Source of the DNA: Candidatus Saccharimonadales bacterium
Lineage (GTDB): Bacteria; Patescibacteriota; Saccharimonadia; Saccharimonadales; UBA10212
Reading direction: 5' to 3'
Length of the DNA stretch: 64,000 nt
Assembly (NCBI GenBank): GCA_049521895.1
Contig: JBEKOJ010000001.1
Coordinates: forward strand, 162,717-226,716
In this document: in pieces, positions 1 through 64,000 of the stretch
Position numbering within the stretch: the first letter of the stretch is position 1
How the letters are laid out: each line of letters begins with the position of its first letter
The notes under the pieces: generated by a model
The model's database searches: none
The model's input: the letters and a program-made list of their open reading frames with translations, nothing else
What the model was told of the DNA's origin: nothing
Position numbers and translations under genes: made by a program

Positions 1-581
1 GGGATTTAGGGGACACACCAAAGATTGTGTTTCTTGGGCGTTTAGTAGAGCGTAAAGGCTGCAAGCAGTTATTGTATGCTTTTAGGCTGCTGTATAAACA
101 GCTACCGAGCGCACAGCTGATCATCGCCGGCGACGGGCCGCAGCGCAAGCAACTCGAAAATTATGTAGATAAGTATCGTCTTGGCGATAATGTTACTTTT
201 CTGGGTTATATCAACGAGAAGAACAAACCGGGAATATTATCTAGTGCTGACATCGCCTGCTTCCCGTCACTCTACGGCGAGAGTTTTGGTATTGTGTTAA
301 TCGAAGCCATGGCCGCTGGTGCAGGGGTCGTTATCGGCGGCAACAACCCGGGCTACGCCAGCGTGCTGGGAGATAAGCCTGAGTTATTATTTGACCCGAG
401 CAACACGGCGGCTCTAGCTGCTCGTTTACAAGAACTCTTGTCTAATAAAAAATTAGTCGGGTTGCTTCACCAGTGGCAGCAAGCGGAGGTCAAAAGATAT
501 GACGTACAAGCAGTCGGCGTGCCATTAATTAAAATTTATAGTCAAGCGATTGCCAAGCGCCGCAACAGCAGGCATAATTAG
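1..581 (+). CDS. Glycosyltransferase family 1, C-terminal part (5' end outside window)
   Basis: The reading frame is open to the window edge. The translation ..PKIVFLGRLVERKGC.. and ..FPSLYGESFGIVLIEAMAAG.. is typical of the GT1 (GT-B) C-terminal domain. Confidence 0.8.
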   Translation, partial: DLGDTPKIVFLGRLVERKGCKQLLYAFRLLYKQLPSAQLIIAGDGPQRKQLENYVDKYRLGDNVTFLGYINEKNKPGILSSADIACFPSLYGESFGIVLIEAMAAGAGVVIGGNNPGYASVLGDKPELLFDPSNTAALAARLQELLSNKKLVGLLHQWQQAEVKRYDVQAVGVPLIKIYSQAIAKRRNSRHN

Positions 582-585
582 TCCC

Positions 586-1671
586 ATGCAGTCTGAGCGT
601 CATGTCACCGTTAATATCACCAATCGTACACTTCTAAGGGCTATTTTGTGGATGGCGGCGGCTTTTGTCGCTTATAGGTTTTTTGGGCGGGCTTCGCACG
701 TCTTAACGCTAATTTTTATATCGTTTTTCTTGGCGTTGGCACTTAATCCGGTAGTCAGCTGGATGACCCGACATCTTAAAATTGATGGCCGTGCCCGCGC
801 CACGGCTGTTTCGTATCTATTCATCGTGGTCGTTCTGGCCGGCTTTTTTGTTTTAATTATTCCTCCGCTAGTCAACCAATCGCGCGATTTTATTCAAAAC
901 GTGCCAACGGTTGTAGAAAATTTTCAAACACAAAATACATCTTTGGCCAGGTTCGCGCGTAAACATAATGTTGACAGGCGGCTAACTGATGCAGCTCACG
1001 ACTTTGCATCGCACTATAGCAACTTTGGGAGTACGATTTTAAATACCACCAAGCGCGTCATCGGTGCGCTGGTATCGGTGCTGGTGGTAGTCGTCATGAC
1101 GTTTATGATGCTGGTTGAGGGTCCGAACTGGTTAAAACTGCTAATTAATAATCTTCCTAAAAAGGATCAGGCTAGGTATCGTGAGTTGACTCGCAAAATG
1201 AGCCGCACTGTCAGTGGCTTTGTCCTTGGACAAGTCATTTTAGCGGCGGTTGCCGCGACGTTTTGCGCCGTTGCCCTGCTTATAGCCAGCAATATTCTTA
1301 ATGTCTCTGTAAACCCCGTCGCTCTGGCCGGTATCGTAGCCTTGTTTGGGCTCATACCGATGATTGGCAACCCAGTATCGTCAATAACCGTCGTATTAAT
1401 ATGCCTGCTAAATTCGGCAGCGCTGGCTATAGTGATGCTTATCTATTTTGCCATCTACTACCAGATAGAAAATCTTACTTTGCAGCCCTACATTCAATCA
1501 AGGCAGAATGAGCTAACACCTCTCCTTGTGTTCATAGCGGCGATCATAGGTATCTCGGCGGCTGGAATTATCGGCGCCCTGGCGGCCATTCCGGTCGCTG
1601 GATGCATTAAAATTTTGCTTGAAGACCGTTATGGCCTCGACCGGCGCCAAGTTAAGGAAGAAGCGACTTAA
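586..1671 (+). CDS. AI-2E family transporter (PerM/YhhT-like permease)
   Basis: Polytopic membrane protein with AI-2E-like architecture and the C-terminal motif ..GLIPMIGNP...IGALAAIPVAG. I chose the ATG at 586 over the TTG at 550, which overlaps the upstream gene. Confidence 0.75.
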   Translation: MQSERHVTVNITNRTLLRAILWMAAAFVAYRFFGRASHVLTLIFISFFLALALNPVVSWMTRHLKIDGRARATAVSYLFIVVVLAGFFVLIIPPLVNQSRDFIQNVPTVVENFQTQNTSLARFARKHNVDRRLTDAAHDFASHYSNFGSTILNTTKRVIGALVSVLVVVVMTFMMLVEGPNWLKLLINNLPKKDQARYRELTRKMSRTVSGFVLGQVILAAVAATFCAVALLIASNILNVSVNPVALAGIVALFGLIPMIGNPVSSITVVLICLLNSAALAIVMLIYFAIYYQIENLTLQPYIQSRQNELTPLLVFIAAIIGISAAGIIGALAAIPVAGCIKILLEDRYGLDRRQVKEEAT

Positions 1672-1679
1672 TAAAAAGG

Positions 1680-3080
1680 CTACGTCCGCGACCATATGGG
1701 GCCTCTGGACGTGTCATTGATCTCTATACCCTGCTCTTTGAGCTTATCGCGTAGCTCATCAGCCAATGCCCAATTGCCTGAGTCGCGGGCTTGTTCCCTT
1801 TGTGCGATCATTCCCTTCTGTTGAGACGCCAGGTCTTCTGAGCGAAGCCTTAGCCCTAGAATATCGTTCAGCCATTGAATCAAAGCAATAAATGCCTTAC
1901 GGCTGGTATGACTGACGCCGCTCGTTTCAATAGCCGTAGCTAGAGAACTTAAGGCTACCAACGCCAACGGAGTATTGAGGTCATTTTCCAGAGCTTCCTG
2001 AATGGCCTGCTTATGGCTGTCGAGCGCTCCGGCAGTAATCGCCGTTTGGCTATCGGTGGTCTGCCACTGCTGGTCGGCCATTGACCGGTAGGACAACAGA
2101 CGATTTTGTGCGGCCGCCAGTTCATCCCAGTTGAATTTGGACTGGGTGCGATAGTGCGATTGGAGAACCAGTAAGCGCAAGGCATCAAGACTGTAGCCTT
2201 TTTGCTCGATGTCTTCGAGAGTGATGAAATTACCCGCGCTCTTAGCCATTTTTTGCCGGTCTACGAGTATATGGTTGGTATGCATCCAATACCGAGCCAA
2301 CGGCTTGCCGGTCACGGCTTCTGACTGGGCGATTTCATTGCTGTGATGGATCGGCACGTGATCTATGCCGCCGGAGTGGATATCGATAGTTTCGCCCAAG
2401 TATTTCATTATCATTGCCGAACACTCTATGTGCCAGCCGGGGAAACCCTTGCCCCAGGGGCTATCCCACTCCATATCGCGCTTACTGCCACGGGGCGAGA
2501 ATTTCCACAGGGCGAAATCGGAGTGATGCTGTTTTTGCGGATTAGATTCTATCCGCTCACTTGACTGTTGTTCGTCTAAATCCAAGCGGGCAAAATCGGC
2601 GTATTTGGGGAACTTACTAGTGTCATAATATAAGCCGTCGTCAATTTGGTAGGTATAGCCCTTCTCTTGCAGTTGTTTTATCAACTCAATCTGCTCATTT
2701 ATGTGCTCGGTAGCCCGTGGCAGATGATCTGGCCAGGCGATGCTGAGGCGTTCCAAACCTTTTAGGAAATAGTCGGTATAAAATTTGGCGACCTCCCAGG
2801 CACTTTTACCTTCGCGTCGGGCACTTTTTTCCAGCTTATCTTCACCCTCGTCGGCATCACTGACTAGATGCCCTACATCGGTAATATTTAATACCCACTT
2901 GGGTCGGTAGCCGGCCAGCCTAAGCGTTCGGATAAGCAAATCATAGCGGATAAAGGTAAACCAGTTGCCGACATGGGGATAATCGTAAACCGTCGGGCCG
3001 CAAGTATAAACGGTTACAACTGGCGGATTCAACGGCGCGAAATCTTCTACTTGTCTGGACAGTGTGTTATATAGTTTCAT
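1680..3080 (-). CDS. cysS: Cysteine--tRNA ligase
   Basis: The N-terminus MKLYNTLSRQ..YTCGPTVYDYPHVGN carries the HIGH-type motif, and KMAKSAGN is the KMSKS motif. Length is 466 aa. Confidence 0.95.
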   Translation of the reverse strand: MKLYNTLSRQVEDFAPLNPPVVTVYTCGPTVYDYPHVGNWFTFIRYDLLIRTLRLAGYRPKWVLNITDVGHLVSDADEGEDKLEKSARREGKSAWEVAKFYTDYFLKGLERLSIAWPDHLPRATEHINEQIELIKQLQEKGYTYQIDDGLYYDTSKFPKYADFARLDLDEQQSSERIESNPQKQHHSDFALWKFSPRGSKRDMEWDSPWGKGFPGWHIECSAMIMKYLGETIDIHSGGIDHVPIHHSNEIAQSEAVTGKPLARYWMHTNHILVDRQKMAKSAGNFITLEDIEQKGYSLDALRLLVLQSHYRTQSKFNWDELAAAQNRLLSYRSMADQQWQTTDSQTAITAGALDSHKQAIQEALENDLNTPLALVALSSLATAIETSGVSHTSRKAFIALIQWLNDILGLRLRSEDLASQQKGMIAQREQARDSGNWALADELRDKLKEQGIEINDTSRGPIWSRT

Positions 3081-4090
3081 GAGGTGTTTTCAAGCTCATT
3101 CAACAGCTGTTTGGCTACATTCAATGTCTCATTCTTGATTTCATTATAGCTACGGCCGTCAGTTATCTTGAAGCCAGCGGCATATGGATGGCCGCCGCCA
3201 CCAAAATGTTCACCTAACTTGGCAGCGATGGCAAACTTATAGTTGCAGCGAATTTTAGCTGTAATTTTGCCATCGTGGTATAACTTGAACGCAATAGCTA
3301 CACGCGTGCCTTTAGCGAGCCGCATATCATCTAACACCAGCATCGGTGGGTTATAAAGCGGGCTATACTTTTCAATTTCTTCCCATGGAATGGTTACAGT
3401 AGCTATACGATCATTATCATGGAATTCCACGCGTTCCAAAAGCTGGCCTTTATAGTGGATAAGCTCCGGCTCGCGCTTCATCGTCTCGCGGCGCATATTA
3501 TCAATCTCTGCCAACTTAACGCCGCCTTCGACAAGTTCGGCGATAATTTTAATAGTTCTGGCGGTAGTGGCTTCACTCATTAGACCCAAGCTGTCACCTA
3601 AAATTGCAATAGCCAGTAGCCGCTTAGCATCAAGATTCACCGGCCATTTTAGCTGCCGAGCTAGTTCGTAAATTACTTCTCCGGTTGCTACTGCCTCATG
3701 GTTGCAGACAACAGTAGCAAAAGTTATGGTGGGCTCGGTGCCATGGTGGTCGATGACAATGGACGGTCTGCTGGCTAACCAGCCCTTGGCGGCTTGCTTA
3801 TCTAATTGCTCGAGTAATGTATCGCTACTAGTATCGACGATAATACTAAGGTCAAATTGTTGCGGCAGTTCGGTTGTCACCCTATCCGATCCAGGCAGGT
3901 ATTTTAAGTAGCTAGGCAGATCCACGCCGCAGTAGAGATGCACTTTCTTGCCTTGCTCTTCCAGGATATGTTCGAGTGCTAGGGCGCTGGCCAGGCTGTC
4001 GGCATCAGGGTTATCCGCCTGGACTACTACCACACTACTTGCCCCCTCGAGCAATTTGGCAATTTTCTTAGCCTCTGGGTAGTTATTCAT
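3077..4090 (-). CDS. DHH/DHHA1 family phosphoesterase (NrnA-like nanoRNase/pAp phosphatase)
   Basis: Contains DHH (VIDHHGT) and DHHA1 (GGGGHPYAAG) motifs. A 4-nt overlap couples it to cysS. Confidence 0.8.
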   Translation of the reverse strand: MNNYPEAKKIAKLLEGASSVVVVQADNPDADSLASALALEHILEEQGKKVHLYCGVDLPSYLKYLPGSDRVTTELPQQFDLSIIVDTSSDTLLEQLDKQAAKGWLASRPSIVIDHHGTEPTITFATVVCNHEAVATGEVIYELARQLKWPVNLDAKRLLAIAILGDSLGLMSEATTARTIKIIAELVEGGVKLAEIDNMRRETMKREPELIHYKGQLLERVEFHDNDRIATVTIPWEEIEKYSPLYNPPMLVLDDMRLAKGTRVAIAFKLYHDGKITAKIRCNYKFAIAAKLGEHFGGGGHPYAAGFKITDGRSYNEIKNETLNVAKQLLNELENTS

Positions 4091-4124
4091 CAGTTTTATT
4101 TTAACACCTTATGAAGGCCGGCGG

Positions 4125-4730
4125 TTACATTGTTTGTCTGCCTTCCAACGCGCGTGTCAATGTGATTTGATCAGCATATTCTAAATCTACTCCCACTGGC
4201 AGACCACGAGCCAGCCTGGTAATTTTAATTGGTTTTTTACCTATTTGCTGACTAATTAGCAACGCGGTGCTTTCACCTTCTACGCTAGCATTGGTGGCTA
4301 AAATCAACTCTTTAACTTCATCTTTGTCGATACGTGCTATTAGCTCAGCAATGTGTAGCTGCTCTGGCCCGATTCCATCGATTGGCGATACCAGACCTCC
4401 GAGCACGTGGTAAGTCCCAGAAAAGCTATTAGTTTTTTCCAATGCGACAATATCAAATGGGTCGGCTACTACAGCTACAATTTTTTTACTGCGTCTGGGG
4501 TCGCTATATAAAGGGCTTAGCTTTTGCCCTTTTTCAATTAGCGCAAATGTTACCGGGCAGTACGATACGTTTTGGTGTAAGCGCTTTAAGCTGTCAATTA
4601 GCCCTAGGGTTTTATCAGGAGTGCTGCGCAGCAAATGATAAGCGTAACGCTCGGCAGTGCGCGGGCCGACTCCCGGCAGTAAACTAAAAGCGTCAATTAC
4701 ATCCTGTAGGGGCTGGGGTATCACCGTCAT
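4125..4730 (-). CDS. recR: Recombination protein RecR
   Basis: 201 aa. The N-terminal helix-hairpin-helix (LPGVGPRTAERYAYHLL) and a Toprim-like C-terminal region match RecR. Confidence 0.9.
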   Translation of the reverse strand: MTVIPQPLQDVIDAFSLLPGVGPRTAERYAYHLLRSTPDKTLGLIDSLKRLHQNVSYCPVTFALIEKGQKLSPLYSDPRRSKKIVAVVADPFDIVALEKTNSFSGTYHVLGGLVSPIDGIGPEQLHIAELIARIDKDEVKELILATNASVEGESTALLISQQIGKKPIKITRLARGLPVGVDLEYADQITLTRALEGRQTM

Positions 4731-4742
4731 AAAATCCGACCT

Positions 4743-5039
4743 TTATAGCCCGAGGTTGCTAAGTGCCCCCATCATTGGCTGCATTTTTTCGGCGGCTAAT
4801 TGTTGGCTACGGTTGATAGCTTCCTTGACGGCCTCTTCTAACCACATTTCTAGCTGGTGTATGTCATCAAGATCCACGGTTTCCGGGTCTATATTGATTT
4901 TTTTAATTTTTTGCTCGCCGCTAATTTCTACTTTCACTGCGCCATCACCGGCTTCTACGGTTATAATTTCTTTTTGCAGCTCTTTTTGCAATTTTCTGGC
5001 GCGCATCAAAAGCTTGGCCTGGTCAAACTTACTCATCAC
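4743..5039 (-). CDS. ybaB: Nucleoid-associated protein YbaB/EbfC family
   Basis: 98 aa. Shows the YbaB pattern (..VEAGDGAVKVEISGEQKIKKINIDPE..) and the conserved ybaB-recR adjacency. Confidence 0.85.
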   Translation of the reverse strand: MMSKFDQAKLLMRARKLQKELQKEIITVEAGDGAVKVEISGEQKIKKINIDPETVDLDDIHQLEMWLEEAVKEAINRSQQLAAEKMQPMMGALSNLGL

Positions 5040-5057
5040 TAGTGTTCCTTTCAGTGC

Positions 5058-6245
5058 TTATTTTAACACGTAAAGTTGCTTGGTCGATGGCGTGTGTGGC
5101 CAGACTACCAGAGAGTACTTGAGCCCATATAGTACTTGCAACCCGACAAGGCAGGCCATAAGTATGAGGGCGAAACTCAGAGGTAAGGGATTTCGTGGGA
5201 AGACGCTGCGCCATTCAATATACAAATAGCGTAAGCCTGCACCGATTAAAGTTGTCAAGGCCGGCAGACACAAAGTAAGCAGTAGAAAATTGCTATTAAA
5301 ACCGGCAAAAATTATCGCAACTACAATCAGCGTCAGTAAAGAGGCCATTTCACGCCGCGCCTTAGTCCACATGGCATAGGTGCCAAACACTATCAAAGCA
5401 ATCTGAATGATATCAAGAAGCGGTAAGCGCCCTATTATTAGCGGGTTGTGTGTACGTACTCGCCAAACTAGCGCCAAAGCCGACCAGCCAATTGATTTCA
5501 TTGTATCTCCTATGCCCATCCAATGCGCGGGTATGAGCAGCAAGCCGCGGTAAATAGAGATGTCCCCCACTAACGCCCATACCAATGGCATGATCAGCAA
5601 GATGAGAATCAGCAAGCTCAAGATCTGGATCTTACGGCTAATCAATCGGATCAGATTCAAAAGCCGTTTGCGCAATAGTAAAGCCCCGATCAGCATTAGC
5701 CAGGCCATACCAGGGACATAAAAACTCAGGGCGCTTATTGCAACTAGTCCCAGCCAAGCCGCGTTAGGTTGGTGTCTCCGCCTGGTCAGCCAGACATAAG
5801 CTGCTATAACCATAACCGGCATCAGCAGCATTACATCGGGTGTAGCGGTTCTAGCCAACAGAACCATTAGCGGTGTGGTGGCGAATATTAAAGAACTAAA
5901 AACACCAATAGTCAGGCCAAACCAGGTTTTCATCAGCCAGAAAGTACAGGCTACAAATAAGATCGCTATGACTACCGAGGCCAGCCGCATGCTGAAAAAA
6001 CCATGGTAACCGGCCTTTTGGGCAAGATATTGTAGCAAGCGTTGCGGCGCATTAATCGGATTAGACAACAGATTGTGTATAGATTGCGTACTTGATCTAG
6101 CGGCGGCTTCGGCTGGACTAAAACCAGGGGTTAAAGAAGCCAGCCGCCAGAAATAAATAATAAAACTAGCTGCTAGTAGCAACACGGCAACACTCAGGTT
6201 CTTTAGGTTTAATGTGCCCGCCCAACCTTTGATTTTTTTGAGCAT
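5058..6245 (-). CDS. Polytopic membrane protein, possible GT-C type glycosyltransferase (function uncertain)
   Basis: 395 aa with about 10 hydrophobic segments. It only loosely resembles ArnT/PMT-like proteins, and I recognised no catalytic motif. Confidence 0.55.
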   Translation of the reverse strand: MLKKIKGWAGTLNLKNLSVAVLLLAASFIIYFWRLASLTPGFSPAEAAARSSTQSIHNLLSNPINAPQRLLQYLAQKAGYHGFFSMRLASVVIAILFVACTFWLMKTWFGLTIGVFSSLIFATTPLMVLLARTATPDVMLLMPVMVIAAYVWLTRRRHQPNAAWLGLVAISALSFYVPGMAWLMLIGALLLRKRLLNLIRLISRKIQILSLLILILLIMPLVWALVGDISIYRGLLLIPAHWMGIGDTMKSIGWSALALVWRVRTHNPLIIGRLPLLDIIQIALIVFGTYAMWTKARREMASLLTLIVVAIIFAGFNSNFLLLTLCLPALTTLIGAGLRYLYIEWRSVFPRNPLPLSFALILMACLVGLQVLYGLKYSLVVWPHTPSTKQLYVLK

Positions 6246-6264
6246 ATGCTAAAAGTATAACAGT

Positions 6265-7632
6265 TTAATTCTCGAACGGCTGTTGGTGTTTTTTATCAAG
6301 GTCGCGGAAACGCTGGCGCAACATGTCAAAGTAAATTTCTAGGCTGCCTGTGGGACCGTTGCGGTGCTTCTTAATATATAGATCGGTGATATTGGCCCTG
6401 TCAGTATTCGGGTTGTAGTATTCCTCGCGGTACAGAAAAATTACTACATCCGCATCCTGTTCAATAGAGCCGGATTCACGCAAGTCTGCCAACTGCGGTA
6501 TTTGCGGTGAACGACTTTCTACTGATCTGTTCAGCTGGCTTAGTGCCACAATCGGTACGTTAAGCTCGCGGGCCAGAATCTTTAAATTCCGGCTGATTTC
6601 GGAAATTTCCTGTACGCGATTAGCCACTGTCGCGAAACGTGAGCCACCGCTCATAAGTTGGAGATAGTCTACCATGATGACCGCCAGCGGGTGCTGATGG
6701 TGCATACGGCGTGATTTGGTGCGTAAATCACTGACCGTGATACCGGAAGTATCATCAACAAAAATCGACGCCTCGGCAAGTTCGCCCATAGCGGTGCTAA
6801 GCCTTTCAAAATCTTTATCCTCAAGGCCTTCACCAGTTCTTAGTTTCCAAGCATCAACTCCCGCCTCAGCGGCCAGCAACCTATCCACTAGCTGTTCCTT
6901 ACTTTGTTCTAGGCTGAAGATCAGGACGGCACCCTGCTTAGCTTTTGTAGCTACATCCAGAGCTATATTTAGCATCAGGGCGGTTTTACCCATAGAAGGA
7001 CGACCGGCTATAACTATCAGATCAGACCGTTGTAACCCGGCTATTTTAGCGTCTAAATCGCGCAGTCCGGTTGGAATACCGCGTATGCCACCCTTATGGC
7101 GATGAAGATCATCAAGCCGGTCAAAACTGTCACTTAAGATCGACTCCAAACTAATCACGTCTTGTCGAACATGCTTCTGGCTGACTTCGAATAACTTGCT
7201 TTCGGATTCTTCTATCAGTTCCTGCAGACTTTTCTTCTCGTCGTTGCCAATGCTAGCGATATCTTTGGACACGGCTATCAAACGCCGCCGGATGGCTTTA
7301 TCGGCTACAATTTGGGCGTACTGTTCCAGGTGGGCAGCTGTGGGCACAAAATTGGTTAACTCGGTTAAGTAACTAGCTCCGCCGATACTGTCTAGTTGCT
7401 TATTGTTCTTGAGCTGCTCGCTTAGCGTTAAGATATCTACCGGACTACGCTTATCGTGCAAGGCCTGCATGGCGTGAAAAATTGCTCTGTGGCGCTGGTC
7501 GAAAAAATCATCGCTACTGACTATATCGCCAATTTTAACCAGAGCGTCGGTATCTATCAGTACGCTGCCTAGTAAGCTGGCTTCTACGTCCAGGTTCTGC
7601 GGTAAGTCGTTAGCAGCGGTTGTCGGATCCAT
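6265..7632 (-). CDS. dnaB: Replicative DNA helicase DnaB
   Basis: 455 aa. Has Walker A (GRPSMGKTA), the DnaB motifs (..IMVDYLQLM.., ..SQLNR..) and the N-terminal domain LPQNLDVEASLLGSVL. Confidence 0.95.
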   Translation of the reverse strand: MDPTTAANDLPQNLDVEASLLGSVLIDTDALVKIGDIVSSDDFFDQRHRAIFHAMQALHDKRSPVDILTLSEQLKNNKQLDSIGGASYLTELTNFVPTAAHLEQYAQIVADKAIRRRLIAVSKDIASIGNDEKKSLQELIEESESKLFEVSQKHVRQDVISLESILSDSFDRLDDLHRHKGGIRGIPTGLRDLDAKIAGLQRSDLIVIAGRPSMGKTALMLNIALDVATKAKQGAVLIFSLEQSKEQLVDRLLAAEAGVDAWKLRTGEGLEDKDFERLSTAMGELAEASIFVDDTSGITVSDLRTKSRRMHHQHPLAVIMVDYLQLMSGGSRFATVANRVQEISEISRNLKILARELNVPIVALSQLNRSVESRSPQIPQLADLRESGSIEQDADVVIFLYREEYYNPNTDRANITDLYIKKHRNGPTGSLEIYFDMLRQRFRDLDKKHQQPFEN

Positions 7633-7649
7633 AATACTTTTTCCGTCTC

Positions 7650-9077
7650 TCAGGATTCTAGCACCTCGGCGCCACCGAAGATATTGCTTATGTCATTAAG
7701 AGGGTCACCTGTGGGCTGCTCGGCTGCTTTCGGGTCGACTTGAGTTGGTACTTTGGGCTGCAACTTAGACTTATCGACCAAGGTTTCGATTTTTAATTTG
7801 ACGCCGGTAGTCTCTTCTATGAGTTTCCCTAGCAGGTCGGCATTAGCAGCTTGGGTAAGCTTTTTCTGGTGTAGCGGGAATTCAAAGAAAAGTTTTAGGG
7901 TCGAGCCTGATAGCTCGGGTTTAGCTAAGCGGAGCGCACTATAAAGTGTCGCGGCTTCGGACTTTGTCCTATTTACTATGCGATCCCAATCTTTTAGGTC
8001 AAAATTTGAGCCAGCTTTTCTTGGGCGATTGACCGCCGAAATGGGCTTAGTAGCCGTGGCATCTTGGGCGCTGAGCTCACTGTGCGATTTACTAACGGTC
8101 GCTGAGTTTAGCGCCCCGCGGGCATTATTCTGACTTGCAGCCTCTAGCAGGCATATCTCGAGATAATCCGCTGGCTCAGCGCTGGCTGGGACGGCAATCA
8201 ACTCTTTAAGTAGAGCCGGCAGCCAACTAGCATCAAGACCGGCCAGAGCCTTCGATCGTAGCCCTTTTGCTAGTTGTCGGGCAACGACAGCCGGGTTAAC
8301 TCCCTGTTCCCGCATACTCTCTAGAGTTGCCAGGACAGACGCAACGCTTCCGTTCTCAACCGCTTCGGATAGTTTGTCAATAGCTTCAGCGGGGGGCAGC
8401 CCCAGCATTTCTAGGACTTGTTGTTCCTTAATGGGTTTTTTGCTGGCGCTCAGCTGGTCGAGCATGCTAATACTGTCACGCAGGGTACCTTCGCCGTGTT
8501 CGGCTAAGAGCTCCAAAGCTTTGGTCGAAATATCAATCTTTTCCTTTTTAGCAATCGTGCCTAAATGCTCTATAACTTGAGAACGGCTGAGTGTTTTAAA
8601 ACCGAAACGCTGCGTGCGGCTAACGATAGTATCCGGCAGTTTGTGCTCTTCGGTAGTGGCTAGAATAAAGATACAATGTGCCGGTGGCTCTTCCAATGTC
8701 TTTAAGAGTGCATTGAAGGCCTCTTTGGTTAACATATGTACCTCATCGATGATATAGACTTTATACTTGGCTGATGTTGGTGCAATATGAACGCGTTCGC
8801 GTAGTTCGCGAATCTCGTCTATACGGCGGTTGCTGGCGGCATCAATCTCGATTATGTCCAGATGGATGCTCTCATCGCTATAGGCTAAGTTATTAACTTC
8901 GTGAGCTAAGATCCGTGCTACGCTGGTTTTGCCGACACCTCTCGGCCCGGTAAAAAGATAAGCATGGGCAATCCGCCGGCTTTTTAGGGCGTTTTGTAGA
9001 GTCTTGGTAATATGTTCCTGCCCGACAATTTCAGCAAAAGACCTGGAACGGTACTTACGATATAACACTTGCCCCAT
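7650..9077 (-). CDS. dnaX: DNA polymerase III subunit gamma/tau
   Basis: The N-terminus LYRKYRSRSFAEIVGQEHI..GPRGVGKTS, the DEVHML box and the SRTQRF sensor motif match DnaX. Confidence 0.93.
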   Translation of the reverse strand: MGQVLYRKYRSRSFAEIVGQEHITKTLQNALKSRRIAHAYLFTGPRGVGKTSVARILAHEVNNLAYSDESIHLDIIEIDAASNRRIDEIRELRERVHIAPTSAKYKVYIIDEVHMLTKEAFNALLKTLEEPPAHCIFILATTEEHKLPDTIVSRTQRFGFKTLSRSQVIEHLGTIAKKEKIDISTKALELLAEHGEGTLRDSISMLDQLSASKKPIKEQQVLEMLGLPPAEAIDKLSEAVENGSVASVLATLESMREQGVNPAVVARQLAKGLRSKALAGLDASWLPALLKELIAVPASAEPADYLEICLLEAASQNNARGALNSATVSKSHSELSAQDATATKPISAVNRPRKAGSNFDLKDWDRIVNRTKSEAATLYSALRLAKPELSGSTLKLFFEFPLHQKKLTQAANADLLGKLIEETTGVKLKIETLVDKSKLQPKVPTQVDPKAAEQPTGDPLNDISNIFGGAEVLES

Positions 9078-9081
9078 ACAA

Positions 9082-9180
9082 CCATTTTACATTTTTCACT
9101 TGGCATTTGACATTTATTTACCATTGTTAAATGTTCAATGCTAAATTAATGTAAATTGAAAATTGTAAATTGAAAATTCA
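9082..9180. repeat. Low-complexity quasi-palindromic spacer repeat, family A (CATTT/ACC arm and AAATG/TAAATTG arm)
   Basis: The 5' arm ccattttacatttttcacttggcatttgacatttatttaccattg faces the 3' arm caatgctaaattaatgtaaattgaaaattgtaaattgaaaatt. It shares the core GCATTTGACAT with the copies at 28983 and 37111. Confidence 0.6.
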
Positions 9181-9188
9181 GGTCGCGC

Positions 9189-9701
9189 TTAGAGTGCGGC
9201 CTCTAAAGCGGCCCATTCGGCATCCACGGAGTCATCTTCGGGAATGTTCACGCTTACTTGGTCGCCTGGTTTGGCTTTAAAATATGTCACACTGGCCAGC
9301 AGCACACGGTATTGTTTATCACCAACGTCTACAAAATAGTGTCCGTCTTTCTGATTGAGAACACCAACCAGCTGTTTGCGCGGAATCGGGCCGATCTGTT
9401 TATACATAAAGGCGCCGTCTTCAGCTATGGTCAGCTTCAGGATATCGCCTTGCACCAATTTTGACTTGCTGGCGTAATTAGCCGGCACCGGATAGGTTTT
9501 ACCATCGGAACCGACCATATTCTGGCCATCAAACACCCCCTCGACAATCTTGCCTAGGGATTTATCCTTAGCTTTACCTATCAACTCCGGTTCGTCGCCT
9601 ACTAAGCTTACGATCAGCTCTTTGGCCGCCGCCAAGCTAGTTTCTGCTTCACTTATAAGTGATTTCAAGCGTTTAATTTGTTTTTCTGGTATGTCTGCCA
9701 T
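9189..9701 (-). CDS. Hypothetical protein (170 aa)
   Basis: A long ORF with a GGAGA-type RBS (ggagaaacaaaATG). I recognised no domain. Confidence 0.65.
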   Translation of the reverse strand: MADIPEKQIKRLKSLISEAETSLAAAKELIVSLVGDEPELIGKAKDKSLGKIVEGVFDGQNMVGSDGKTYPVPANYASKSKLVQGDILKLTIAEDGAFMYKQIGPIPRKQLVGVLNQKDGHYFVDVGDKQYRVLLASVTYFKAKPGDQVSVNIPEDDSVDAEWAALEAAL

Positions 9702-9860
9702 TTTGTTTCTCCAAAACCCACCAGCCCTTAAAATCTTTGTTTGACTCTTCCGGGCTCGTTCATCCCCAAACCTAACATAGTCACGCGCTTAAGTCAAAGC
9801 TTGCCCTAATGCGTTTGTGGATAAGTGACTCTCTATATTGTTTAATATTCTGATGTGTCT

Positions 9861-10352
9861 CTAAGCTAGTTCTACGGTCGCGCCAGCTTCTTCGAGCGTC
9901 TTTTTGGCCACTTCAGCTTCTTCTTTTGACGCCTTCTCTTTAATGGTTTTGGGGGCACCGTCCACCAAGGCTTTGGCCTCACCCAATCCTAACCCGGTGA
10001 TATCCTTAACGGCTTTAATGACGGCTACTTTTTGAGCGCCGGCATCTTTAAGAATCACATCGTACTCGTTTTTCTCTTCTGCTGCTGCACTTTCACCGCT
10101 GGCGGCCGGAGCGGCCGTGACGGCTACCGCCGGAGCAGCGGCCGAAACACCCCAGTGCTCCTCAAGAAATTTCACAAACTTACTGATCTCAAGAGCGCTA
10201 AGGTTATCTAGCTCTTTGACTAATCCGGCAAACTCTTTAGGAACCTCAACTTTGGTTTCGACTTTCTTGGACTCTGTCTTTGGAGTCTCCGCTTTAGGTT
10301 CCTCGGTTTTTACTTCGGTTACCTCGTTTTTTACTTCGTCGTTGTCTGCCAT
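9861..10352 (-). CDS. rplL: 50S ribosomal protein bL12 (L7/L12) with about 40-aa K/E-rich N-terminal extension
   Basis: The C-terminal domain ..[44 protein letters not shown].. is canonical bL12, and the gene follows rplJ. Confidence 0.95.
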
Positions 10353-10372
10353 CTTATTCTCCTTTGCTTAAT

Positions 10373-10906
10373 TTATTGGCCGAGACTATCGGCTCTGGCA
10401 TTTAACACATTTAATATTCCGCGTACATTACCGGCTATAGTATTGACCAGTCCACTAACCGGAGCGGCAATTGCCGCCACAGCCATGCCCCTAAGCTGCT
10501 GCTTATTCGGCAGCGCGGCTAGGACTTTAACATCCTCAGCATCTAGAAAATTGCCGTCATTTGTCAGGGCGCCAACAAATTCTATCTGTGTCTGGGTTTT
10601 GGCGAAGGCCGCTAGATCTTGGGCTGGCGCCACCTCATCCTGTTCGTTGAAAGCATATATTAACTGCCCATGCAGAAAGCCAGTGTCAAGATCTTTATAC
10701 TGCTCATTACCTTCTAGGACTTTCTTAAATAGGCGATTTTTTACCACTCGCACAGATGTATTATTAGCCCCAGCATCACGGCGCAGTTGTTGCATAGCTT
10801 TAACCGACGTACCCTGATATTGGGCGACGACTGTCAGCTTAGAGTCCGCCAATAGTTTAGCGACATCGTTGATGACCTGATTTTTCTTGTCTTTACTGAG
10901 CGCCAT
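10373..10906 (-). CDS. rplJ: 50S ribosomal protein uL10
   Basis: 177 aa with a uL10 pattern (..LTVVAQYQGTSVKAMQQLRR..). Sits immediately upstream of rplL. Confidence 0.93.
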   Translation of the reverse strand: MALSKDKKNQVINDVAKLLADSKLTVVAQYQGTSVKAMQQLRRDAGANNTSVRVVKNRLFKKVLEGNEQYKDLDTGFLHGQLIYAFNEQDEVAPAQDLAAFAKTQTQIEFVGALTNDGNFLDAEDVKVLAALPNKQQLRGMAVAAIAAPVSGLVNTIAGNVRGILNVLNARADSLGQ

Positions 10907-10930
10907 ATTATCTCTTGAGCATTATTTTCT

Positions 10931-10958
10931 ATAAAAAGACCTTGGCGATTTACCAAGG
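10931..10958 (-). terminator. Putative intrinsic attenuator hairpin in the rplJ leader
   Basis: The minus strand reads CCTTGG-taaatcg-CCAAGG followed by TCTTTTTAT, about 25 nt upstream of the rplJ ATG. Confidence 0.45.
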
Positions 10959-11094
10959 ACTACAGAAGATGTCTGCACAACAATACATTGCGCGTTAACC
11001 TCGGTAGCAGATTAAGCCCGCTTGTCGCGGGCAGCTACTGTCTTTGGCAATCTAATAGTAGATTAGCACAACCTGCAACTTCTTACAAGTCCTA
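10959..11094 (-). promoter_or_regulatory. Candidate L10(-L12) autoregulatory leader
   Basis: This 188-nt untranslated gap holds nested stems (GTAGC..GCCCGC-gacaa-GCGGGC..GCTAC) upstream of the attenuator. The position matches known rplJ leaders, but identity was not verified. Confidence 0.35.
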
Positions 11095-13104
11095 TCAATT
11101 CGTCTTTTTAGAGCGTTGCCGGGGCTTTGTTTTTTTATCAGTTTTAGCCTGGGTTAAGCTTAATAACGCCTTGGCCGATTGTTTTTCTAGGGCTGCCGCC
11201 AGGAGAGGGTGTACTTCCCGGACTTTTTCCCTCAAAGCCGCGATTAACTTATCTAAACCGGAGGCTCGCTGAATTGGCGTGCTGGGAAAGAACAGCCTTT
11301 GGGCGTTAGTACTGAACTGCCAGCGCGATTTATGCCCTAGCAAGGCTGCATAAGCGGCCTCTCTACCCCTGTTGGCGGATTGCAATTCGCTAAATAGTTT
11401 CAGGCTCCCATCGAAACATTCGATGAATTCATTTTCCAACCCGACTCGCTCTACCGGTTCAGGTAATTCATAGCCATAACGGGGAGTAGCTGATTGCAAC
11501 CTTGGGTCATCCACCAACCCGCTAGCTATAGCCTCGGATATTGTCGACCGGTCGCTCAAAGCATCCCAACGGTATCGTACTTGCTCCAGTACGCTATTTG
11601 ATGAATCTGCCACCAGAGTACGTAGGGCTGTCTCTTTTCGTTCGTAGGTCCAGCGCTCAACTCCATCAGATAGCTCATTTCTCCCCAAATCGGTATACGG
11701 ATAAATACCATCGACTAGCAGTGAAAATTCACTTCTGGGCCAAAATTCCAACAACTTAAGGGGTTCGCCGGCCAATGCTAAATTAGTGGGTAGATCAGTT
11801 GATTTGAGGAGTGCAGTCAGCTTGCTAGTTGACGGATGTGCATGAGGGACTGCCTCGGCCTTAAACGCAACCCTCAGTATCTTAGCTAAAGCCTTAAATT
11901 CCGGCAGCTGATTAGCTTCTAGTTGTAGCGCGAGTAAATTGATTGACGCAGAGCTGCCGACTACCGTACCAGATGTTAGGGCAGCCAGCGGTATAGTTGG
12001 TTGTAAGCAATGATGGATTAGATCTTCTAGTTTGGGAGTGTTCTGGCTGGCACTCTTCTTTTGCTGCTCAAAAAGTCTAAGTATGCCAGTTTGCATCTGC
12101 CGCTGTAGCACAATGAGTTTCTTCATAGCACTGTTAAAGTTCTTAGCAAGTAACGGGCTTAGGGTCGGCGGTAAGTAATATTGATATTTGCCGTCCTTTG
12201 CGCCCCAGTCCCATGGGTGTTTGAAACGTAGTAATATGCCTGGGGCAGCCTCAATTACGCTGGCGGCTAGTAAGCTTAGTTGGGTAATTTCAACCGTTAA
12301 ATGGTCGCTTTCTGCCTCGGGCGCAGCGGCCGGATGGGTGTGAGGTCTTTCGTGGTCTTCCTCTAATTTAACCACTGTTTTTCTACCCTTATGAGGAGGG
12401 CTGGCTGGCAAGAGTGGCTGAATGACGTCCCAGATTCGGTTATTTATAGTTGGGATATCTAGCAAACGATTTCGCTCGGTACACTCGATGGCTACAAAAT
12501 CCTTCGGAAATAGTTGGCAAAGCAAGTCATAGGCCTTAAGCGTTGCGCGCAAGTGATGGGTGTCTTTCTCGTGCTCGTCTGGTTTGATTCCTGTTTTATG
12601 CGCTCGAGTTTTAATTAAGCGCTCAGCCGTTTCAGTCGGTACTCGTAAGAATAAATTGATATCCGGCCGCGGGATACCCAGCAGGCTGAATTCCAAGCTG
12701 TCAGCCCATACAAAAAATCCTCTCTGTTCAGTCTCATCTTCAAATTTAGATCCTTGGTGGGCCATGTTAGAGCCGGCGTATCTATTGGAGAGAACGATTT
12801 TACCGCGCCTAAGCGCCTGGCGTATCTCTGGTGCTGCCTCATAGCGGTCTAGGGCGTAAAACATTGAAGCTGCATAGGGGTTAATTTGGCTCGCTGGTCC
12901 ATAATGGCCGCCTAGATAGCGCTGTACGAAGTGGCTGGATGGTTGGTCGTACCGCGGAAAATCAAACACCTCGACTTCATAGCCGACAGCTCTTAGCCGC
13001 TCAGCAAGCAAGTTAAACTGGGTGTTCTTACCGGAGCCGTCAGAGCCTTCTAAAACGATGAATTTACCAGGGTATTCTTGCATGACGCTATGCTCATATC
13101 CCAC
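11095..13104 (-). CDS. tmk: Fusion protein: N-terminal thymidylate kinase plus C-terminal ThyX-like (Thy1 fold) region
   Basis: Residues 1-215 match dTMP kinase (FIVLEGSDGSGKNTQ P-loop, DRY motif). The C-terminal ~430 aa carries ThyX-like strings: RYRWDALSDRS (compare RHRxxSxxxxSxR) and REAAYAALLGHKSRWQFSTNAQRL (compare ARxxLPxxxxTxxxxxxNxRxL). Confidence 0.7.
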   Translation of the reverse strand: MGYEHSVMQEYPGKFIVLEGSDGSGKNTQFNLLAERLRAVGYEVEVFDFPRYDQPSSHFVQRYLGGHYGPASQINPYAASMFYALDRYEAAPEIRQALRRGKIVLSNRYAGSNMAHQGSKFEDETEQRGFFVWADSLEFSLLGIPRPDINLFLRVPTETAERLIKTRAHKTGIKPDEHEKDTHHLRATLKAYDLLCQLFPKDFVAIECTERNRLLDIPTINNRIWDVIQPLLPASPPHKGRKTVVKLEEDHERPHTHPAAAPEAESDHLTVEITQLSLLAASVIEAAPGILLRFKHPWDWGAKDGKYQYYLPPTLSPLLAKNFNSAMKKLIVLQRQMQTGILRLFEQQKKSASQNTPKLEDLIHHCLQPTIPLAALTSGTVVGSSASINLLALQLEANQLPEFKALAKILRVAFKAEAVPHAHPSTSKLTALLKSTDLPTNLALAGEPLKLLEFWPRSEFSLLVDGIYPYTDLGRNELSDGVERWTYERKETALRTLVADSSNSVLEQVRYRWDALSDRSTISEAIASGLVDDPRLQSATPRYGYELPEPVERVGLENEFIECFDGSLKLFSELQSANRGREAAYAALLGHKSRWQFSTNAQRLFFPSTPIQRASGLDKLIAALREKVREVHPLLAAALEKQSAKALLSLTQAKTDKKTKPRQRSKKTN

Positions 13105-13105
13105 T

Positions 13106-13831
13106 CTAGTAAGTTCTTAGCCCTTTGATTGCTTTAGGCATACTACGCTTGTCCATATAGGCTTTGGGCAGCATTTGCTCCGGCCGCCAGCGTTTAATAA
13201 TAGTTTTTAAGTCACTACCCTGCTGGTATTTACCGCTAAATCCGTGGCTCCGCCCTTCGCCATATGTCCCCTTAACCGGCCCCGTGTGATGAAAGACAGC
13301 TTGACCGATACGTTCGCCCACTGGTAAAAGCACTATATCTTTATGATTAAGGTTATATATTTCAAGTGTTAGGCGGTTGATATAGCCAGGATCAACCCAG
13401 CCAGCGTCAAAACATACGGCGATACCGTTGCGGCCCCAGCTGGAGCGCGATTTTAGCTCGTATGCACCGGGGGGATGGATGCCAAAAAACTCGTGCGTAT
13501 GGGCTAAGATGCGTTCGCCGGGTTTAAGTGGTATTACCGGCTGGTTAGGTGGGATGCCTTTCAGGAGCTTTATGCCATTTCCGTCGCACCAATCCTTGTG
13601 GTCTATGGCCACGTACGGCCCGCTGAAGTAGCGTTCTACGTCAAGCTCATCAAAGGGGTTGTACAGGGTGTGATCACCCGTGCGCTCGGTGCGGTAGTAA
13701 TAATAGCCCAGCGTTATATCCAGGCTGGCATGGGCTACATGCTTTGGATTGAAAGGCTCACAGATTATATGACCTGTCTTAACAGCCTCTCTGATCTGTG
13801 TGTTGCTGTATACCCCCATGTGTCTAATCAA
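13106..13831 (-). CDS. dcd: dCTP deaminase-like protein (dUTPase superfamily)
   Basis: ..IICEPFNPKHVAHASLDITLG.. and ..GWVDPGYINRLTLEIYN.. are Dcd/Dut-fold motifs. The start is uncertain: TTG at 13831 or ATG at 13819. Confidence 0.8.
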   Translation of the reverse strand: MIRHMGVYSNTQIREAVKTGHIICEPFNPKHVAHASLDITLGYYYYRTERTGDHTLYNPFDELDVERYFSGPYVAIDHKDWCDGNGIKLLKGIPPNQPVIPLKPGERILAHTHEFFGIHPPGAYELKSRSSWGRNGIAVCFDAGWVDPGYINRLTLEIYNLNHKDIVLLPVGERIGQAVFHHTGPVKGTYGEGRSHGFSGKYQQGSDLKTIIKRWRPEQMLPKAYMDKRSMPKAIKGLRTY

Positions 13832-13891
13832 ACCTCTTTAATAATAGTTTATAGAAATTGGCAATAGCGGGCAACCAAAATATGTTGTAGT

Positions 13892-14887
13892 TTAAGAGTT
13901 ATTCAGATTGATTTTGATGGATGGGCCCATGGTTGTGGCTAGATAAACGGATTTTATATAGCTTCCCTTAATGCCCGCAGGCTTGGCGGCTCGAAGACTT
14001 GCAAGTATTGCCTCTACATTATTGGTCAATTTGTCGGCCCCGAAACTTACTTTACCGATTCCTGCATGAACGATGCCAGCTTGGTCGATACGGTATTCTA
14101 CACGGCCAGCCCTGGCTTCTAGCACAGCCTTAGCTATATCCGTAGTTATGGTGCCGCTTTTAGAATTGGGCATTAAGCCTCGCGGCCCGAGCAAGCGGGC
14201 ATATTTACCCAGTCGGGGCATCAGGGCGGGAGTAGTAATCAAGATGTCAAAATCCAGTTGCTCTTTGTCCAGTTGAGCCAGTATGTCTTCATTGCCAGCT
14301 AAAGAAGCGCCGGCTGTTTTTGCCTTAGAGGCATCTGTAGGCTCTGCTAGAACGGCTATGCGTAGTTTTTTACCGGTACCAGCAGGCAAAATTACTGTTC
14401 CGCGCACGTTTTGCTCGGATTGGGTAGGGTCAACCCCAAGATTGGCGTGCATTTCGACTGTGGCGTCAAATTTTGTAGGACTGGTATTTGTTATTAATTC
14501 TAGGGCCTCCTTGAGACCGTAGTTTTTGGTTCGGTCCACCAGCTTAGCAACCTCACGGTATTTCTTGCCGGCACGTTCCGTACGGCTGCGAGGTGGGGTT
14601 TTTTTAGTCAGCTTTTTAGCAACCTCGATTTCGGCGGCCGTTTTGGATACTTTGCGGGCTTCTTTGGTTTGTTTTTCTTCAGCTTCAGCTGTCGCCTTAG
14701 CGCTACGTTTTCCGGCTTTAGCAAAAGGTTTTATAATCTCTTTGGCCACAGCATCGGTTTTTGTGGCTCCGAGGACTTCCTTCGCTGCCTTTAGCTCTTT
14801 AGTTGATTTGGTTTTCTTGACCATAGCATCAGACTCAACTTGCACTGCGTCGGTGCTGGATTTCACTTTGCTAGCTTTCTCTACCAT
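13892..14887 (-). CDS. rplA: 50S ribosomal protein uL1 with about 100-aa K/A/E-rich N-terminal extension
   Basis: The core from about residue 105 (..KYREVAKLVDRTKNYGLKEALELI..NVRGTVILPAGTGKK..) is canonical uL1, and the gene follows rplK. Confidence 0.93.
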   Translation of the reverse strand: MVEKASKVKSSTDAVQVESDAMVKKTKSTKELKAAKEVLGATKTDAVAKEIIKPFAKAGKRSAKATAEAEEKQTKEARKVSKTAAEIEVAKKLTKKTPPRSRTERAGKKYREVAKLVDRTKNYGLKEALELITNTSPTKFDATVEMHANLGVDPTQSEQNVRGTVILPAGTGKKLRIAVLAEPTDASKAKTAGASLAGNEDILAQLDKEQLDFDILITTPALMPRLGKYARLLGPRGLMPNSKSGTITTDIAKAVLEARAGRVEYRIDQAGIVHAGIGKVSFGADKLTNNVEAILASLRAAKPAGIKGSYIKSVYLATTMGPSIKINLNNS

Positions 14888-14949
14888 AATCTATCCTTCC
14901 GTGGTGCAAACGTCCGTCCGAGACGGACTCTCACAAATTACTTGACTTG

Positions 14950-15381
14950 TTAACTTTCTATCTCAATGCCCATGCTGCGGGCAGTACCAGCAACCATTTT
15001 TTTAATGGTTTCAATGTCTTCTGTGTTCATATCCTCGGCTTTAGCTTGGGCGATTTCGGTTAGCTGCGATTGGCTGAGCTTTTTCTCCAGCTTGGCTTTG
15101 TTGGGCTCACCAGAACCTTTCTCCTCTTTTAGGGCGGCTAAGATCAGTTCGTCTGTCGGCGTACCGACAACTCGCCAGTTCATACTCCTATCATCATAAA
15201 TGGTTATATGCACTGTCAACATTTGCCCCATGCGGTCTTTGGTCTGCTCGTTAAAAGGATTTACGAAGTCCATTATGTTCACGCCGTATTGGCCCAAGCT
15301 GGATCCCACTGGTGGCCCGGCACTAGCCTGTCCGCCGCGGATTTTCAATTTTAGATTTGCTTTAACTTCTTTAGCCATCAA
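14950..15381 (-). CDS. rplK: 50S ribosomal protein uL11
   Basis: 143 aa. ..GGQASAGPPVGSSLGQYGVNIMDFVNPFNEQT.. is canonical uL11. Confidence 0.96.
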   Translation of the reverse strand: MMAKEVKANLKLKIRGGQASAGPPVGSSLGQYGVNIMDFVNPFNEQTKDRMGQMLTVHITIYDDRSMNWRVVGTPTDELILAALKEEKGSGEPNKAKLEKKLSQSQLTEIAQAKAEDMNTEDIETIKKMVAGTARSMGIEIES

Positions 15382-15401
15382 AAGCTCCTTTCGGTCGCTT
15401 T

Positions 15402-15476
15402 AGGAACTAGAAACAAGGAACTAGGAACTAGTTTCAGCGCGATTCGCTTGTTGCTTGTTACTTGTTTCATGTTGCT
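15402..15476. repeat. Low-complexity quasi-palindromic spacer repeat, family B (GGAACTAG arm)
   Basis: The arm aggaactagaaacaaggaactaggaactag (29/30 identical to 26242-26271) faces cttgttgcttgttacttgtttcatgttgc. It fills the nusG-rplK spacer. Confidence 0.65.
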
Positions 15477-15479
15477 CGT

Positions 15480-16022
15480 TTAGACTCTTTTCACCTGAAG
15501 GCCATCCAGCTCTACTGGAGTTTCGCGGCCAAACATATTAACCAGTACTTTTAATTTACCTTTTTGGGCGTCAATCTCGTTTATAGTGCCGTCAAAGCCC
15601 TTAAATGGCCCGTCTATGATGTTGACCACTTCGCCGATCTGGTAATCAAACTTGTGCTTGGGTTCTTCGCGGCCCATGCGCTTCATGATTTTAGCAATTT
15701 CTTCGGGCTCTACGGGCGTCGGTTCGGTACCGGTACCAACAAAACCAGTGACATTAGGTGTATTGCGGACAATATACCAAGCGTCCTCAGATAACTTCAT
15801 CTCTACCAACACATAGCCCTGGAAGATACGTTTTTCGACAATTTTGCGCTTGCCATTTTTGATTTCTATCATCTTTTCCTTGGGGACCAGCACCTGAAAA
15901 ATTTTATCCCCCATATCTAAGCTTTCCGCACGTTGGCGGATACTCTCGGCTACTTTTTCCTCATAGCCACTGTAGGTATGGATAGCGTACCACTGCTTGG
16001 TTGAATCGTATCGTTTGGCCAT
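15480..16022 (-). CDS. nusG: Transcription termination/antitermination factor NusG
   Basis: The NGN domain (WYAIHTYSGYEEKV) and KOW domain (GEVVNIIDGPFKGFDGTINEID) are both present. Confidence 0.95.
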   Translation of the reverse strand: MAKRYDSTKQWYAIHTYSGYEEKVAESIRQRAESLDMGDKIFQVLVPKEKMIEIKNGKRKIVEKRIFQGYVLVEMKLSEDAWYIVRNTPNVTGFVGTGTEPTPVEPEEIAKIMKRMGREEPKHKFDYQIGEVVNIIDGPFKGFDGTINEIDAQKGKLKVLVNMFGRETPVELDGLQVKRV

Positions 16023-16026
16023 GTTA

Positions 16027-16455
16027 TTACTCTTTTAAAATCACTTTCTTGAATAGTGCATCCAGCCCCGTATCTACACCGTAAACTAAAGCACCAAACA
16101 CGATGGCAAAAATAAATACCGCGCCTGTCAGCCGCCAGGTTTCGCGCCTGCTGGGCCAGGTAACTTGCCGTACTTCACGCCAGGCATTCACAAAATAGCG
16201 CGGCGCTAGCCAGCGAAGCACCCTGCCGATTTTAGCTACCACTAGTGCTATGGGGCCGGGTAGCTTAACCGACGGGGGTTTTATTTTTTTTAGAGGAGCT
16301 TTAGCCTTCGTTAATAGCGGTTTTACGCGCCCTGGCCTGGATTTTTTTTCAGCCTCAGCTTGCGCGATCTCTACCCGCTCGCGGATGGTCGGTGCAGTTT
16401 TCCTAATCCGCGGCCTGGCTTTTGGTGATTCTTCAGCCGGTGATTCTTCAGCCAA
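16027..16455 (-). CDS. secE: Preprotein translocase subunit SecE (extended basic N-terminus, TTG start)
   Basis: The C-terminal TM segment and ..EVRQVTWPSRRET.. are the SecE signature, and the gene lies upstream of nusG. Confidence 0.85.
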   Translation of the reverse strand: MAEESPAEESPKARPRIRKTAPTIRERVEIAQAEAEKKSRPGRVKPLLTKAKAPLKKIKPPSVKLPGPIALVVAKIGRVLRWLAPRYFVNAWREVRQVTWPSRRETWRLTGAVFIFAIVFGALVYGVDTGLDALFKKVILKE

Positions 16456-16473
16456 AACAAACTCTCCTCTTGA

Positions 16474-16501
16474 CTTAAATAAGCCTACTTTATAAGTAGG
16501 C
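16474..16501 (-). terminator. Putative intrinsic terminator after the histidine kinase gene
   Basis: The minus strand reads GCCTACTT-ata-AAGTAGGC followed by TTATTTAAG. Confidence 0.45.
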
Positions 16502-16561
16502 CACTGCTGTCAATAGTACCGTATATAGCTCACCGGCGCAAGGGGTAACTTAATTCCCGGG

Positions 16562-17668
16562 CTAAGACGGTGCGTCCGGTATAAAAATTCTGAAGGTACT
16601 GCCTTCGTTCAGCTCGCTCTCCATTTGGACAGTGGCACCAAGCAACTTGACCAGCTTTGAGGTGATGTATAGCCCCAGCCCGGTGCCACTGACTGTTTTA
16701 ACTCGCCGGTCATCGCTCCTGAAGAATTTATCAAACAATTTTCCTTGATCACTTTTACTGATACCAATCCCGGTATCAACCACGGCAAATTCCACTCCGT
16801 CGTTAAGCCTAGAAGCAGAAACTACTATGCCGCCATCTTCGGTGTATTTTAGAGCGTTGGTTACGAAGTTTTGTAGTATTTCGCGCACGTATAGCCGGCT
16901 ACTGCGCAGAATACTGCTATCTGGTGCGAGATTAGCCTGCAGCGTCAGGCGCTTCCTGTCGGCCTCCGGCTCGTAATCGTGGACCAGCGAATTAACCAAT
17001 TCCGCTACGCTAATTTCTTCGACTGTTAGAGCTAATTTGCCGCGCTCAGCACGCGACAGCATCGATAAGTCGTTAATCAAGTTGCCCAAAAAAACAATTT
17101 GATCGTGGGCGGCAGATAGTGTTTGTTTGATGGTGTTGCTAGTACCTGTTCGTTCGGCCAGCAGCTGGGCATTACTGACATTGCCCTCCGCAATAGCTAC
17201 GGGTGTCCGCAGCTCATGGCTAGCAACGCTTACAAACTCTTCGCGTTCCTCTTCCAAAGATTTTTCCTTAGTAACATCGCGGAAGATAAGTACGTAACTT
17301 TCCGTATTACCAGAGCCAAACCTTCTTTGCACTGGCGAGCAGCTAAAATAAAGATTGATGGAACTACCGTCTGTATATCGCAACCGCCAATTACTGTTGT
17401 TGAACGACGAGGCCTTATTAAGAATCGCTATCGTGATGTCCACTGGCCTGCCGGCTTTATCTATTAGATGGAAGGTATCACTCAGGCGTTTACCTAACAG
17501 GTTGTTAGCATCTAGCAGATCTAACGCTACACTGTTACTAAGTGTAATAATGCCGCTCTTGTCGACAGCCAGCACCGCATCAGTCATGTTATTGAGTAGG
17601 ACGCTTAAGCGCTTGTGGTCTAACGTCCGATCCGTTTTAGTTGGCGGTAGCGATTTTCGAAATTGCAT
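16562..17668 (-). CDS. Cytoplasmic PAS-domain sensor histidine kinase
   Basis: Has the H-box SHELRTP, N-box NALKYT and G-boxes DTGIGI and GTGLGL. There is no TM segment and no response regulator nearby. Confidence 0.88.
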   Translation of the reverse strand: MQFRKSLPPTKTDRTLDHKRLSVLLNNMTDAVLAVDKSGIITLSNSVALDLLDANNLLGKRLSDTFHLIDKAGRPVDITIAILNKASSFNNSNWRLRYTDGSSINLYFSCSPVQRRFGSGNTESYVLIFRDVTKEKSLEEEREEFVSVASHELRTPVAIAEGNVSNAQLLAERTGTSNTIKQTLSAAHDQIVFLGNLINDLSMLSRAERGKLALTVEEISVAELVNSLVHDYEPEADRKRLTLQANLAPDSSILRSSRLYVREILQNFVTNALKYTEDGGIVVSASRLNDGVEFAVVDTGIGISKSDQGKLFDKFFRSDDRRVKTVSGTGLGLYITSKLVKLLGATVQMESELNEGSTFRIFIPDAPS

Positions 17669-17700
17669 AATTTATCTACAATTATGCCATAAAGCTTATG

Positions 17701-18405
17701 CTAAAGCGCTTGTATAGTAGGTTTGTAGGCTCGAATTTGTTTTTGTAGTGACTTAGCATCTGGTAACACCCTCTTAAAGGCTTGCCAAAAATCTGGGCCG
17801 TGGTGTAGATGTTCGGTATGCACTAGTTCGTGCAGAAGCACATAGTCAACGAGCTCCCACGGAAGTTGTACTAGGTAATAACTTAGAGTAATTGTGCGGT
17901 TTTTTGAGCAACTGCCCCACCTTGAGACCAGTTTACGGACACGCACTTCTTGGTATTTAAAACCGTACTCTTGGGCCAGTGACTCTACGCGCTTAGGTAA
18001 AAAGAACAAAGCTTCTGACCGCAGAGCTTTGTTACAAGCCAGCTGTAATTTTTCCTGGACTTCCGAGCTATCAGCTGTTAGCTTGGTATTCACTTCTATA
18101 GCTTTGTCTTTTACGCGAATTTTAATGTTGTCCGATGTGCTGTTTTGGCTAAAAACTACTTTATGTAACTTACCGATCCGGGCGCCCGGCATAATCAGCT
18201 GTAACTGATGATCCGCCAGCTGTTTAAGTATCCAGTCTCGCTGGTTACCTGCAAAGACCACGCCCATGGAATAAGGCGTCCAAGCCGGGAGGCTCACCTT
18301 GATTTGGCCCCGGGTGCTAATACTGAGGCGCAGGTGTTTGGCGCCACGCCGTTTGGATAATAGCACCTTACCGACCCCAGGGATTAAAACTGTCCGGTTG
18401 GACAT
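17701..18405 (-). CDS. YgjP/DUF45-type metal-dependent hydrolase (HExxH)
   Basis: The C-terminal motif LLHELVHTEHLHHGPDFW is typical of the DUF45/M48-like family. Confidence 0.75.
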   Translation of the reverse strand: MSNRTVLIPGVGKVLLSKRRGAKHLRLSISTRGQIKVSLPAWTPYSMGVVFAGNQRDWILKQLADHQLQLIMPGARIGKLHKVVFSQNSTSDNIKIRVKDKAIEVNTKLTADSSEVQEKLQLACNKALRSEALFFLPKRVESLAQEYGFKYQEVRVRKLVSRWGSCSKNRTITLSYYLVQLPWELVDYVLLHELVHTEHLHHGPDFWQAFKRVLPDAKSLQKQIRAYKPTIQAL

Positions 18406-19064
18406 TAGCTAATCGTTATGTTGCGTCTGCTAAGGTCAACCCTTCCAGCGTGCGGATTGGGAATCAAATTAATAAGACCGGGCTTGGTCAAGGAGCCCTG
18501 CAAAGAACTGCTATTCGTCAGTCCCATCTGATAAAGCCGATTGATGATACTGGCTTTCTGGGTCGCAAACGAGTGTTTACCGCTGATCACTAAATAATCT
18601 TCAGTTTTCGGATTTTGCATACCGGCAATATTGCTGTCAAAAGTTGTACGTGTCTGTGGCTCAGCGTATTTATCGTCACTGGTTCGCCGATCGCGCTCCT
18701 GAGTTCGGACATAAGCACTATCTAAATCTATTTGCAACCAGATTAATAAGTATTCAGCATTGTGCTTGCGAGCTAGTTCGCGCAATTTATGGCGTTGGGC
18801 TACACGCACGGCATTGGCGTCGTAAACTACGCTCACACCGGCATCGAGGAATTCCTCAGTCATATAGTTCATTAGGTGAGCGATAACGGCATTTTCTTGA
18901 TTGTCATAGCGCGGTCGTTCAAAAAGCTCACGCCTGACGCGGTCGGCGCTGACATTGATTATCTGGATTTCACTGGTCAGGTTACGCGCCACATAGCTTT
19001 TCCCTGAACCGGGAAACCCATAAAGGCAAATTAGAACTGGTTTACTGAGTGTTATCTTTGCCAT
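18405..19064 (-). CDS. P-loop kinase/ATPase (AAA_33 / zeta-toxin-like fold)
   Basis: Has Walker A LYGFPGSGKSY and is 219 aa long. A 1-nt overlap couples it to the downstream DUF45 gene. Confidence 0.6.
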   Translation of the reverse strand: MAKITLSKPVLICLYGFPGSGKSYVARNLTSEIQIINVSADRVRRELFERPRYDNQENAVIAHLMNYMTEEFLDAGVSVVYDANAVRVAQRHKLRELARKHNAEYLLIWLQIDLDSAYVRTQERDRRTSDDKYAEPQTRTTFDSNIAGMQNPKTEDYLVISGKHSFATQKASIINRLYQMGLTNSSSLQGSLTKPGLINLIPNPHAGRVDLSRRNITIS

Positions 19065-19121
19065 CAGATTGATAGTATCATCGCCGTATCTTAATATAAA
19101 GTGTTAACGCTTCTCTGAATA

Positions 19122-19196
19122 TGGCAGGGGCACGTGGAATCGAACCACGATCTAGGGTTTTGGAGACCCTTATACTAGCCGTTGTACTATGCCCCT
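19122..19196 (-). tRNA. trnW: tRNA-Trp (anticodon CCA), CCA end encoded
   Basis: Manual cloverleaf: acceptor AGGGGCA/TGCCCCT, anticodon arm AGGGT-CTCCAAA-ACCCT, T arm CGTGG-TTCGATT-CCACG. Confidence 0.92.
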
Positions 19197-19224
19197 TCGT
19201 CGGAATCGACATGTTAGAATTATA

Positions 19225-19422
19225 CCTTAAAATTCTCTTGTGCCCGTTGCAGCCAAGGGAAAGGTAGTAGCACCGGTCCCGCCAAAGGCGGGATTCGGAT
19301 CTACTCCAAAAGGTGCGTTGGCGAATGCAGCCGCGGAGGCAAAATTGTGTTTATGTAATTTTGCTGAGCAGCGAGGGAGGTCGCGGAGCAACCAGGAAAA
19401 CCGCATGGTTGTCCTTCAAGTT
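19225..19422. ncRNA. G+C-rich structured intergenic element, copy Z (paralog of 24726-24892 and 55952-56200)
   Basis: Contains hairpins CCGGTCCCGCC-aaa-GGCGGGATTCGG and GCAAAATT-gtgtttatgt-AATTTTGC, followed by GAGCAGCGAGGGAGGTCGCGGAGCAAC. Strand and function are unknown. Confidence 0.35.
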
Positions 19423-19626
19423 TTACCTGCGGGGCTTTACTTCGTTGCGACCCAAATTTTTCTTTGTTTCTGATTGTTCAGCAATAGTATGTTTTATCGG
19501 GCAATATTTCTTAAGCTCCACTTTATCAGGCGTATTCATAGTGTTTTTAGTTGTATAGTAATGGCGTTGCCCGCAAGCTTCACATACAAGCCCAACAATT
19601 TTTCGCTTCTCGCTTTTTTTAGCCAT
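19423..19626 (-). CDS. rpmG: 50S ribosomal protein bL33
   Basis: MAKKSEKRKIVGLVCEACGQRHYYTTKN..KKYCPIKHT fits the bL33 pattern. I chose the ATG at 19626. Confidence 0.85.
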   Translation of the reverse strand: MAKKSEKRKIVGLVCEACGQRHYYTTKNTMNTPDKVELKKYCPIKHTIAEQSETKKNLGRNEVKPRR

Positions 19627-19808
19627 AACCAATGGATACTAACAGATAACAGAGGGAAAAACAACACCCACAACTCAGAACCAGCTTATATTGTGCAGTA
19701 CGACTGGTCGCACAGTCTGGCTATATAGGAGCCCACCGAAAAAAATATGATGTTGTTACAATACGCTTTGGCAATGCAAAACTAAGGGATAAAATAGTAG
19801 GGTAAGTT

Positions 19809-19885
19809 GCCGAGGTAGCTCAGTTGGCTAGAGCACGTCATTGGTAATGACGAGGTCACGGGTTCGATTCCCGTCTTCGGCTCCA
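19809..19885 (+). tRNA. trnT: tRNA-Thr (anticodon GGU), CCA end encoded
   Basis: Acceptor GCCGAGG/CTTCGGC, anticodon arm CGTCA-TTGGTAA-TGACG, T arm CACGG-TTCGATT-CCGTC. Confidence 0.92.
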
Positions 19886-19886
19886 T

Positions 19887-20909
19887 TTAACTTTCTGACT
19901 TTATAGCGGCCTTGACCTTTTCGATAGCTTCTTCCACATTGTTAGCCTGGACTTTACCTCCGGCTGCAGGTCTATGGCCACCGCCACTAAACTTGGTAGC
20001 AATTTTTGACACGTCTTTAACTCCGCCAAGTGAACGCAGGGACACAGAGTAAGTATGTTCGCCATCTAACAGATCCAGATAAACCAAAAAACCCCACTTT
20101 CGGCCATCAATATTGCGGATATATTCATCGAGGAACGGCTTGGTAGCCATATGCAAGCTGGCTAGGGGTTTGCCGCTTCTTTGCCAATTTTCGACGAACT
20201 CGTCGTTTATGAATGAATACGAGTAGCCAGCCTCGCCCGTGACGTTGTTAGCCAGCTCGCTAATGACCTTCATTTGATCTCCGGAATACTGGTTAAGGTG
20301 ATTTTTAATTTCCTCTATGACGGCACCGGCCGCGATAAGTTCTGCGGCCAGTTTAAATGTCTGTGCGTAGCGCGGATTATCGTAAGTAAAACCGCCCGTG
20401 TCGGCGTAAAGACCGAGCATCGTCGTGACAGCGTATCCTTGGGGTTTTTTAAGATTCATCTCATTAAAGCATAATTCATATACTTCTTGTACTGTCGCGG
20501 GATTACCGGAATTTAAATAGCAGTCAACCTTATCTTTTCCGTCTGGTTCATGATGATCAATAATGGCGGTTTTTACTCTATTCTTGAGCGCGTATTCCCT
20601 CGCCTGCTGGCCGTCATGGCGGCTGCAGCGTTCAAAGCTATTGGCGTCAACCAGTATTATCAAATCAGGTTTAAATTGTTCGATGTTTTGGGTGATATTA
20701 CTGAAAATCAGCTGATCGTAGCCGTTCAGAAAATCAAGGCCTTCGGGCTTTTCTTCCAGAACCATCCGAATTTTCTTATCTGGAAAATTTAGCTGAAGTG
20801 TCGTACCAAGCAGCAGAACCGAAGCTGTAGCGTCCGGGTCCGGCGAGATGTGCGAGGTTATTAAAATCCGCTCTGCTGTGTCGATATATTGTTTGAATTT
20901 ATCAATCAT
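19887..20909 (-). CDS. DHH/DHHA1 family phosphoesterase (second NrnA-like paralog)
   Basis: Has DHH (IIDHHEPD) and DHHA1 (GGGHRPAAGG) motifs. I chose the ATG at 20909 because the longer ORF runs into tRNA-Tyr. Confidence 0.8.
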   Translation of the reverse strand: MIDKFKQYIDTAERILITSHISPDPDATASVLLLGTTLQLNFPDKKIRMVLEEKPEGLDFLNGYDQLIFSNITQNIEQFKPDLIILVDANSFERCSRHDGQQAREYALKNRVKTAIIDHHEPDGKDKVDCYLNSGNPATVQEVYELCFNEMNLKKPQGYAVTTMLGLYADTGGFTYDNPRYAQTFKLAAELIAAGAVIEEIKNHLNQYSGDQMKVISELANNVTGEAGYSYSFINDEFVENWQRSGKPLASLHMATKPFLDEYIRNIDGRKWGFLVYLDLLDGEHTYSVSLRSLGGVKDVSKIATKFSGGGHRPAAGGKVQANNVEEAIEKVKAAIKSES

Positions 20910-20914
20910 AAAGA

Positions 20915-21000
20915 TGGTGCAGGGAGTAGGATTCGAACCTACGAAGGCGAATGCCAACAGTTTTACAGACTGTCGTGTTTGACCGCTTCACTATCCCTGC
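20915..21000 (-). tRNA. trnY: tRNA-Tyr (anticodon GUA), long variable arm, CCA end encoded
   Basis: Acceptor GCAGGGA/TCCCTGC, anticodon arm ACAGT-CTGTAAA-ACTGT, T arm GTAGG-TTCGAAT-CCTAC. Confidence 0.9.
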
Positions 21001-21001
21001 G

Positions 21002-21078
21002 TGGAGCCACCTGTCGGACTCGAACCGACGACCCGCTGTTTACAAAACAGCTGCTCTGACCAGCTGAGCTAAGGTGGC
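21002..21078 (-). tRNA. trnT: tRNA-Thr (anticodon UGU), CCA end encoded
   Basis: Acceptor GCCACCT/AGGTGGC, anticodon arm GCTGT-TTTGTAA-ACAGC, T arm GTCGG-TTCGAGT-CCGAC. Confidence 0.92.
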
Positions 21079-21137
21079 AAAAAGACCATAAGAAGGTTAC
21101 CATAACAGGGGTAAAATAGCAATTGTCTAGCGCTCGG

Positions 21138-21791
21138 TTAAATAATAACCCGGCGAGGACGCAGAATGCGCTTGGATCGTCCGGCTGGCAAACTTAAGCG
21201 CCCAAGCTTTTTCTGAATTTTGGCAGCCTCTTCTGTCATACCCCGTGACTCGTAAGCCTTGGCCAGCAGGTTATAGGTCTCGGGGTTGGGCTCTAGCTCG
21301 GCGGCCTTTTCCAATTCCTGGATGACCAGTTTGTCGTTGCCCAGCTTCTCCTCGACTTTGGCGTAGGCAATATGCCGGGCGGCTAAACCATCTTCTAGCT
21401 TAAGTGCTTGTTCAAAGGCGGTAGCGGCCTTGTGATAGTTCTCGGTTTCGTAATAAATCAACCCCAGGTTATGTAAACTGGATGCGCTTGGCTCGATACT
21501 GCTGGCTATTTCGAAACAGTCGATAGCGTCTTTGTACTCGCGCTGCTTGGCGTATAAAATTCCCAGGCGGTTGTAAGCTGCGGCATTTTTTTCGTCGATC
21601 TTCAAGATAGTTAACAAGGCTTTCTCAGCCCTTAGGAACCTGTTTTCGCGCATACCGTGATAGGCTATTTCCCACAACTGGGTGAGGCGATTGCCAATAC
21701 GACGCGGAATAATAAGCACGTCTTTTTCGGCCAGTCGTCCATGGCGGAAAACTATCAATCCAAAAATAACTAACAGTACGAGTGAGTACAT
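21138..21791 (-). CDS. TPR-repeat protein with N-terminal membrane anchor
   Basis: An N-terminal hydrophobic helix is followed by several 34-aa TPR-like units (..AAYNRLGILYAKQREYKDAIDCFEIA..). Confidence 0.7.
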   Translation of the reverse strand: MYSLVLLVIFGLIVFRHGRLAEKDVLIIPRRIGNRLTQLWEIAYHGMRENRFLRAEKALLTILKIDEKNAAAYNRLGILYAKQREYKDAIDCFEIASSIEPSASSLHNLGLIYYETENYHKAATAFEQALKLEDGLAARHIAYAKVEEKLGNDKLVIQELEKAAELEPNPETYNLLAKAYESRGMTEEAAKIQKKLGRLSLPAGRSKRILRPRRVII

Positions 21792-21802
21792 TATTAGAGC
21801 AT

Positions 21803-21811
21803 ATTATAGCA
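21803..21811 (-). promoter_or_regulatory. Extended -10 (TGCTATAAT) 11 nt upstream of the TPR gene ATG
   Basis: The minus strand reads aaTGCTATAATatgctctaataATG, with no SD in between. Confidence 0.4.
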
Positions 21812-21814
21812 TTC

Positions 21815-22708
21815 TTAGAGCTTTAGGTTAAGTGCCAACGACAGGGCGACCAAACGTGGACTAGCGTTAGCCTCTAGCTTAGCTTGTAGGGAGTTAATTA
21901 ATTTTCGGCTGCCATTAATGGTTTTCGTCCGCCCTGATTGCTGTTTTCTGATGGAGTTTTGCTGTAAGGCCCTAAGGACTCGCTTGCCGCCATCCAAAAA
22001 ATAGATAAGGCTTGACTTATCGCGTGACAATGAATCGCAGTACAGCAGCCTCTCGTAGGTGTCAGAACCAAGAAACTTCTTAAAGTTATTAACACCGTCT
22101 TTGAGGGGATGGTTGACATCGTCTTTTAGCAATGAATCCAGCAACCCGGCTGCGCCGGCGCTTAACAACCAATTAGAAGCGACATTATCTTTGTTGTGCA
22201 TCTGTTTGTAATATGTTAACGCTGACGAAAGTGTGATTGGGTAAACGATAATGCCTTGAGCCCTAGAAACGATAGTCGGCGCTATAGCCCGGGCCGAAGG
22301 AGAAGTTAATATAAACGCGCTATCCGGGTTGGGTTCTTCCAGAGTCTTTAGCAACGCGTTTTGAGCTTCTTGGCTGAGGTTCTGGGCACCCTCTATAACT
22401 ACTATCCGCCTCAGGGCGGCCCTTCCGGGTGCCTTGAGGCGTAGTTTTTCAATCATCTCCCTCACTGCGTCTATAGATATTTCCTGTTTGCCATCCGGTG
22501 CTTTTAGCTCCCAATAATATGGATAGGCCTCAAACCGGTGTGGATCATCGAGTTTCAACAAATTCGCGGCAATAGCTTTGGCTAAAGTGTATTTCCCGCT
22601 GCCAGTTGCCCCGGTTAGCAATAAGGCGTGTGCCGGTTGCGCTAAAAAATTTTCTATTTGGGCCTGTGTGCGCTGATGCACCAGAAGATCATGTTTGAAA
22701 CTAGGCAT
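21815..22708 (-). CDS. holB: DNA polymerase III subunit delta' (HolB-like clamp-loader AAA+)
   Basis: ..HALLLTGATGSGKYTLAKAIA.. and ..LLKTLEEP.. with SRAQ are clamp-loader motifs. I chose the ATG at 22708 (8-nt overlap with the rluD-like stop) over the longer ORF. Confidence 0.8.
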   Translation of the reverse strand: MPSFKHDLLVHQRTQAQIENFLAQPAHALLLTGATGSGKYTLAKAIAANLLKLDDPHRFEAYPYYWELKAPDGKQEISIDAVREMIEKLRLKAPGRAALRRIVVIEGAQNLSQEAQNALLKTLEEPNPDSAFILTSPSARAIAPTIVSRAQGIIVYPITLSSALTYYKQMHNKDNVASNWLLSAGAAGLLDSLLKDDVNHPLKDGVNNFKKFLGSDTYERLLYCDSLSRDKSSLIYFLDGGKRVLRALQQNSIRKQQSGRTKTINGSRKLINSLQAKLEANASPRLVALSLALNLKL

Positions 22709-23579
22709 TTTTGATAAACTCCGATAAGTCATCCGGTACGCTGGCTTCAAATACTTCATGTTCTCTGTTGGGTAAAGTAATTTCCAGTTTATGGGCATGG
22801 AGTAGTAGTTTAGGGCCAGCATGACCATAAAGCGAGTCACCTACAATCGGGTGGCCAATATAACTTAGATGTACGCGGATTTGGTGTGTGCGGCCAGTGG
22901 CCGGTTTAAGTTCTAAGAAAGCATATTTCTGGCCGTTTTTAGTAAACACTTTAAGTGTCCTGTACGCTGTTTGGGCCGGTCTACCACTCGAGCTGACCTT
23001 GAATGTCTGCGGCTTTCTGGGGTTGCGGCCGATCGGTGCGTCAATTATGGCCGCTTCCGGCTCCGGCCAGCCTTCAACAACCGCCAAATAGGTCTTGGCC
23101 GTCTTGCGGCCGGTAAATTGTTTTTGCAGATGTTTTAAGGCCGCATTTGTTTTGGCACCGATGATAACACCGCTCGTATGCCTGTCTAAGCGGTGGACAA
23201 TGCCCGCTCTGTTGCCGCTTAGAGCGTTGTCGGTTATTTTGGGTTGCAAAAAACTGGCAACCGTAGCTTCGTCGTTCATGGCGCCCTTGCTGTGCGTCAA
23301 AATACCGGCTGGCTTATCCACGACAACTACGTCTTTATCTTCGTATATGACCGGTAGATTGATTGCTCGCGGCCTAGCGCGTAGCAGGCGATCATCTACG
23401 CTTAGTATTTCGCCGTTTTTAAGCCTATGGGAGGCCTTAACGGTAGCCTTGCCAAGTCTAACCGTATTACTATCAAACAGCTTATTTAGCGACGACCGGC
23501 TAAACTCGGGATATTTTTCAGATACAAAAATATCTGCCCGTTTGCCGGCATCTGACACCCTAACCTTTAACTGCCTCAT
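22701..23579 (-). CDS. rluD: RluA/RluD family pseudouridine synthase
   Basis: An S4-like N-terminus is followed by the catalytic motif GIVHRLDRHTSGVII and HQIRVHL. Confidence 0.9.
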   Translation of the reverse strand: MRQLKVRVSDAGKRADIFVSEKYPEFSRSSLNKLFDSNTVRLGKATVKASHRLKNGEILSVDDRLLRARPRAINLPVIYEDKDVVVVDKPAGILTHSKGAMNDEATVASFLQPKITDNALSGNRAGIVHRLDRHTSGVIIGAKTNAALKHLQKQFTGRKTAKTYLAVVEGWPEPEAAIIDAPIGRNPRKPQTFKVSSSGRPAQTAYRTLKVFTKNGQKYAFLELKPATGRTHQIRVHLSYIGHPIVGDSLYGHAGPKLLLHAHKLEITLPNREHEVFEASVPDDLSEFIKNA

Positions 23580-23589
23580 GGTTAGGTGC

Positions 23590-24693
23590 CTAATCTTTCG
23601 GCCGTAAGCCCACCGCCTTTTGTACTTTCAGCAGAGCTGCATTGGCAACTTCATTCATGGCTTTTTCATCGTCAGCTAGTTTTTGCATTAGCTTATCTTG
23701 GTTGACCTGGGCTAATTTAGCCTGGAAATCAGCCAAGAAAACTTTTACAGCGTCCGATACGGCTTTTTTGAGCTCGCTATAGCCAGATTTGCCCTGCCAT
23801 TGCCCATTTACCGCTGTCTGAGGCTTATCTAATAACAGGGCTAAGATTTGCAGCAAGTTAGTGACGCCGGGCTGCTTTTCCCAGTCATAGCTAATTGATT
23901 CTAGTGAATCGGTAGTGGCGCCCAAAACTTTTTTGGCGGCTTCGTCTGGACTATCACTAAGCATAATCGTACCTGCCGGGTCTTCTACGCTCTTGCTCAT
24001 CTTCTTTTCAGGGTTGCGCAGGCTGCGGATACGAACCGGCTCACTATGGCCGGCGAATTCCATCTGTTTGGCGTTATCCTCGGGCAGTACAAATAAATCA
24101 TCGCCGAATTTATTATTTATCCGAATGGCCAGATCGCGGGTAAATTCCACGTGTTGTCGTTGGTCTTCGCCTACCGGGACCCACTTAGCGCCGTAAAGTA
24201 GGATATCCGCAGCCATCAGCACCGGATAATTAAATAGGCCTGCTGTTACGCCAGCCTTCCGAATTTTTACATCTATCGTATCTTCTTTATCGAAATCCAC
24301 GTCGACAGCACCAGTTGACTCTATTAAGTTTAGCGACTTATCTTTGAATTCTGTCATGCGCGATAACTCACCAAAGTGGGCAAAGCAATCAAGGACCCAT
24401 GTCATCTCGGAATGGGCCGGGATATAGCTTTGGCGGTAAATAAAGGTATTGGGCTCTTCGATATCCAGTCCGGCTGCTACAAAAACCTTCAAATTCTTGA
24501 GGGACTGGTCATATAAATTTCCGTGATCAATAGGCGTAGTAAAGCTGTGCAGGTCTGGTACAAACATGTTCAGCTGATACTGCCCAGCGTGCTTTTTTTG
24601 CAGCTCCACCATCGGTAGAATAGCACCCAAATAGTTGCCTAGGTGAAACTCGGCATTAGATCGCAGCCCGGTTAAAATGACCTCTTTGCTCAT
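23590..24693 (-). CDS. trpS: Tryptophan--tRNA ligase
   Basis: Class I motifs are present: FHLGNYLG (HIGH-like) and KMSKS. The architecture is TrpRS-like, 367 aa. Confidence 0.9.
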   Translation of the reverse strand: MSKEVILTGLRSNAEFHLGNYLGAILPMVELQKKHAGQYQLNMFVPDLHSFTTPIDHGNLYDQSLKNLKVFVAAGLDIEEPNTFIYRQSYIPAHSEMTWVLDCFAHFGELSRMTEFKDKSLNLIESTGAVDVDFDKEDTIDVKIRKAGVTAGLFNYPVLMAADILLYGAKWVPVGEDQRQHVEFTRDLAIRINNKFGDDLFVLPEDNAKQMEFAGHSEPVRIRSLRNPEKKMSKSVEDPAGTIMLSDSPDEAAKKVLGATTDSLESISYDWEKQPGVTNLLQILALLLDKPQTAVNGQWQGKSGYSELKKAVSDAVKVFLADFQAKLAQVNQDKLMQKLADDEKAMNEVANAALLKVQKAVGLRPKD

Positions 24694-24701
24694 TACGATT
24701 C

Positions 24702-24707
24702 ATTATA
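24702..24707 (-). promoter_or_regulatory. -10 box TATAAT 8 nt upstream of the trpS ATG (near-leaderless)
   Basis: The minus strand reads gTTATAATgaatcgtaATG, with no SD. Confidence 0.4.
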
Positions 24708-24725
24708 ACTTAACTCATCGCGAGG

Positions 24726-24892
24726 AAGATAGCTTTGCGTTTGGGTGCAGTGCAAGGCGCCAGCGAGGAATGGACTGAGCTGTATTGTAATACTGCGAAG
24801 GAGTACCGTAGCTGGCAACGCCGCGATGCGCCAAAAGCCCGACGGAGCTGCTGGCTCCGCTAGCAGGCAGGTCGGGCGGCGCAAGCTATCTT
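24726..24892. ncRNA. G+C-rich structured intergenic element, copy Y
   Basis: The closing stem AAGATAGCTTTGCG / CGCAAGCTATCTT encloses GCGCCAGCG, the hairpin GCTGTAT-tgta-ATACTGC, GAAGGAGTACCGTAGCTGGCAAC, GCGATGCGCCAAAA and the hairpin GCCCGAC..GTCGGGC. Confidence 0.35.
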
Positions 24893-25287
24893 TTGGTGAA
24901 CTGGCGTTGCTTGCGGGCGCCGCGTAACCCAAACTTCTTGCGTTCTTTTTCGCGCGGATCGCGACCTAGTAGGTCGGCTTTTTTTAGTGTTCCGCGGTAA
25001 TCTTCGTTTATCTCTACCAAAGCTTTGGCGATTCCGAGCCTGATAGCGTCCACCTGGCTAGCGTGTCCGCTACCAGTAACTTTGGCGCTGATAATATACT
25101 CTTCGGGATTTAGCTCCAAGACGGTAAAGGCTTTAAGCAGTTCATTTTGTAGTCTTTTGCTACCGGCGAAATATTCGTCGGCGGTTTTACCATTGACCAC
25201 AAATGAGCTCTTGCCACGCGACAGTCGCACCCGCGCAGCCGCACTTTTGCGTCGCCCTAAGGCATAAAAATAACTGTTAGTGGCCAT
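24886..25287 (-). CDS. rpsI: 30S ribosomal protein uS9
   Basis: The C-terminus ..RDPREKERKKFGLRGARKQRQFTKR is canonical uS9. Confidence 0.96.
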   Translation of the reverse strand: MATNSYFYALGRRKSAAARVRLSRGKSSFVVNGKTADEYFAGSKRLQNELLKAFTVLELNPEEYIISAKVTGSGHASQVDAIRLGIAKALVEINEDYRGTLKKADLLGRDPREKERKKFGLRGARKQRQFTKR

Positions 25288-25736
25288 TACTTCATTTCGC
25301 CTTTCCTATTCAAAGATAATGTTTCGGGCGTTTGGGCGCTGTGGTTGTGTTCGCTGCCGGCGTAAACCTTGAGCCGCTTAAGCCGTCCGTCGAGCAGTTT
25401 GTTGTTAGGCAGCATACCTCTAATTGAATCTCTGATTACTTTTGTGGGGTCTAATTTCATTTGTTCGTCCAAGGTGCGCCTGTAAAGCCCGCCCGGAAAA
25501 CCGCTGTGGCGGTAGTAGTGTTTGCCATCAATTTTATTACCCGTTACTACTAATCTGCTAGCGTTGATAATTATCACGAAGTCTCCGCCGTCCATATGGG
25601 CTGTAATAGATGGCTTATCCTTACCAAGCAATAATCTGGCAGCTTGGGTAGAAACGCGGCCCAGAGAAGCCTGTGAAGCGTCCAGAACATACCATTTACG
25701 TGTGATTTCCTTTGGTTTTAGGCTGTATGACTTCAT
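25287..25736 (-). CDS. rplM: 50S ribosomal protein uL13
   Basis: ..KWYVLDASQASLGRVSTQAARLLLGKDKP.. is canonical uL13, and the gene lies upstream of rpsI. Confidence 0.96.
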   Translation of the reverse strand: MKSYSLKPKEITRKWYVLDASQASLGRVSTQAARLLLGKDKPSITAHMDGGDFVIIINASRLVVTGNKIDGKHYYRHSGFPGGLYRRTLDEQMKLDPTKVIRDSIRGMLPNNKLLDGRLKRLKVYAGSEHNHSAQTPETLSLNRKGEMK

Positions 25737-26218
25737 CTTTTTGAGTCCTTAGCTGAGAGCTTAGAGTCCTTAGCTTTAGTTTTAGTGTCCTTTCTTGAAT
25801 TGTTCCTAGCTGGGGACTTTGGACTAGGGACTGAGGACTTCGAAGCTTTAAGCTTCGATAGATCATCCACGAAACTGACTGAGGCCATTTGGGCACCATC
25901 ACCACGGCGCAGAACAGTACGCTTTACTCGCAGATGGCCGCTGTCACGACCGCTTAATTTTGGGACCATATCATCAACCAGCTTATGGGCGGCCTCAAGG
26001 GTAAGCAACCCTCGGATAACCTGGCGGCGGTTATGCAAGCCGCCCGCTTTAGCTTTTGTGATTAGCTTCTCGGTGTAGCTAGATACCTCTTTGGCCTTCG
26101 GCAGGGTAGTTTCAATCGATTCGCGCAGCACCAAAGAATCAGCCAACCCCTTTATTAGAGCTTCGCGCTGGTCGCGCTCGCGGCCGAATTTTTTACCTTT
26201 GTATCCGTGGCGGTGCAT
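25733..26218 (-). CDS. rplQ: 50S ribosomal protein bL17 with K/S-rich C-terminal tail
   Basis: MHRHGYKGKKFGRERDQREALIKGL.. is canonical bL17, and the gene follows rpoA. Confidence 0.95.
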   Translation of the reverse strand: MHRHGYKGKKFGRERDQREALIKGLADSLVLRESIETTLPKAKEVSSYTEKLITKAKAGGLHNRRQVIRGLLTLEAAHKLVDDMVPKLSGRDSGHLRVKRTVLRRGDGAQMASVSFVDDLSKLKASKSSVPSPKSPARNNSRKDTKTKAKDSKLSAKDSKR

Positions 26219-26241
26219 TACGCGCTTCCTCCGGAGGCTAT

Positions 26242-26306
26242 AGGAACTAGGAACAAGGAACTAGGAACTAGTTTTTCCTGTTTCCTGTTTCCTGTTTCCT
26301 GTTTCC
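26242..26306. repeat. Low-complexity quasi-palindromic spacer repeat, family B, with (CCTGTTT)x4
   Basis: The arm aggaactaggaacaaggaactaggaactag is followed by tttttCCTGTTTCCTGTTTCCTGTTTCCTGTTTCC. The arms pair as AGGAA/UUCCU blocks with regular mismatches. Confidence 0.7.
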
Positions 26307-26327
26307 TAAAAATGCTTTGCATTTTTA
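26307..26327. other. A/T hairpin TAAAAATGC-ttt-GCATTTTTA overlapping the rpoA stop codon
   Basis: A perfect 9-bp palindrome. The same hairpin occurs at the rpsH stop (33516-33538). Confidence 0.6.
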
Positions 26328-27269
26328 TAGTTCCAGCTCGGCTATTTTATCCTTGACTTCATCCAAGGCTTTACTACCAAAACCCTTAAGGTCGCGCAGT
26401 TCCGCTTCAGATAAGTCCAGCAAGTCTTTAATAGTGTGGATCTCGTTGTTTACCAGAGCATTCGTGGTGCGGGCGCTAAGGTTCAAGTCTTCTATGGATG
26501 TCATCAGCTCTGCAGGTTCTTCACTGTTAGCGCCGCCAAGTTCAGCATCGGCAGCGGTCAGGAGCGAGGCAGCTTCTACGCGGGTCTGGCCGGCTAAAGC
26601 AGTGTATTGGTTAACTAAGATGGCAGCGGCTTCCTCGAAAGCTTCGCGAGGAGTTAACGAACCATCAGTATCTACTGTCAGCAGCAGCTTATCCAGGTCA
26701 GTGATTTGGCCAACACGGGTATTTTCGACTTTATAACGGACACGCAGAACGGGGGTAAATAGTGCGTCTAGCATGATCATGTCACTCAACTTTTTGCTGG
26801 CGCCTTGTTCATCTAGCATGCGATAACCGCGGCCCGTCTCTACCATGATTTCCATGTTCAGGGAAGACTTATCGTCGTCTATGATGCAGATCACATGATC
26901 GGGATTTACTAACTCTACATCGGCATTAAGTTGCAGGTCCTTAGCTTTTACAACCCCCTTGCCTTTCTTACTAAGGCGTAGGGTCTGCGGTTCATCAGAA
27001 AATACTTTAAAGCGGATCCCCTTAAGATTCAGCATAATGGTAACTACATCTTCCTTAACTCCTTTAATGGTAGTAAATTCATGGCTAACACCGTCTACAC
27101 GGAAACCCGTAACTGCTGCGCCGGCGATACTGGATAGCAGCACGCGCCGTAAGCTGTTGCCCAAAGTCATACCGTAACCACTGTACAGCGGCTCGATCGT
27201 GAAAGTGGCGCTAGTGGGACTGTGATCGTTGATGTTACTTAGTGTTGGGGTGTGAATTGATTTGCTCAT
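26325..27269 (-). CDS. rpoA: DNA-directed RNA polymerase subunit alpha
   Basis: 314 aa. Has the N-terminal domain ..FTIEPLYSGYGMTLGNSLRRVLLSS.. and the C-terminal domain ..LNLSARTTNALVNNEIHTIKDLL... Confidence 0.96.
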   Translation of the reverse strand: MSKSIHTPTLSNINDHSPTSATFTIEPLYSGYGMTLGNSLRRVLLSSIAGAAVTGFRVDGVSHEFTTIKGVKEDVVTIMLNLKGIRFKVFSDEPQTLRLSKKGKGVVKAKDLQLNADVELVNPDHVICIIDDDKSSLNMEIMVETGRGYRMLDEQGASKKLSDMIMLDALFTPVLRVRYKVENTRVGQITDLDKLLLTVDTDGSLTPREAFEEAAAILVNQYTALAGQTRVEAASLLTAADAELGGANSEEPAELMTSIEDLNLSARTTNALVNNEIHTIKDLLDLSEAELRDLKGFGSKALDEVKDKIAELEL

Positions 27270-27288
27270 TTTATACTCCTCGCCTCCT

Positions 27289-27906
27289 TTAGCGTGAATA
27301 ATACTCTACGACTAGTTGCTCTTTAATATCCGGTTCGGCATCATCCCTGGTTGGCATACCAGAAACGGTAATTTCCAGGTTTTTGCGGTTAACTTTCATC
27401 CAAGCTGGAATAGCCGGTGGCGCAGGGCTGGTTTCATCCAATCGCTTAAAATAATCGTTGCTTTTGCTTTTGTCCCTCAGGCTAATCTGATCGCCGACAG
27501 TTACTCTAATAGATGGAATATCTACCCGACGGCCGTTAAACATAAAGTGGCCGTGTGTAACCAGCTGGCGGGCAGACCGACGTGACGGGGCAAGACCGGC
27601 ACGATAAATTACGTTATCCAAGCGACGTTCTAGGTATTGCAGCAAGGTGGCGCCAGATTGGCCAGTAGTTTTAGTGGCTTCGCTCATTAATTTAGCAAAC
27701 TGGCGTTCTAGCAGACCGTAAAGCCTTTTAATTTTTTGTTTTTCACGCAGCTGCAAGGAATACTGGCTAGCCTTACCCCTGGGGCGGTAGTTGGCTGCCT
27801 GGCCCGGCAATGTAGTTCGTTTAACTAAAGCTTTGTGAGCCTTGGGGTGCAGCGCGTAACCTTCTCGACGCGAACGCTTAACTATGGATTGCAAATCTCT
27901 AGCCAT
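27289..27906 (-). CDS. rpsD: 30S ribosomal protein uS4
   Basis: ..QYSLQLREKQKIKRLYGLLERQF.. plus the S4 domain ..LDNVIYRAGLAPSRRSARQLVTHGH... Confidence 0.96.
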   Translation of the reverse strand: MARDLQSIVKRSRREGYALHPKAHKALVKRTTLPGQAANYRPRGKASQYSLQLREKQKIKRLYGLLERQFAKLMSEATKTTGQSGATLLQYLERRLDNVIYRAGLAPSRRSARQLVTHGHFMFNGRRVDIPSIRVTVGDQISLRDKSKSNDYFKRLDETSPAPPAIPAWMKVNRKNLEITVSGMPTRDDAEPDIKEQLVVEYYSR

Positions 27907-27926
27907 TACAGACCTCCTTCGGAGGT

Positions 27927-28038
27927 AATTATCAATTTACAATTATCAATTCTCAATAATTTAGCATCTGTCATCTGCCATTGATCAAATGAAAAATGTG
28001 AAATTAATGGTAAATGGTAAATGGGATATGGTAAATGG
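27927..28038. repeat. Low-complexity quasi-palindromic spacer repeat, family A (about 85% identical to 34041-34138)
   Basis: Reads attatcaattctcaataatttagcat...gccattgatcaaatgaaaaatgtgaaattaatggtaaatggtaaatgggatatggtaaatgg. Confidence 0.7.
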
Positions 28039-28051
28039 ATGCGCAGCATCA

Positions 28052-28534
28052 TTAGGTTCTCCGAGCCTTTCGTGGACGCACGCCACCGTGGGCGATACTA
28101 GTTACGTCTTTAATCCCTTCAACCTCAATCTTCTGGTTTATCAGGGTTCTAACAGCCGCTTCACGGCCCAGGCCAATGCCCTTGATGAGTACTTCCAACT
28201 TACTGATGCCATAGTTTTGTTTGGCGGTATCTATAGCCTTTTCAGCAGCGATTTGCGCGGCGTAAGCAGTGCCTTTTTTGGAACCACGGAAGCCGGAACT
28301 GCCAGCGCTGGCACTTGACAAGACATTACCTTTGGGATCAGTGATGGTAACAATGGTGTTATTGAAGCTTGCTAAGATGTGGGCTTGACCCTGCGGCACA
28401 GAACGCTTAGCCCGCGATTTTTTAGGCTTAGCGACGGGAGTTGGCACTTCTATAGCTTTAGCATTATCAGTCTCAATAGTTTCTGCGACTGCGGGTTCTT
28501 TCATTTCTTTAGTCTTTACTTCTTCTTTAGCCAT
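28052..28534 (-). CDS. rpsK: 30S ribosomal protein uS11 with about 35-aa N-terminal extension
   Basis: ..GQAHILASFNNTIVTITDPKGNVLSSASAG..GSKKGTAYAAQ.. is canonical uS11. Confidence 0.95.
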   Translation of the reverse strand: MAKEEVKTKEMKEPAVAETIETDNAKAIEVPTPVAKPKKSRAKRSVPQGQAHILASFNNTIVTITDPKGNVLSSASAGSSGFRGSKKGTAYAAQIAAEKAIDTAKQNYGISKLEVLIKGIGLGREAAVRTLINQKIEVEGIKDVTSIAHGGVRPRKARRT

Positions 28535-28537
28535 AAT

Positions 28538-28924
28538 TTATGTCTTGCTTGGCGCTTTTCTCGCAGTACCACTAACGGTCACCTTCTTGCCGCGGCGAGT
28601 TCTAGCATTAGTCCGAGTTCGTTGGCCACGGCTTGGCAAGTTGGCGCTGTGGCGTAAGCCGCGATAAGTCCCAATGTCTTTAAGCCGTTTAATATTGCCA
28701 GTAACGATACGTTGCAGCTCGCCTTCTACCGTATAGTTATTGGTAATAACCTCCTGTAAACGGGAGATTTCGCTGTCAGTAAGGTCTTTAACACGTACAG
28801 TTGGTTCAATATTGGCGCTGTCTAGGATATTAGTGCTCAGCTTGGGGCCAATGCCGTAAATATAGGTTAAAGCTACCCACACTTGTTTGCCATCAGGAAT
28901 CGTTACACCAGATATCCGCGCCAC
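28538..28924 (-). CDS. rpsM: 30S ribosomal protein uS13 (GTG start)
   Basis: (M)ARISGVTIPDGKQVWVALTYIYGIG.. matches the uS13 N-terminus. GAGAGG lies 6 nt upstream of the GTG at 28924. The ORF-track ATG at 28960 lies inside a 14-nt tandem duplication. Confidence 0.85.
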   Translation of the reverse strand: MARISGVTIPDGKQVWVALTYIYGIGPKLSTNILDSANIEPTVRVKDLTDSEISRLQEVITNNYTVEGELQRIVTGNIKRLKDIGTYRGLRHSANLPSRGQRTRTNARTRRGKKVTVSGTARKAPSKT

Positions 28925-28960
28925 TAAAAGCCTCTCGTGGATATATTTATCATTGAGCAT

Positions 28961-29083
28961 TTATCATTGAGCATTGATTTAACAGGTAGCATTTGACATT
29001 GTTCGGAATTGCTAAATGAGAAATGAGAAATAAATGGTAAATGTGAATTGGTAAATGTGAATTGGAGCAATTTCATTGCGACT
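28961..29083. repeat. Low-complexity spacer repeat, family A variant
   Basis: Contains aggtagcatttgacattg and aaatgagaaatgagaaataaatggtaaatgtgaattggtaaatgtgaattgg. A tandem atttatcattgagc x2 sits at 28945-28972. Confidence 0.6.
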
Positions 29084-29200
29084 TTAGCCTTGCCTCTGCT
29101 TATGACGCGGCTTTAGCTTGTTGATGATATAAACCCGGCCTTTGCGGCGGACGATTTTATCATCGGGACTAATTTTCTTTACGCTGGCACGCACTTTCAT
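29084..29200 (-). CDS. rpmJ: 50S ribosomal protein bL36 (Cys-less, zinc-independent type)
   Basis: Not in the ORF track because it is under 60 aa. Manual translation gives [38 protein letters not shown], and AAGGAGGA lies upstream. Confidence 0.9.
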
Positions 29201-29248
29201 GCGGATCATCCTCCTTAACTTAGATGACACACTGCTTTATATATAGAA

Positions 29249-29470
29249 CTAGTTTTCGCGGTAAGTTATCCGACCCTTCGTCAGATCGTAAGGTGTCAAT
29301 TCTACCTTAACGCGGTCTCCTGGCACGAGACGGATATAGTGCTTTCGCATCCTGCCGGCGACATGAGCTATGATTTTATGTCCATTCTCCAGCTCGACTC
29401 GAAACTGTGTGCCGGGTAAGGCTTCGACCACTGTTCCGGTCAGCTCGATAACTTGCTTTTCCTTGGGCAT
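29249..29470 (-). CDS. infA: Translation initiation factor IF-1
   Basis: 73 aa. ..[60 protein letters not shown]. Confidence 0.97.
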
Positions 29471-29488
29471 AAAATATAACTTGTTGTA

Positions 29489-29497
29489 ATTATAGCA
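29489..29497 (-). promoter_or_regulatory. Extended -10 (TGCTATAAT) upstream of infA
   Basis: The minus strand reads cTGCTATAATtacaacaagttatattttATG, giving an 18-nt A/U-rich leader without SD. Confidence 0.4.
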
Positions 29498-29556
29498 GAT
29501 ACGAGAAGTGTATGTAAAGAGTTTTAGAAACGACCATTAACACGAATTGGGCCTGT

Positions 29557-31083
29557 TTATTTCTTGCGGCGGGGGAGACCAATATGAGGGATAAACCGCA
29601 GTCTCTTGGCGCCTAGCGCGGCCGTGCCACCAGGCCCCGGTTCGTAAAAATAATCCGGCTGTTCATACTGATCGTAGGTAATCATCAACGCGCGAGATTC
29701 TACCTGGCGCATAGTTTCCAGCGATACGGATACCAGGATCAAAATACTAGTACCGCCAATAGCAATATTTTGGTTGATGTACACCTGCGCGATGATGGGT
29801 AGTACTGCTAACAACCCTAGTGCAGTAGCCCCAAATAGCGTAAGCCGGTTAACTATATGGCTAAGATACTTTTCTGTTTGTTTGCCAGAGCGGACATCAG
29901 CAATAAATCCGCCTTGTTTTTGCAGATTTTCGGCAATCTCCTTAGAGTTGAAAGTAACACTGGTATAAAAATAGGTAAATACAAACACTAAAAAGAAGTA
30001 GGTGCCCGGATATATCCAAGCTTTCCAGCCCTCGGTTGCAAAAGTAAGCCTGGACGGCGTCTGGAATAGCTGGCTTAAGCTTACGCCTATATGTTGCCAG
30101 TGGGTCGTGGCCACAAATTCTATCCCCTTCCCGTGCGTTAAAATTTGCCCAAGAAAATTAGGTACACTCAAAAAAGCCACGGCAAAGATAATAGGAATAA
30201 CACCGGCAGTAATAAGTTTAACTGGTAGGGTGGTAGTGACGCCGCCATAAGTGCGGTTCCCTTGCACGCGTTTGGCATAGTTGACAGTTAAGCGTCTGGA
30301 GGCCTCGTTAAGTTTGACTACCGCCCATGTCACAAATAGCGTAGCAAATGTAACGATAGCGAATACAAGCAAACCATGCCGGCTGAAATGGCGGTGAAAA
30401 ATCGTAACTTTATCGGCGACAACGCTGCTACTATAGGCCGTGACGCCCCAGATTTCGTGAATCAAGGTTGGCAGCCGGCTGACGATGCCTACGGTAATCA
30501 GCAACGATATACCGTTGCCAATAGACCGCTCGGTAATCAGCTCGCCCAGCCACATCAATACCATAGCGCCACCGGTTAGAGCGGCGATCATCAAAACCCA
30601 CTGAATCATAGAGGTGCTAGACGTTATGTCGCCTAAGCCGCCCAAACTCTGAGCCTCCTGACGGATAAGGTAAATCATGCCGACTGACTGAATTACTGCA
30701 AGCGGGAAAGTCAGCATTCGGGTGTACTGGTTGATTTTTTTGCGACCGTATTCGCCCTCCTTATTCATGTTTTCCAGCTTAGGAATAGCTTTGGTGAGCA
30801 ACTGCATGATAATGCTGGCGTTAATGTACGGCGCCAAACCAACCAGCATAATAGAAAAGTTGGCTAGCGCGCCGCCGGACAGTACATTCAAAAAGCCCAG
30901 CAATTGGTTAGAATTGGTCTGGTTAAACAAATTCTGCAGAACTTGCTTTAGGGTGTGGGGATCACTAAGCGGCACGGGAACGTGCGCCATGATGCGGAAA
31001 ACCAGCAGCATACCCAAAACCGCCAAAATGCGGTTGCGCATCTCTTTATGGCCCAACGATTTGAGAATTATGCCCCAGTTCAC
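29557..31083 (-). CDS. secY: Preprotein translocase subunit SecY (extended C-terminus)
   Basis: 508 aa with 10 TM segments and SecY motifs (..LGMLLVFRIMAHVPVP.., ..GGTSILILVSVSLETMRQVES..). Confidence 0.95.
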   Translation of the reverse strand: MNWGIILKSLGHKEMRNRILAVLGMLLVFRIMAHVPVPLSDPHTLKQVLQNLFNQTNSNQLLGFLNVLSGGALANFSIMLVGLAPYINASIIMQLLTKAIPKLENMNKEGEYGRKKINQYTRMLTFPLAVIQSVGMIYLIRQEAQSLGGLGDITSSTSMIQWVLMIAALTGGAMVLMWLGELITERSIGNGISLLITVGIVSRLPTLIHEIWGVTAYSSSVVADKVTIFHRHFSRHGLLVFAIVTFATLFVTWAVVKLNEASRRLTVNYAKRVQGNRTYGGVTTTLPVKLITAGVIPIIFAVAFLSVPNFLGQILTHGKGIEFVATTHWQHIGVSLSQLFQTPSRLTFATEGWKAWIYPGTYFFLVFVFTYFYTSVTFNSKEIAENLQKQGGFIADVRSGKQTEKYLSHIVNRLTLFGATALGLLAVLPIIAQVYINQNIAIGGTSILILVSVSLETMRQVESRALMITYDQYEQPDYFYEPGPGGTAALGAKRLRFIPHIGLPRRKK

Positions 31084-31119
31084 TGGCTAATAGTATACAG
31101 CAGGGGGTAGATTTTTGAC

Positions 31120-31470
31120 TTAAGTTTTGGCGGTTTTTTGCTTGACGCGAGCCAAGCGTCCAACTTCGGTAAAACTGCCACCAGCCTTCCCGGCAGTAGA
31201 GCTTCGAGTGCCAAACGAACCAGACATGGAATTGTAAGAGCTTAACATTCGATTGAGTGATCTTCGTCCGACGCTAGTTTTAAAATAGCCCTCTCGTCGT
31301 TTGGCATCATCAAAGTTAAGATGTGCTTCATAGTAGATTAACTTCCAGTTATTTGGAGATTTAGTAGAGAAGTTTTGGCCAGCATTATGTTCCCTGACTC
31401 TCTTTCGCAGATTATTCGTCCGACCAATGTAACGGTTCGCACCATTCTCTAGTACGTACACGTAATACAT
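31120..31470 (-). CDS. GIY-YIG (URI) domain protein, YhbQ/UPF0213-like
   Basis: MYYVYVLENGANRYIGRTNNLRKRVREHN.. is the GIY..YIG..R..E..N pattern. It lies between rplO and secY. Confidence 0.8.
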   Translation of the reverse strand: MYYVYVLENGANRYIGRTNNLRKRVREHNAGQNFSTKSPNNWKLIYYEAHLNFDDAKRREGYFKTSVGRRSLNRMLSSYNSMSGSFGTRSSTAGKAGGSFTEVGRLARVKQKTAKT

Positions 31471-31485
31471 AATGCTCTCGAAGTC

Positions 31486-31950
31486 TCACTGCCGGGTTTT
31501 TTTGGCTCTTGCAAGCTGTTGAGTGATTGTAAGTGTACCCCCAGCTTGCTCCACAGCCTTGCGGGCCGACATGCTGGCAGCTTGGAGCTTAACATCTTTA
31601 TGAGTCTTAAGATCGCCCTTGGTAATAAGTTTGACCCTGACATACGGATTGCTTATAAGGCCAGCCTCGGCTAAAACAGTAGTATCAATAATGGTTTTTT
31701 TGATGGCATCCAGCTGCCCGGTATAGACGTCTTTAGTGAGCGCGCGATGACTTTTAAAGCCGCGCAATTTGGGTATGCGCATATAAAGTGGCATCTGGCC
31801 GCCCTCAAAGCCCGGCCGCACTCCACCGCTCTTGCGCGCGCCTTGGCCTTTTGTACCGCGGCCAGCAGTTTTACCCTTGCCGGCGGCAATACCACGGCCA
31901 GCACGGGTGGTATGCTTTTGGCGTTTTAAGATTAGTTCGTTATATTTCAT
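31486..31950 (-). CDS. rplO: 50S ribosomal protein uL15
   Basis: MKYNELILKRQKHTTRAGRGIAAGKGKTAGRGTKGQGARKSGGVRPGFEGGQMPL.. is canonical uL15. I chose the ATG at 31950 so the gene does not overlap rpsE. Confidence 0.93.
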   Translation of the reverse strand: MKYNELILKRQKHTTRAGRGIAAGKGKTAGRGTKGQGARKSGGVRPGFEGGQMPLYMRIPKLRGFKSHRALTKDVYTGQLDAIKKTIIDTTVLAEAGLISNPYVRVKLITKGDLKTHKDVKLQAASMSARKAVEQAGGTLTITQQLARAKKTRQ

Positions 31951-31954
31951 GTCT

Positions 31955-32512
31955 CTAAGCCTTTGAGCTGGTCCTGGCTTCAGCTGTCTTAGACGCATTA
32001 AAGCGGCGGGTGATCCATTTCTCAGCCGGCTCCATGGATTTTAGGGCAGCCAGTGTTGCATAGGCAGTGTTCAATCGATTACCCGAACCCACAGATTTAC
32101 TTAGAGCGTTCTCGAAACCGGCGACTTCCAGCACAGTACGCACAACGCCCCCTGCTATCAAGCCAGTACCCGGCGCAGCCGGCATAATCAGAATGCGGGC
32201 TCCACCAACCTTACCTAGAACTTCGTGAGTTAGCGTGCCGTTGTGCATGGGCAGATCTACAAGATTTTTTTTGGCTGCATCGGTAGCCTTGTTAACAGCA
32301 GCTGTAACGTCGGCGCCCTTGCCTATGCCGATGCCTACGCGACCTTTATGGTCACCGAGGGTTACTAGCGCCTGGAAGCGAAAACGTCGGCCGCCCTTAA
32401 CCACGCGCGCTACTCGATTAACATGAACTACACGCTCATCAAATTGTTTTTCCTCAGCGCCTGGCAAAGTACTATCCCTGCGAGGTCGATTATCATAACT
32501 ATTATTAGCCAT
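31955..32512 (-). CDS. rpsE: 30S ribosomal protein uS5
   Basis: ..VVHVNRVARVVKGGRRFRFQALVTLGDHKGRVGIGIGKG.. is canonical uS5. Confidence 0.96.
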   Translation of the reverse strand: MANNSYDNRPRRDSTLPGAEEKQFDERVVHVNRVARVVKGGRRFRFQALVTLGDHKGRVGIGIGKGADVTAAVNKATDAAKKNLVDLPMHNGTLTHEVLGKVGGARILIMPAAPGTGLIAGGVVRTVLEVAGFENALSKSVGSGNRLNTAYATLAALKSMEPAEKWITRRFNASKTAEARTSSKA

Positions 32513-32514
32513 GA

Positions 32515-32868
32515 TTAAAATTCCAATCCCTCTGCCCGGGCGGCGTCGGCCAGACTTTTAATGCGGCCATGGTACTTGTGGCTGCCGCGATCCAAGACAA
32601 CCTTTTTGACCTTAGCTTTCTTGGCTTTATCGGCGATCTCTTGGCCAACGAGGGCTGCCTTTGCGGTCATACTGCCGGTTAATTGACGACCAACGGTAGT
32701 AACATAAGCCAACGTAATGGCCTTACTATCATCTATAAGTTGAGCACTGATGTGCAGATTGCTAAAATGCACAGAAAGCCGTGGCCTCTCAGCAGTACCA
32801 ATAATGCGGGATCTGACCCGGTGAGCCCGGCGCTGTGCGGTAAGTTGTTTTTTAGTTAGTGTGTCCAT
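32515..32868 (-). CDS. rplR: 50S ribosomal protein uL18
   Basis: ..RRAHRVRSRIIGTAERPRLSVHFSNLHISAQLID.. and ..YHGRIKSLADAAREGGLEF-like C-terminus. Confidence 0.95.
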   Translation of the reverse strand: MDTLTKKQLTAQRRAHRVRSRIIGTAERPRLSVHFSNLHISAQLIDDSKAITLAYVTTVGRQLTGSMTAKAALVGQEIADKAKKAKVKKVVLDRGSHKYHGRIKSLADAARAEGLEF

Positions 32869-32873
32869 GATTT

Positions 32874-33413
32874 TTATGCCTCCTTACCGCTCTTACCGCT
32901 CTTGCGCAGGATGCGCTCGTCGATATACTTGATACCTTTGCCTTTATAGGGCTCGGGCTTCTTGAGAGCTCGGATTTCGGCGGCTACCTGTCCTACTTGC
33001 TGCTTATTTATGCCTGAAACTGTGATAACGTTCTGTTCTATGCCAATTTGGATGCCAGTTGGTACTTTATATACTACTTCGTGCGAAAATCCAAGATTAA
33101 ACTTTAAATTGATACCAGCTTGCTGCACGCGGTAACCAACGCCGTTAAGCTCCAGCTTCTTTTCAAAACCCTGGCTAACGCCAGCGACCATATTATTGAG
33201 CAGAGCACGCATTAGACCGTGGTTAGCGCGGGTAGCAGCCTGGTTGTCGGCTCGCTCTACTTGCACTAGGCCATTTTTGCTGACCACAGAAATACCGGGA
33301 AGATTAAATTGTTCGAGTTCTCCCTTGGGGCCGGTTACGGTCACAAAATGCTGGTCAGCAGTCACGTTGACACCACCAGGTAATGTAATCGGCATTTTTC
33401 CTATTCGACTCAT
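32874..33413 (-). CDS. rplF: 50S ribosomal protein uL6
   Basis: MSRIGKMPITLPGGVNV.. and ..PEPYKGKGIKY.. are canonical uL6. Confidence 0.96.
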   Translation of the reverse strand: MSRIGKMPITLPGGVNVTADQHFVTVTGPKGELEQFNLPGISVVSKNGLVQVERADNQAATRANHGLMRALLNNMVAGVSQGFEKKLELNGVGYRVQQAGINLKFNLGFSHEVVYKVPTGIQIGIEQNVITVSGINKQQVGQVAAEIRALKKPEPYKGKGIKYIDERILRKSGKSGKEA

Positions 33414-33435
33414 TACGCAACCTCCGGTTGCTTTA

Positions 33436-33515
33436 GTAAAAAGTAAAAAGTAAAAAGTAAAAAGCTAACAGCGGCATATGGTGGCTGCTTGTTGCCTTTT
33501 ACTTGTTGCCTGTTG
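33436..33515. repeat. Low-complexity quasi-palindromic spacer repeat, family C, with (GTAAAAA)x4
   Basis: GTAAAAAGTAAAAAGTAAAAAGTAAAAAgctaacagc faces gctgcttgttgccttttacttgttgcctgttgc. Confidence 0.65.
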
Positions 33516-33538
33516 CTAAAAATGCAAAGCATTTTTAG
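33516..33538. other. A/T hairpin CTAAAAATGC-aaa-GCATTTTTAG overlapping the rpsH stop codon
   Basis: A perfect 10-bp palindrome, the same as at the rpoA stop except the loop is complemented. Confidence 0.6.
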
Positions 33539-33924
33539 TAGACCTCGCAGATTAGTTCGCCACCAATTTTTTTGGCGCGGGCCTGGTCACCAGTCATAAT
33601 CCCACGGGAAGTGGATAGTATTACTAAACCACGGCCACCTTTGACCTTAGGAATGGCATCGGCTCTTACATATAGGCGGCGACCCGGAGTACTAAGACGT
33701 GAGACCTCACTGATAGCCGCATTGCTATCTTCTGTCCGGATTGCTACCTCTAGCTGTTTGTGGCCCCCGGCCTCAACTACTTTAACGGATTGCAAAAAAC
33801 CATTTTCTGCCAGAAGTTCAGCAACCGCTTGTTTGATTTTTGAGTGCGGCAAGTTAACTGCGGTCTTGCCTGCGGCAATAGCATTACGAATACGACTAAG
33901 CATATCAGCGATGGGGTCTGTCAT
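33535..33924 (-). CDS. rpsH: 30S ribosomal protein uS8
   Basis: MTDPIADMLSRIRNA.. is the canonical uS8 N-terminus. I prefer the ATG at 33924 (GGAGG 5 nt upstream) to the GTG at 33930. Confidence 0.93.
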   Translation of the reverse strand: MTDPIADMLSRIRNAIAAGKTAVNLPHSKIKQAVAELLAENGFLQSVKVVEAGGHKQLEVAIRTEDSNAAISEVSRLSTPGRRLYVRADAIPKVKGGRGLVILSTSRGIMTGDQARAKKIGGELICEVY

Positions 33925-34040
33925 ACGCACCTCCGGTGCTCAATTTTCAATTTACAATTATATAGCTTCAAGCCAGGCTGGCTTTTATTTTTAAGGCTGG
34001 CCAGCTTGGTTTTGGCATATAATGCTTCCTTATCGGTCAC

Positions 34041-34138
34041 ATTATCAATTTTCAATAATTTAGCATTTAGTAATTGGCCATTGGTAAATGACAAATGAGA
34101 AATTAATGTGAAATGGTAAATGGGATATGGTAAATGGG
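34041..34138. repeat. Low-complexity quasi-palindromic spacer repeat, family A (about 85% identical to 27941-28038)
   Basis: Reads attatcaattttcaataatttagcatttagtaattggccattggtaaatgacaaatgagaaattaatgtgaaatggtaaatgggatatggtaaatggg. Confidence 0.7.
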
Positions 34139-34159
34139 ATGACATAGTCATTTTATCTC

Positions 34160-34429
34160 CTACCAACTGCTCTTAGTTACGCCCGGTATCTCACCCTTGG
34201 AAGCGTGCTCACGGAAGGCGATACGGCTTAAGCCGAACTGACGCATATAACCGCGCGAGCGGCCGGTCTCGGCACAGCGGTTCTTGCGGCGGGTAGGGCT
34301 GGAATTGCGCGGTAACAGATGAAGACCTTCATAATTGCCGGCGGCCTTAAGCTCAGCCCGCTTAACGGCATACTGGTCGATCATCCTTAGGCGCTTGGCA
34401 TCGCGCGCTAATACAGATTTCTTGGCCAT
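34160..34429 (-). CDS. rpsN: 30S ribosomal protein uS14 (long, non-zinc type)
   Basis: [13 protein letters not shown].. with the C-terminus ..[21 protein letters not shown] is canonical uS14. Confidence 0.95.
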
Positions 34430-34562
34430 TATTTGCGCCCTCCGGGCTTATGAAGACAACCTACGGTTTTCCTCATCGAACCTTTTGGAATAAATCCAAA
34501 TTCGCCTCGCGAACCGGTTATACTCTTTTCCCTTAGGTTAACTACTACTGTAAATGATTTCA
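34430..34562 (-). promoter_or_regulatory. Structured intercistronic leader upstream of rpsN (paralog of the rplB leader)
   Basis: The minus strand reads TAAGGGAAAAGAG..hairpin..CGATGAGGAAAACCGTAGGTTGTCTTCATAAGCCCGGAGGGCGCAAATAATG. Compare 39349-39460. Confidence 0.45.
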
Positions 34563-35207
34563 TTATTTACTCTTACTTTCAAGTGACTTGTGCTGCCCAT
34601 TCGACGTGCTCAGGGCACTCTGAGGGCTACTCGAAGGGTGAGGTTTCTCGAAAGGCAGGCCAAACTTAGTTAGTAAGGCTTTGGCCTGTTCGGGATTTTG
34701 CGCCTGGATAATAAACGTCACTTGCAATCCATGCGCTGTGGCGGTCTCTTCAAAGCTAAGCTCTGGGAAAACCGACTGGTCTACCAGCCCAAGACTGTAG
34801 CTGCCTTGTTTATCAAATGAACTGGTGCTCACGCCGTGAAAGTCACGCAAGCGGGGCAGGACAATATTGATCAGCCGGTCAGCAAACTCATACATTCTAT
34901 CACCTCTGAGCGTAACTTTCAGCCCTATTTTATTTCCTTCGCGTAACTTAAAGCTGGCGATAGACTTTTTCGCGGTGGTTTCCACGGGTTTTTGGCCAGT
35001 AATTTTAGCCAAAGTGTTGGCTGCCACCTCTAGCAAGCGCTTTTCGTCCTTGGCCTTGCCCACACCTGCACTGACTACAATTTTCTCCAAGCGCGGAGCT
35101 TCATGGATATTTCTGAGCCCGAGCTCGTTTTTAAGCTCGCCAGCCCAAACATCTTTATAGCTGGTGCTCAAACGCGGCTTATAAGCAGGTTTGGTTACGG
35201 TAGCCAT
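34563..35207 (-). CDS. rplE: 50S ribosomal protein uL5 with about 35-aa C-terminal tail
   Basis: ..LRNIHEAPRLEKIVVSAGVGKA.. and ..LRGDRMYEFADRLINIVLPRLRDFHG.. are canonical uL5. Confidence 0.95.
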   Translation of the reverse strand: MATVTKPAYKPRLSTSYKDVWAGELKNELGLRNIHEAPRLEKIVVSAGVGKAKDEKRLLEVAANTLAKITGQKPVETTAKKSIASFKLREGNKIGLKVTLRGDRMYEFADRLINIVLPRLRDFHGVSTSSFDKQGSYSLGLVDQSVFPELSFEETATAHGLQVTFIIQAQNPEQAKALLTKFGLPFEKPHPSSSPQSALSTSNGQHKSLESKSK

Positions 35208-35230
35208 TAGACGCTCCCTTTAGTCGCTTT

Positions 35231-35305
35231 AGGTGACAGGTTGTAGGTTGTAGGTGACAGTTTAGTTACAGTTTTTGTAACCTGTAACCTGTAACCTGTA
35301 ACCTG
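35231..35305. repeat. Low-complexity quasi-palindromic spacer repeat, family D, with (GTAACCT)x4
   Basis: aggtgacaggttgtaggttgtaggtgacag faces GTAACCTGTAACCTGTAACCTGTAACCT. The arms pair as AGGU/ACCU blocks on the mRNA strand. Confidence 0.65.
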
Positions 35306-35326
35306 ATGATGAGTGGAACGAATCAT

Positions 35327-35692
35327 CTACTTTAGCTCCTTGCCACTCGTTTTGAGTACACGCACTTTGGCGCCATCTTTGATTAATTTGTAGCCGATAC
35401 GCGACGGTTTCTTGGCGACACTATCCAGTAGACCGAGTTTGCTTACCCAAATAGGCTTGGTAATTTCAATGATGCCGCCCTGCGGATGCTGGGGCGTGGG
35501 TTTACGATGTTTTTTGACGACGTTGATGCCCTCGACTGTAACTTTGTTGAGTTTAGGATAAACAGCCAGCACTTTACCGCTACGGCCCTTGTGCTTACCA
35601 GAGCGTACCATTACCATATCACCGGTCTTTAGCCGAATCTTATAGATTCGGCCAGCTCTTAGCTTAGAGCTCTTAGCTGTTGGCTTATTCAT
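35327..35692 (-). CDS. rplX: 50S ribosomal protein uL24
   Basis: The KOW motif ..[21 protein letters not shown].. is present, and the gene has an ATGA overlap with rplN. Confidence 0.93.
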
Positions 35693-36060
35693 AGTACCTC
35701 CGGTGCTAGCGAAATTATGCGGCTATAGCCCATGTCGCGCAGCTCGCGCGGCACCGGGCCAAAAATACGAGTACCCCTGGGTGTTTTGTCGTCTTCTGCC
35801 AGCACAACTGCAGCATTATCATCAAAGCGCAGTACCGTGCCATCGGGGCGTCGGATGGGGCTGCGGGTACGCACGATCACGGCCTTAACAATGCTCTTGC
35901 GCTTAATAGCGCCCGCGGGGTTAGCTGTTTTGACACTGGCCACGATGATATCGCCGACGCGTGCATAACGGCGGCGGCTACCACCCAGCACACGGATAGT
36001 CAGCAGCTGGCGGGCGCCGCTGTTATCAGTAGCTATCAGTCGTGATTCTTGCTGTATCAT
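35689..36060 (-). CDS. rplN: 50S ribosomal protein uL14
   Basis: [28 protein letters not shown].. is canonical uL14. Confidence 0.97.
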
Positions 36061-36432
36061 TTAAGTTTCCTCCCTGGCCTTTTCGGTTTTTGTGGACTTT
36101 TCTTTGGCAGCCTTGGCTTTGGAGCCAGTAGATGGCTCCGGCGCTTCCTCCACGAGCACATCGGCTATAGCATCAGTCTCTTCGAAATGGGCTCCAGCTC
36201 GTTGCAGAATCTTGATCAAGCTAAAATGTTTGCGGGCGCTTAAGGGGCGGGTTTCAGTAACGACAATCAGATCGCCAACCTTGGCTTCATTTTTCTCGTC
36301 ATGCACCATAAATTTAGTGCTTGCGGTGTACTGTTTTTTGTATAGCGGGTGGGTTTTGCGTGCAGTAACGGAAATAATAACCGTCTTGTTGGGCTTATCG
36401 CTGGTAACAACGCCAGTCAATGTACGGGCCAT
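36061..36432 (-). CDS. rpsQ: 30S ribosomal protein uS17 with about 40-aa C-terminal tail
   Basis: ..LTGVVTSDKPNKTVIISVTARKTHPLYKK..VHDEKNEAKVGD.. is canonical uS17. Confidence 0.94.
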   Translation of the reverse strand: MARTLTGVVTSDKPNKTVIISVTARKTHPLYKKQYTASTKFMVHDEKNEAKVGDLIVVTETRPLSARKHFSLIKILQRAGAHFEETDAIADVLVEEAPEPSTGSKAKAAKEKSTKTEKAREET

Positions 36433-36433
36433 T

Positions 36434-36634
36434 TTATGCCTCCTCCTTGGATAATTGTTCGGAGAGAACAGTTAGCATGCGGGCTAAGTCCTTGCGTTTA
36501 CTGCGCAGGATGCGGACATTGCTCACTTCGCCGCTATACAGCCGACGGCGTAGTTCCAGGATTTCCTCGCGCAAGCTAGAACTGTCTTTGGCCAGCTGTT
36601 CAGTGCTTAGTTTGCGGATATCGGCAATTTTCAT
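36434..36634 (-). CDS. rpmC: 50S ribosomal protein uL29
   Basis: 66 aa. ..LREEILELRRRLYSGEVSNVRILRSKRKDLARMLTVL.. is canonical uL29. Confidence 0.93.
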   Translation of the reverse strand: MKIADIRKLSTEQLAKDSSSLREEILELRRRLYSGEVSNVRILRSKRKDLARMLTVLSEQLSKEEA

Positions 36635-36635
36635 A

Positions 36636-37052
36636 TTATTGCTCTTCCTTGATCACAAACATCGTTTTAACTGGTAATTTGTGTCCGGCCAGGCGCATGG
36701 CCTCGCGGGCAGTTTCCTCGGTTACGCCGCCCATTTCGAACATGATAGTCCCGGGTTTAACCTTAGCGACGAAGAATTCCGGGCTGCCCTTGCCGACGCC
36801 CATTTTGGTACCCAAGGCTTTTTGGGTAACTGGTATATGCGGGAAGACCCTAATCCAAATTTGGCCGCCACGCTTAATGTAGCGGGTCATAGCTTGGCGG
36901 GCAGCTTCAATTTGGCGGCTGGTAATGCGCTCGCTTTGCTGGCTTACCAGGCCGAAGCGGCCGTAGGCCAGTTCGTCCAAGGACGTGGCTACACCACCGT
37001 GAATACGACCTTTGCGAACCTTACGAAACTTAGTGCGAGACGGCATCAGCAT
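36636..37052 (-). CDS. rplP: 50S ribosomal protein uL16
   Basis: [19 protein letters not shown].. and ..[28 protein letters not shown].. are canonical uL16. Confidence 0.97.
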
Positions 37053-37071
37053 AACAGAGTTCCTTCGGGGC

Positions 37072-37185
37072 TATTTACCATTGACCATTTGCCATTTTCC
37101 AGTGATTTACCAGGTAGCATTTGCCATTGGTTAGATAAAAAATCAGCAATAAATGTTAAATGTAAATTGTTAAATGTAAATTGGA
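37072..37185. repeat. Low-complexity quasi-palindromic spacer repeat, family A (inverted orientation)
   Basis: tatttaccattgaccatttgccattttccagtgatttaccaggtagcatttgccattgg faces caataaatgttaaatgtaaattgttaaatgtaaattgg. Confidence 0.65.
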
Positions 37186-37200
37186 ATGACGGAGTCATGA

Positions 37201-37833
37201 CTAGATTACCTCACCCCTGTAAATCCAAACTTTAACACCGATAATACCGGCGCCTGGATAAAGCGCACGGGCACTAGCATAATCTATATCGGCCCGCAGA
37301 GTATGCAACGGCACACTGCCTTGCACCTCCTTCTCGCGGCGGCTCATTTCCATACCACCTAAGCGCCCGGCAATTTCAATGCGTACGCCTTTGGCGCCGG
37401 CGCGCATAGTAGCTCCAGCGGCTGATTTTACAGCTCGCCGCCAAGCGATACGGCGCTCCAGCTGATGGGCGATATTTTCAGCTACCAATTTGGCCTGAAG
37501 CTCGGGACGTTTGATTTCTTCAATGTTAACTCGAACTGGCACGCCATAAAGTTTCTCGATGGCATCTTTAAGCTCAGCGGCGCCAGTGCCACCACGACCA
37601 ATTACCACACCAGCCTTGGCGGTCTGAACAGTCACCGTTACCAGGTTCGGCGAGCGCTCGATATCAACCTTGCTGACGGCTGCGCGGGAGCCGAGTTTTT
37701 TCTCTATCAACCGACGAGCTGCCAGATCTTGTTTAAGATACTCGGCGTATTCTTTTTTGCCGGCGAACCATTTACTGCGCCAGTCTTTGTTAACCTGCAA
37801 GCGCATACTTATAGGATTAACTTTTTGGCCCAT
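37201..37833 (-). CDS. rpsC: 30S ribosomal protein uS3
   Basis: MGQKVNPISMRLQVNKDWRSKWFA.. plus the KH domain ..GVVIGRGGTGAAELK... Confidence 0.97.
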   Translation of the reverse strand: MGQKVNPISMRLQVNKDWRSKWFAGKKEYAEYLKQDLAARRLIEKKLGSRAAVSKVDIERSPNLVTVTVQTAKAGVVIGRGGTGAAELKDAIEKLYGVPVRVNIEEIKRPELQAKLVAENIAHQLERRIAWRRAVKSAAGATMRAGAKGVRIEIAGRLGGMEMSRREKEVQGSVPLHTLRADIDYASARALYPGAGIIGVKVWIYRGEVI

Positions 37834-38216
37834 TACTCGGTCTCCTTAAGCTCAGCTTTAGCGACCGGTTTTCTTGGTTGGCGCTTCTCGCCTTCTACCT
37901 CTACAAAAATGTGGCTTGTCCGGCGGGCAAATGGTAGTGCGCGGCCACGGGCAGCCGGACGCCAACGTTTGTACTGCGGCCCCGGAGTTACACTTATAGA
38001 AATAACACGCAAAGAATCAGGTTTGTAGCTATGATTGTGCTCGGCATTAGCTCTGGCGCTTTTAATAACTTCTTTGACTTCAGAAGCTGCTCGCCGCGGT
38101 GTATGTTCCAGGATTGTTATAGCATCGGCCACTAAGCGGCCGCGCACCAATGCCGCCACTGCGCCAACTTTGCGCGGACTGATGCGGACTTTCTTGGCTG
38201 AAGCATAAGCCGGCAT
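37833..38216 (-). CDS. rplV: 50S ribosomal protein uL22
   Basis: ..KVRISPRKVGAVAALVRGRLVADAITILEHTPRRAA.. is canonical uL22. Confidence 0.95.
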   Translation of the reverse strand: MPAYASAKKVRISPRKVGAVAALVRGRLVADAITILEHTPRRAASEVKEVIKSARANAEHNHSYKPDSLRVISISVTPGPQYKRWRPAARGRALPFARRTSHIFVEVEGEKRQPRKPVAKAELKETE

Positions 38217-38220
38217 TAAT

Positions 38221-38511
38221 TTACTCCTTAATTCCTTCAGCTTCGCTCTTAGCTAATCTTCCACCGTGGACACGGAATTTGCGCGTCGGTGAAAATTCAC
38301 CTAGTTTGTGGCCAACCATATTTTCGGTAATAAACACCGGTACGTGTACTTTGCCGTTATGCACGGCGATGGTGCGCCCAACGAACTCTGGAGCAATAGT
38401 ACTGGCGCGGGCCCAGGTTTTTACAACGCTGCGGTCTTCTGAGCTCAAGGCAGCGATTTTCTTGGCTAGTTTAGGGTCCACAAACGGACCTTTTTTGAGT
38501 GATCTGCTCAC
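38221..38511 (-). CDS. rpsS: 30S ribosomal protein uS19
   Basis: [15 protein letters not shown].. and ..[35 protein letters not shown].. are canonical uS19. Confidence 0.97.
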
Positions 38512-38514
38512 CGG

Positions 38515-39348
38515 TTATCTCCTCTTCCCCTGGTGGCGGGTTCTTACGATAAACTTACTGCTAATATTGCGGCGGCGGGTTTTATACCCAAGGGTTTTCT
38601 GGCCCCAAGGTGTCCGGGGGTCTTTTTCAGTACCGTGCTTACCCTCGCCACCACCATGCGGATGGTCAGCGGCGGCCATGACTACACCGCGGACCGTTGG
38701 CCTGATACCCATGTGACGCTTGCGGCCGGCCTTGCCGATTTGGATATTTTGATGCTGCTCATTGCCCACGGTGCCAACAGAGGCCATACAGTCAACGTGT
38801 ATCATTCTAATTTCTCCACTAGGTAATCGCACTTGGGCATATTTTTCTTCTTTTGCTATAAGTTGTGCGCCGGCCCCGGCGGTGCGGGCCAGTTGGGCGC
38901 CCCGGCCTGGCTGAAGCTCAATAGCATGTATAGTTGTACCAGTTGGGATGTTTTTAATTGGCAAGCGGTTGCCCCGTTCGATGGAGGCTTCTTCGCTCAC
39001 ATTGACCTTTCGGCCAACTCGCATCCCTTTGGCGGCTAAGACGTAGTGGTGGTTGCCATCTTGGTCAATGACTCTGGCAATTCTAGCGCTACGGTTGGGG
39101 TCGTATTCTATATGTTCAATGGTCGCGCTTGTACCCACGGACGGCTTAAAATTAACCATGCGGTAATACCGTCTGGCGCCGGCGCCGCGATGACGGGTGG
39201 TAATTCGCCCCTGGTTATTGCGGCCCACAGAACCTTTTTTAATGCGAATTAGGCTGCGCAGCGGTTTATCGGTAGAAATGCCAGCAAAATCCTGGCTGCT
39301 CATGCCGCGGCGACTTGGAGTTGTAGGTTTGTAAGCTTTAACGGCCAT
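38515..39348 (-). CDS. rplB: 50S ribosomal protein uL2
   Basis: MAVKAYKPTTPSRRGMS.. and ..HPHGGGEGK.. are canonical uL2. I chose the ATG at 39348. Confidence 0.96.
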   Translation of the reverse strand: MAVKAYKPTTPSRRGMSSQDFAGISTDKPLRSLIRIKKGSVGRNNQGRITTRHRGAGARRYYRMVNFKPSVGTSATIEHIEYDPNRSARIARVIDQDGNHHYVLAAKGMRVGRKVNVSEEASIERGNRLPIKNIPTGTTIHAIELQPGRGAQLARTAGAGAQLIAKEEKYAQVRLPSGEIRMIHVDCMASVGTVGNEQHQNIQIGKAGRKRHMGIRPTVRGVVMAAADHPHGGGEGKHGTEKDPRTPWGQKTLGYKTRRRNISSKFIVRTRHQGKRR

Positions 39349-39460
39349 TATTTGCGCCTCCGGCTTATAAGACAAACCTGGCGGTTTTTCTCATCGCGCC
39401 GGCAAAATAAAATACATTTTGTCGGGCTGCTCTTTTCCCTATAGCTATTCAGCTGCATCA
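39349..39460 (-). promoter_or_regulatory. Structured intercistronic leader upstream of rplB (paralog of the rpsN leader)
   Basis: The minus strand reads TATAGGGAAAAGAG..CCGACAAAAT-gtatttt-ATTTTGCCGG..CGATGAGAAAAACCGCCAGGTTTGTCTTATAAGCCGGAGGCGCAAATAATG. Confidence 0.45.
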
Positions 39461-39802
39461 TTATTTCTTCCCCTTAGTTTCTGGTTTAGTCTCGGGCTCT
39501 TCGACAGCGGCAAAAATCGGCAGCTTATCGCCTTCTTTCAGGACGACGTAAGCTTTGCGGAAGTCAGAACGCCGCGCTCTATGCGACACCCGGCCTCCAC
39601 GGCGGTATGTTCTTTTAGTCTTAGCGGGCGCACCAGTGATGCGTACTTTTATAACCGAGACACTGTATTGTTTGGCTACGGCATCTGCTACGCTAAGGCT
39701 GTTTACTCCGCTCGGGACTTCGAATAGATAGGTATTGAGCTCCTCGCTTAGGGAATAGGCTTTTTCGCTCAGACGCGGTTTAAGCACGACCGATTTATTC
39801 AT
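39461..39802 (-). CDS. rplW: 50S ribosomal protein uL23
   Basis: ..VLKPRLSEKAYSLSEELNTYLFEVPSGVNSLSVADAV.. is uL23, and the gene sits between rplD and rplB. Confidence 0.92.
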   Translation of the reverse strand: MNKSVVLKPRLSEKAYSLSEELNTYLFEVPSGVNSLSVADAVAKQYSVSVIKVRITGAPAKTKRTYRRGGRVSHRARRSDFRKAYVVLKEGDKLPIFAAVEEPETKPETKGKK

Positions 39803-40436
39803 CCTTGTCCCCCAGTTGCTTACTTAGAACCTCAAGCGCTTCCCGGCTCAGCACGATAGTTTCAGCGTTCATAGCATCAAAAACATTAAGATAATTAACT
39901 TGCATTGCCTTAACTAAGGGCAGGTTATTGGTGGCTCGTTCAACTAAGTCGTCTTTTTGGGGCACAACAATCAGTACCGGTTTTTTTACACCCATCTTAT
40001 CCAGCAAATTGATAGTTGGTTTGACTTTGCCTTCCGGGCAGGCAAAGGTTTCTATCACCTTAATTCTGTCTTCCTTGGCGGCTAGGCTGAGAGCTTGGCG
40101 CAGAGCTTGGCGCTTGGCCTTAACGTTCAGAACCCGGACATAGTTCTGCTCACCCGTAGGGCCCAGGGCCACGCCACCCCCGCGCCAGATTGGGTTGCGG
40201 GATGAGCCAAAGCGCGCCCGGCCGGTACCTTTTTGACGCCAAGGTTTTTGGCCGCCGCCTTGGACTTCGCCGCGGCGTTTGGTTTTGGCCATTGCCGATC
40301 GGCCATTGGCCAAGTACGCCAAGTAGGCATCTTTAAGGAGCTGGTGGTTCTTTGCATCAACTCCAAAAATCTTCTTGTCCAGCTTAGCCGGCGTGGTGGC
40401 TTTAGCTCCAGATTTAGTAAAGGTTGCAACTGGCAT
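39795..40436 (-). CDS. rplD: 50S ribosomal protein uL4
   Basis: ..GGGQKPWRQKGTGRARFGSSRNPIWRGGGVALGP.. is canonical uL4. Confidence 0.96.
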   Translation of the reverse strand: MPVATFTKSGAKATTPAKLDKKIFGVDAKNHQLLKDAYLAYLANGRSAMAKTKRRGEVQGGGQKPWRQKGTGRARFGSSRNPIWRGGGVALGPTGEQNYVRVLNVKAKRQALRQALSLAAKEDRIKVIETFACPEGKVKPTINLLDKMGVKKPVLIVVPQKDDLVERATNNLPLVKAMQVNYLNVFDAMNAETIVLSREALEVLSKQLGDKDE

Positions 40437-41047
40437 TATTTTGCCTCCCTCACCAAGACTATGCCTTTACGCGGACCCGGAACGGCACCTGTCACGCCTA
40501 TTACCTTCATGTCGTTGTCTACCAAAGCCACCTTTAGCCTTTTAACAGTTACGCGGTCATTGCCCATTTGGCCGGCCATTTTTTTGCCCGGAAAGATACG
40601 CTGAGGATACATAGAACCGATGGAGCCTGGACGGCGGTAACTGCGGCCTCCATGAGTCTTGCGCCCACGGTGGAAATTATGACGTTTTATCGTACCGGCA
40701 AAGCCCTTACCCTTGCTAATGCCGGTTACATCTACACTATCGCCAACATTAAAAAGATCGGCGCTTAAAGTGTCGCCGATCTTCAAGTCTTCTGGCTGCT
40801 CATTAATGCGGAATTCACGAATAATCTTCGGCAGCATATTGAAACCCTTAAATTGTCCCTGCTGAGTTTTACCAGGCTTTTTGGTCTGCTCAAAGCCCAG
40901 CTGAACCGCCCAATAGCCGTCTTTATCTTCTGATTTGATCCGCGAAACAACGTTGGGGCCGGCCGAAAGCAAAGTCACAGGCAACAGCGCGCCATTTTCG
41001 CCAATGACGCTGGTCATGCCAAGTTTTCGGGTAATTAATGCCTTCAC
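40436..41047 (-). CDS. rplC: 50S ribosomal protein uL3 (GTG start)
   Basis: (M)KALITRKLGMTSV.. and ..GKGFAGTIKRHNFHRGRKTHG.. are canonical uL3. Confidence 0.96.
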   Translation of the reverse strand: MKALITRKLGMTSVIGENGALLPVTLLSAGPNVVSRIKSEDKDGYWAVQLGFEQTKKPGKTQQGQFKGFNMLPKIIREFRINEQPEDLKIGDTLSADLFNVGDSVDVTGISKGKGFAGTIKRHNFHRGRKTHGGRSYRRPGSIGSMYPQRIFPGKKMAGQMGNDRVTVKRLKVALVDNDMKVIGVTGAVPGPRKGIVLVREAK

Positions 41048-41177
41048 GCCTAGTCCTTAATAGTTGATTTACTAAAAGCATAGTGAAATTAGAATATGGG
41101 CAAGATGCCCAACTCTTGCTAACAGATTACCATACTAAACAAACCTCTGTCAATTCGTAGCAAAAATTACATCTCGT

Positions 41178-41444
41178 TTAGTGGAGGGTCAGCACCAGGC
41201 CGATCGGCACCCAGAAGCCAACAAACATTGCCACCAGCAGCAGTGCGTATTCAATTTTACGGTCAATCCTAAAATGGTCGTGGGCCGCAAATAGCAAGCC
41301 CAGCAATGCGCCGTAAGGTATTGGAATTTGGGCACCGGTCTTGGTTTCTATCTTGAACCACTGCGAGCCAACTATTAGATACAGCACCAGTTTCAGAATA
41401 TATAAGCTGTCTGGTTCTTGCTTGGCCGTTTTGTTGTTTGCCAT
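41178..41444 (-). CDS. Small membrane protein (88 aa, 3 predicted TM), unknown function
   Basis: Has hydrophobic segments LYILKLVLYLIVG, YGALLGLLFAA and ALLLVAMFVGFWVPIGLVL. It starts 16 nt after the aminopeptidase stop. Confidence 0.6.
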   Translation of the reverse strand: MANNKTAKQEPDSLYILKLVLYLIVGSQWFKIETKTGAQIPIPYGALLGLLFAAHDHFRIDRKIEYALLLVAMFVGFWVPIGLVLTLH

Positions 41445-41460
41445 AAGAATTAATATAGCA

Positions 41461-42672
41461 CTAAACAGTAAACTGACCGTTCTTATAGATCACTTCTTGA
41501 CTGCCATCAGACAATGTAGCGGTAACAATCCGATCGGTAGTAGAAATCATATCAACGTGAATAGCTGACTCGTTATAGCCTAACTTTTTCGATAGCGACG
41601 GAGTCATTTTCTTTGTATCGCCATCGAATGTATCGTGATAGCTTTTACCAACCGCTAGGTGGGTATTGCCAAACCGGCCGCCCATATTTTCGTCAAACAG
41701 CGTTTCAGCCATAAATTTGGTGATATGGCTCAGGCGCCTATCAGTCAATGAGAATTCGCCGATTTGTGACGCACCGTCATCCGTAGCTAGCATTTCCCGC
41801 AAGAGTTTCTGATTTTTGCTGGCTGTGGCTCTAACTACCCGACCCACCTTAAAAGTAAGCTCTATGTCCTGGACGCGCGGGCCATAGTAATACAGTGGTT
41901 GGTTAAAGCGGATCCGGCCTTCCGTACCATGCCAATCCGGTGAGGTAAAGACCTCAAAGCTTGGTATATTGCGTCCGCCACCACCCAACCATTTGCGCTT
42001 CTTTCCCATTGTTATATGCAAATCGACGTCTTTGCCAACCACATGCAGTTTATCTATTCGCAGTCTGGTAAGCCTTGTTGCTACGCGCTGGACTTCTTTG
42101 CTGGTCTTGCGCCACTCGGCGATCGGATCAGATTTGTCTAAGTAACAGGCTTTTATTATTTGACGCCAATGGCCTTTCTCGCTAAGCCCAGCCTCTTTGG
42201 CCATACTTGGCGTGCCGTAAAGAGCCAGAGTCCATGTGTATTTGCCAATGTTTTCTTTGTCGTTAAGCCAATCGGCGAGAGGTTTGGCGCTCTTTTGGGT
42301 GAGCATTATCTTTTTTGGATCTATTTTGTCCAGTTCATGTACATCATGTTCAGCGATTACGGCAATACGGTGGTCAACTTGCTCAACTAGTCCCTTGAAG
42401 TACTTGTCGAGAAATGCAACCAGCTGCTGGTGATTAGCGTGTTCGTAAAAGTATTTTGCAGCGCCGGACATATCGTCCGCCAGACCATTAATAAGAATCC
42501 CGCCGCTATCTATGATATTTTTTCGCAAAGCCCGATAAAAAGGCAGAGCCGACAGTGGCGATTGCAAAAAAACCACCTCCCCGGGCTTGATACCGCTGCC
42601 ACCACCCAGCGCAAAATTTACCAAAACCTTGGCATACTTATCAAGAATCTCTTCTGGGGGCGTATAGCTCAT
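41461..42672 (-). CDS. M29 family aminopeptidase (AmpS/PepS-like)
   Basis: 403 aa. The N-terminus ..LDKYAKVLVNFALGGGSGIKPGEVVFL.. and ..FDENMGGRFGNTHLAVGKSY.. resemble aminopeptidase T/S. Confidence 0.8.
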   Translation of the reverse strand: MSYTPPEEILDKYAKVLVNFALGGGSGIKPGEVVFLQSPLSALPFYRALRKNIIDSGGILINGLADDMSGAAKYFYEHANHQQLVAFLDKYFKGLVEQVDHRIAVIAEHDVHELDKIDPKKIMLTQKSAKPLADWLNDKENIGKYTWTLALYGTPSMAKEAGLSEKGHWRQIIKACYLDKSDPIAEWRKTSKEVQRVATRLTRLRIDKLHVVGKDVDLHITMGKKRKWLGGGGRNIPSFEVFTSPDWHGTEGRIRFNQPLYYYGPRVQDIELTFKVGRVVRATASKNQKLLREMLATDDGASQIGEFSLTDRRLSHITKFMAETLFDENMGGRFGNTHLAVGKSYHDTFDGDTKKMTPSLSKKLGYNESAIHVDMISTTDRIVTATLSDGSQEVIYKNGQFTV

Positions 42673-42680
42673 TACTGATA

Positions 42681-42686
42681 ATTATA
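42681..42686 (-). promoter_or_regulatory. -10 box TATAAT 8 nt upstream of the aminopeptidase ATG (near-leaderless)
   Basis: The minus strand reads catcTATAATtatcagtaATG. Confidence 0.4.
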
Positions 42687-42710
42687 GATGAATTATCGGC
42701 TTTGCGAAAG

Positions 42711-42739
42711 AAGTAAAATTACTTGACTAATCAAGTAAT
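42711..42739 (-). terminator. Putative intrinsic terminator just after rpsJ
   Basis: The minus strand reads ATTACTTGA-ttag-TCAAGTAAT followed by TTTACTTCTTTC. Confidence 0.5.
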
Positions 42740-42741
42740 TA

Positions 42742-43071
42742 TCACATCTTGATTTCGGCGTCACAGCCTGCCGGTAAAGACAGGTTCATAAGACTGTCTA
42801 TAGTCTTCGGTGTAGGGTCGGAAATGTCTATCAGGCGTTTATGTACGCGCATCTCAAACTGCTCCCTGCCCTTTTTATAAATATGCGGGCTTTTGATGAC
42901 CGTAAAGGTGCTTTTGCGGGTTGGCAGAGGGATCGGCCCGGCAATTTTAGCGCCGGTGCGCAGAGCGGTCTCTACAATCTGTTTAGCAGACTGGTCAATG
43001 ACCTTGTGGTCATAGGCCTTAAGACGGATTCTAATCCGCTGCTTCACTTCGGGTTCTTTAGTCTCTGCCAT
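42742..43071 (-). CDS. rpsJ: 30S ribosomal protein uS10
   Basis: ..[33 protein letters not shown].. is canonical uS10. Confidence 0.97.
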
Positions 43072-43277
43072 TACTCTTCCTCGTCATCCATAGCGCCCCA
43101 GGCTGCTTCGAATTCTTCGGCCTGACGCATCCTATATGACAGGGTTCCGGGGGTATTTGCCAAAGTTTCGGCCATGGAGCTAACTATCCCGCTTTTAAGC
43201 GTTGGGTCATCGACTGTTATGCCTGCCTCTTCAAGGACAAGGTCCACAAGCTGCTGATCAAACTCAGGACTAGACAT
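43071..43277 (-). CDS. Small acidic protein (68 aa) translationally coupled between tuf and rpsJ
   Basis: Its ATG overlaps the tuf stop (TAATG) and its stop overlaps the rpsJ ATG (TAATG). It has an acidic C-terminus ..AMDDEEE, and I recognised no family. Confidence 0.6.
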
Positions 43278-44461
43278 TATTTTTCAATCTTGGTTACGAC
43301 ACCAGCGCCAACGGTCCGGCCACCTTCACGAATAGCAAAGCGTAGGCCTTGCTCCATAGCAATTGGTTGTAATAGCTTAACTTTAAAGGTGACCGTGTCG
43401 CCCGGCATGACCATTTCTTTATCGGCCGGTAGCTCAACCTCGCCGGTCACGTCTGTGGTACGGAAGTAAAACTGTGGTTTGTAGCCCTTAAAGAACGGCG
43501 TATGGCGGCCGCCTTCTTCTTTGGTGAGGATGTAAACTTCTGAGTCAAATTCGGTGTGTGGCGTGATAGTACCTGGTTTGGCAAGCACCTGGCCGCGCTC
43601 GATGTCATCGCGTTCGATACCGCGCAAAAGTACACCAACATTGTCGCCGGCCTGCCCTTGGTCCAAGTTTTTCTTGAACATTTCCACGCCGGTAACGACC
43701 GTTTTCTTAGTCGGGCGGATACCGACAATTTCAACTTCTTCGTTAACCTTAACTACACCGGTTTCAATACGGCCGGTGGCAACAGTACCGCGGCCTTTGA
43801 TACTAAACACGTCCTCGATGGCCATCATGAACGGCTTGTCCAGCTCGCGCTTAGGCTCGGGGATGTAATCATCCATAGCTTTGACCAACTCCATAATGGT
43901 GTCCTCATTGGCGGCGTCGCCTTCCAGCGCCTTAGTAGCAGAGCCCTTAACGATCGGGGCGTTCTCGTCAAATTCATATTTCTTAAGCAGTCCGCGAACG
44001 TCAGCTTCTACCAGCTCAACTAGCTCGGGGTCAGCCAAATCCATCTTATTGAGGAACACCACGATAGATGGTACGCCGACTTGCTTGGCTAGCAGTACGT
44101 GCTCGCGGGTCTGGGGCATTGGGCCATCGGCAGCCGAGACCACCAAAATGGCGCCGTCGATCTGGGCGGCACCAGTAATCATGTTTTTAATGTAGTCGGC
44201 GTGCCCGGGCATATCCACGTGTGCGTAGTGTCGTTTTTCGGATTCGTACTCCTGGTGTGAGGTAGCAATAGTAATACCACGGGCCTTTTCTTCGGGTGCA
44301 TTATCAATTTGGTCGTAAGCTACCGGTTTATTGATCGAGCTCGGAAGTCTTTTGGCTAACACGGCCGTAATAGCGGCGGTTAGTGTGGTTTTACCATGGT
44401 CAACGTGCCCCATAGTGCCAACGTTAATGTGCGGTTTGCTGCGGTCGAATTGCTCTGCCAT
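43277..44461 (-). CDS. tuf: Elongation factor Tu
   Basis: 394 aa with [17 protein letters not shown] and NKMD motifs. Confidence 0.98.
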
Positions 44462-44538
44462 TTAGATTCTCCTGGTCTTATTATTCGATAATATTTTTGC
44501 GCAAGCGAGCAGTAGCCCACTCACGCGAATATGCGCCC

Positions 44539-44567
44539 ATTATAGATAAACTTACGCGCTTTGTAAA
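44539..44567 (-). promoter_or_regulatory. Sigma-70-like promoter for tuf (TTTACA-N17-TATAAT)
   Basis: The minus strand reads ccccTTTACAaagcgcgtaagtttatcTATAATggg, about 75 nt upstream of the tuf ATG. The SD is CAGGAGA. Confidence 0.55.
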
Positions 44568-44571
44568 GGGG

Positions 44572-44979
44572 TTAAGAATCTGTTGATCCATTGATTCGAC
44601 TGTTCCAAATATCGCGTAGGCTAACAAGGTGTGACTTTAGCATACCTAGTATGGTCGGGTCCTCAGTGGATGCTGATTCTAAATAGAACTTTTCTTCGCC
44701 AGTTTCATCTGTTTCGCGGACAGCGCGAATCTCCACAAGTCCAACAATGGGGTCAACTTCGCCAACTACCAAAACCCTCTCACTGTCTGGACGAACATAC
44801 ACGTCAGAATCACCTACCATATCTACCAGTGGATAATCGCCAGGTTTTGGTTTGTTCGGCTGATCTAGATTTCGATAATAACGATTACGCAGCTGCCATG
44901 TCAAAAATCCCAGAGCGACAATTTCCAACGCCACAGTAGAGGGGTTGTTCGGTTTAAGTTGTTCCGGTATTGCAGGCAT
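44572..44979 (-). CDS. Hypothetical protein (135 aa) with N-terminal membrane anchor
   Basis: The ORF starts 12 nt after the fusA stop. It has the TM-like segment STVALEIVALGFLTW, and I recognised no domain. Confidence 0.55.
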   Translation of the reverse strand: MPAIPEQLKPNNPSTVALEIVALGFLTWQLRNRYYRNLDQPNKPKPGDYPLVDMVGDSDVYVRPDSERVLVVGEVDPIVGLVEIRAVRETDETGEEKFYLESASTEDPTILGMLKSHLVSLRDIWNSRINGSTDS

Positions 44980-44991
44980 GTGCTCACCGTA

Positions 44992-47079
44992 CTACTTGCC
45001 GGATTTGGCAATGATGTCCTGGGCCACACTTGGCGGGACGTCGGCATAGTGGTCAAGCTCCATACTTGAGCTGGCGCGTCCCTGGGTCGCGCTGCGCAAG
45101 TTAGTGGTGTAGCCGAACATCTCCCCCAGTGGGACGTAGGCAGTGATTTCCTTGATGCCGGGGCTGAGATCTTCCATACTCTCTACCCGGCCGCGTTTGG
45201 AGTTAAGGTCGCCGATAACGTCGCCCATAAAATTTTCGGGTGTTACGACCACGACTTTCATTATCGGCTCCAGCAGTACCGGGGCTGCCTTTTTAACACC
45301 ATCTTGAAGTGCCATACTGGCGGCAATTTTAAAGGCCATTTCCGAACTGTCCACCTCGTGGAAGCTGCCATCATAGATTTCGGCCTTGATGTCTACCACT
45401 GGATAACCGGCGACTACACCATTGCTCATAGCTTCTACTACGCCGGCTTTGACGGCTGGGATAAATTCACTAGGTACTGCTCCGCCCTTAATGCTGTTAA
45501 TAAATTCAAAGCCTTTGCCTGCTTCGTTCTGGGCGAGGCGCAACCACACGTGGCCATACTGACCACGGCCGCCGGACTGGCGGATATATTTACCTTCAGA
45601 TTCCACGCCGTCTTTACGGATAGTTTCACGGTAAGCTACCTGGGGTTGGCCAACATTGGCCTCAACGGCAAATTCACGCTTCATACGATCAACAATAATC
45701 TCCAGATGGAGCTCACCCATACCGGAGATGATGGTTTGCCCTGTCTCGTGGTCTGCTTTAATACGGAAGGTTGGATCTTCTTCTGCTAAACGCTGCAGCG
45801 CAACGCCCATTTTCTCTTGGTCGGCTTTGGTTTTCGGTTCAATGGCAATACTTACCGGCGGCTCCGGAAAAGTAATACTTTCTAGGACAATCGGGTTCGC
45901 TGAGTCGCATAATGTATTGCCGGTGGTAGTGCCCTTTAAGCCTACGATAGCGGCAATATCGCCGGCTTCTATCTCCGTTACGTCTTCACGTTTGTCGGCA
46001 TGCATACGTACAATCCGACCAACGCGTTCCTTCTCGCCAGTTGAGCTATTTAAGATATAGCTGCCGGCAACGACCTTGCCAGAATAAACACGGAAAAATG
46101 CTAATTTGCCGACAAACGAATCAGTAGCAATCTTGAAGGCCAAAGCTGCAAATGGCTCACTTGCGTCGGGTTTACGCTCAATTTCCTCGCCATTTTTGGG
46201 ATTCGTGCCCCAAGTGGAGCCACGGTCTAGCGGACTGGGCAAAAAATCATTGATAGTATCAAGTAGCTTTTCGACGATCACGCCACGGCCATCACCACCA
46301 GTGACCGCAAAGAATTTGCCAGATAAAACGGCTGTACGGACAGCGCTTCTGACATCTTCTTCGGTCATGCCAGCCTCGCCAACTTCAAAATATTTTTCCA
46401 ACATCTTTTCATCTTCGGCTACAGCATTCTCTATCAGTAAGCTGCGGTATTTTTTGATCTGCCCGGCCATGCCTGCTGGTATCTCGGCCTCGGTAAGCTC
46501 GTGGTCAGCAAAATCTTTATAGGTATAGGCTTTCATAGATATAAGATCCACGACGCCGTTAACCGATTGCTCAAAGCCAATCGGCAAGTGAATCGGGAAG
46601 GCCCGTTTGGAAAGCCGGTGATGGATCGAGTCCAGGGATTTATAGAAATCACCACCAGTTTGATTGATTTTATTGATAAAACAGACTCGCGGCACATTAT
46701 ATTTGTCGGCTTGGTGCCAAACAGTTTCAGATTGGGACTCCACGCCCATCTTGCCATCGAATACCACAACCGCACCATCAAGCACGCGTAAAGAGCGCTC
46801 CACCTCTACGGTAAAGTCAATGTGGCCAGGCGTATCAATAATGTTAATTTTGTGATCTTTCCAGAAACAGGTCACGGCGGCGGCTGTAATGGTAATGCCG
46901 CGCTCTTTTTCCTGGGCCATCCAGTCGGTAGTGGTTTCACCCTCGTGCACGAGGCCAATTTTATGCTTTAAACCCGTGCGGTAAAGAATACCCTCTGTTA
47001 CGGTGGTTTTACCCGCGTCAATATGGGCGATGATACCGATGTTCCTTACCTTCTCCAAATTATATTTTTTATCCACCAT
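44992..47079 (-). CDS. fusA: Elongation factor G
   Basis: MVDKKYNLEKVRNIGIIAHIDAGKTT.., DTPGHIDF and NKINQ are EF-G motifs. I chose the ATG at 47079. Confidence 0.97.
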   Translation of the reverse strand: MVDKKYNLEKVRNIGIIAHIDAGKTTVTEGILYRTGLKHKIGLVHEGETTTDWMAQEKERGITITAAAVTCFWKDHKINIIDTPGHIDFTVEVERSLRVLDGAVVVFDGKMGVESQSETVWHQADKYNVPRVCFINKINQTGGDFYKSLDSIHHRLSKRAFPIHLPIGFEQSVNGVVDLISMKAYTYKDFADHELTEAEIPAGMAGQIKKYRSLLIENAVAEDEKMLEKYFEVGEAGMTEEDVRSAVRTAVLSGKFFAVTGGDGRGVIVEKLLDTINDFLPSPLDRGSTWGTNPKNGEEIERKPDASEPFAALAFKIATDSFVGKLAFFRVYSGKVVAGSYILNSSTGEKERVGRIVRMHADKREDVTEIEAGDIAAIVGLKGTTTGNTLCDSANPIVLESITFPEPPVSIAIEPKTKADQEKMGVALQRLAEEDPTFRIKADHETGQTIISGMGELHLEIIVDRMKREFAVEANVGQPQVAYRETIRKDGVESEGKYIRQSGGRGQYGHVWLRLAQNEAGKGFEFINSIKGGAVPSEFIPAVKAGVVEAMSNGVVAGYPVVDIKAEIYDGSFHEVDSSEMAFKIAASMALQDGVKKAAPVLLEPIMKVVVVTPENFMGDVIGDLNSKRGRVESMEDLSPGIKEITAYVPLGEMFGYTTNLRSATQGRASSSMELDHYADVPPSVAQDIIAKSGK

Positions 47080-47081
47080 AT

Positions 47082-47384
47082 TTATGCCTCTACCATCTCT
47101 AGTCTCCAGCAATCTTGCTCGATGACAAATTGGCAAGTACCATCAACGGCTGCCTTTGCGCGCTTCTCTAGTTCGTTTTCGGCTCTGTGTTGGTCTCTCT
47201 GTGGCGAGCATAATTCCCTGCCAGGGGAGCCCTCTATGTCAAGTCCGACCGCTTCCGCTACGCTAGACGCCCTTAGGACCATACAGCCGACACATTTAAC
47301 GGGGGTTAGATATCCTCTGCCAAATCTGTCTAACCAGGTGATATCTCTGGCGTGATCCGAATTGATTTCACTAGTCCGAGCCAT
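47082..47384 (-). CDS. Small Cys-containing protein (100 aa) filling the rpsG-fusA gap
   Basis: Its ATG lies 2 nt after the rpsG stop and its stop lies 2 nt before the fusA ATG. It contains CxxC (KCVGC) plus three more Cys, and I recognised no family. Confidence 0.5.
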   Translation of the reverse strand: MARTSEINSDHARDITWLDRFGRGYLTPVKCVGCMVLRASSVAEAVGLDIEGSPGRELCSPQRDQHRAENELEKRAKAAVDGTCQFVIEQDCWRLEMVEA

Positions 47385-47385
47385 A

Positions 47386-47865
47386 TTATCCCCGGGCAAA
47401 ATGGGCGAAAGCACGGTTGGCCTCGGCCATGCGGTGTGTATCTTCTTTTTTCTTAACTGCTTCGCCGGTATTGTTGTAAGCGTCAACCAGTTCAGCGGCG
47501 ATACGATCTTGCATGCTAATGCCGCTGCGGGCACGGGCGGCCGCTACGAACCACATGGTGGTCAGGTGTTGCTGGCGTTGGCTCTTAACCTCAAAGGGGA
47601 TCTGATAATTAGCGCCGCCAACCCGGCGGGAGCGGGTTTCCATATAAGGCTGGATGTTTTTTATGGCTTGCTCGAAAACTTCCAGCGGGTTTTGGACCTT
47701 GAGTTTATCGGCGGCTTTTTGCATACCGCCATAAACTAACCCTTCAGCAACTTGCTTCTTGCCATTCAGCATTACCCGATTGATAAGCTTAGCAACCTGG
47801 GTGCTGTTGTACATACGATCCGGTGCGGCTGGCCGAATCAAGGCTTTAGTGGTCTTACGCGGCAT
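47386..47865 (-). CDS. rpsG: 30S ribosomal protein uS7
   Basis: MPRKTTKALIRPAAPDRMYNSTQVAKLINRVMLNGKKQVAE.. is canonical uS7. I chose the ATG at 47865. Confidence 0.96.
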   Translation of the reverse strand: MPRKTTKALIRPAAPDRMYNSTQVAKLINRVMLNGKKQVAEGLVYGGMQKAADKLKVQNPLEVFEQAIKNIQPYMETRSRRVGGANYQIPFEVKSQRQQHLTTMWFVAAARARSGISMQDRIAAELVDAYNNTGEAVKKKEDTHRMAEANRAFAHFARG

Positions 47866-47882
47866 TAGCAATCTCCGATTGC

Positions 47883-47966
47883 GGTATGGGGTATGGGGTA
47901 TAAGGTATAAGGTATTTATCGTCCACGACTCCATACTTAATACCTGATACTTGATACGAAATACCC
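47883..47966. repeat. Low-complexity quasi-palindromic spacer repeat, family E (GGTATGG/GGTATAA arm)
   Basis: ggtatggggtatggggtataaggtataaggtattta faces ccatacttaatacctgatacttgatacgaaataccc. Confidence 0.65.
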
Positions 47967-47968
47967 AT

Positions 47969-48379
47969 CTATTTGGCCTTCTTGGCGCCGTACTTACTGC
48001 GGCCCTGCTTGCGATTTTCTACTCCCTGAAGGTCGAGATTGCCACGGACGACATGATAACGCACCCCTGGTAAATCTTTTACCCGACCGCCTCTTACCAG
48101 AACTACGGCGTGTTCTTGTAGGTTATGGCCTTCACCACCGATGTAAGCCCAGACTTCATGGCCATTGGTCAAGCGCACACGGGCAACTTTACGTAACGCT
48201 GAGTTTGGTTTCTTAGGTGTTTTTGTAGTTACGCGTACACAAACGCCACGCTTAAATGGCGAGTGCTTTTCGTAATTTATAGTTTTAAGATTGTTAGTAA
48301 CACGATCAAGAGCCGGTGAACCCGGCTTTTTAGTTACCTTCTTGCGTGGCTTGCGTATTAATTGGCTAATAGTTGGCAT
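47969..48379 (-). CDS. rpsL: 30S ribosomal protein uS12
   Basis: [14 protein letters not shown].. and ..[36 protein letters not shown].. are canonical uS12. Confidence 0.98.
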
Positions 48380-48400
48380 AGGTGTGTAATTTTAACAGAT

Positions 48401-51400
48401 TTACTCCTTAGAGGCAACTGTTTCGGCTCCCTCTTTTAGCTCAATGGGGTGTGCGCCGGTACCCACAGGAATGCGGCGGCCAAGGATGACATTTTCCTTA
48501 AGACCGTACAGGTGGTCTACTTTTCCGCTGGTGGCAGCAGCGATTAGCACGCGGGTCGTATCCTGGAATGAAGCGGCAGACAAGAACGAGTCTGTGGACA
48601 GTGAAGCCTTGGTGATGCCCAGCAGTAGTTGGTTGTACTTGACCAACTGTTTACCCTTGGCGGCCAGCTCTTCGTTAGCTTCTACAACCGCCAGTTTACT
48701 GACAATATCGCCGGTGATGAACTGACTATCGCCAGCATCCTCGATCTGAACCCGGCTAAACATCTGGCGCACAATAACTTCCAAATGTTTATCGGCAATT
48801 GTCTGCCCCTGGCTGGAGAAAATGTACAGCACTTCATTCATGATGTAACGCTGCGTGACTTCAATTCCCCGTAGTCGCATCAGTTCGTGCAGGTTAATGG
48901 AGCCATTGGTCAAGCGCTGGCCAGCTTCTACCTGGTCGCCATCGGCTACTAGCAGTTGCTTAAAACCGGGAATTTCATAGCGGACAACGCTTTTGGCGGT
49001 CGGTGTGATAGTAATGGTCGTTTCGGTTACATGGGTCTTGCCAGCCATCGGAGCGGTTAGCGGTTCGCTGCCATCTTCTTGGGTCGCCACCACAGTACCT
49101 ATGTCAACTTCATCGCCATCATTAATACTGGCTTGTCGGCCAGCCAGAGGCAGTTTAAGGGCTTTTTGTTCTTTGCCGGTGACTTGGACAATATATTGGT
49201 CGCCCTCCTCCCAAGCGTTAACCTTGCCAGAGATATCAGTCAGGTAGGCTTGGCCCTTCGGTATACGCACTTCCAAAACTTCTTCTACGCGGGTCAGGCC
49301 CTGAGTGACGTCGTCGCCGGCAGTCACAGCGCCGGCACGGTGTTTGGAGTCAAGCGATAACTGCGTACCTGGTTCACCGATGGACTGAGCTGCAATGACA
49401 CCGATGGGAGAATCTGGCGCGACCAATTTTCGGGTAGCTAAATCGATGCCATAAGACTTACGGGATACTCCACGCACGGAAGTACAGCTAAGCACACTCT
49501 TGATGCGTACACTACCAATGGATTCATCTTCGTCGATAGCTTTGGCGATTTCAGCGGTTATTAGTTCATTAGCCTTAACGTGCTTTTTAACATTCTCGGC
49601 AGCAAAACGGCCCACTAAACGGTCACCAAAGCTGACACCTACGTATTCGGAATCGCTTCTATAGACAGGAAAACCGGGGTCTTCGGCGTCTCGTTCCACG
49701 GTAAAGACATCTTGCGCCACATCCACTAGGCGGCGGGTTAGATAACCGGAATCAGCAGTTCTCAAGGCAATATCCACCAGTGATTTACGGGTGCCGCGAG
49801 TGGCGGTAAAGTATTCTAGCGGGTCAAGACCATATTTGTAGTTAGAGCGTACGGGTAGCTCCATGGCCCGACCAGTGGCGTCAGCGCGGATACCGATCAT
49901 ACCCACCGAATCTTTCATCTGGCTTAAGTTACCACGGGCTCCAGAAGCTACAGCAATTGACATGGTGTTGTCTTCAGTAGCAAACTGTTCGGCTAGGGCC
50001 TTTTCGACTTTTCCATCGACTTCCGTCCAGGCCTCCACAGTCAACCGGTAGCGCTCTTCATCAGTAATGAAACCAGCGGCGTATTGTTTAGAAATTTCAG
50101 CGGCTTTCTTTTCGCCCTCGGTTACAATTCCGCGCAGCGCCTTAAGGTCGGAAAAGTCTTCCATGCCAATGGATAGGCCAGAAAATGTAGCATAGTGGAA
50201 ACCAAGGTCCTTGAGGTCATCAGCTATATGGGCGGTGGCTTCCTGACCGTATTTTTCATAGGTGGCGGACATGACTTTGTCCAGTCGCTTGTTAGTCATG
50301 GCTTCATTTTGGAATGGAAAGTCTTCTGGAAAAATCTCATTAAATAGCAAACGGCCTAGAGTGGTTTCGCGCATCTCGCCGCGGAAAGGTATTTTAACCC
50401 GGCTCTGCAGTGCAAGCCGGTGTGCAGCTAAAGCTAAGATGGCTTCATCCAAGCTGGAAAAACTGCGCGGTTCGGTCTCTTTAACGCCCGGGCGTTCGTA
50501 AGTCAGGTAATAACAACCAAGTACTATGTCTTGTTCTACATGCAAAATTGGTGTTCCATCGGCCGGCTTGAGCAGGTTTTTGGTAGAAGCCATTATTTCA
50601 CGGGCTTCGGCTTGGGACATTTCAGAAAGCGGTAAATGTACGGCCATTTGGTCACCGTCAAAATCGGCGTTAAAGCCTTTGCAGACCAGCGGATGCAATT
50701 GGATAGCCTTACCTTCAATCAGTACCGGTTGGAAAGCTTGAATACTTAGGCGGTGTAGGCTCGGCGCGCGGTTAAGCAGTACGTACTTACCCTTGATGAC
50801 CTCATCTAGGGCATCCCAGACAGCCGATTCGCCCATCTCTATCATTCGGGTGGCGCTGCGGATATTATGAGCTAGCTCCTGGTCGATCAAACGGCCGATC
50901 ACAAAGGGTTTAAAGAGCTCTAAGGCCATGGTTTTGGGCAAGCCGCACTGATACATTTTAAGCTCCGGGCCGGCGACAATCACGCTACGGCCAGAATAAT
51001 CCACGCGCTTGCCAAGCAAGTTCTGACGAAAGCGACCCTGTTTGCCTTTTAGCATATCGGAGAGTGATTTGAGGCGGCGGCGCTGGCCGGTAGCTGCCAC
51101 AGCACGGCCAGAACGAGCGTTATTATTATCTATCAGGGCATCTACGGCCTCTTGCAGCATGCGCTGTTCGTTACGTCGTATAACCTCAGGCGCATTTAGT
51201 TCTATAAGTTTTTTTAGTCGGTTATTACGGTTAATCACGCGACGATACAGGTCATTGAGGTCAGATGTAGCGAAACGGCCTCCCGTAAGCTGCACCATCG
51301 GTCGCAGGTCGGGCGGGATAACTGGCAGGACAGATATGCACAGGCTAGATGGTTTAATGCTGGCACGTTCCATGCTCTCTAACAAGCGCAAGCGCTTCAT

Positions 51401-52219
51401 GATTTTTTTCTTACGCTGGCCTTTGGCTTCTTCGGCCTCCCTATTCAATAATTTAATGAGTTTTTTCAGGTCGACTTCATCCAACAGTTCTTTAAGGGCG
51501 GCACCACCCATACCGACATGTATCAAAGCCTGCAATTCCTCTGGTAAGTTGCGGTAATCGGTCTCAGAAAGCAAATTGAATTTTATCAGGCTGTCAGCCT
51601 GGGCGTTGAACTGCTCAAATTCCTGAACCAGTTCCTCCAACTCTTTGTTGCGGGCCTCAGACAGCATCTTAATATCGGCGTCTTTTTTGGCGGCTTCTTG
51701 CTCGAAGCGATGCTTGATAGCTTGTTCAGCGGCCTTGTGTTCAGCTTCGCGGTCAGAACGGATTTTATCCAGAGCTCCAGTGTCAACGTTTTTGATAATA
51801 TAGCTGGCAAAGTAGGCGACTCTCTCCAGGTTCTTGACAGTCATACCCAGTAATAAACCGATGGCACTTGGCGTGCCGCGCAAAAACCAAATGTGGGCAG
51901 CTGGGGCAGCCAGGTTGATATGGCCCATACGCTCGCGACGTACAATGCTGCGAGTTACTAGCTCGCCATTTTTGTCGACAGCGGCCTCGCGGCTACGAAC
52001 GCCTTTATACTTGGCGTCGTGCGGGTTTATATCTTTAACTGGACCAAAAATGCGTTCACAAAAAAGTCCGTCACGTTCCGGCTTCTGGGTGCGATAGTTA
52101 ATGGTCTCGGGTTTAGTGACCTCACCATAGCTCCATTCCAAAATATCTTCCGGGCTGGCAATAGCCAAGCGTACGGCATCAAAGTCCGAGATATTGGTTC
52201 CAGGGCTGTATTGTCTCAT
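48401..52219 (-). CDS. rpoC: DNA-directed RNA polymerase subunit beta'
   Basis: 1272 aa with the catalytic NADFDGDQMAVH motif. Confidence 0.98.
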   Translation of the reverse strand: MRQYSPGTNISDFDAVRLAIASPEDILEWSYGEVTKPETINYRTQKPERDGLFCERIFGPVKDINPHDAKYKGVRSREAAVDKNGELVTRSIVRRERMGHINLAAPAAHIWFLRGTPSAIGLLLGMTVKNLERVAYFASYIIKNVDTGALDKIRSDREAEHKAAEQAIKHRFEQEAAKKDADIKMLSEARNKELEELVQEFEQFNAQADSLIKFNLLSETDYRNLPEELQALIHVGMGGAALKELLDEVDLKKLIKLLNREAEEAKGQRKKKIMKRLRLLESMERASIKPSSLCISVLPVIPPDLRPMVQLTGGRFATSDLNDLYRRVINRNNRLKKLIELNAPEVIRRNEQRMLQEAVDALIDNNNARSGRAVAATGQRRRLKSLSDMLKGKQGRFRQNLLGKRVDYSGRSVIVAGPELKMYQCGLPKTMALELFKPFVIGRLIDQELAHNIRSATRMIEMGESAVWDALDEVIKGKYVLLNRAPSLHRLSIQAFQPVLIEGKAIQLHPLVCKGFNADFDGDQMAVHLPLSEMSQAEAREIMASTKNLLKPADGTPILHVEQDIVLGCYYLTYERPGVKETEPRSFSSLDEAILALAAHRLALQSRVKIPFRGEMRETTLGRLLFNEIFPEDFPFQNEAMTNKRLDKVMSATYEKYGQEATAHIADDLKDLGFHYATFSGLSIGMEDFSDLKALRGIVTEGEKKAAEISKQYAAGFITDEERYRLTVEAWTEVDGKVEKALAEQFATEDNTMSIAVASGARGNLSQMKDSVGMIGIRADATGRAMELPVRSNYKYGLDPLEYFTATRGTRKSLVDIALRTADSGYLTRRLVDVAQDVFTVERDAEDPGFPVYRSDSEYVGVSFGDRLVGRFAAENVKKHVKANELITAEIAKAIDEDESIGSVRIKSVLSCTSVRGVSRKSYGIDLATRKLVAPDSPIGVIAAQSIGEPGTQLSLDSKHRAGAVTAGDDVTQGLTRVEEVLEVRIPKGQAYLTDISGKVNAWEEGDQYIVQVTGKEQKALKLPLAGRQASINDGDEVDIGTVVATQEDGSEPLTAPMAGKTHVTETTITITPTAKSVVRYEIPGFKQLLVADGDQVEAGQRLTNGSINLHELMRLRGIEVTQRYIMNEVLYIFSSQGQTIADKHLEVIVRQMFSRVQIEDAGDSQFITGDIVSKLAVVEANEELAAKGKQLVKYNQLLLGITKASLSTDSFLSAASFQDTTRVLIAAATSGKVDHLYGLKENVILGRRIPVGTGAHPIELKEGAETVASKE

Positions 52220-52220
52220 C

Positions 52221-55200
52221 TTAAGTGCCCTCCGTCATTTCATTGCTAATTTCAATCGCTTCTTCATTCAGTTCAACATCATTTACACTGGAAGGCGCTT
52301 CTTCCTCGCTGACGCCAAACTCAGTAACTACATCATCAACCGATACATCTGTAGTCGGTAGTGCGCTGCTATCAGGTAAATCCACTGTAGGTGCATGCTT
52401 GCTTTCATCCTTGATATGTTCGGCTAGCACCTGCTCAGCATCAACTACTTTGTTGTCAGCCAATAGGTCAACTTTTAGTCCTAGTCCTTGCAGCTCTTTT
52501 ACCAGCACGTTAAAGCTTTCCGGCACTTTGGGGCCTTGAATTTCAGTGCCTTTGATAATACTTTCATAGGCTTTGGCTCGACCGTAAACATCATCTGACT
52601 TAATGGTCAACATTTCCTGAAGAGTATTAGCGGCACCATAAGCTTCCAGTGCCCAAACTTCCATTTCGCCGAAGCGCTGGCCACCGTTTTGAGCCTTACC
52701 GCCCAGCGGCTGTTGGGTAACCATAGTGTAGGGGCCGGTAGAGCGGGCGTGAATTTTATCACTAACCATGTGATTGAGTTTGATGATGTACATACTTCCA
52801 ACAGTCGTACGCTCGGCAAACGCTTCACCGGTACGACCATCGTAAAGTTGCTGCTTGCCATCTTCTGGCAACCCAGCCTGTTTAAGCAGTTCCTGAATTT
52901 TCTTAATCGGTACACCGTTAAAAGCTGGACTGGCTACGTGGATGCCCAAGGCGCGAGCGGCCATACCGAGATGGGTCTCAAACAGTTGGCCGATATTCAT
53001 ACGGCTAGGTACGCCCAGCGGGTTTAAGATAACGTCTATTGGTGTACCGTTTCCGTTAAAGGGCATATCTTCAACCGGCAGGATTCGGGCTATAACACCT
53101 TTATTGCCGTGGCGTCCGCCTAATTTATCACCCACAGAAATCTTGCGCATTTGTGCCACGAAGACTTGGATTTGCATAATGACGCCGGCTTTAAGTTCGT
53201 GTCCGGAGGCACGCGAAAAGACTTTAACACCGACCACCTTGCCGTGGCGTCCGGTACTCATCCGTTGGGAAGTATCGCGAACCTCTTTGGCTTTCTCGCC
53301 AAAAATAGCCCGGAGTAGTCGTTCTTCGCTGGATAACTCTTGTTCGCCCTTAGGAGTAATTTTACCGACCAAGATGTCGCCAGGATGGACTTCGGCGCCA
53401 ATACGCACAATGCCGTCCTCGTCTAGATGCCTGAGCGACTCTTCAGATACATTAGGGATGTCGCGGGTAACAATTTCCGGGCCTAGTTTGGTCTCGCGCA
53501 CTTCAGTCATATAGTCCACGATATGGATAGAAGTAAGGGTATCGTCTTCTACCAAACGGCGGGAAATGATAATGGCATCTTCGAAGTTATAGCCAGCCCA
53601 CGGCATAAAAGCCGTTAACAGATCTTTGCCCAGAGCCAGCTCGCCACCTGCGATGCTCATGCCTTCAATGAGTATATCGCCGGCCTTTACTTTATCGCCG
53701 CTACTTACTAATACAGTCTGATTGATAGAGCTGCCCTCGTTACTGCGCACGAAGTGCTGGGGTTCATAGGCGACATTTTTACCATTTTTGTACTTGACTA
53801 TCACCTCGTCAGCGGTGGCCTTTTGAACCACGCCGTCAGCCTCAGCCTGTACTATTTGGCCGCTGTTTTGGGCGGCAATAACTTCAAAGCCAGTGCCAAC
53901 GATCGGGCTTTCAGGCTTGATAAGGGGCACTGCCTGACGCTGCTGGTTAGAGCCCATCAGTGAGCGCAACACGTAATTTTTTTCTACGAACGGTATCAGA
54001 CCGGCGCTGCTACCGATGGTCTGGGAGCGCGAAGCATCCATATGGGTGACCTCACTAGCGTCAACTTCGCCTGGAGCCAATCGGTTACGGGCACTAACAC
54101 GACTATCAATAAAATAATTATTTGCATCTATTGGGTTACCGGCGCCAGCTATTACGGCTTGCTCTTCTTCAGCAGCATCAAGATAAACAATCTTGTTAGT
54201 AACTTTAGCCTTTACCGGCCACGTGGTCTGGCTTTTATTAGCGGCCAATTTCTTAGCGGCAGCCTCAGTGATTTTAGCCCCGGCCTTAATTATGACTGTG
54301 CCGCGTTCGTTGGCTAAGTCCACAGCGGCAATATGGCCGGCGGCTTCTTTAGCGGTAACCGCATTAATAACTTTTCTGTAGGGGGTCTCAATAAAGCCGT
54401 ACTCATTAATATGGGCATAGCTGGCTAAATTAAGTACCAGGCCAATATTAGCGCCCTCTGGTGTTTCTACTGGACAGATACGGCCATAGTGTGTGGCGTG
54501 GGCGTCGCGTACTTCAAAGCCGGCGCGTTCCCTTGATAGCCCGCCTGGGCCCATGGAACTTAAGCGGCGTTTGTGGGCTAGCTCGCTCAACGGGTTGATT
54601 TGATCCATGAACTGGCTTAGCTGCGAACTAGCAAAAAACTCGCGCACGGCGGCAACTACAGGGCGGGCATTTGTGAGCTGTGCTGGTGTAACTGTCTCAA
54701 GATCAGACATACTCATACGGTCTTTAGCATTGCGCTCCATTCTAAGCAGACCGATGCGGAACTGGCGCTGCACCAGCTCGCCTACCAACTTAACACGCCG
54801 GTTAGCCAGACTATCTATCTCGTCCGCTGGTTCCTGAGTCACATTCATACGGATAATTTCGGCCACAATAGCTACGATGTCATCAATTCGCAGAACGCGG
54901 TTGTCGATAGTATTGGGGACGTCCAGATTCAGGCGCTTATTAATTTTGTAACGGCCGACACGGCCAAAATCAAAGCGCTTAAAGTTATAGAACATGTTTT
55001 CCAGTAGTGAACGAGCATTGTCTACGGTCGCCAGATCACCTGGGCGTAAGCGCCGGTAAACCTCAATTAATGCTTCGTTGGTACTTCTTGTCGGATCTTT
55101 TTCCAGTGTTGCATCGATGTAGTTAATCTGGCCTTGATCAACGTGTTTAAAGGCGTTTTTAATAGCCTCTTCAGTCATACCCAATGCGCGCAATAAGGTA

Positions 55201-55769
55201 GTAACGGCAATCTTGCGCTTGCGGTCAATTTTCACATACAGCGCGCCATTAGCGGCTGTCTCAAATTCCAGCCAGGCTCCACGCACCGGAATAATTTTTG
55301 CACCATATAAATTGGTGGTACCGTGGCCATCGGCGGTAAAAAACACGCCGGAACTACGGATAAGCTGGCTAACAACCACTCGCTCGGCGCCGTTAATTAC
55401 AAAAGTGCCGCGGCTAGTCATCCACGGATAATCCCCCAGATAAATTTCTTGTTCTTTGATTTCGCCAGTAACTTTATTAGTCAGCTCGACTGTCGCTTTT
55501 AGGGGCGCCTCATAACTCACGTTATTTTCGCGAGCTTCAGCTTCGGCCATTTTAGGGTCTTCAAAGTGATAGTCCTTGAAGACAATACTTAGTTTCGTTC
55601 CCGTGTAATCATCAATCGGGCTGATCTCTGCCAGCAGTTCGCCCAAACCTTCTTCTACGAACCAAGCAAACGAGTTGTTTTGGTGTTCCACCAGGTTAGG
55701 CGGACTTAATACATCATCTGACTTGGTAAAGTACGTGCGCTCTACACTTAAGCCCAATTTTTTGGCCAT
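52221..55769 (-). CDS. rpoB: DNA-directed RNA polymerase subunit beta
   Basis: 1182 aa with rpoB motifs (..GRHGNKGVI.., ..FGEMEVWALEAYGAA..). Confidence 0.98.
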   Translation of the reverse strand: MAKKLGLSVERTYFTKSDDVLSPPNLVEHQNNSFAWFVEEGLGELLAEISPIDDYTGTKLSIVFKDYHFEDPKMAEAEARENNVSYEAPLKATVELTNKVTGEIKEQEIYLGDYPWMTSRGTFVINGAERVVVSQLIRSSGVFFTADGHGTTNLYGAKIIPVRGAWLEFETAANGALYVKIDRKRKIAVTTLLRALGMTEEAIKNAFKHVDQGQINYIDATLEKDPTRSTNEALIEVYRRLRPGDLATVDNARSLLENMFYNFKRFDFGRVGRYKINKRLNLDVPNTIDNRVLRIDDIVAIVAEIIRMNVTQEPADEIDSLANRRVKLVGELVQRQFRIGLLRMERNAKDRMSMSDLETVTPAQLTNARPVVAAVREFFASSQLSQFMDQINPLSELAHKRRLSSMGPGGLSRERAGFEVRDAHATHYGRICPVETPEGANIGLVLNLASYAHINEYGFIETPYRKVINAVTAKEAAGHIAAVDLANERGTVIIKAGAKITEAAAKKLAANKSQTTWPVKAKVTNKIVYLDAAEEEQAVIAGAGNPIDANNYFIDSRVSARNRLAPGEVDASEVTHMDASRSQTIGSSAGLIPFVEKNYVLRSLMGSNQQRQAVPLIKPESPIVGTGFEVIAAQNSGQIVQAEADGVVQKATADEVIVKYKNGKNVAYEPQHFVRSNEGSSINQTVLVSSGDKVKAGDILIEGMSIAGGELALGKDLLTAFMPWAGYNFEDAIIISRRLVEDDTLTSIHIVDYMTEVRETKLGPEIVTRDIPNVSEESLRHLDEDGIVRIGAEVHPGDILVGKITPKGEQELSSEERLLRAIFGEKAKEVRDTSQRMSTGRHGKVVGVKVFSRASGHELKAGVIMQIQVFVAQMRKISVGDKLGGRHGNKGVIARILPVEDMPFNGNGTPIDVILNPLGVPSRMNIGQLFETHLGMAARALGIHVASPAFNGVPIKKIQELLKQAGLPEDGKQQLYDGRTGEAFAERTTVGSMYIIKLNHMVSDKIHARSTGPYTMVTQQPLGGKAQNGGQRFGEMEVWALEAYGAANTLQEMLTIKSDDVYGRAKAYESIIKGTEIQGPKVPESFNVLVKELQGLGLKVDLLADNKVVDAEQVLAEHIKDESKHAPTVDLPDSSALPTTDVSVDDVVTEFGVSEEEAPSSVNDVELNEEAIEISNEMTEGT

Positions 55770-55886
55770 GCGAAAGCAATACTCCCTGCTTTTATTTAAT
55801 AAACGCCTTAGCGAAGCCCACTACGTTCGGCGATGCAAATTGTATTTAATACAGCAAGCACCAAAGTACACTACTTCTTAGCCTAT

Positions 55887-55915
55887 ATTGTATTGATCTG
55901 GGGATAAACCGTCAA
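55887..55915 (-). promoter_or_regulatory. Sigma-70-like promoter for rpoBC (TTGACG-N17-TACAAT)
   Basis: The minus strand reads aaCTTGACGgtttatccccagatcaaTACAATata, about 115 nt upstream of the rpoB ATG. Confidence 0.5.
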
Positions 55916-55951
55916 GTTATTCTGGGAAAAAGTGTTGTAGAATATACGCTA

Positions 55952-56200
55952 GACTATCTTATTCGGAGACCGTTCACGCGCGGAGGGTGCCTCGCCTGAG
56001 CCGCTTAAACATTATAGCGTCTCCGCGGCGCACCGCACCGGCTCCACTTGGGGTATGGTGAATCTCCGAAGTAAGATAGTCGTCGCTTCCCGCAGGTAAA
56101 AGTTTGAGTAAAGCGCCAGGCGGCGCCGAGAAGCAAGCGAAACGTATTGTGATATACGTTGAGCGAGCATCGCAGGTGGCAACAATGCGATTTGCCAAAA
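55952..56200. ncRNA. G+C-rich structured intergenic element, copy X
   Basis: An 18-bp closing stem GACTATCTTATTCGGAGA (55952-55969) / TCTCCGAAGTAAGATAGTC (56063-56081) is followed by the shared module GCGCCAGGCG..AACGTAT-tgtgat-ATACGTT..GAGCGAGCATCGCAGGTGGCAAC..TGCGATTTGCCAAAA. Confidence 0.4.
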
Positions 56201-56202
56201 TT

Positions 56203-56802
56203 TTATCTGCTGGTAATCACCTTATCGACCAGGCCATATTTCTTGGCTTCTTCGGCAGTCATCCAATAGTCTCGGTCAACATCTTTTTCGATTTTACTGA
56301 CCGGCTGGCCGGTGTTTTTTGCTAAAATCTCGTTGAGTAGCCTCTTCAACCGCAGGCCTTCTTTTAGGTCAATCTCCAGGTCGCTGATTTTAGCCCGCTG
56401 GGCGGCACTACTTGGTTGGTGAATCATCACCGTAGCATGCGGTAACAGCAGTCGCTTGCTCTTGGTACCCGAACTCAGCAGGATAGCCGCCGCGCTGGCA
56501 TTAACACCGATACCGACAGTTTGAATGTCAGATTTGACAAATTTCATGGTGTCATAAATACCAAGCGCATGGTAAACGCTACCACCGGGGCTATTTATGT
56601 AAAAGATGATGTCTTTAGTCGGATCTTGGTTCTCTAGAAAAAGCATCTGGGCAACTACCAAGTTGGCTGTGTGCTCATTAACTTCGTCACCTAAGAAGAT
56701 AATGCGGTCTTTAAGCAGACGGCTATAGATATCGTAAGCCCGCTCAAAGCGCCCCTCTTGCTCAATAACGGTTGGCACTAAGATCTGTGATTTTGTGGAC
56801 AT
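56203..56802 (-). CDS. clpP: ATP-dependent Clp protease proteolytic subunit
   Basis: 199 aa with ..INSPGGSV.., the active-site region ..[11 protein letters not shown].. (Ser) and MIHQP (His). Confidence 0.96.
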
Positions 56803-56810
56803 GCATATAG

Positions 56811-56838
56811 TTTATAAAAATTAGCACTCGTAAGTCAA
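56811..56838 (-). promoter_or_regulatory. clpP promoter TTGACT-N16-TATAAA, 8 nt from the ATG
   Basis: The minus strand reads cTTGACTtacgagtgctaattttTATAAActatatgcATG. The -35 box and spacer lie inside the CIRCE palindrome. Confidence 0.5.
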
Positions 56839-56847
56839 GAGTGCCAA
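56821..56847. promoter_or_regulatory. CIRCE-like inverted repeat (HrcA operator) TTAGCACTC-N9-GAGTGCCAA
   Basis: Matches 17 of 18 arm positions of the CIRCE consensus TTAGCACTC-N9-GAGTGCTAA, with exact 9-nt spacing. Confidence 0.65.
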
Positions 56848-56999
56848 CACATGTTGCAGATAGGGTTGGTCTGGGTAGGTTTAGCTTGTTTGATTTTTCC
56901 GAAGCCCTGAGCGAGATGTATCCGTTGATACATTGAGCTGGACTGGAGGAAAAAGCAGCAAGATAAGCCTGTTCCAGGCAGGCCTAGCGGTGATATGTG

Positions 57000-57030
57000 T
57001 TAGTACTCTTGGCTTGGTCAAGAGTGCCAA
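57000..57030. repeat. Degenerate second copy of the CIRCE-like element (13-nt spacer)
   Basis: TTAGTACTC-ttggcttggtcaa-GAGTGCCAA shares the exact 14-mer GTCAAGAGTGCCAA with 56834-56847. It lies directly after the tig stop. Confidence 0.45.
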
Positions 57031-57039
57031 TTTAATCGG

Positions 57040-58320
57040 TTACTTCGAGGAGTAGCCAACCAGCTTTTGGAGGACTTTCTCGGTCAGTAAGCGGGCGGCA
57101 ATATCCTGGCGGTTTTCCGGTTTATCTAATTCGGCCTGCATCTGAGGGTCTTGGTACTGGCCCTTTAGCAATTGGATCCGTACCTCCAACTCTTCAGGGG
57201 TAACTTGGACATCTTCGCGTTCAGCTATCTCGTTTAGTACTAAGCCACCCTTAACACGCTCGGTGGCCGCAGTCCGGTTGCGGTCGCGGTGCTGTTGTTC
57301 GGTTATTCCTTCTTGATCGAGGTGTTCTTGCCACGTCTGGCCGCGGTAAATCAGATTACGTTTTTCTTCCTCTTCCATACGCATAATCTGGTCGATGACC
57401 AGGCTTTCGGGAATTTCCAAGCTAGATTTTGCAACTATTGCCTGGACTAGCTGATTTTCGTAATCGCGGTTGGCGTTGGCTTGCTGCTCAGCGGCCAGTT
57501 GCTTTTTAATATCGCCCTTCAGCTCGGCGATGCTCTTAAACGGCCCAGCTTTAGTGGCAAAGGCATCATCCAGTTTAGGTTCCTCTAGCTTTGTGACTTT
57601 TTGGGCATCGACTTTAAAGGTCACGCTTTTATTCTGCAGGGCGGCCACAGCGTAGTCTTTGGGAAACTTAATGCTAAATTCTTTGGATCCGCCAGCTTTT
57701 ATACCAACTAGGTGGTTCTCAAAACCTGGGATGAAATTATTACTGCCCAGTAGCAGCGGGAAGTTTTTGCCGTCTGCGCCGGCTACTGGTTTACCAGCCG
57801 AATCTTTGCCGGCAAAATCAATAGTTACCTCGTCGCCCACTTTAGCCGGCCGGTCAACAGCTGTTCTTACCGCCGCACGTTTTTGCAGCGATGCCAGCAC
57901 CTCATTAACATCTTTAGCAATAATGCTTACTGGCTTTTTGGCCAGTTTTATCTTTGTGTAATCAGCCAATTTAATCGGTCTGATTATGTCCATTTCAACA
58001 TCGAATTCCAGCTCAGTATAGGGCACAAATTTCTTAACCTGCACGTTTGGCTGGCCAACGGGGTGGAGTTTTTCAGACCCAACCGCCCGGCGGTATAGCT
58101 CGTTTAGGGCATGCTCCATAAATTCATCCAGCAGCGCCCGCTGGTCAATGTGTTTTTCTATTACAGCCGCAGGGGCTTTGCCGGCGCGGAATCCTGGTAT
58201 TTTAGCCTCTCTGGCAAAATGGCCCAGTACGTGCCGTTTAATCGGCTCTAGATCCGTGGCGTTGCCATTGATTTTAAGCGCCGCCCTGGTCGGGCTAATA
58301 TCTGTTCTGGTTATTTGCAC
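57040..58320 (-). CDS. tig: Trigger factor (GTG start)
   Basis: 426 aa. The N-terminal ribosome-binding motif ..GFRAGKAP.., the central FKBP-like domain and the conserved tig-clpP order match trigger factor. Confidence 0.92.
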   Translation of the reverse strand: MQITRTDISPTRAALKINGNATDLEPIKRHVLGHFAREAKIPGFRAGKAPAAVIEKHIDQRALLDEFMEHALNELYRRAVGSEKLHPVGQPNVQVKKFVPYTELEFDVEMDIIRPIKLADYTKIKLAKKPVSIIAKDVNEVLASLQKRAAVRTAVDRPAKVGDEVTIDFAGKDSAGKPVAGADGKNFPLLLGSNNFIPGFENHLVGIKAGGSKEFSIKFPKDYAVAALQNKSVTFKVDAQKVTKLEEPKLDDAFATKAGPFKSIAELKGDIKKQLAAEQQANANRDYENQLVQAIVAKSSLEIPESLVIDQIMRMEEEEKRNLIYRGQTWQEHLDQEGITEQQHRDRNRTAATERVKGGLVLNEIAEREDVQVTPEELEVRIQLLKGQYQDPQMQAELDKPENRQDIAARLLTEKVLQKLVGYSSK

Positions 58321-58332
58321 GGAGTTGTCAAT

Positions 58333-59616
58333 CTATTCAGTTTTTAAGATTTTAACGACTTCTTCTTGGTCTAGTTCCAGCTCCTTGGCCGATTCCAGGT
58401 TTTTGAGCTTATACTTGCCGCTTGCCAGTTCCTGCTCGCCAATAAATAAGACGTGAAGGACACCAGACTTAACGGCACTTTTAATACACGCGTCTAACTT
58501 ACGGCCGGAGTTATCTACGGCCAGATTCAAGCCGTTCGTGCGCCAGGCGGCTAAGACTTTTTGGGCCGCACCGTAAACATCACCAACCATAACAACGACT
58601 GCGTCTATCTCGGTTGGCAGCTTGGGCAAGAGATCGTGGCCCTCCAGAAAGTTCTGCAGCGTAACATCCCCCATAGCAAATCCGATGGTTGGTACGGATT
58701 CTACGCCAAACGCCGCCACCAGACCATCGTAGCGGCCACCACCAAACATTGAGCGGTTATTATCCGGGTGCTCGTCAAAAACTTCAAAGATGATGTCGGT
58801 GTAATAGTCAAAGCCACGCATCAGGCTGATATCTTCTAGTGTGTTGCTAATGCCGCTGGCGGCCAGTAACTTTTGCAGGGCCAGCAAATTTTGGGCAGAC
58901 GGATGTTTTTGGTACTTTTCCGGCAGCTGGTCGAAGGATTTAGCTGAGAAGATTTTAATCAACTCGCGGGCTTTAGCCTCGCTGACGATCTGGGCCAGGC
59001 CTTCGCGAAACTCATCATGAGGCATCTTGGATCTGTGGTCCACAAAACGCACGATTTTTTGCAGGCGTTCATCGTCCATACCTGCGTGGTCACGCAAAAT
59101 GGCGTCCACCAGCTTGCGACTGTTGATCCGAATAGAGTAATCGTCGTGCTTAGCACCAAAAGCTTTTAGGATTGAATCCGCCACCAGAATTTCTTCGTGT
59201 TCCGCTAACAAATCGGCTACTCCGAACAAGTCCACGTTAAGCTGCCAGTGCTCACGCAGGCGGCCCTTTTGTGGCCTTTCGTAGCGCCAAACATTAGGGA
59301 TGCTGTAAAGCCTAAGCGGGTAGCTCAGTTCCTGGCGGCGGGCGGCTACCATGCGACTGACTGTAGGTGTCATTTCCGGCCTGATGGTAACCTGGCGACC
59401 ACCGCGATCCATAAAACTATAGGTCTGTTCGGCGACAATCTCTTCGCTAGATTTACTGAGATAAAGCTCTAGCGGTTCAATGATCGGTGCGTCATACTCC
59501 TGGTAGCCAAAGCTCTCAACCACCCGGCGCATCACGCCGAACATATACTTCTGCAGACGTTTGTCATCCGGATAGAAATCCCGCGCCCCCTTATATGGTT
59601 GAGTAGATAAGCTCAT
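58333..59616 (-). CDS. hisS: Histidine--tRNA ligase
   Basis: ..PYKGARDFYPDD..F.GYQEYDAPIIEPLELY.. with class II motifs (..RYERPQKGRLREHWQ.., ..GGGRYDGL..). Confidence 0.95.
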   Translation of the reverse strand: MSLSTQPYKGARDFYPDDKRLQKYMFGVMRRVVESFGYQEYDAPIIEPLELYLSKSSEEIVAEQTYSFMDRGGRQVTIRPEMTPTVSRMVAARRQELSYPLRLYSIPNVWRYERPQKGRLREHWQLNVDLFGVADLLAEHEEILVADSILKAFGAKHDDYSIRINSRKLVDAILRDHAGMDDERLQKIVRFVDHRSKMPHDEFREGLAQIVSEAKARELIKIFSAKSFDQLPEKYQKHPSAQNLLALQKLLAASGISNTLEDISLMRGFDYYTDIIFEVFDEHPDNNRSMFGGGRYDGLVAAFGVESVPTIGFAMGDVTLQNFLEGHDLLPKLPTEIDAVVVMVGDVYGAAQKVLAAWRTNGLNLAVDNSGRKLDACIKSAVKSGVLHVLFIGEQELASGKYKLKNLESAKELELDQEEVVKILKTE

Positions 59617-59626
59617 TCTTGACCTA

Positions 59627-59632
59627 ATTATA
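59627..59632 (-). promoter_or_regulatory. -10 box TATAAT 10 nt upstream of the hisS ATG (near-leaderless)
   Basis: The minus strand reads gggTTATAATtaggtcaagaATG. Confidence 0.35.
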
Positions 59633-59673
59633 ACCCAGGCTGCACATAAAAAATGATAAGATAAGACCTAAGT

Positions 59674-60417
59674 ATGGCAAAAAGTCGTAACCGTCCGCGT
59701 CAAAGTTCGCCGCTCAACTTACCCGGTGCTTTCCAGCTTTTCACACCCAGTAAGGAGATTGTGCTCAAAAATATCTGGATTTTTGGCCCACTGTACGCCA
59801 TTCCAATACTATTTTGGATACATAGCTGGATCTGGACTCCCGCTTCTTCATCCACAGGTGGCTGGTGGAGCGGATTTTATGGCCTAAACGGCAGCTGGGG
59901 CAGCAGCCCTATCGCTTCATGGGATTACGCCCGCATTGGTTTTTCAGTCTTGTGGTTTCTGATCGCCGTAGTTGCTGGTACCATCGCCCAGTTTATGGTT
60001 ACCATTGCCGCACTTGATAGCACCGAGAATAGAGCTCTGGATTTTCGGGATTTGTGGCAAACAGTTAAAAAGATCGGCTGGAGGCTAGTCGGTCTGTACC
60101 TCTTGGTTGCACTCTATGTCGTAATTGGTCTGATTCTACTGATCATCCCCGGATTAATCATGATCCGCCGTTACTACTTAGCCCCATACGCAATGATTGA
60201 CAGGAACTGCGGCATCAAAGAAGCAATGGAGCGCAGCGCCGCTATGAGCAAGCCTTATTCCGGCAGCATCTGGGGGATTATCGGGGTGATGATTCTTATC
60301 AGCTTGGTAGGTATTGTGCCGCTTATCGGCTGGTTGGCGTCATTGATCTTAGGCATGCTATACGTGGTCGCCCCAGCCCTACGCTACCAGCAACTCAAAC
60401 GACTAGCCGCGCAGTAG
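59674..60417 (+). CDS. Polytopic membrane protein, unknown function
   Basis: 247 aa with 5-6 hydrophobic segments. Its 3' end overlaps gdh convergently by 23 nt. Confidence 0.7.
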   Translation: MAKSRNRPRQSSPLNLPGAFQLFTPSKEIVLKNIWIFGPLYAIPILFWIHSWIWTPASSSTGGWWSGFYGLNGSWGSSPIASWDYARIGFSVLWFLIAVVAGTIAQFMVTIAALDSTENRALDFRDLWQTVKKIGWRLVGLYLLVALYVVIGLILLIIPGLIMIRRYYLAPYAMIDRNCGIKEAMERSAAMSKPYSGSIWGIIGVMILISLVGIVPLIGWLASLILGMLYVVAPALRYQQLKRLAAQ

Positions 60418-61591
60418 CTACAGCAAAAGCGGCTTCGGTCAAGGTCATATTTTGTTTTTTTGATGCTTCGTAGACTTGGTCTGTTGCCTTAACTAGATAG
60501 TTCTCCAGCGCTCGGTTGACTTTATCCTCCGGCCAGTGTTCTTCATTTTTATTTTGTAGCCATTCTAGATAGCTGACTATCACGCCGCCGGCATTGGCCA
60601 AGATATCCGGCACCACGGTTTTACCCACGGCACTTAAAGTTTTGTAAGCATCGTAGCTCACTGGGCCATTGGCTAGCTCAAGTATAATTTTAGCCCTTAC
60701 TTGGCCGGCGTTATCCTTGGTCACCGCGTCTTCCAAAGCCGCCAGTACCAGCACATCCACGTCCAGGCCGATTAGATCTTCGTTACTGATTTTTTGCCCG
60801 ATTTTAAAGCCTGCTAGCTTACCGCCAGATTTTTTATATTCATCTAGGCTTTTGGCCGAGAAGCCGGTTTTGTTGTATACGCCGCCGCTGGAATCGGTTG
60901 CGGCCACAAGTTTCCAGTCGTCATGTTCTGCTTTAGCTACCAGCGCAAAAAATGACCCGACGTTTCCCCAACCCTGCACGGCATAGGTTATCGGTTTATT
61001 AATACTTAACTTGTTAAGTAATTCACGCAGTACGATTACTCCGCCACGCCCGGTCGCTGCGTCCCGCCCCAAGCTGCCGCCATTGTCTATACTCTTGCCA
61101 GTAAAGCTAGCCTTGGATTTGTCGCCAGTTAACTGCTCAAACTCATCTACCATCCAGTCGATGATTTGGGCGTTGGTGTTAACATCTGGTGCTGGTACGT
61201 CCTTATCTGGCCCTATGTGCTGGTGCAAGCCGCGGACGTATTTTCGCGACAACTCTTCTAGCTCGGCCTTTGTCAGCTCTTTGGGATTAACCACCACCCC
61301 GCCCTTGCCGCCGCCCATCGGCAGTCCGGCCACAGCCGTCTTAAAACTCATAAGCGTCGCCAGCGCCCGCACTTCATTCAAATCAACGTTGGGATGGAAG
61401 CGTATGCCCCCTTTGTAAGGCCCGAGTTTGTTGCTGTGCTGCACGCGGTATGCCTGGAATTTTTTGCCGCTTTTTAGCTCTATCTCAAAGTTGTGTTCGG
61501 TGTCAGGTGCTATCAAATCAGCTATCTGCTCGTCTGATAAATTGAGTTTTTTACCGGTGTCTTTTATAAGCGCGACCGCCGTCTCTAGCAT
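60395..61591 (-). CDS. gdh: Glu/Leu/Phe/Val dehydrogenase family protein (glutamate dehydrogenase-like)
   Basis: ..GPYKGGIRFHP.. and ..GLPMGGGKGGV.. are the catalytic Lys region, and a Rossmann domain ..VQGWGNVG.. follows. Confidence 0.92.
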   Translation of the reverse strand: MLETAVALIKDTGKKLNLSDEQIADLIAPDTEHNFEIELKSGKKFQAYRVQHSNKLGPYKGGIRFHPNVDLNEVRALATLMSFKTAVAGLPMGGGKGGVVVNPKELTKAELEELSRKYVRGLHQHIGPDKDVPAPDVNTNAQIIDWMVDEFEQLTGDKSKASFTGKSIDNGGSLGRDAATGRGGVIVLRELLNKLSINKPITYAVQGWGNVGSFFALVAKAEHDDWKLVAATDSSGGVYNKTGFSAKSLDEYKKSGGKLAGFKIGQKISNEDLIGLDVDVLVLAALEDAVTKDNAGQVRAKIILELANGPVSYDAYKTLSAVGKTVVPDILANAGGVIVSYLEWLQNKNEEHWPEDKVNRALENYLVKATDQVYEASKKQNMTLTEAAFAVATARLVV

Positions 61592-61625
61592 AGTTTCTCT
61601 CTTTTAATTTCTCCTGCAACTAACC

Positions 61626-61631
61626 ATTATA
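61626..61631 (-). promoter_or_regulatory. -10 box TATAAT upstream of gdh (34-nt leader with AGGAGA)
   Basis: The minus strand reads gggTTATAATggttagttgcAGGAGAaattaaaagagagaaactATG. Confidence 0.4.
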
Positions 61632-62007
61632 ACCCACGGAAATTCTGTCCCGTTTTGTGCGGAGCTGTACAAAACGGAAGGAGCAAAGCCGGCTGAAAAG
61701 ACAAAAACTCAAGCCATCAGTGCTCCGGGTTGGGTTTTGTCTACGAAGCCGTGCTTTGCGATGGTGGTCCTAAGAGGGCATCTTTCAAACCCTTCTGAAG
61801 ACCTTATTAATCTTACTTCGAAGTTAGGAAAGTCGCCAATGAGGTCGCTTGCGGACATCATGGAGTAGTGGCGAAGGTGGCACGATCACTAGCTTCGCCT
61901 AAGGCCACGAGTCATCACAGCCTTGGGTGAAGCCCCAGGATTAACGTACCTGGGTAGTACAAACCTTACGGCTCACGGGTCATAGGTTGACCAGTCCTCT
62001 GGCAGCT

Positions 62008-62424
62008 TCACGGCCCGGGCCCTATCCCGGCAACGGGTCGCTTGAAAATCACGGCTGCGCAGATCATGACCGAGAGTGCCCCTCCCAGAATCTGCCAAAT
62101 GCCAGGCGGCGCAAACACCGTGAAGAGAAGAACTCCGTTCAGCACGGTGTAGGCGAGCAGCGTCCAGCCCACCACGAAGGCTCCGAAGAACACGACGAAC
62201 AGGAACACGACCGCCATGTAGATCCACTTCAGAGCTTCGCCAACCGACTTCGGCCAGCGCATGGACAGCGCCTGCTTTGGCAAGCGTGGACTCCGGGATC
62301 CAGATCGTTTCACCTTCCGGATCCAGGGATAGTTCATGGCCACCAGGTCAGCCAAGGCGACCAGGCGGAAGACCAGCGAGACAGCTGTTGCTCCGCTGGC
62401 AATTACAACTGTGAGCATGATCAC
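62008..62424 (-). CDS. Small membrane protein (138 aa, about 4 TM), G+C-rich gene
   Basis: It is the best of three overlapping ORFs: it has hydrophobic segments and a 4-nt ATGA overlap with the upstream wHTH gene. Confidence 0.6.
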   Translation of the reverse strand: MIMLTVVIASGATAVSLVFRLVALADLVAMNYPWIRKVKRSGSRSPRLPKQALSMRWPKSVGEALKWIYMAVVFLFVVFFGAFVVGWTLLAYTVLNGVLLFTVFAPPGIWQILGGALSVMICAAVIFKRPVAGIGPGP

Positions 62425-62741
62425 CTCCTATCGAGGTAGTTGACGGAAAACTCGAAGCCGTGCTTGACCGCTTGCCGGCCGTGTTGGGTGATCATGAAGT
62501 GATCGACGTCAGCACCAGCTGATCGATGGCTGAAGCCCTTGCCTCTGGTGCTACGCACCAGGCCTTGCTGCTCGAGCTTCTGGAGGGCAACGGTGATAAG
62601 GCTGCCGTTGCGGCCAGTGGCTCGAACCAGATCGGTGACGGTCATCCCTTTCGATGACTCGCCCAGGCAGTTCAGGACGTCAGTGGCCACCGCGATGATT
62701 CGTCGATAGCCTGCGGCCTTGAACATCCTAAGTAGGCCCAT
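62421..62741 (-). CDS. Winged-helix transcriptional regulator (MarR/PadR-like, 106 aa)
   Basis: ..MTVTDLVRATGRNGSLITVALQKLEQQGLVRS.. is a wHTH recognition-helix plus wing pattern. Confidence 0.6.
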   Translation of the reverse strand: MGLLRMFKAAGYRRIIAVATDVLNCLGESSKGMTVTDLVRATGRNGSLITVALQKLEQQGLVRSTRGKGFSHRSAGADVDHFMITQHGRQAVKHGFEFSVNYLDRR

Positions 62742-62865
62742 AGGATTCCTTTCGCAGTCGTTGTCCTTACCAGCTATTAAGGCTCGGATAAAGCGCTAAT
62801 AGCCGGCAAGGAGCACTACGCACGCTTGAAAAGAACAATCCGGAGCTACAAAGCTTAACGGAATG

Positions 62866-62887
62866 CGGATATTATAACATCTATCCG
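62866..62887. promoter_or_regulatory. Inverted repeat CGGATA-N10-TATCCG overlapping an extended -10 (TGTTATAAT) upstream of the wHTH gene
   Basis: The minus strand reads CGGATAgaTGTTATAATATCCG. This makes it a candidate autoregulatory operator. Confidence 0.35.
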
Positions 62888-62967
62888 TGGGTTAGACAAT
62901 TACTGGAAGGGTGGCGGAAGCGGCACAAGCGCTAGGCAGTAAACGATGCCCCACACCAGGCAGTATG

Positions 62968-63585
62968 TCAGTATCTATATGTCATTCTGCCATTCGCAAA
63001 TTGGTGCTCAGTAGTATCTCTATCTACAATGGACTTAAATTTGTCTACTTCGGCTAGCAAGTCCTTTGGGTTGAAACAACCAGCGATTAGCGCATCAGGA
63101 ATCGGGTGGCCAGTGTAATAGCCTGGCAGTAGGAGGGCGTTTGGGCTCGGAGGCTTAAAAAGTGAACTCTTCGGGTGTTGCTTTCGTAACCAGATAGCAG
63201 AGGTGTTGTCTCTATTAGCTGGGATTGGAGTATCTGGGAAGTCAAAGTACTTCTTATTTTCTCTCCAGTGCTCCTTGAGATTCCGTAAATTTCTTACCGC
63301 TTCTTCGACATCTTTACGAATCTGACTTTTAATGAGCCCGCGAAGTTGTTTGTTGAACCCCGGGCTTCTCAGCGAGTCATACCAGTGGCAGCCGCTAATT
63401 AGTAAGCGATGAGTGTATCTTTGCTCAGCATCCATGTCGGATGGCAGTTGATCAGGTGAACGATACTTCGCAACTTCTATAACCCAATCTTCAACATCTC
63501 GTCTTACTCGATCAGTCCATTTCTCAAAATCAAAATACGCGCTTCTTTGTGCGGCGGATGGTAACAACAACTTATTCATCGTCAA
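62968..63585 (-). CDS. Hypothetical protein (205 aa)
   Basis: A long ORF in which I recognised no domain. Its composition is closer to the bulk genome than that of the neighbouring G+C-rich pair. Confidence 0.6.
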   Translation of the reverse strand: MTMNKLLLPSAAQRSAYFDFEKWTDRVRRDVEDWVIEVAKYRSPDQLPSDMDAEQRYTHRLLISGCHWYDSLRSPGFNKQLRGLIKSQIRKDVEEAVRNLRNLKEHWRENKKYFDFPDTPIPANRDNTSAIWLRKQHPKSSLFKPPSPNALLLPGYYTGHPIPDALIAGCFNPKDLLAEVDKFKSIVDRDTTEHQFANGRMTYRY

Positions 63586-63674
63586 AGCCCATATATAGTG
63601 TCGTTTTTACAGCACCGATTGGTACAAGCGATCGGAACAGAACGACCCCAGAGAAGTTAGCAACAAAAATCACT

Positions 63675-63759
63675 TGGTGGGCGAGAAAGGACTTGAACCT
63701 TCACGTCTTGCGACACCAGGTCCTAAACCTGGCGTGTCTACCAATTCCACCACTCGCCC
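63675..63759 (-). tRNA. trnL: tRNA-Leu (anticodon UAG), long variable arm, CCA end encoded
   Basis: Acceptor GGGCGAG/CTCGCCC, anticodon arm CCAGG-TTTAGGA-CCTGG, T arm GAAGG-TTCAAGT-CCTTT. Confidence 0.9.
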
Positions 63760-64000
63760 TCGTCAAGGCTAACGCTTCCACATCTCGTTTTGGCGAAATG
63801 CCAAAAGCTCAATCTTAAGCTACGCCTTTCCTCTCAATTTCGCAAAGCTCTGCAAAGCACGATTTTGCAAAATTGGTAAACTACAGTAACAGATGTATTT
63901 TAGCTTATTTTTCTATAAAAACCAACCTGGGATAAGTACTGCTAAATCCTGCTTTTGCCATCGAAAGCCGAGGAAACCATATTTCTAGCAACCTCTTGTT

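Follow-up and report, generated by a model that had tools for sequence, protein, structure and literature searches.

Paired heptamer arrays in ribosomal-protein operon spacers of a Saccharibacteria genome: two probable copies of one intercistronic cassette

Few non-coding sites in bacteria are as compact and conserved as the junctions of ribosomal-protein operons, and the genomes of Saccharibacteria are highly streamlined. To our knowledge, decades of cataloguing tandem heptamer repeats in bacteria have yielded no clear function for them. Mazel et al., in 1990, reportedly described STRR heptamer sequences in heterocystous cyanobacteria. BOX elements are modular, with an internal tandem-repeated module of about 45 nucleotides, and are predicted to fold stably.

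Several described systems resemble the sequences analyzed here. The TAACTGA repeats of Beggiatoaceae, Cyanobacteria and Bacteroidetes are short tandem 7-nt intergenic arrays with a patchy distribution across lineages; they often lie a short way upstream of start codons, including those of ribosomal-protein operons, and their function is likewise unassigned (PMC4679880). The Maribeggiatoa genome contains 169 sets of direct repeats and a single indirect repeat (PMC4679880). The MITEs Correia/CREE of Neisseria, ERIC of Enterobacteriaceae and RUP of pneumococcus are non-coding elements of about 100–150 bp whose inverted-repeat arms form hairpins when transcribed, and whose copies are dispersed through intergenic and intercistronic sites with presence/absence polymorphism (PMC3184786). 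REP, BIME and REPIN sequences, which have associated RAYT transposases, are imperfect extragenic palindromes in operons, evolving as families within a genome and having proposed roles in mRNA stability; REPs measure 20–40 bp, are G+C-rich, number hundreds per genome and in many cases carry a GTAG or CGTC head (PMC2817692, PMC3116915, PMC3733652). Upstream of hmw1A and hmw2A in Haemophilus influenzae, a transcribed (ATCTTTC)n array supplies one side of a long, imperfectly paired hairpin; this hairpin is cleaved by RNase III and influences changes in repeat number (PMC12721329). The BOX elements of Streptococcus pneumoniae are dispersed intergenic elements (PMC3184786).

Here we describe intercistronic spacers in a 64-kb stretch of a Saccharibacteria (TM7) genome, hereafter called the window. 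They look like a variant of REP-, MITE- and STRR-like intergenic repeats, with an architecture of which we found no description in the literature.

The Family B repeat pair

The initial annotation had singled out a 30-mer, AGGAACTAG[A/G]AACAAGGAACTAGGAACTAG, that occurs on the plus strand at 15402–15431 and 26242–26271 with 29 of 30 positions identical, and had placed the two occurrences in the nusG–rplK and rpoA–rplQ spacers. Both copies are present at these coordinates, and the flanking genes indeed encode NusG and L11 at one junction and RpoA and L17 at the other, all on the minus strand. The 30-mer is a (TAGGAAC)x4 block, one in each spacer. With at most one mismatch, GGAACTAGGAAC has five matches in the window, all within the two Family B spacers (0.21 expected; 0 of 100 shuffles attain five), and GGAACTAG occurs seven times in the window against 1.6 expected, with six of these in the same spacers. 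The seventh GGAACTAG is a single copy at 58371, within hisS. Because independent JGI and ENA assemblies are 100% identical over 6.9 kb spanning the 26.2-kb copy, this copy is not an assembly artefact; the 15.4-kb copy lies outside the compared loci.

The features of the two spacers are listed below, with arms named by the polarity of the mRNA.

26219–26324, minus strand: Family B cassette copy 1, the entire rpoA–rplQ intercistronic spacer (106 nt), from folding and alignment with copy 2
26308–26326, minus strand: post-stop mini-hairpin AAAAAUGC-AAA-GCAUUUUU, reaching over the final two nucleotides of the stop codon of rpoA
26274–26307, minus strand: 5′ arm of copy 1, (AAACAGG)x4.9, which is (CCTGTTT)n on the plus strand (TRF period 7, 100% matches)
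26241–26271, minus strand: 3′ arm of copy 1, (CUAGUUC)x4.4 with variant third unit CUUGUUC, holding the reported 30-mer
26224–26238, minus strand: type 1 Shine-Dalgarno (SD) hairpin GCCUCC-GGA-GGAAGC, with the SD GGAGG at 26232–26228 and the rplQ ATG at 26218–26216
15379–15479, minus strand: Family B cassette copy 2, the entire nusG–rplK intercistronic spacer (101 nt), aligning with copy 1 over about 95 nt
15446–15475, minus strand: 5′ arm of copy 2, AAACAAG/UAACAAG/CAACAAG, a diverged homologue of (AAACAGG)n (TRF period 7, 78% matches)
15401–15431, minus strand: 3′ arm of copy 2, (CUAGUUC)x4.4 with variant third unit CUUGUUU, 29/30 identical to copy 1
15381–15401, minus strand: type 2 SD module, a 5-bp stem AAAGC/GCUUU with loop GACCGAAAGGA, with the rplK ATG at 15378–15376

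Local alignment of the two spacers reveals homology over about 95 nt with a score of 71, compared with 23–47 for cross-family cassette pairs. The copies have in common the variant third unit, the copy number, the orientation and placement of the array within the cassette, and the flanks past the array (97% over 34 nt), with GAAA aligned upstream of the array and CCTAWAGC downstream. The opposing arms had been described as different, but they align at about 24 of 28 positions as AAACARG arrays and are diverged homologues; on the plus strand, the arm of copy 2 reads as a degenerate GCTTGTT array (15446–15480). Family B has only two or three copies.

The copy 1 spacer folds on the mRNA strand with a minimum free energy of −32.7 kcal/mol (z −3.41). 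Its 5′ arm pairs with its 3′ arm in 5-bp blocks, and the whole duplex consists of blocks of 6+5+5+5+2 bp (23 bp in total) with 2x2 internal loops between them, which agrees with the earlier description of 5-bp blocks parted by 2x2 mismatches at this site. Copy 2 has a weaker fold (z −1.97 for the spacer alone and −0.64 with flanks) and is without the post-stop hairpin. The mini-hairpin module of copy 1 recurs at 33.5 kb, where its loop is inverted, and in a diverged form in genome L021. The two copies also bear different SD modules, and the type 2 module of copy 2 is found with covarying stems in L119 and L021 (rpsM–rpsK). The 26.2-kb cassette is a mosaic, sharing the post-stop hairpin with the 33.5-kb cassette and the 3′ arm with the 15.4-kb one.

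Cassette architecture and distribution

At least 10 spacers in the window have the same mRNA-strand layout, each reaching from a stop codon to the next start codon. The order is stop, a small hairpin (in most), about four heptamers, a loop, about four partly complementary heptamers, an SD hairpin (in most) and start. In a full cassette the second set of heptamers complements the first at 4–6 of 7 positions, and one or both of the small hairpins are missing from some copies. The cassettes other than the Family B pair are as follows.

33414–33534, minus strand: related cassette B2 at rpsH–rplF (z −2.98), with a post-stop mini-hairpin as in copy 1, a GCAACAR 5′ arm like that of copy 2 and its own 3′ arm, (CUUUUUA)x4
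35208–35326, minus strand: cassette of another family at rplX–rplE, (CAGGUUA)x4 / (CCUACAA)n (z −3.88)
47866–47968, minus strand: cassette of another family at rpsL–rpsG, (GUAUNNN)x4 / (AUACCNN)x5, with SD hairpin GCAAUC-GGA-GAUUGC
27907–28051, minus strand: Family A cassette at rpsK–rpsD, with CAUUUAC / AAUUGNN arms (z −2.61)
28961–29083, minus strand: Family A cassette at rpmJ–rpsM, with an orthologous copy in L119 and empty sites in L113 and L117
33931–34159, minus strand: rpsN–rpsH spacer, with a Family A cassette (34040–34159; alignment score 133 with the 28.0-kb cassette), a further short heptamer array and a GC-rich hairpin
37053–37200, minus strand: Family A cassette at rpsC–rplP
9078–9188, minus strand: Family A-like cassette upstream of dnaX (z −2.81), the sole window cassette not upstream of a ribosomal-protein gene

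One more cassette with this layout lies in flanking genome sequence, giving at least 11 in about 81 kb (the 64-kb window and 17 kb of flanking sequence). Each is 95–150 nt long with no ORF inside. Genomes L004, L008, L020, L021 and L119 have the layout too, and a Chloroflexota-like contig shows the architecture. Ribosomal-protein genes have an excess of cassettes upstream: 9 of 35 such junctions are occupied versus 2 of 51 others (p = 0.006).

The arrays have a TRF period of 7 with 2.6–5 copies, and the strict arrays are all intergenic. Their length is about 3–5 units here, and the same units attain 12–53 copies in other organisms. There are at least seven families of heptamer units in this lineage, and the unit sequence is wholly different between families. 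Nevertheless, the two arms of a cassette match each other: complementarity of at least 15/21 is seen between own arms in 14 of 17 cassettes versus 7.7% of cross-family pairings, and at least 16/21 is reached in all seven families versus 3% of the null. Five of the 10 window cassettes fold with z between −2.6 and −3.9, and six control spacers range from +1.0 to −1.6. Among the flanking hairpins, within windows picked by hand, the post-stop mini-hairpin is paired in 98% of cells across cassettes, with double-sided changes at 5 of 5 pairs, and the SD hairpin is 91% paired across nine junctions, with double-sided changes at 5 of 6 pairs.

In 14 of 18 cassettes the antisense hairpin is more stable than the mRNA-strand hairpin, a bias that coding and non-cassette controls do not have. 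RNA-level selection on the sense strand, which should have left extra G·U pairs there, was rejected on this count, the direction being the opposite. At the DNA level, a role as promoter or terminator found no support, with site counts equal to those of shuffles and no coding-strand sites in the Family B cassettes. Some Family A arms contain weak −35/−10-like matches.

Junction occupancy varies between genomes, and whole cassettes as well as sub-modules are common to different junctions and different genomes. The rpoA–rplQ junction holds three different heptamer pairs in three genomes, the units in L020 and L021 differing from those of the window, and the L020 cassette at this junction aligns with the Family A cassettes of the window at rpsK–rpsD (135 nt) and rpsC–rplP (141 nt). 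The cassettes are lineage-specific and have replaced ancestral spacers of 3–30 nt. Because the five closest relatives (RpoA 86–90% identical) have an rpoA–rplQ spacer of only 9–10 nt with its own AGGA SD, the Family B cassette at this junction is, on this comparison, not a conserved regulator but an insertion of recent date. Neither junction carries the Family B motif in any of the relatives compared, namely 21 representatives of GTDB species and five closer relatives from metagenomes. Thus, the conservation by which the initial annotation proposed to judge its reading was found at neither site, and neither selection on this sequence, which it had offered as an alternative to copying, nor a conserved function at the two junctions has support.

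Origin, function and significance

We consider it probable that an intercistronic Family B cassette of about 100 nt is present in two paralogous copies, of which the 30-mers form the 3′ arms, and that the copying was recent. The earlier proposal of copying is strengthened by paralogy of the spacers over their alignable length together with the shared variant unit, copy number and flanks, and further by cassettes of the wider superfamily that have demonstrably been copied between junctions and genomes. The near-identity could have arisen either because one cassette was duplicated into another junction or through short-tract gene conversion, of about 35 nt, between two cassettes already in place. 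Each array would then drift and be re-homogenized by slipped-strand replication. Copying, drift and re-homogenization together would explain a 29/30 arm beside a diverged opposite arm, loop and SD module. Several observations sit less easily with copying. Neither a target-site duplication nor, in the window, a gene for a transposase or RAYT was found; the cassette edges are stop and start codons, which is atypical of a transposon; and unrelated genomes have gained identical arrays of heptamers independently of one another, so that the similarity may be partly convergent. Moreover, the greater antisense stability is not predicted by a simple fold-back of the mRNA.

From the sequence we infer how such a cassette might affect transcription, folding and translation. 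The cassette would be transcribed within the polycistronic mRNA, and the transcript would fold back to bring the stop codon of the upstream gene and the SD of the downstream gene to the base of one hairpin. With the strong GGAGG SD that it carries, the cassette would also allow initiation afresh, and we propose that a 100-nt insertion in a tightly coupled junction is therefore tolerated. In our view the cassettes are mainly selfish or near-neutral repeats, comparable to REP, MITE or BOX, which may secondarily influence how the mRNA is processed or how stable it is; we do not hold them to be a conserved regulator.

A more ambitious reading, which we advance tentatively and think rather doubtful, is that the cassettes constitute a new class of portable intercistronic elements, a ladder hairpin plus an SD hairpin, that act as functional modules in at least two phyla (Saccharibacteria and the Chloroflexota-like lineage) and move from one operon junction to another, with a preference for ribosomal-protein operons. 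If so, the modules might bring stop codon and SD into proximity for re-initiation, provide points of mRNA processing or stability, or act through the stabler complementary strand as single-stranded DNA or antisense RNA, and STRR-type heptamer repeats would gain a structural rationale.

The elements might instead be classical MITEs or REPINs, that is, non-autonomous transposons whose hairpin or terminal inverted repeats are recognized by a transposase or RAYT acting in trans. Their size below 200 bp without an ORF, their dispersed copies and their presence/absence polymorphism among relatives fit this description, as do arms that behave as long inverted repeats, and a stabler hairpin on one DNA strand would suit a single-stranded DNA intermediate. 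However, we judge this explanation unlikely. No target-site duplication was found between filled and empty sites at rpoA–rplQ, rpsK–rpsD and rpmJ–rpsM, although the relatives compared are 10–14% diverged in RpoA and a short duplication could be erased. The cassettes replace the entire ancestral spacer, including its SD, rather than being inserted into it. A search of the window and the extra 17 kb, out of a contig of roughly 770 kb, yielded no genes for a transposase, RAYT or RNase III. The elements are also AT-rich and far longer than REPs of 20–40 bp, and their mosaic exchange of sub-modules points to recombination.

Equally unlikely, in our estimation, is a selected cis-regulatory RNA, in which the duplex would be a site for RNase III or another RNase, or an autoregulatory leader, with purifying selection keeping the 3′ arm identical. 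The significant hairpin at 26.2 kb, the enrichment upstream of ribosomal-protein genes and the compensatory changes in the flanking mini-hairpins are all compatible with it, and the hmw arm of the H. influenzae 5′-UTR hairpin that is cleaved by RNase III (PMC12721329) offers a precedent. However, both junctions are without this cassette in all relatives, even those with 86–90% RpoA identity, the heptamer pair at rpoA–rplQ changes from genome to genome, and the 15.4-kb copy folds weakly. The duplex has 2x2 loops at intervals of 5 bp and is systematically weaker in sense than in antisense. An RNase III substrate is expected to have about two turns of double-stranded RNA; the 26.2-kb sense hairpin has 23 interrupted base pairs, and both Family B copies fold better in antisense. 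The RNase III idea is weakened by hairpins that are less stable in the mRNA than in the opposite strand. In addition, Rfam searches (gathering threshold and E ≤ 1) gave no match at any cassette, and no cassette corresponds to a known ribosomal-protein autoregulatory leader; the only Rfam matches in the window are tRNAs and an L10 leader at 10923–11065.

Independent slippage, by which two unrelated spacers expanded the same heptamer and became identical by convergence, seems improbable for this pair, as the initial annotation held, but in general slippage alone may account for such identity. With about 20 arrays in the window, chance sharing of units is non-negligible. Matches in a viral collection number 23 for (CAGGTTA)3, 13 for (CTTGTTC)3, 9 for (CCTGTTT)3, 5 for (CTAGTTC)3 and 2 for an arbitrary unit, and an exact 20-mer with mixed CTAGTTC and CTTGTTC units is present in 36 metagenome contigs of 36–72% GC. 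The comparison of recurrence is qualitative, the 20-mer having been scanned in metagenomes and the control heptamers in the viral collection. By crude ORF calling, which is unreliable at high GC, 26 of the 36 matches lie outside long ORFs. We considered whether the recurrence in 36 contigs marks a selected or horizontally moving unit and rejected this, since control heptamers, even the arbitrary one, recur likewise. The unit is not special, as both this 20-mer and the control arrays turn up again in unrelated genomes. What slippage does not provide is homology beyond the array, where flanks and the diverged 5′ arm align, or the equal copy number, variant-unit position, orientation and cassette position in both copies, and other families in the same genome have demonstrably been copied as whole units.

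Very improbable is the notion of iterons for a CSP-, S1- or Hfq-like protein that binds single-stranded RNA or DNA, or for a DNA-binding protein, with about four units making one site, for although the strict period of 7, the fairly constant 3–5 units per arm and the binding of one heptamer per protein by CspB recall proposals for TAACTGA repeats (PMC4679880), no single sequence-specific binder fits families of wholly different unit sequence, and complementary arms imply pairing rather than single-strand display.

At least nine ribosomal-protein junctions have each grown from about 3–25 nt to 100–230 nt by acquiring copied hairpin cassettes with their own ribosome-binding site, which shows that even compact junctions of this kind are open to colonization by repeat elements. 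The pairing of complementary heptamers as ladder-like hairpins suggests a structural role for heptamer repeats. In CPR genomes, the cassettes can lead to wrongly called gene starts and wrongly predicted operons, and they could be markers of strain or lineage. If functional, they would be natural interchangeable intercistronic modules for translational coupling or mRNA processing in a hard-to-culture organism.

Comparison with described repeat systems

Compared with hmw1A/hmw2A, where one locus pairs a phase-variable array of at least 11 units with a non-repetitive G-rich arm, the cassettes have arrays of about four units in both arms and are dispersed and copied. BOX elements have a module of about 45 nt where the cassettes have 7 nt, and they are without paired complementary arrays or an SD module. 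Measured against REP sequences (20–40 bp G+C-rich palindromes with a GTAG/CGTC head), the cassette hairpins are about 60–70 nt long and A+T-rich, with period-7 arms and no conserved head, and no RAYT gene is present in the 81 kb.

The similarity to MITEs is greater. The cassettes have terminal inverted repeats and long ladder hairpins (at least 15/21 in 14 of 17), are small relative to the 200–400 bp limit, lack a transposase ORF and are dispersed (95–150 nt, at least 11 in about 81 kb). Target-site duplication, a further MITE hallmark, was not found at the three junctions compared. They differ from Correia/CREE, ERIC and RUP in this respect and in having no cognate transposase in the 81 kb, in their tandem-repetitive arms, in edges that coincide with stop and start codons, and in carrying the SD of the downstream gene.

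Intergenic tandem 7-nt units are shared with STRR and TAACTGA repeats. These consist of lone arrays in direct orientation, built from one unit or a small set of fixed units, whereas the cassettes comprise at least seven families, always as complementary array pairs within a larger homologous cassette. The cassette arrays are embedded in a copied unit with flanking hairpins and an SD, and their host is a CPR bacterium.

The Family B repeat pair and the layout of the cassettes

The sequence AGGAACTAG[A/G]AACAAGGAACTAGGAACTAG occurs at 15402-15431 and at 26242-26271 with 29 of 30 nucleotides identical, which confirms the repeat pair reported in the initial annotation. The adjoining genes are on the minus strand, and the two spacers separate the genes for NusG and L11 and for RpoA and L17, respectively. 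When one mismatch is allowed, GGAACTAGGAAC has five matches, all in these two spacers (0.21 expected; five were reached by 0 of 100 shuffles). One additional single copy of GGAACTAG is found within hisS, and is consistent with chance. TRF detects period-7 tandem arrays in all four arms of the two loci. Folded as mRNA, the 26.2-kb spacer forms 5-6 bp blocks with 2x2 loops between them (MFE -32.7 kcal/mol, z -3.41), and the fold of the 15.4-kb spacer is poorer (z -1.97, or -0.64 once flanks are included). Over 6.9 kb around the 26.2-kb copy, independent assemblies from JGI and ENA show 100% identity, and thus this copy is not an assembly artefact; the 15.4-kb copy lies outside those loci.

The 30-mer pair alone is a detail, but the class of cassettes (~100-nt intercistronic hairpin elements) to which it belongs is an unusual find in a streamlined genome and in operons of ribosomal-protein genes. 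The window (GC 48.6%; Candidatus Saccharibacteria/Saccharimonadales) carries the nusG-rplKA, rpoBC, str, S10, spc and alpha gene clusters. Period-7 arrays occur throughout, and all strict arrays are intergenic. Ten spacers share a common layout on the mRNA strand: a stop codon, a small hairpin with a 5-bp stem and a 3-nt loop (in most), about four heptamers, a loop, about four heptamers complementary at 4-6 of 7 positions, a short Shine-Dalgarno (SD) hairpin (in most) and the start codon.

Cassette-bearing spacers in the window (upstream gene/downstream gene)
?/dnaX
nusG/rplK (Family B, minus strand, 15.4 kb)
rpoA/rplQ (Family B, minus strand, 26.2 kb)
rpsK/rpsD (Family A)
rpmJ/rpsM (Family A)
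rpsH/rplF
rpsN/rpsH (Family A)
rplX/rplE
rpsC/rplP (Family A)
rpsL/rpsG

A further cassette is located just beyond the window, downstream of recG. By our own junction counts, cassettes occupy 9 of 35 junctions upstream of ribosomal-protein genes versus 2 of 51 others (Fisher p = 0.006). The elements are not confined to protein-coding junctions, since one copy in the compared genome L021 (13937-14038) lies between two tRNA genes and lacks the SD module. Most cassettes fold as a 'ladder' hairpin: z lies between -2.6 and -3.9 in five of the ten window cassettes, compared with values between +1.0 and -1.6 in six control spacers that lack heptamers.

Heptamer families (5' arm/3' arm, mRNA strand)
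AAACAGG/CUAGUUC
CAGGUUA/CCUACAA
GUAUNNN/AUACCNN
CAUUUAC/AAAUGNN
GAAGAAC/UUCUUUA
AAUGAAC/CAUUGUC
UUUNUAG/CUAUAAA

Within a cassette, the two arms match at 15 or more of 21 positions in 14 of 17 cases, compared with 7.7% of cross-family pairings. A match of at least 16 of 21 is attained by seven of seven families but by only 3% of the null. Because every family shows such matching, complementarity is a property of the whole class rather than of one sequence. Pairing extends to 98% of cells in the post-stop hairpin (double-sided changes at 5 of 5 pairs) and to 91% in the SD hairpin (5 of 6 pairs), with sequences that differ among cassettes, although these counts are biased towards structure because the windows were chosen and centred by eye as hairpins.

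The SD typically resides in a 5-6 bp GGA-loop hairpin (26224-26238, and the 28.0-, 33.5-, 34.0- and 47.9-kb cassettes), and thus appears partly sequestered or loop-displayed. Examples with covarying stems include ACCUCC-GAA-GGAGGU, GCAACC-GGA-GGUUGC and GCCC-GGA-GGGC, and these hairpins resemble CsrA-type GGA-loop sites. One also occurs at the cassette-free rplE/rpsN junction near 34440.

Several additional features of the window were noted. The 229-nt rpsN/rpsH spacer carries, beside its Family A cassette, two further features within 33931-34040: a GC-rich hairpin (33976-34002), which resembles a terminator when read on the plus strand, and directly before the SD a short heptamer array (33940-33959), the third in this spacer. 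The spacer may thus combine two elements, either nested or side by side. On the coding strand, some Family A 3' arms (such as TTGAGA…GATAAT) give weak matches to sigma-70-like -35/-10 sites (27928-27956, 37153-37180, 34019-34048 and 29034-29061). Their total count equals shuffle expectation, and so TTGANAA-type units probably produce them incidentally. A canonical L10 leader (RF00557, 55.9 bits, 10923-11065) ahead of rplJ is the sole known ribosomal-protein leader detected in the window. Between rplA and rplJ, a 669-aa ORF (11095-13104) has a thymidylate-kinase domain in its first ~210 residues only, and the ~460 residues beyond carry no assigned domain. L1 (331 aa, 13892-14887) has an HMM match to residues 106-330 only, S11 (28052-28534) has a ~40-aa N-terminal extension, and L17 (161 aa, 25733-26218) ends in a C-terminal tail rich in lysine and serine and partially matches the 'sunset domain' variant.

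Copying, mosaic modules and lineage-specific insertion

Whole spacers are homologous across junctions and genomes. The rpoA/rplQ spacer of another genome (L020) aligns with the window rpsK/rpsD spacer over 135 nt and with rpsC/rplP over 141 nt, and the window rpsK/rpsD and rpsN/rpsH spacers align with a score of 133. The Family B pair aligns over ~95 nt with a score of 71, versus 23-47 for cross-family pairs. This alignment takes in the 5' arms at ~24 of 28 positions as AAACARG units, and thus the arms initially described as different are diverged homologues. Around the 3' arm, blastn gives 97% identity over 34 nt. Because homology lies outside the array, copying, one of the two explanations originally proposed, is favoured for this pair.

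The modules are mosaic. The 26.2-kb cassette has its post-stop hairpin in common with the 33.5-kb cassette and its 3' arm in common with the 15.4-kb cassette, and the latter two carry the same 5'-arm type. SD modules differ even within Family B, where the 26.2-kb copy has a stem-GGA-stem hairpin and the 15.4-kb copy has the loop GACCGAAAGGA enclosed by a 5-bp stem. Transposition explains this pattern no better than do recombination or gene conversion over short tracts between cassettes already in place.

Among 20 GTDB species representatives with both genes, the apparent rpoA/rplQ gap is 2-33 nt in 16; two larger gaps, in L014 and L015, are artefacts that stem from sequence masking and from an alignment cut short. 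Genuine cassettes at this junction occur only in L020 and L021, where they belong to Family A and to a third family (GAAGAAC/UUCUUUA), respectively. Clustering at 90% identity groups neither RpoA nor L17 with any other protein. In each of the five nearest relatives (RpoA 86-90%), the spacer is 9-10 nt, TAA-(A)GGAYTAAAY-ATG, and contains an SD, AGGA. The window has the cassette, whose SD is GGAGG, in place of this entire spacer, and shows no sign of a target-site duplication.

Other junctions vary likewise. Among the genomes compared, rpsK/rpsD has a cassette in the window only, rpsM/rpsK has one in L021 and L119 and none in the window, and rpmJ/rpsM has one in the window and L119 and none in L113 or L117. 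Only this species yielded Family B, with no further copy in an extra 17 kb of the same genome. The proposal that selection maintains a conserved sequence is therefore not borne out by the short spacers of the nearest relatives and the other families in L020 and L021; spacer comparisons indicate that the cassettes are recent and not conserved.

Heptamer arrays elsewhere and strand asymmetry

The exact 20-mer common to both Family B copies occurs in 36 metagenome contigs (GC 36-72%), mostly as intergenic direct arrays of up to 53 copies with CTAGTTC and CTTGTTC units mixed. In a viral-collection control, four units from the window and an arbitrary one, each searched as three perfect tandem copies, gave 23, 13, 9, 5 and 2 matches, and the composite 20-mer gave none. 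Because even the arbitrary unit recurs, arrays of any heptamer appear to arise repeatedly, in keeping with earlier work, cited in PMC4679880, in which heptanucleotides were the most frequent of the long-unit SSRs of prokaryotes. Slippage alone can thus generate identical arrays, and we reject the 20-mer recurrence as a sign of selection or horizontal transfer.

Very long arrays of a related unit, CCTTGTT, in unrelated metagenome contigs reach 53 copies (L047:3693-4062), 30 (L037:2167-2378 and L051:2077-2288), 19 (L024:688-817) and 13 (L039:1589-1675); Saccharibacteria cassettes uniformly have ~4 units. Six PVBE01 contigs (L027, L032, L044, L049, L053 and L055; GC 67-72%) share a ~70-nt element (…GCACCAGAGCAGGCACCAGCACCCCATTCAAAATTC-CTAGTTCCTAGTTCCTTGTTCCTTGTT-GGAAGC…), which appears to be a dispersed repeat of an unrelated organism containing the same AT-rich heptamer array. 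At L034:586-605 and L038:1481-1500, the 20-mer is inside a coding region and encodes part of a lipoprotein signal peptide (MKKFLTAILLFLVPSSLFLIGC…).

The same architecture is present in contig L022 (GC 61%), which is probably from Chloroflexota. Its ribosomal proteins are 40-64% identical to those of the window, and the best named match of its EF-Tu is a Chloroflexota MAG (85%). Its rpsC/rplP and rplB/rpsS junctions (1440-1560 and 2860-2985) each carry a stop codon, a ladder hairpin of ~3 heptamers per arm, GGAG and ATG, and the first has CTAGTTC/GGNACTA arms. A CTAGTTC array with a complementary arm is also found in L025, L035 and L043.

The antisense hairpin is more stable than that of the mRNA strand in 14 of 18 cassettes (from the window, L004, L020, L021, L119 and L121), with a mean difference of 4.3 kcal/mol (Wilcoxon p = 0.009); for the 26.2-kb cassette the values are -39.9 and -32.7 kcal/mol. 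The sense strand is G-poor (9-23% G), and the asymmetry arises because recurrent sense A·C mismatches become G·U in the complement. Control coding windows gave +1.1 (not significant), and 9 of 12 non-cassette spacers fold better in sense. Selection might keep the mRNA or non-template-strand hairpin weak, the complementary strand might have a role as single-stranded DNA or antisense RNA, or mutation bias might be responsible. The asymmetry weakens the case for a stable mRNA duplex as a selected feature, though it is compatible with one. It likewise makes the cleavage by RNase III suggested initially somewhat less likely.

Possible origin and relation to known elements

The near-identity within Family B could reflect a recent duplication or a gene-conversion tract of ~35 nt, after which arrays would diverge and then be re-homogenised by slippage. 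The uniform ~4 units here, versus 12-53 elsewhere, suggest a length constraint. Insertion might be tolerated because fold-back of the transcript would place the stop codon next to the following SD, and because the strong SD of the cassette itself would restore initiation. In our view the cassettes are chiefly selfish or nearly neutral, and may secondarily influence processing or stability.

Rfam holds no family matching the cassettes, and our literature search turned up no account of such elements from Saccharibacteria or any other CPR bacterium, nor of this architecture. REP/REPIN sequences (PMC2817692, PMC3116915, PMC3733652) are among the closest kinds, but the cassettes differ from REPs in size and composition. 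MITEs (Correia, ERIC, RUP) and BOX elements (PMC3184786) are among the closest kinds. The cassettes share the inverted arms, small size and dispersal of MITEs, but not target-site duplication, and the 81 kb of this genome covered here contain no transposase gene. STRR and TAACTGA heptamer repeats (PMC4679880) are similarly close and, like the cassettes, are heptamer SSRs, whereas the arrays of the cassettes come in pairs and in several families and sit within a larger copied unit. Also among the closest known kinds is the SSR hairpin of H. influenzae hmw (PMC12721329), and by analogy with this heptamer hairpin, cleavage of the cassette hairpins by RNase III is plausible.

Follow-up and report, generated by a model that had tools for sequence, protein, structure and literature searches.

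Heptamer-palindrome elements that join stop to start codons in ribosomal-protein operons of Candidatus Saccharibacteria: probable MITE-like insertion cassettes

Introduction

Few gene arrays of bacteria are as conserved and as compact as the ribosomal-protein operons. In the stretch of DNA analysed here (the window, 64,000 nt in length), several junctions within these operons carry repeats of about 100 nt, which raises the question of what these repeats are and how they persist between the cistrons of essential operons. A first-pass annotation recognized five copies of one such repeat, family A, regarded them as long untranslated spacers, and listed four possible roles without choosing among them: RNase III or RNase E processing sites, Rho-loading sites, ribosome standby sites, or a MITE-like selfish repeat. 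The source of the window is a peat-bog Candidatus Saccharibacteria (CPR).

Copies of family A

All five copies were recovered where they had been placed (27927-28038, 34041-34138, 28961-29083, 37072-37185 and 9082-9180), and the flanking genes had been named correctly. At their full extents, all on the minus strand, A1 (27907..28051) fills the rpsK(S11)/rpsD(S4) junction, A2 (33925..34159) lies between rpsN(S14) and rpsH(S8), A3 (28925..29083) between rpmJ(L36) and rpsM(S13), and A4 (37053..37200) between rpsC(S3) and rplP(L16). A5 (9078..9188) lies between a hypothetical gene (9189-9701) and dnaX, and does not differ from the other copies in polarity. The 3' arm of A2 contains an extra insert of ~85 nt (~33960-34045). 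The interior of A2 is also a break point of independent assemblies. An assembly artefact was ruled out by four independent metagenome assemblies that are 100% identical over 17.7-20.9 kb.

A1 and A2 are 87.8% identical across an alignment of 98 nt, in line with the earlier estimate of ~85% over ~95 nt, and A3 and A4 have two stretches in common (38 nt at 89% and 27 nt at 93%). The core GCATTTGMCAT, previously described as GCATTTG(A/C)CAT and common to three copies, occurs exactly three times in the window (at 9103, 28989 and 37117) against 0.25 expected by chance, and none of 100 shuffles reaches three. A1, A3 and A4 agree in the peptide motif that they encode, ISHFSF..QWQM, and in its order. 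On the mRNA (minus) strand, a G-poor arm is followed by a C-poor arm, as had been noticed, and CCAUUUA against UAAAUUG gives six of seven pairs with a C-U mismatch. The copies at 37072 and 9082 had been taken as inverted, and this proved incorrect: in mRNA sense, a colinear alignment accommodates all five copies of the window and copies from three further species. The two copies look inverted because the two arms are only one base apart (CCATTTA vs CAATTTA).

The premise of long untranslated spacers was also wrong. The inserts are bridging ORFs, and four of the five family A copies are exactly filled by a mini-ORF on the minus strand. The mini-ORF of A1 (27906-28052, 48 codons) has a TAATG overlap at each end, and that of A2 (33921-34151, 76 codons counted from ATG) has an ATGA overlap with S8. 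In A3 (28924-29076, 50 codons), the stop codon TAG overlaps the GTG start of S13, and in A4 (37046-37198, 50 codons) the stop lies 4 nt inside L16 (ATGCTGA). The exception is A5, which has no bridging ORF, and thus an ORF is not obligatory everywhere. The bridging ORFs weaken the case for standby sites and for Rho loading; translated RNA is, as a general statement, no substrate for Rho (PMC12548453).

Other junction elements of the window

Family A is a subset of a larger group: 24 period-7 arrays, in about ten such elements, were counted in the window. Further heptamer-hairpin elements, again on the minus strand, were found at nusG/rplK (15382..15479; arms AACAAGC and CTAGTTC; mini-ORF 15378-15470, 30 codons), rpoA/rplQ(L17) (26219..26324; arms AGGAAAC x4.9 and CTAGTTC x4.4; mini-ORF 26218-26322, 34 codons), rpsH(S8)/rplF(L6) (33414..33534; arms AGCAACA and CTTTTTA; mini-ORF 33413-33532, 39 codons), rplX(L24)/rplE(L5) (35208..35326; arms CAGGTTA x4.3 and ACCTACA; mini-ORF 35207-35326, 39 codons), and rpsL(S12)/rpsG(S7) (47867..47968; arms GTATCAA and ATACCTT/ATACCCC; mini-ORF 47855-47968, 37 codons). 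In the rpoA/rplQ element, the third 3' unit reads CTtGTTC, by which an in-frame TAG is lost.

The bridging rule is also obeyed by a minus-strand insert without heptamers at rplE(L5)/rpsN(S14) (34430..34562; mini-ORF 34429-34563, 44 codons), which belongs to a seven-member cluster found in six genomes. A second copy of the non-heptamer family lies on the same strand at rplW(L23)/rplB(L2) (39349..39460; mini-ORF 39348-39461, 37 codons), and both inserts have TAATG at each end. Every element of the window sits between same-strand genes. Nine of the ten heptamer elements are in translation-related or ribosomal-protein operons, and ~33 kb of other genes contain no arrays. The N-terminal extension of L1 and the C-terminal tail of L17 were examined as absorbed elements, and nothing convincing was found.

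Architecture and families

Tandem arrays of period 7 number 158 in the 918 kb formed by the window and 52 relatives, against at most 23 for every other period. The two arms of an element average 4.4 and 4.2 heptamer units. Between the consensus units of the two arms, 4.9 of 7 positions are complementary, compared with 3.95 +/- 0.15 for permuted partners; in 2000 permutations, 4.9 was never attained. Pairing between the arms is 68% Watson-Crick and is achieved with about 30 different unit pairs. The median element length is 120 nt, and the elements resemble MITEs in size and copy number, being smaller than 300 bp and multi-copy with inverted-repeat arms.

Sequence diversity is high, and the 109 long junction spacers fall into about 45 clusters. 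The largest is the family A supercluster, whose 29 members are spread over 12 genomes and 11 junction types; of the 15 members of family B, nine come from one genome. Matching pairs of elements are predominantly in the same orientation (130 vs 16 inverted).

Read in mRNA sense, the cassette is an ordered series of modules. It begins with a short palindrome that contains an ATG (e.g. TCATGACnnnGTCAT) and either overlaps the stop codon of the upstream gene or is separated from it by 0-9 nt. Next come about four tandem heptamers, a core of ~20 nt with a nested insert in some elements, and about four further heptamers that are roughly complementary to the first set. The series closes with a Shine-Dalgarno (SD) module, frequently inside a small hairpin, and a stop codon in overlap with the start of the next gene. 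Pairing of the SD within the 3' mini-hairpin is modestly enriched (35% vs 24% at compact junctions) and is not a main argument.

A 19-mer, (CCATTTA)x2.7, was tried as a census probe and discarded as unspecific, the metagenome matches listed including unrelated GC-rich bacteria and a eukaryote-like repeat. Comparison of the 5' module TCATGACTNCGTCATTCC with viral sequences, as a possible phage link, gave two matches, both due to chance and in a coding region.

Bridging reading frames

A sense ORF runs from the upstream stop to the downstream start in 102 of 120 long spacers. A frame that is open across the whole spacer is present in 105 of 109 cases in sense and in 23 of 109 in antisense, with ~29 expected from dinucleotide shuffles (z ~19); the ORF character of the cassette is limited to the mRNA strand. 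Mini-ORFs start with ATG in 90 of 101 cases, and the offset of the start lies between -3 and +9 in 97 of 101. An SD-like motif is found before the start in 76 of 101 mini-ORFs and in 94 of 101 downstream genes. The offsets of the mini-ORF stops peak at -2 (49), +1 (18), +4 (9), and +5 (16).

The heptamers deviate from their consensus exactly at would-be in-frame stops. Stop trinucleotides predicted from the consensus are retained in 0 of 62 in-frame cases and in 134 of 166 out-of-frame cases, a count that is partly circular because the ORFs had been chosen as free of in-frame stops.

The encoded peptides evolve nearly neutrally, with a pN/pS of 0.79 among seven family B copies. A search of 5.8 billion proteins with the A1 peptide returned only the peptide itself and one weak match (49% identical), which shows a lack of conservation, and no Pfam match was obtained for the mini-ORF peptides. 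From these sequence patterns, we infer that the mini-ORFs are translated and that coupling is maintained through them.

RNA folding and regulatory signals

Comparison of mRNA-strand folding with shuffles gave z values of -2.18, -0.87, +0.16, -0.73 and -3.40 for A1 to A5; A1 and A5 fold better than their shuffles, and A2, A3 and A4 do no better. Over 71 elements the mean z was -1.7, and the mRNA strand is barely above shuffles in stability. The sense strand is the more stable one in 28 of the 71 and the antisense strand in 43. Antisense is the more stable in all seven window spacers tested, probably because stop-codon avoidance places mismatches on the sense strand. Sense G-U and sense A-C pairs number 48 and 65 (p=0.13), which gives no preference at the RNA level. 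The most stable hairpin among the family A copies is that of A5, which alone lacks a bridging ORF; this suggests that translation erodes the structure and that the structure is not selected.

At the gathering threshold, the Rfam scan of the window detected only tRNAs and an L10 leader (10923-11065), and a scan at E<=1 over positions 25000-48500 gave nothing relevant. Terminator-like sites are not enriched in the spacers (24 vs 20.2 +/- 3.8 expected; one on the mRNA strand), and neither are promoter-like (sigma-70-like) sites (19 vs 16.6 +/- 4.1 expected). The usual marks of a generic structured regulatory RNA hairpin, namely greater stability than shuffles, greater stability than the opposite strand and tolerance of G-U pairs, are not displayed by the elements.

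Distribution among relatives and mobility

In most relatives, the same junctions measure -8 to +12 nt. Long spacers are patchy and occupy different junctions in different genomes, and nearly all junctions are occupied in two of them (L053, JACOWW010000002.1, and L056, JACPKF010000001.1). The closest relative (L007, SecY 83% identical) has compact junctions and no elements. When empty and filled sites are compared, the element lies exactly between stop and start, the empty site consisting of the stop, 0-9 nt and ATG.

Strain L003, which is 99.5% identical overall to the window, has an AGGTTAC-family element at S8/L6 that is unlike the one in the window. This element is 79% identical to that at L24/L5 of the window, and its edges are exactly the stop and start codons. 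The ORF is intact in all L003 variants. Further strain variants were sought via the S8 protein, and only copies of the same two haplotypes were obtained. The elements are thus dispersed, patchy across genomes, and exchanged between near-identical strains. The swap in L003 could have arisen by homologous recombination with foreign DNA via the conserved flanking genes, rather than by transposition.

TAATG or ATG recurs at both ends of the elements; because translational coupling demands the same sequence, a target-site duplication is inseparable from the TAATG/ATGA overlaps. In the 64 kb window and the loci of ~20 kb, no enzyme that could mobilise the elements, such as a transposase or a reverse transcriptase, was identified, and no transposase lies next to an element. 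A GIY-YIG gene (31120-31470) is present in the species of the window only and is unlinked to the presence of elements in other genomes. The concentration of the elements in ribosomal-protein and translation operons, together with two near-saturated genomes, is unexpected for tolerated junk and may indicate a benefit or a targeting mechanism.

Interpretation

Among the four roles proposed at the outset, the MITE-like repeat fits best: the same junctions are empty in most relatives, the family is found at differing junctions, and a 99.5%-identical strain has a different family. RNase III or RNase E processing, Rho loading and standby sites found no support. We therefore regard family A, with reasonable though not full confidence, as one family among the small, modular, imperfectly palindromic insertion cassettes at the cistron junctions of translationally coupled operons in one Candidatus Saccharibacteria subclade, MITE-like and tolerated as ribosome relays. 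The stop-to-start mini-ORF probably lets repetitive DNA persist inside essential operons without breaking them. In the mechanism proposed, a ribosome leaving the upstream gene would re-initiate on the cassette ORF via an old SD left in the 3' end of that gene, melt the weak hairpin during translation, and terminate on the downstream start codon. Downstream initiation would then be carried out by the relayed ribosome, or by one recruited via the SD of the cassette itself. Such an insert would preserve translational coupling, leave no long untranslated RNA for Rho, and be nearly neutral in its effect on the operon. The heptamer arms, with their palindromic arrangement, would represent a trace of DNA-level origin or copying and no mRNA regulatory structure, and the mini-ORF peptides would be functionless.

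Other explanations account for parts of the data. The elements might be adaptive coupling cassettes that are retained because they benefit the operon, by setting ribosomal-protein ratios via hairpin or SD strength, by strict coupling, or by protection of mRNA segments; in a variant of this idea, heptamer slippage (7 = 1 mod 3) could provide a quick means of frame tuning or reset. The enrichment in translation-related operons, the near saturation of L053 and L056, the conserved architecture with its ATG in a mini-palindrome and its SD often in a mini-hairpin, the strikingly constant arm length of ~4 units, and the filling of the same hot junctions by different families in independent lineages are all consistent with it. 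We nevertheless consider it unlikely, since most relatives, including the closest one, have compact junctions without elements, turnover is fast, with replacement by an unrelated family at one junction, the peptides evolve near neutrally, and the enrichment of SD pairing is modest. Regulatory hairpins in the mRNA, which would be processed by RNase III or RNase E, stop 3' exonucleases, load Rho, or provide standby sites for ribosomes, appear quite improbable. ERIC elements within operons reportedly create RNase E sites (PMC3184786), the complementarity of the arms is above chance, family A has 5' arms rich in C and poor in G, and there is some folding signal (z -2.2 for A1, -3.4 for A5, and a mean of -1.7 over 71 elements). 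Against this, the antisense strand is at least equal in stability (the more stable in 43/71 elements, and in 7/7 window spacers tested), G-U pairs are not preferred on the mRNA strand (48 vs 65 A-C), A2, A3 and A4 are at shuffle level, and the best hairpin belongs to the only untranslated copy. A translated region is, moreover, a poor substrate for Rho or standby ribosomes, and the Rfam and terminator scans were negative.

Neutral filler is another idea, and one that the first-pass annotation had named as the outcome that would overturn its own reading. According to it, immobile and functionless DNA expands by in-place polymerase slippage on heptamers, and the ORFs are incidental. Heptameric simple repeats are indeed in excess in many bacteria, for which PMC4692102 relates a proposal of slippage linked to the footprint of the polymerase, many relatives lack elements, and the structure signal is weak. 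The ORF statistics contradict this scenario (105/109 open frames in sense vs 23/109 in antisense, 29 expected from shuffles), as do the precise placement of starts and stops, the occurrence of complex families with non-repetitive cores and terminal modules at up to 11 junction types in 12 genomes, and the presence of unrelated families at one junction in two near-identical strains; it is strongly disfavoured. The mini-ORFs could also encode functional micro-proteins, such as ribosome-associated peptides, to which the nucleotide repeats would be secondary. Gene-caller predictions of 48, 50, 44 and 76 aa appear in ENA records, and family-specific peptide motifs recur (e.g. ISHFSF..QWQM and LVPSSYFLVS). 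A protein-level function is very improbable given ~45 unrelated sequence clusters, a pN/pS of 0.79, essentially no homologues among 5.8 billion proteins and no Pfam match. Conservation is at the nucleotide level (palindromic arms and terminal modules), and the peptide C-termini merely spell the SD module (..ATGRSV, ..EHRRCV).

The reading as tolerated, MITE-like cassettes has a bolder extension, which is possible and, in our judgement, doubtful. The elements would be exchangeable, obligately translated heptamer-palindrome "relay cassettes" that are targeted to the stop/start junctions of highly expressed coupled operons. Their copying or exchange among junctions and strains would depend on a putative enzyme, or on an intermediate made of RNA or single-stranded DNA, and arm strength, SD masking and heptamer number (+1 frame per unit) would tune ribosomal-protein stoichiometry. 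If true, the same reasoning might account for the fact that, in many bacteria, the long simple repeats found in excess are those of period 7 rather than of other periods.

Relation to known repeats

Mycobacterial interspersed repetitive units (MIRUs) are GC-rich, and their whole units are tandemly repeated (VNTR loci). They are described as mobile, as inserting at start codons, and as containing an internal ORF that is coupled to the downstream gene (PMC12548453; PMC3184786, which cites Supply et al. 1997). Compared by description and as a function class, MIRUs are the closest functional analogue of the elements. Both are short, dispersed intercistronic operon repeats (40-100 bp in MIRUs) oriented with the flanking genes, the ends of their ORFs overlap the stop and start codons on either side, by which the translational coupling of the downstream gene is kept, and empty and filled sites point to insertion. 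Co-directional placement, a stop-to-start ORF, and empty/filled sites were all found for the elements described here. MIRUs belong to Actinomycetota and the present elements to CPR Saccharibacteria, and no sequence similarity is expected. In contrast to MIRUs proper (families I-III), the elements are single units with two internal arrays of ~4 heptamers instead of tandem 46-101-bp units. They also differ in forming dozens of unrelated sequence clusters, in having their own SD module, and in being concentrated in ribosomal-protein operons, to near saturation in some genomes.

MITEs and similar repeats (Correia/CREE, ERIC/IRU, BOX, RUP, Nezha) are likewise 100-200 bp, multi-copy and of non-coding size, with inverted-repeat arms, and bacterial MITEs and small palindromic repeats are also modular and patchy, with nested insertions. 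Some bacterial repeats of this type lie within operons and are co-transcribed (PMC3184786), and ORFs are carried by some enterobacterial units (PMC2759123). For the elements, no cognate transposase or IS with matching ends was identified (64 kb window, ~20 kb loci), and no unambiguous target-site duplication was found. Their arms are short tandem-repeat arrays, not unique terminal inverted repeats, and they follow a strict rule of orientation and frame, with starts and stops on the stops and starts of their neighbours.

Tandem intergenic heptamers, mostly of ~4 units and of function not known, occur as STRR in cyanobacteria (Calothrix/Nostoc) and as GGGAATC in Xanthomonas; they sometimes form inverted pairs with stem-loops, and are highly variable among close relatives (PMC4692102). 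The elements share with these heptameric SSRs the tandem 7-nt units, the excess of period 7 and the intergenic location. Their units are unlike those of STRR and Xanthomonas in being AT-rich and very diverse, and not G-rich or quadruplex-forming. Invariably paired arrays, stop/start siting, co-orientation with transcription and ORFs are features of the elements for which we found no report in STRR or Xanthomonas repeats. Very small mobile repeats within heptamer arrays of Nostoc were reportedly described by Elhai et al. in 2008, and these parallel the nested inserts of the elements. A cyanobacterial host, or identity with STRR, was considered and rejected: rpoC is unsplit (48401-52219), the 52 relatives are Saccharibacteria, and the units are diverse and AT-rich.

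Palindromic selfish repeats of Rickettsia (RPE) are said, after Ogata et al. in 2000, to persist in essential expressed regions by staying translatable. RPEs and the elements are alike in being palindromic and in surviving through translatability; RPEs insert in frame into coding sequences and end up as a segment of the host protein, whereas the elements are separate mini-cistrons between genes. REP/BIME of enterobacteria are also intercistronic operon palindromes with a possible effect on mRNA fate. REPs are GC-rich stable hairpins of ~35 nt, untranslated and associated with RAYT transposases; the hairpins predicted for the elements are, in contrast, weak, AT-rich, and bridged by ORFs. In the literature, we found no description of such elements in Saccharibacteria.

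Implications

In some lineages of an ultra-small, genome-reduced CPR bacterium, a ~100-nt repeat occupies a third of the ribosomal-protein junctions, and almost all of them in two relatives. The finding suggests a rule for survivable inserts, by which the insert itself is a reading frame that joins stop to start, and it would be a second, phylogenetically remote instance of the MIRU principle. It may also account for one class of CPR "hypothetical proteins" and for contig breaks in marker genes that are used in the binning and phylogeny of these organisms. The old excess of bacterial heptameric repeats (STRR and others) is tied to a context in which selection is legible in the sequence. For these CPR bacteria, the elements provide sequence-level evidence of strong selection for translational coupling, or against untranslated RNA.

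Bridging reading frames in the long spacers

The sequences show the architecture of the elements, their strand-specific ORFs and their avoidance of in-frame stops; the key feature of the long spacers is a reading frame that bridges the neighbouring genes. In the window, each long ribosomal-protein junction contains a minus-strand ORF of 30–76 codons that fills it. The ATG of this ORF adjoins or overlaps the stop of the preceding gene (as TAATG, TAGATG, or the stop plus 2–7 nt), and its own stop overlaps the downstream start (as TAATG, TAGTG, ATGA or ATGCTGA). Four of these mini-ORFs (48–76 aa, no Pfam domain) are annotated in the ENA gene calls. Across all genomes, a bridging ORF was found in 102 of 120 long spacers. 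A stop-free frame crosses the whole spacer in 105/109 cases on the mRNA strand versus 23/109 on the antisense strand, and dinucleotide shuffles gave an expectation of 29 (z about 19). The mini-ORFs start with ATG in 90 of 101 cases and at an offset of −3 to +9 in 97 of 101. A Shine-Dalgarno (SD)-like motif precedes the start in 76/101, within the 3'-terminal part of the upstream gene and at the place that the SD of the downstream gene takes in relatives; another, within the element, precedes the downstream start in 94/101.

The heptamer arrays that make up many of these spacers depart from their consensus at would-be in-frame stops, as in CTAGTTC CTAGTTC CTtGTTC, which accounts for the regular mismatches described in the arms by the first-pass annotation. 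Stops dictated by the consensus are kept at 0/62 in-frame versus 134/166 out-of-frame positions, a comparison with some circularity, since openness was the basis on which the ORFs had been picked. In all seven window spacers tested, folding is better on the antisense than on the mRNA strand, probably as a result of stop avoidance. At a non-ribosomal junction in the related locus L053 (holB-like/TPR gene, 19815–19985), the element also follows the bridging rule.

Some junctions are filled differently. The 205-nt tuf/rpsJ spacer (43071–43277, minus strand) holds a 68-codon acidic ORF (...DDEEE) with a TAATG overlap at either end, which keeps the bridging rule with neither heptamers nor a palindrome. 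At L2/S19, comparable non-repetitive ORFs (~100 aa) take up the spacer in L015, L020, L038, L041, and L051. The IF1/L36 and SecY/IF1 spacers usually lack a bridging ORF. In the window, the secY/infA spacer carries the best sigma-70-like site of the region (29518–29489, minus strand; TTTACA-18-TATAAT, extended TG), a motif that suggests an internal promoter for infA-rpmJ-rpsM.

Element structure and family A

Tandem Repeats Finder identified 24 period-7 arrays in the window, paired within nearly all long junctions of the ribosomal-protein clusters. Besides family A, such pairs occur at nusG/rplK, rpoA/rplQ, rpsH/rplF, rplX/rplE, and rpsL/rpsG. The window and relatives together (918 kb) hold 158 arrays of period 7 and at most 23 of any other period. 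An element consists of ~4.4 units, a gap of ~20 nt, and ~4.2 units of a heptamer roughly complementary to the first. Complementarity of the consensus units is 4.9/7 versus 3.95 ± 0.15 for permuted partners, and none of 2000 permutations was as high. About 30 distinct unit pairs are in use. The build is modular, with a short ATG-containing palindrome at the 5' end (e.g. TCATGACnnnGTCAT, AAATGCnnnGCATTT, GCAATGAAATTGC) and an SD-bearing module at the 3' end (e.g. GAGCACCGGAGGTGCGT, AAGCGACTGAAAGGAGCG).

All five family A copies of the first-pass annotation were recovered at their positions, between minus-strand genes that it had named correctly: A1 (rpsK/rpsD), A2 (rpsN/rpsH), A3 (rpmJ/rpsM), A4 (rpsC/rplP), and A5 (hypothetical gene/dnaX). 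The resemblance of A1 (27927–28038) to A2 (34041–34138) holds at 87.8% identity over 98 nt. A3 and A4 have common blocks of 38 nt (89%) and 27 nt (93%), and A5 and A1 one of 41 nt (88%). The core GCATTTG(A/C)CAT indeed occurs three times, against 0.25 expected. The copies at 37072 and 9082 had been called inverted, but an alignment of eight family members, drawn from four species, is colinear in the mRNA sense; the apparent inversion arises because the arm types are one base apart (CCATTTA vs CAATTTA). The initial observation is therefore real, yet in part mis-described. An assembly artefact is ruled out by peat-metagenome contigs from four independent assemblies, which are 100% identical to the window across 17.7–20.9 kb.

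Smaller insertions are nested within elements. Two GC-rich palindromes (CAAGCTGGCCAGCCTT / AAGCCAGCCTGGCTT) occur in an extra insert of ~85 nt in the 3' arm of A2 (~33960–34045); the 76-codon ORF stays open across it, and the antisense strand scores as terminator-like. Heptamer elements at L5/S14 and S8/L6 of L017 and at S3/L16 and 19815–19985 of L053 harbour a nested palindromic element, GC-rich and ~70 nt long (...CACCAAAnCCTGAGCGGAGTAGTCTGCAATCAGATTATG...). Both of its orientations are found, and in each the host mini-ORF is open.

Distribution and recent turnover

A SecY search recovered 52 loci (SecY identity 59–83%), nearly all from Candidatus Saccharibacteria/Saccharimonadales MAGs, which assigns the window to an uncultivated peat bacterium of the CPR/Patescibacteria. 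Contigs that contain the window reach 769 kb. The elements are dispersed, patchy, and replaced at the strain level. The corresponding junctions of most Saccharibacteria span −8 to +12 nt, usually as TAATG or ATGA overlaps. Spacers of 70–400 nt occur at junctions that differ from genome to genome, and two loci, L053 and L056, have them at almost all junctions. Of 53 sequences scanned, 19 had period-7 arrays, namely the window and 18 of its relatives, with none in relatives at ≤70% SecY identity and none in L007, the closest relative (83%). The 109 long spacers fell into 45 clusters, including a family A supercluster (29 members, 12 genomes, 11 junction types) and family B (15 members, nine in L053). 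Matches among long spacers were in the same orientation in 130 cases versus 16 inverted.

Another dispersed family lacks heptamers (core ...GGGAAAAGAnnAGCCCGACAAAATGTATTnnATTTTGCCGG...AAAACCG...). It has seven members in six genomes and five junction types: window 34429–34563 and 39348–39461 (minus strand), and copies in L008, L011, L014, L051, and L056. A bridging ORF is present in 7/7, and the open frame is not the same in the two window copies. The heptamer hairpin motif itself ranges far beyond Saccharibacteria. Among the matches listed, (TAAATGG/TGAATGG)n-loop-(CCATTTA)n hairpins lie directly 5' of ATG starts in unrelated, often GC-rich bacteria (metagenomic contigs L065, L070, L077, L113, L128, L130, L133, L138, and L142; GC 0.45–0.68), and these are not ORFs.

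Over 20.8 kb, contig L003 matches the window at 99.5% identity. Its S8/L6 junction holds an AGGTTAC-family element of 120 nt that shares 79% identity with the one at L24/L5 in the window; the window's S8/L6 element is a 121-nt AGCAACA/CTTTTTA type. The replaced tract has its edges exactly at the stop codon of S8 and the start codon of L6. Differences affect 7% of spacer positions versus 0.5% overall, and the ORF is kept in all L003 variants. Within A2 (33925–34159), the two strains have 10 differences clustered within ~30 nt of the core, between nearly identical arms and with the ORF kept, a pattern that resembles a conversion patch. A2 is where several independent metagenome assemblies stop (L004–L006, L061, L062; window ~33976–34075), as expected of a dispersed repeat. 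Many S8-carrying contigs are <5 kb. The repeats break up assemblies in the ribosomal-protein marker block that serves binning and phylogeny.

Other interposed genes and extensions in the window

A 116-aa GIY-YIG/T5orf172 nuclease-domain gene (31120–31470, minus strand) lies between rplO and secY in the spc operon. It is absent from all 52 related Saccharibacteria loci and looks like a recent homing-endonuclease-like insertion. Between rpsJ and rplC (41178–42672, minus strand), an M29 aminopeptidase (403 aa) and an ORF of 88 aa that has no Pfam match break the usually contiguous S10 operon; the S10/L3 distance is 125–985 nt among relatives. Ribosomal protein L1 (13892–14887, minus strand; 331 aa) has a K-, A-, and E-rich N-terminal extension of ~110 aa ahead of its Pfam domain (residues 134–322). 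At the rplQ 3' end (25738–25839, minus strand), period-21 and period-7 arrays (AGTCCCC-like) lie within the K/S-rich C-terminal tail of L17, which may be a repeat-derived coding extension; L17 measures 145–183 aa among relatives.

Peptide, hairpin, and RNA signals

Selection appears to act on neither the peptide nor the mRNA hairpin. Seven family B copies from one genome gave a pN/pS of 0.79, and the A1 peptide had just one weak relative among 5.8 billion proteins. Folding z-scores of the mRNA strand for A1–A5 were −2.18, −0.87, +0.16, −0.73, and −3.40, the best hairpin belonging to A5, the only untranslated copy. Of 71 elements, 28 were more stable on the sense strand and 43 on the antisense strand (p=0.08). 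Arm mismatches did not favour sense G-U (48) over sense A-C (65; p=0.13). No Rfam family matched the elements, and terminator-like and promoter-like sites were not enriched in the spacers. The SD falls within a small hairpin in 35% of cases versus 24% at compact junctions, which is no more than suggestive.

Comparison with known repeats

The closest functional analogue is the MIRU of mycobacteria. MIRUs are apparently mobile (review PMC12548453), and, in the account of Delihas (PMC3184786, citing Supply 1997), the ends of their ORFs overlap neighbouring genes of the polycistron. The elements belong to another phylum, lack whole-unit tandem repetition, have heptamer-array arms, and make up dozens of clusters, and on these grounds were rejected as MIRUs proper. 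They resemble MITEs in size, copy number, inverted arms, and nesting, and the MITE-like option is the one proposal of the first-pass annotation that survives. No transposase was identified in the 64-kb window or the ~20-kb loci of relatives, nor any unambiguous target-site duplication at element ends. The heptameric repeats of Nostoc/Calothrix (STRR) and Xanthomonas, themselves unexplained, share the period, the typical four units, and occasional inverted pairing (PMC4692102). A cyanobacterial host with STRR was rejected, rpoC in the window being unsplit. Elhai has reportedly described small dispersed repeats within heptamer arrays, which the nested small inserts recall. A literature search, poor in subscription journals, yielded no account of such repeats from Saccharibacteria. 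The elements are MIRU-like, MITE-like and heptamer-SSR-based, and they appear to be undescribed so far in the phylum.

A proposed relay model for tolerated insertions

Overlapping stop/start junctions are tied to termination–reinitiation coupling, and Rho loads on untranslated RNA (review PMC12548453). If these operons normally rely on such junctions, an insert of 100–240 nt would part the downstream start from the terminating ribosome and expose untranslated RNA to Rho. The elements would avoid both problems by reusing the old SD and start position for their own ATG; the ribosome would read through the weak hairpin, and the 3' module would supply a new SD and a stop codon placed on the downstream start. 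From the sequence pattern, we infer that the mini-ORFs are translated, couple the flanking genes, and avoid polarity. The inverted heptamer arms would be a trace of element generation or copying at the DNA level, and a dedicated mechanism would presumably confer mobility.

Room should be left for an adaptive or targeted system, as it would be odd for DNA that is merely tolerated to be concentrated in translation operons and to come close to saturating L053 and L056. On the relay reading, judged from sequence, the elements would be MITE-like cassettes that are close to neutral because ribosomes are relayed through them.
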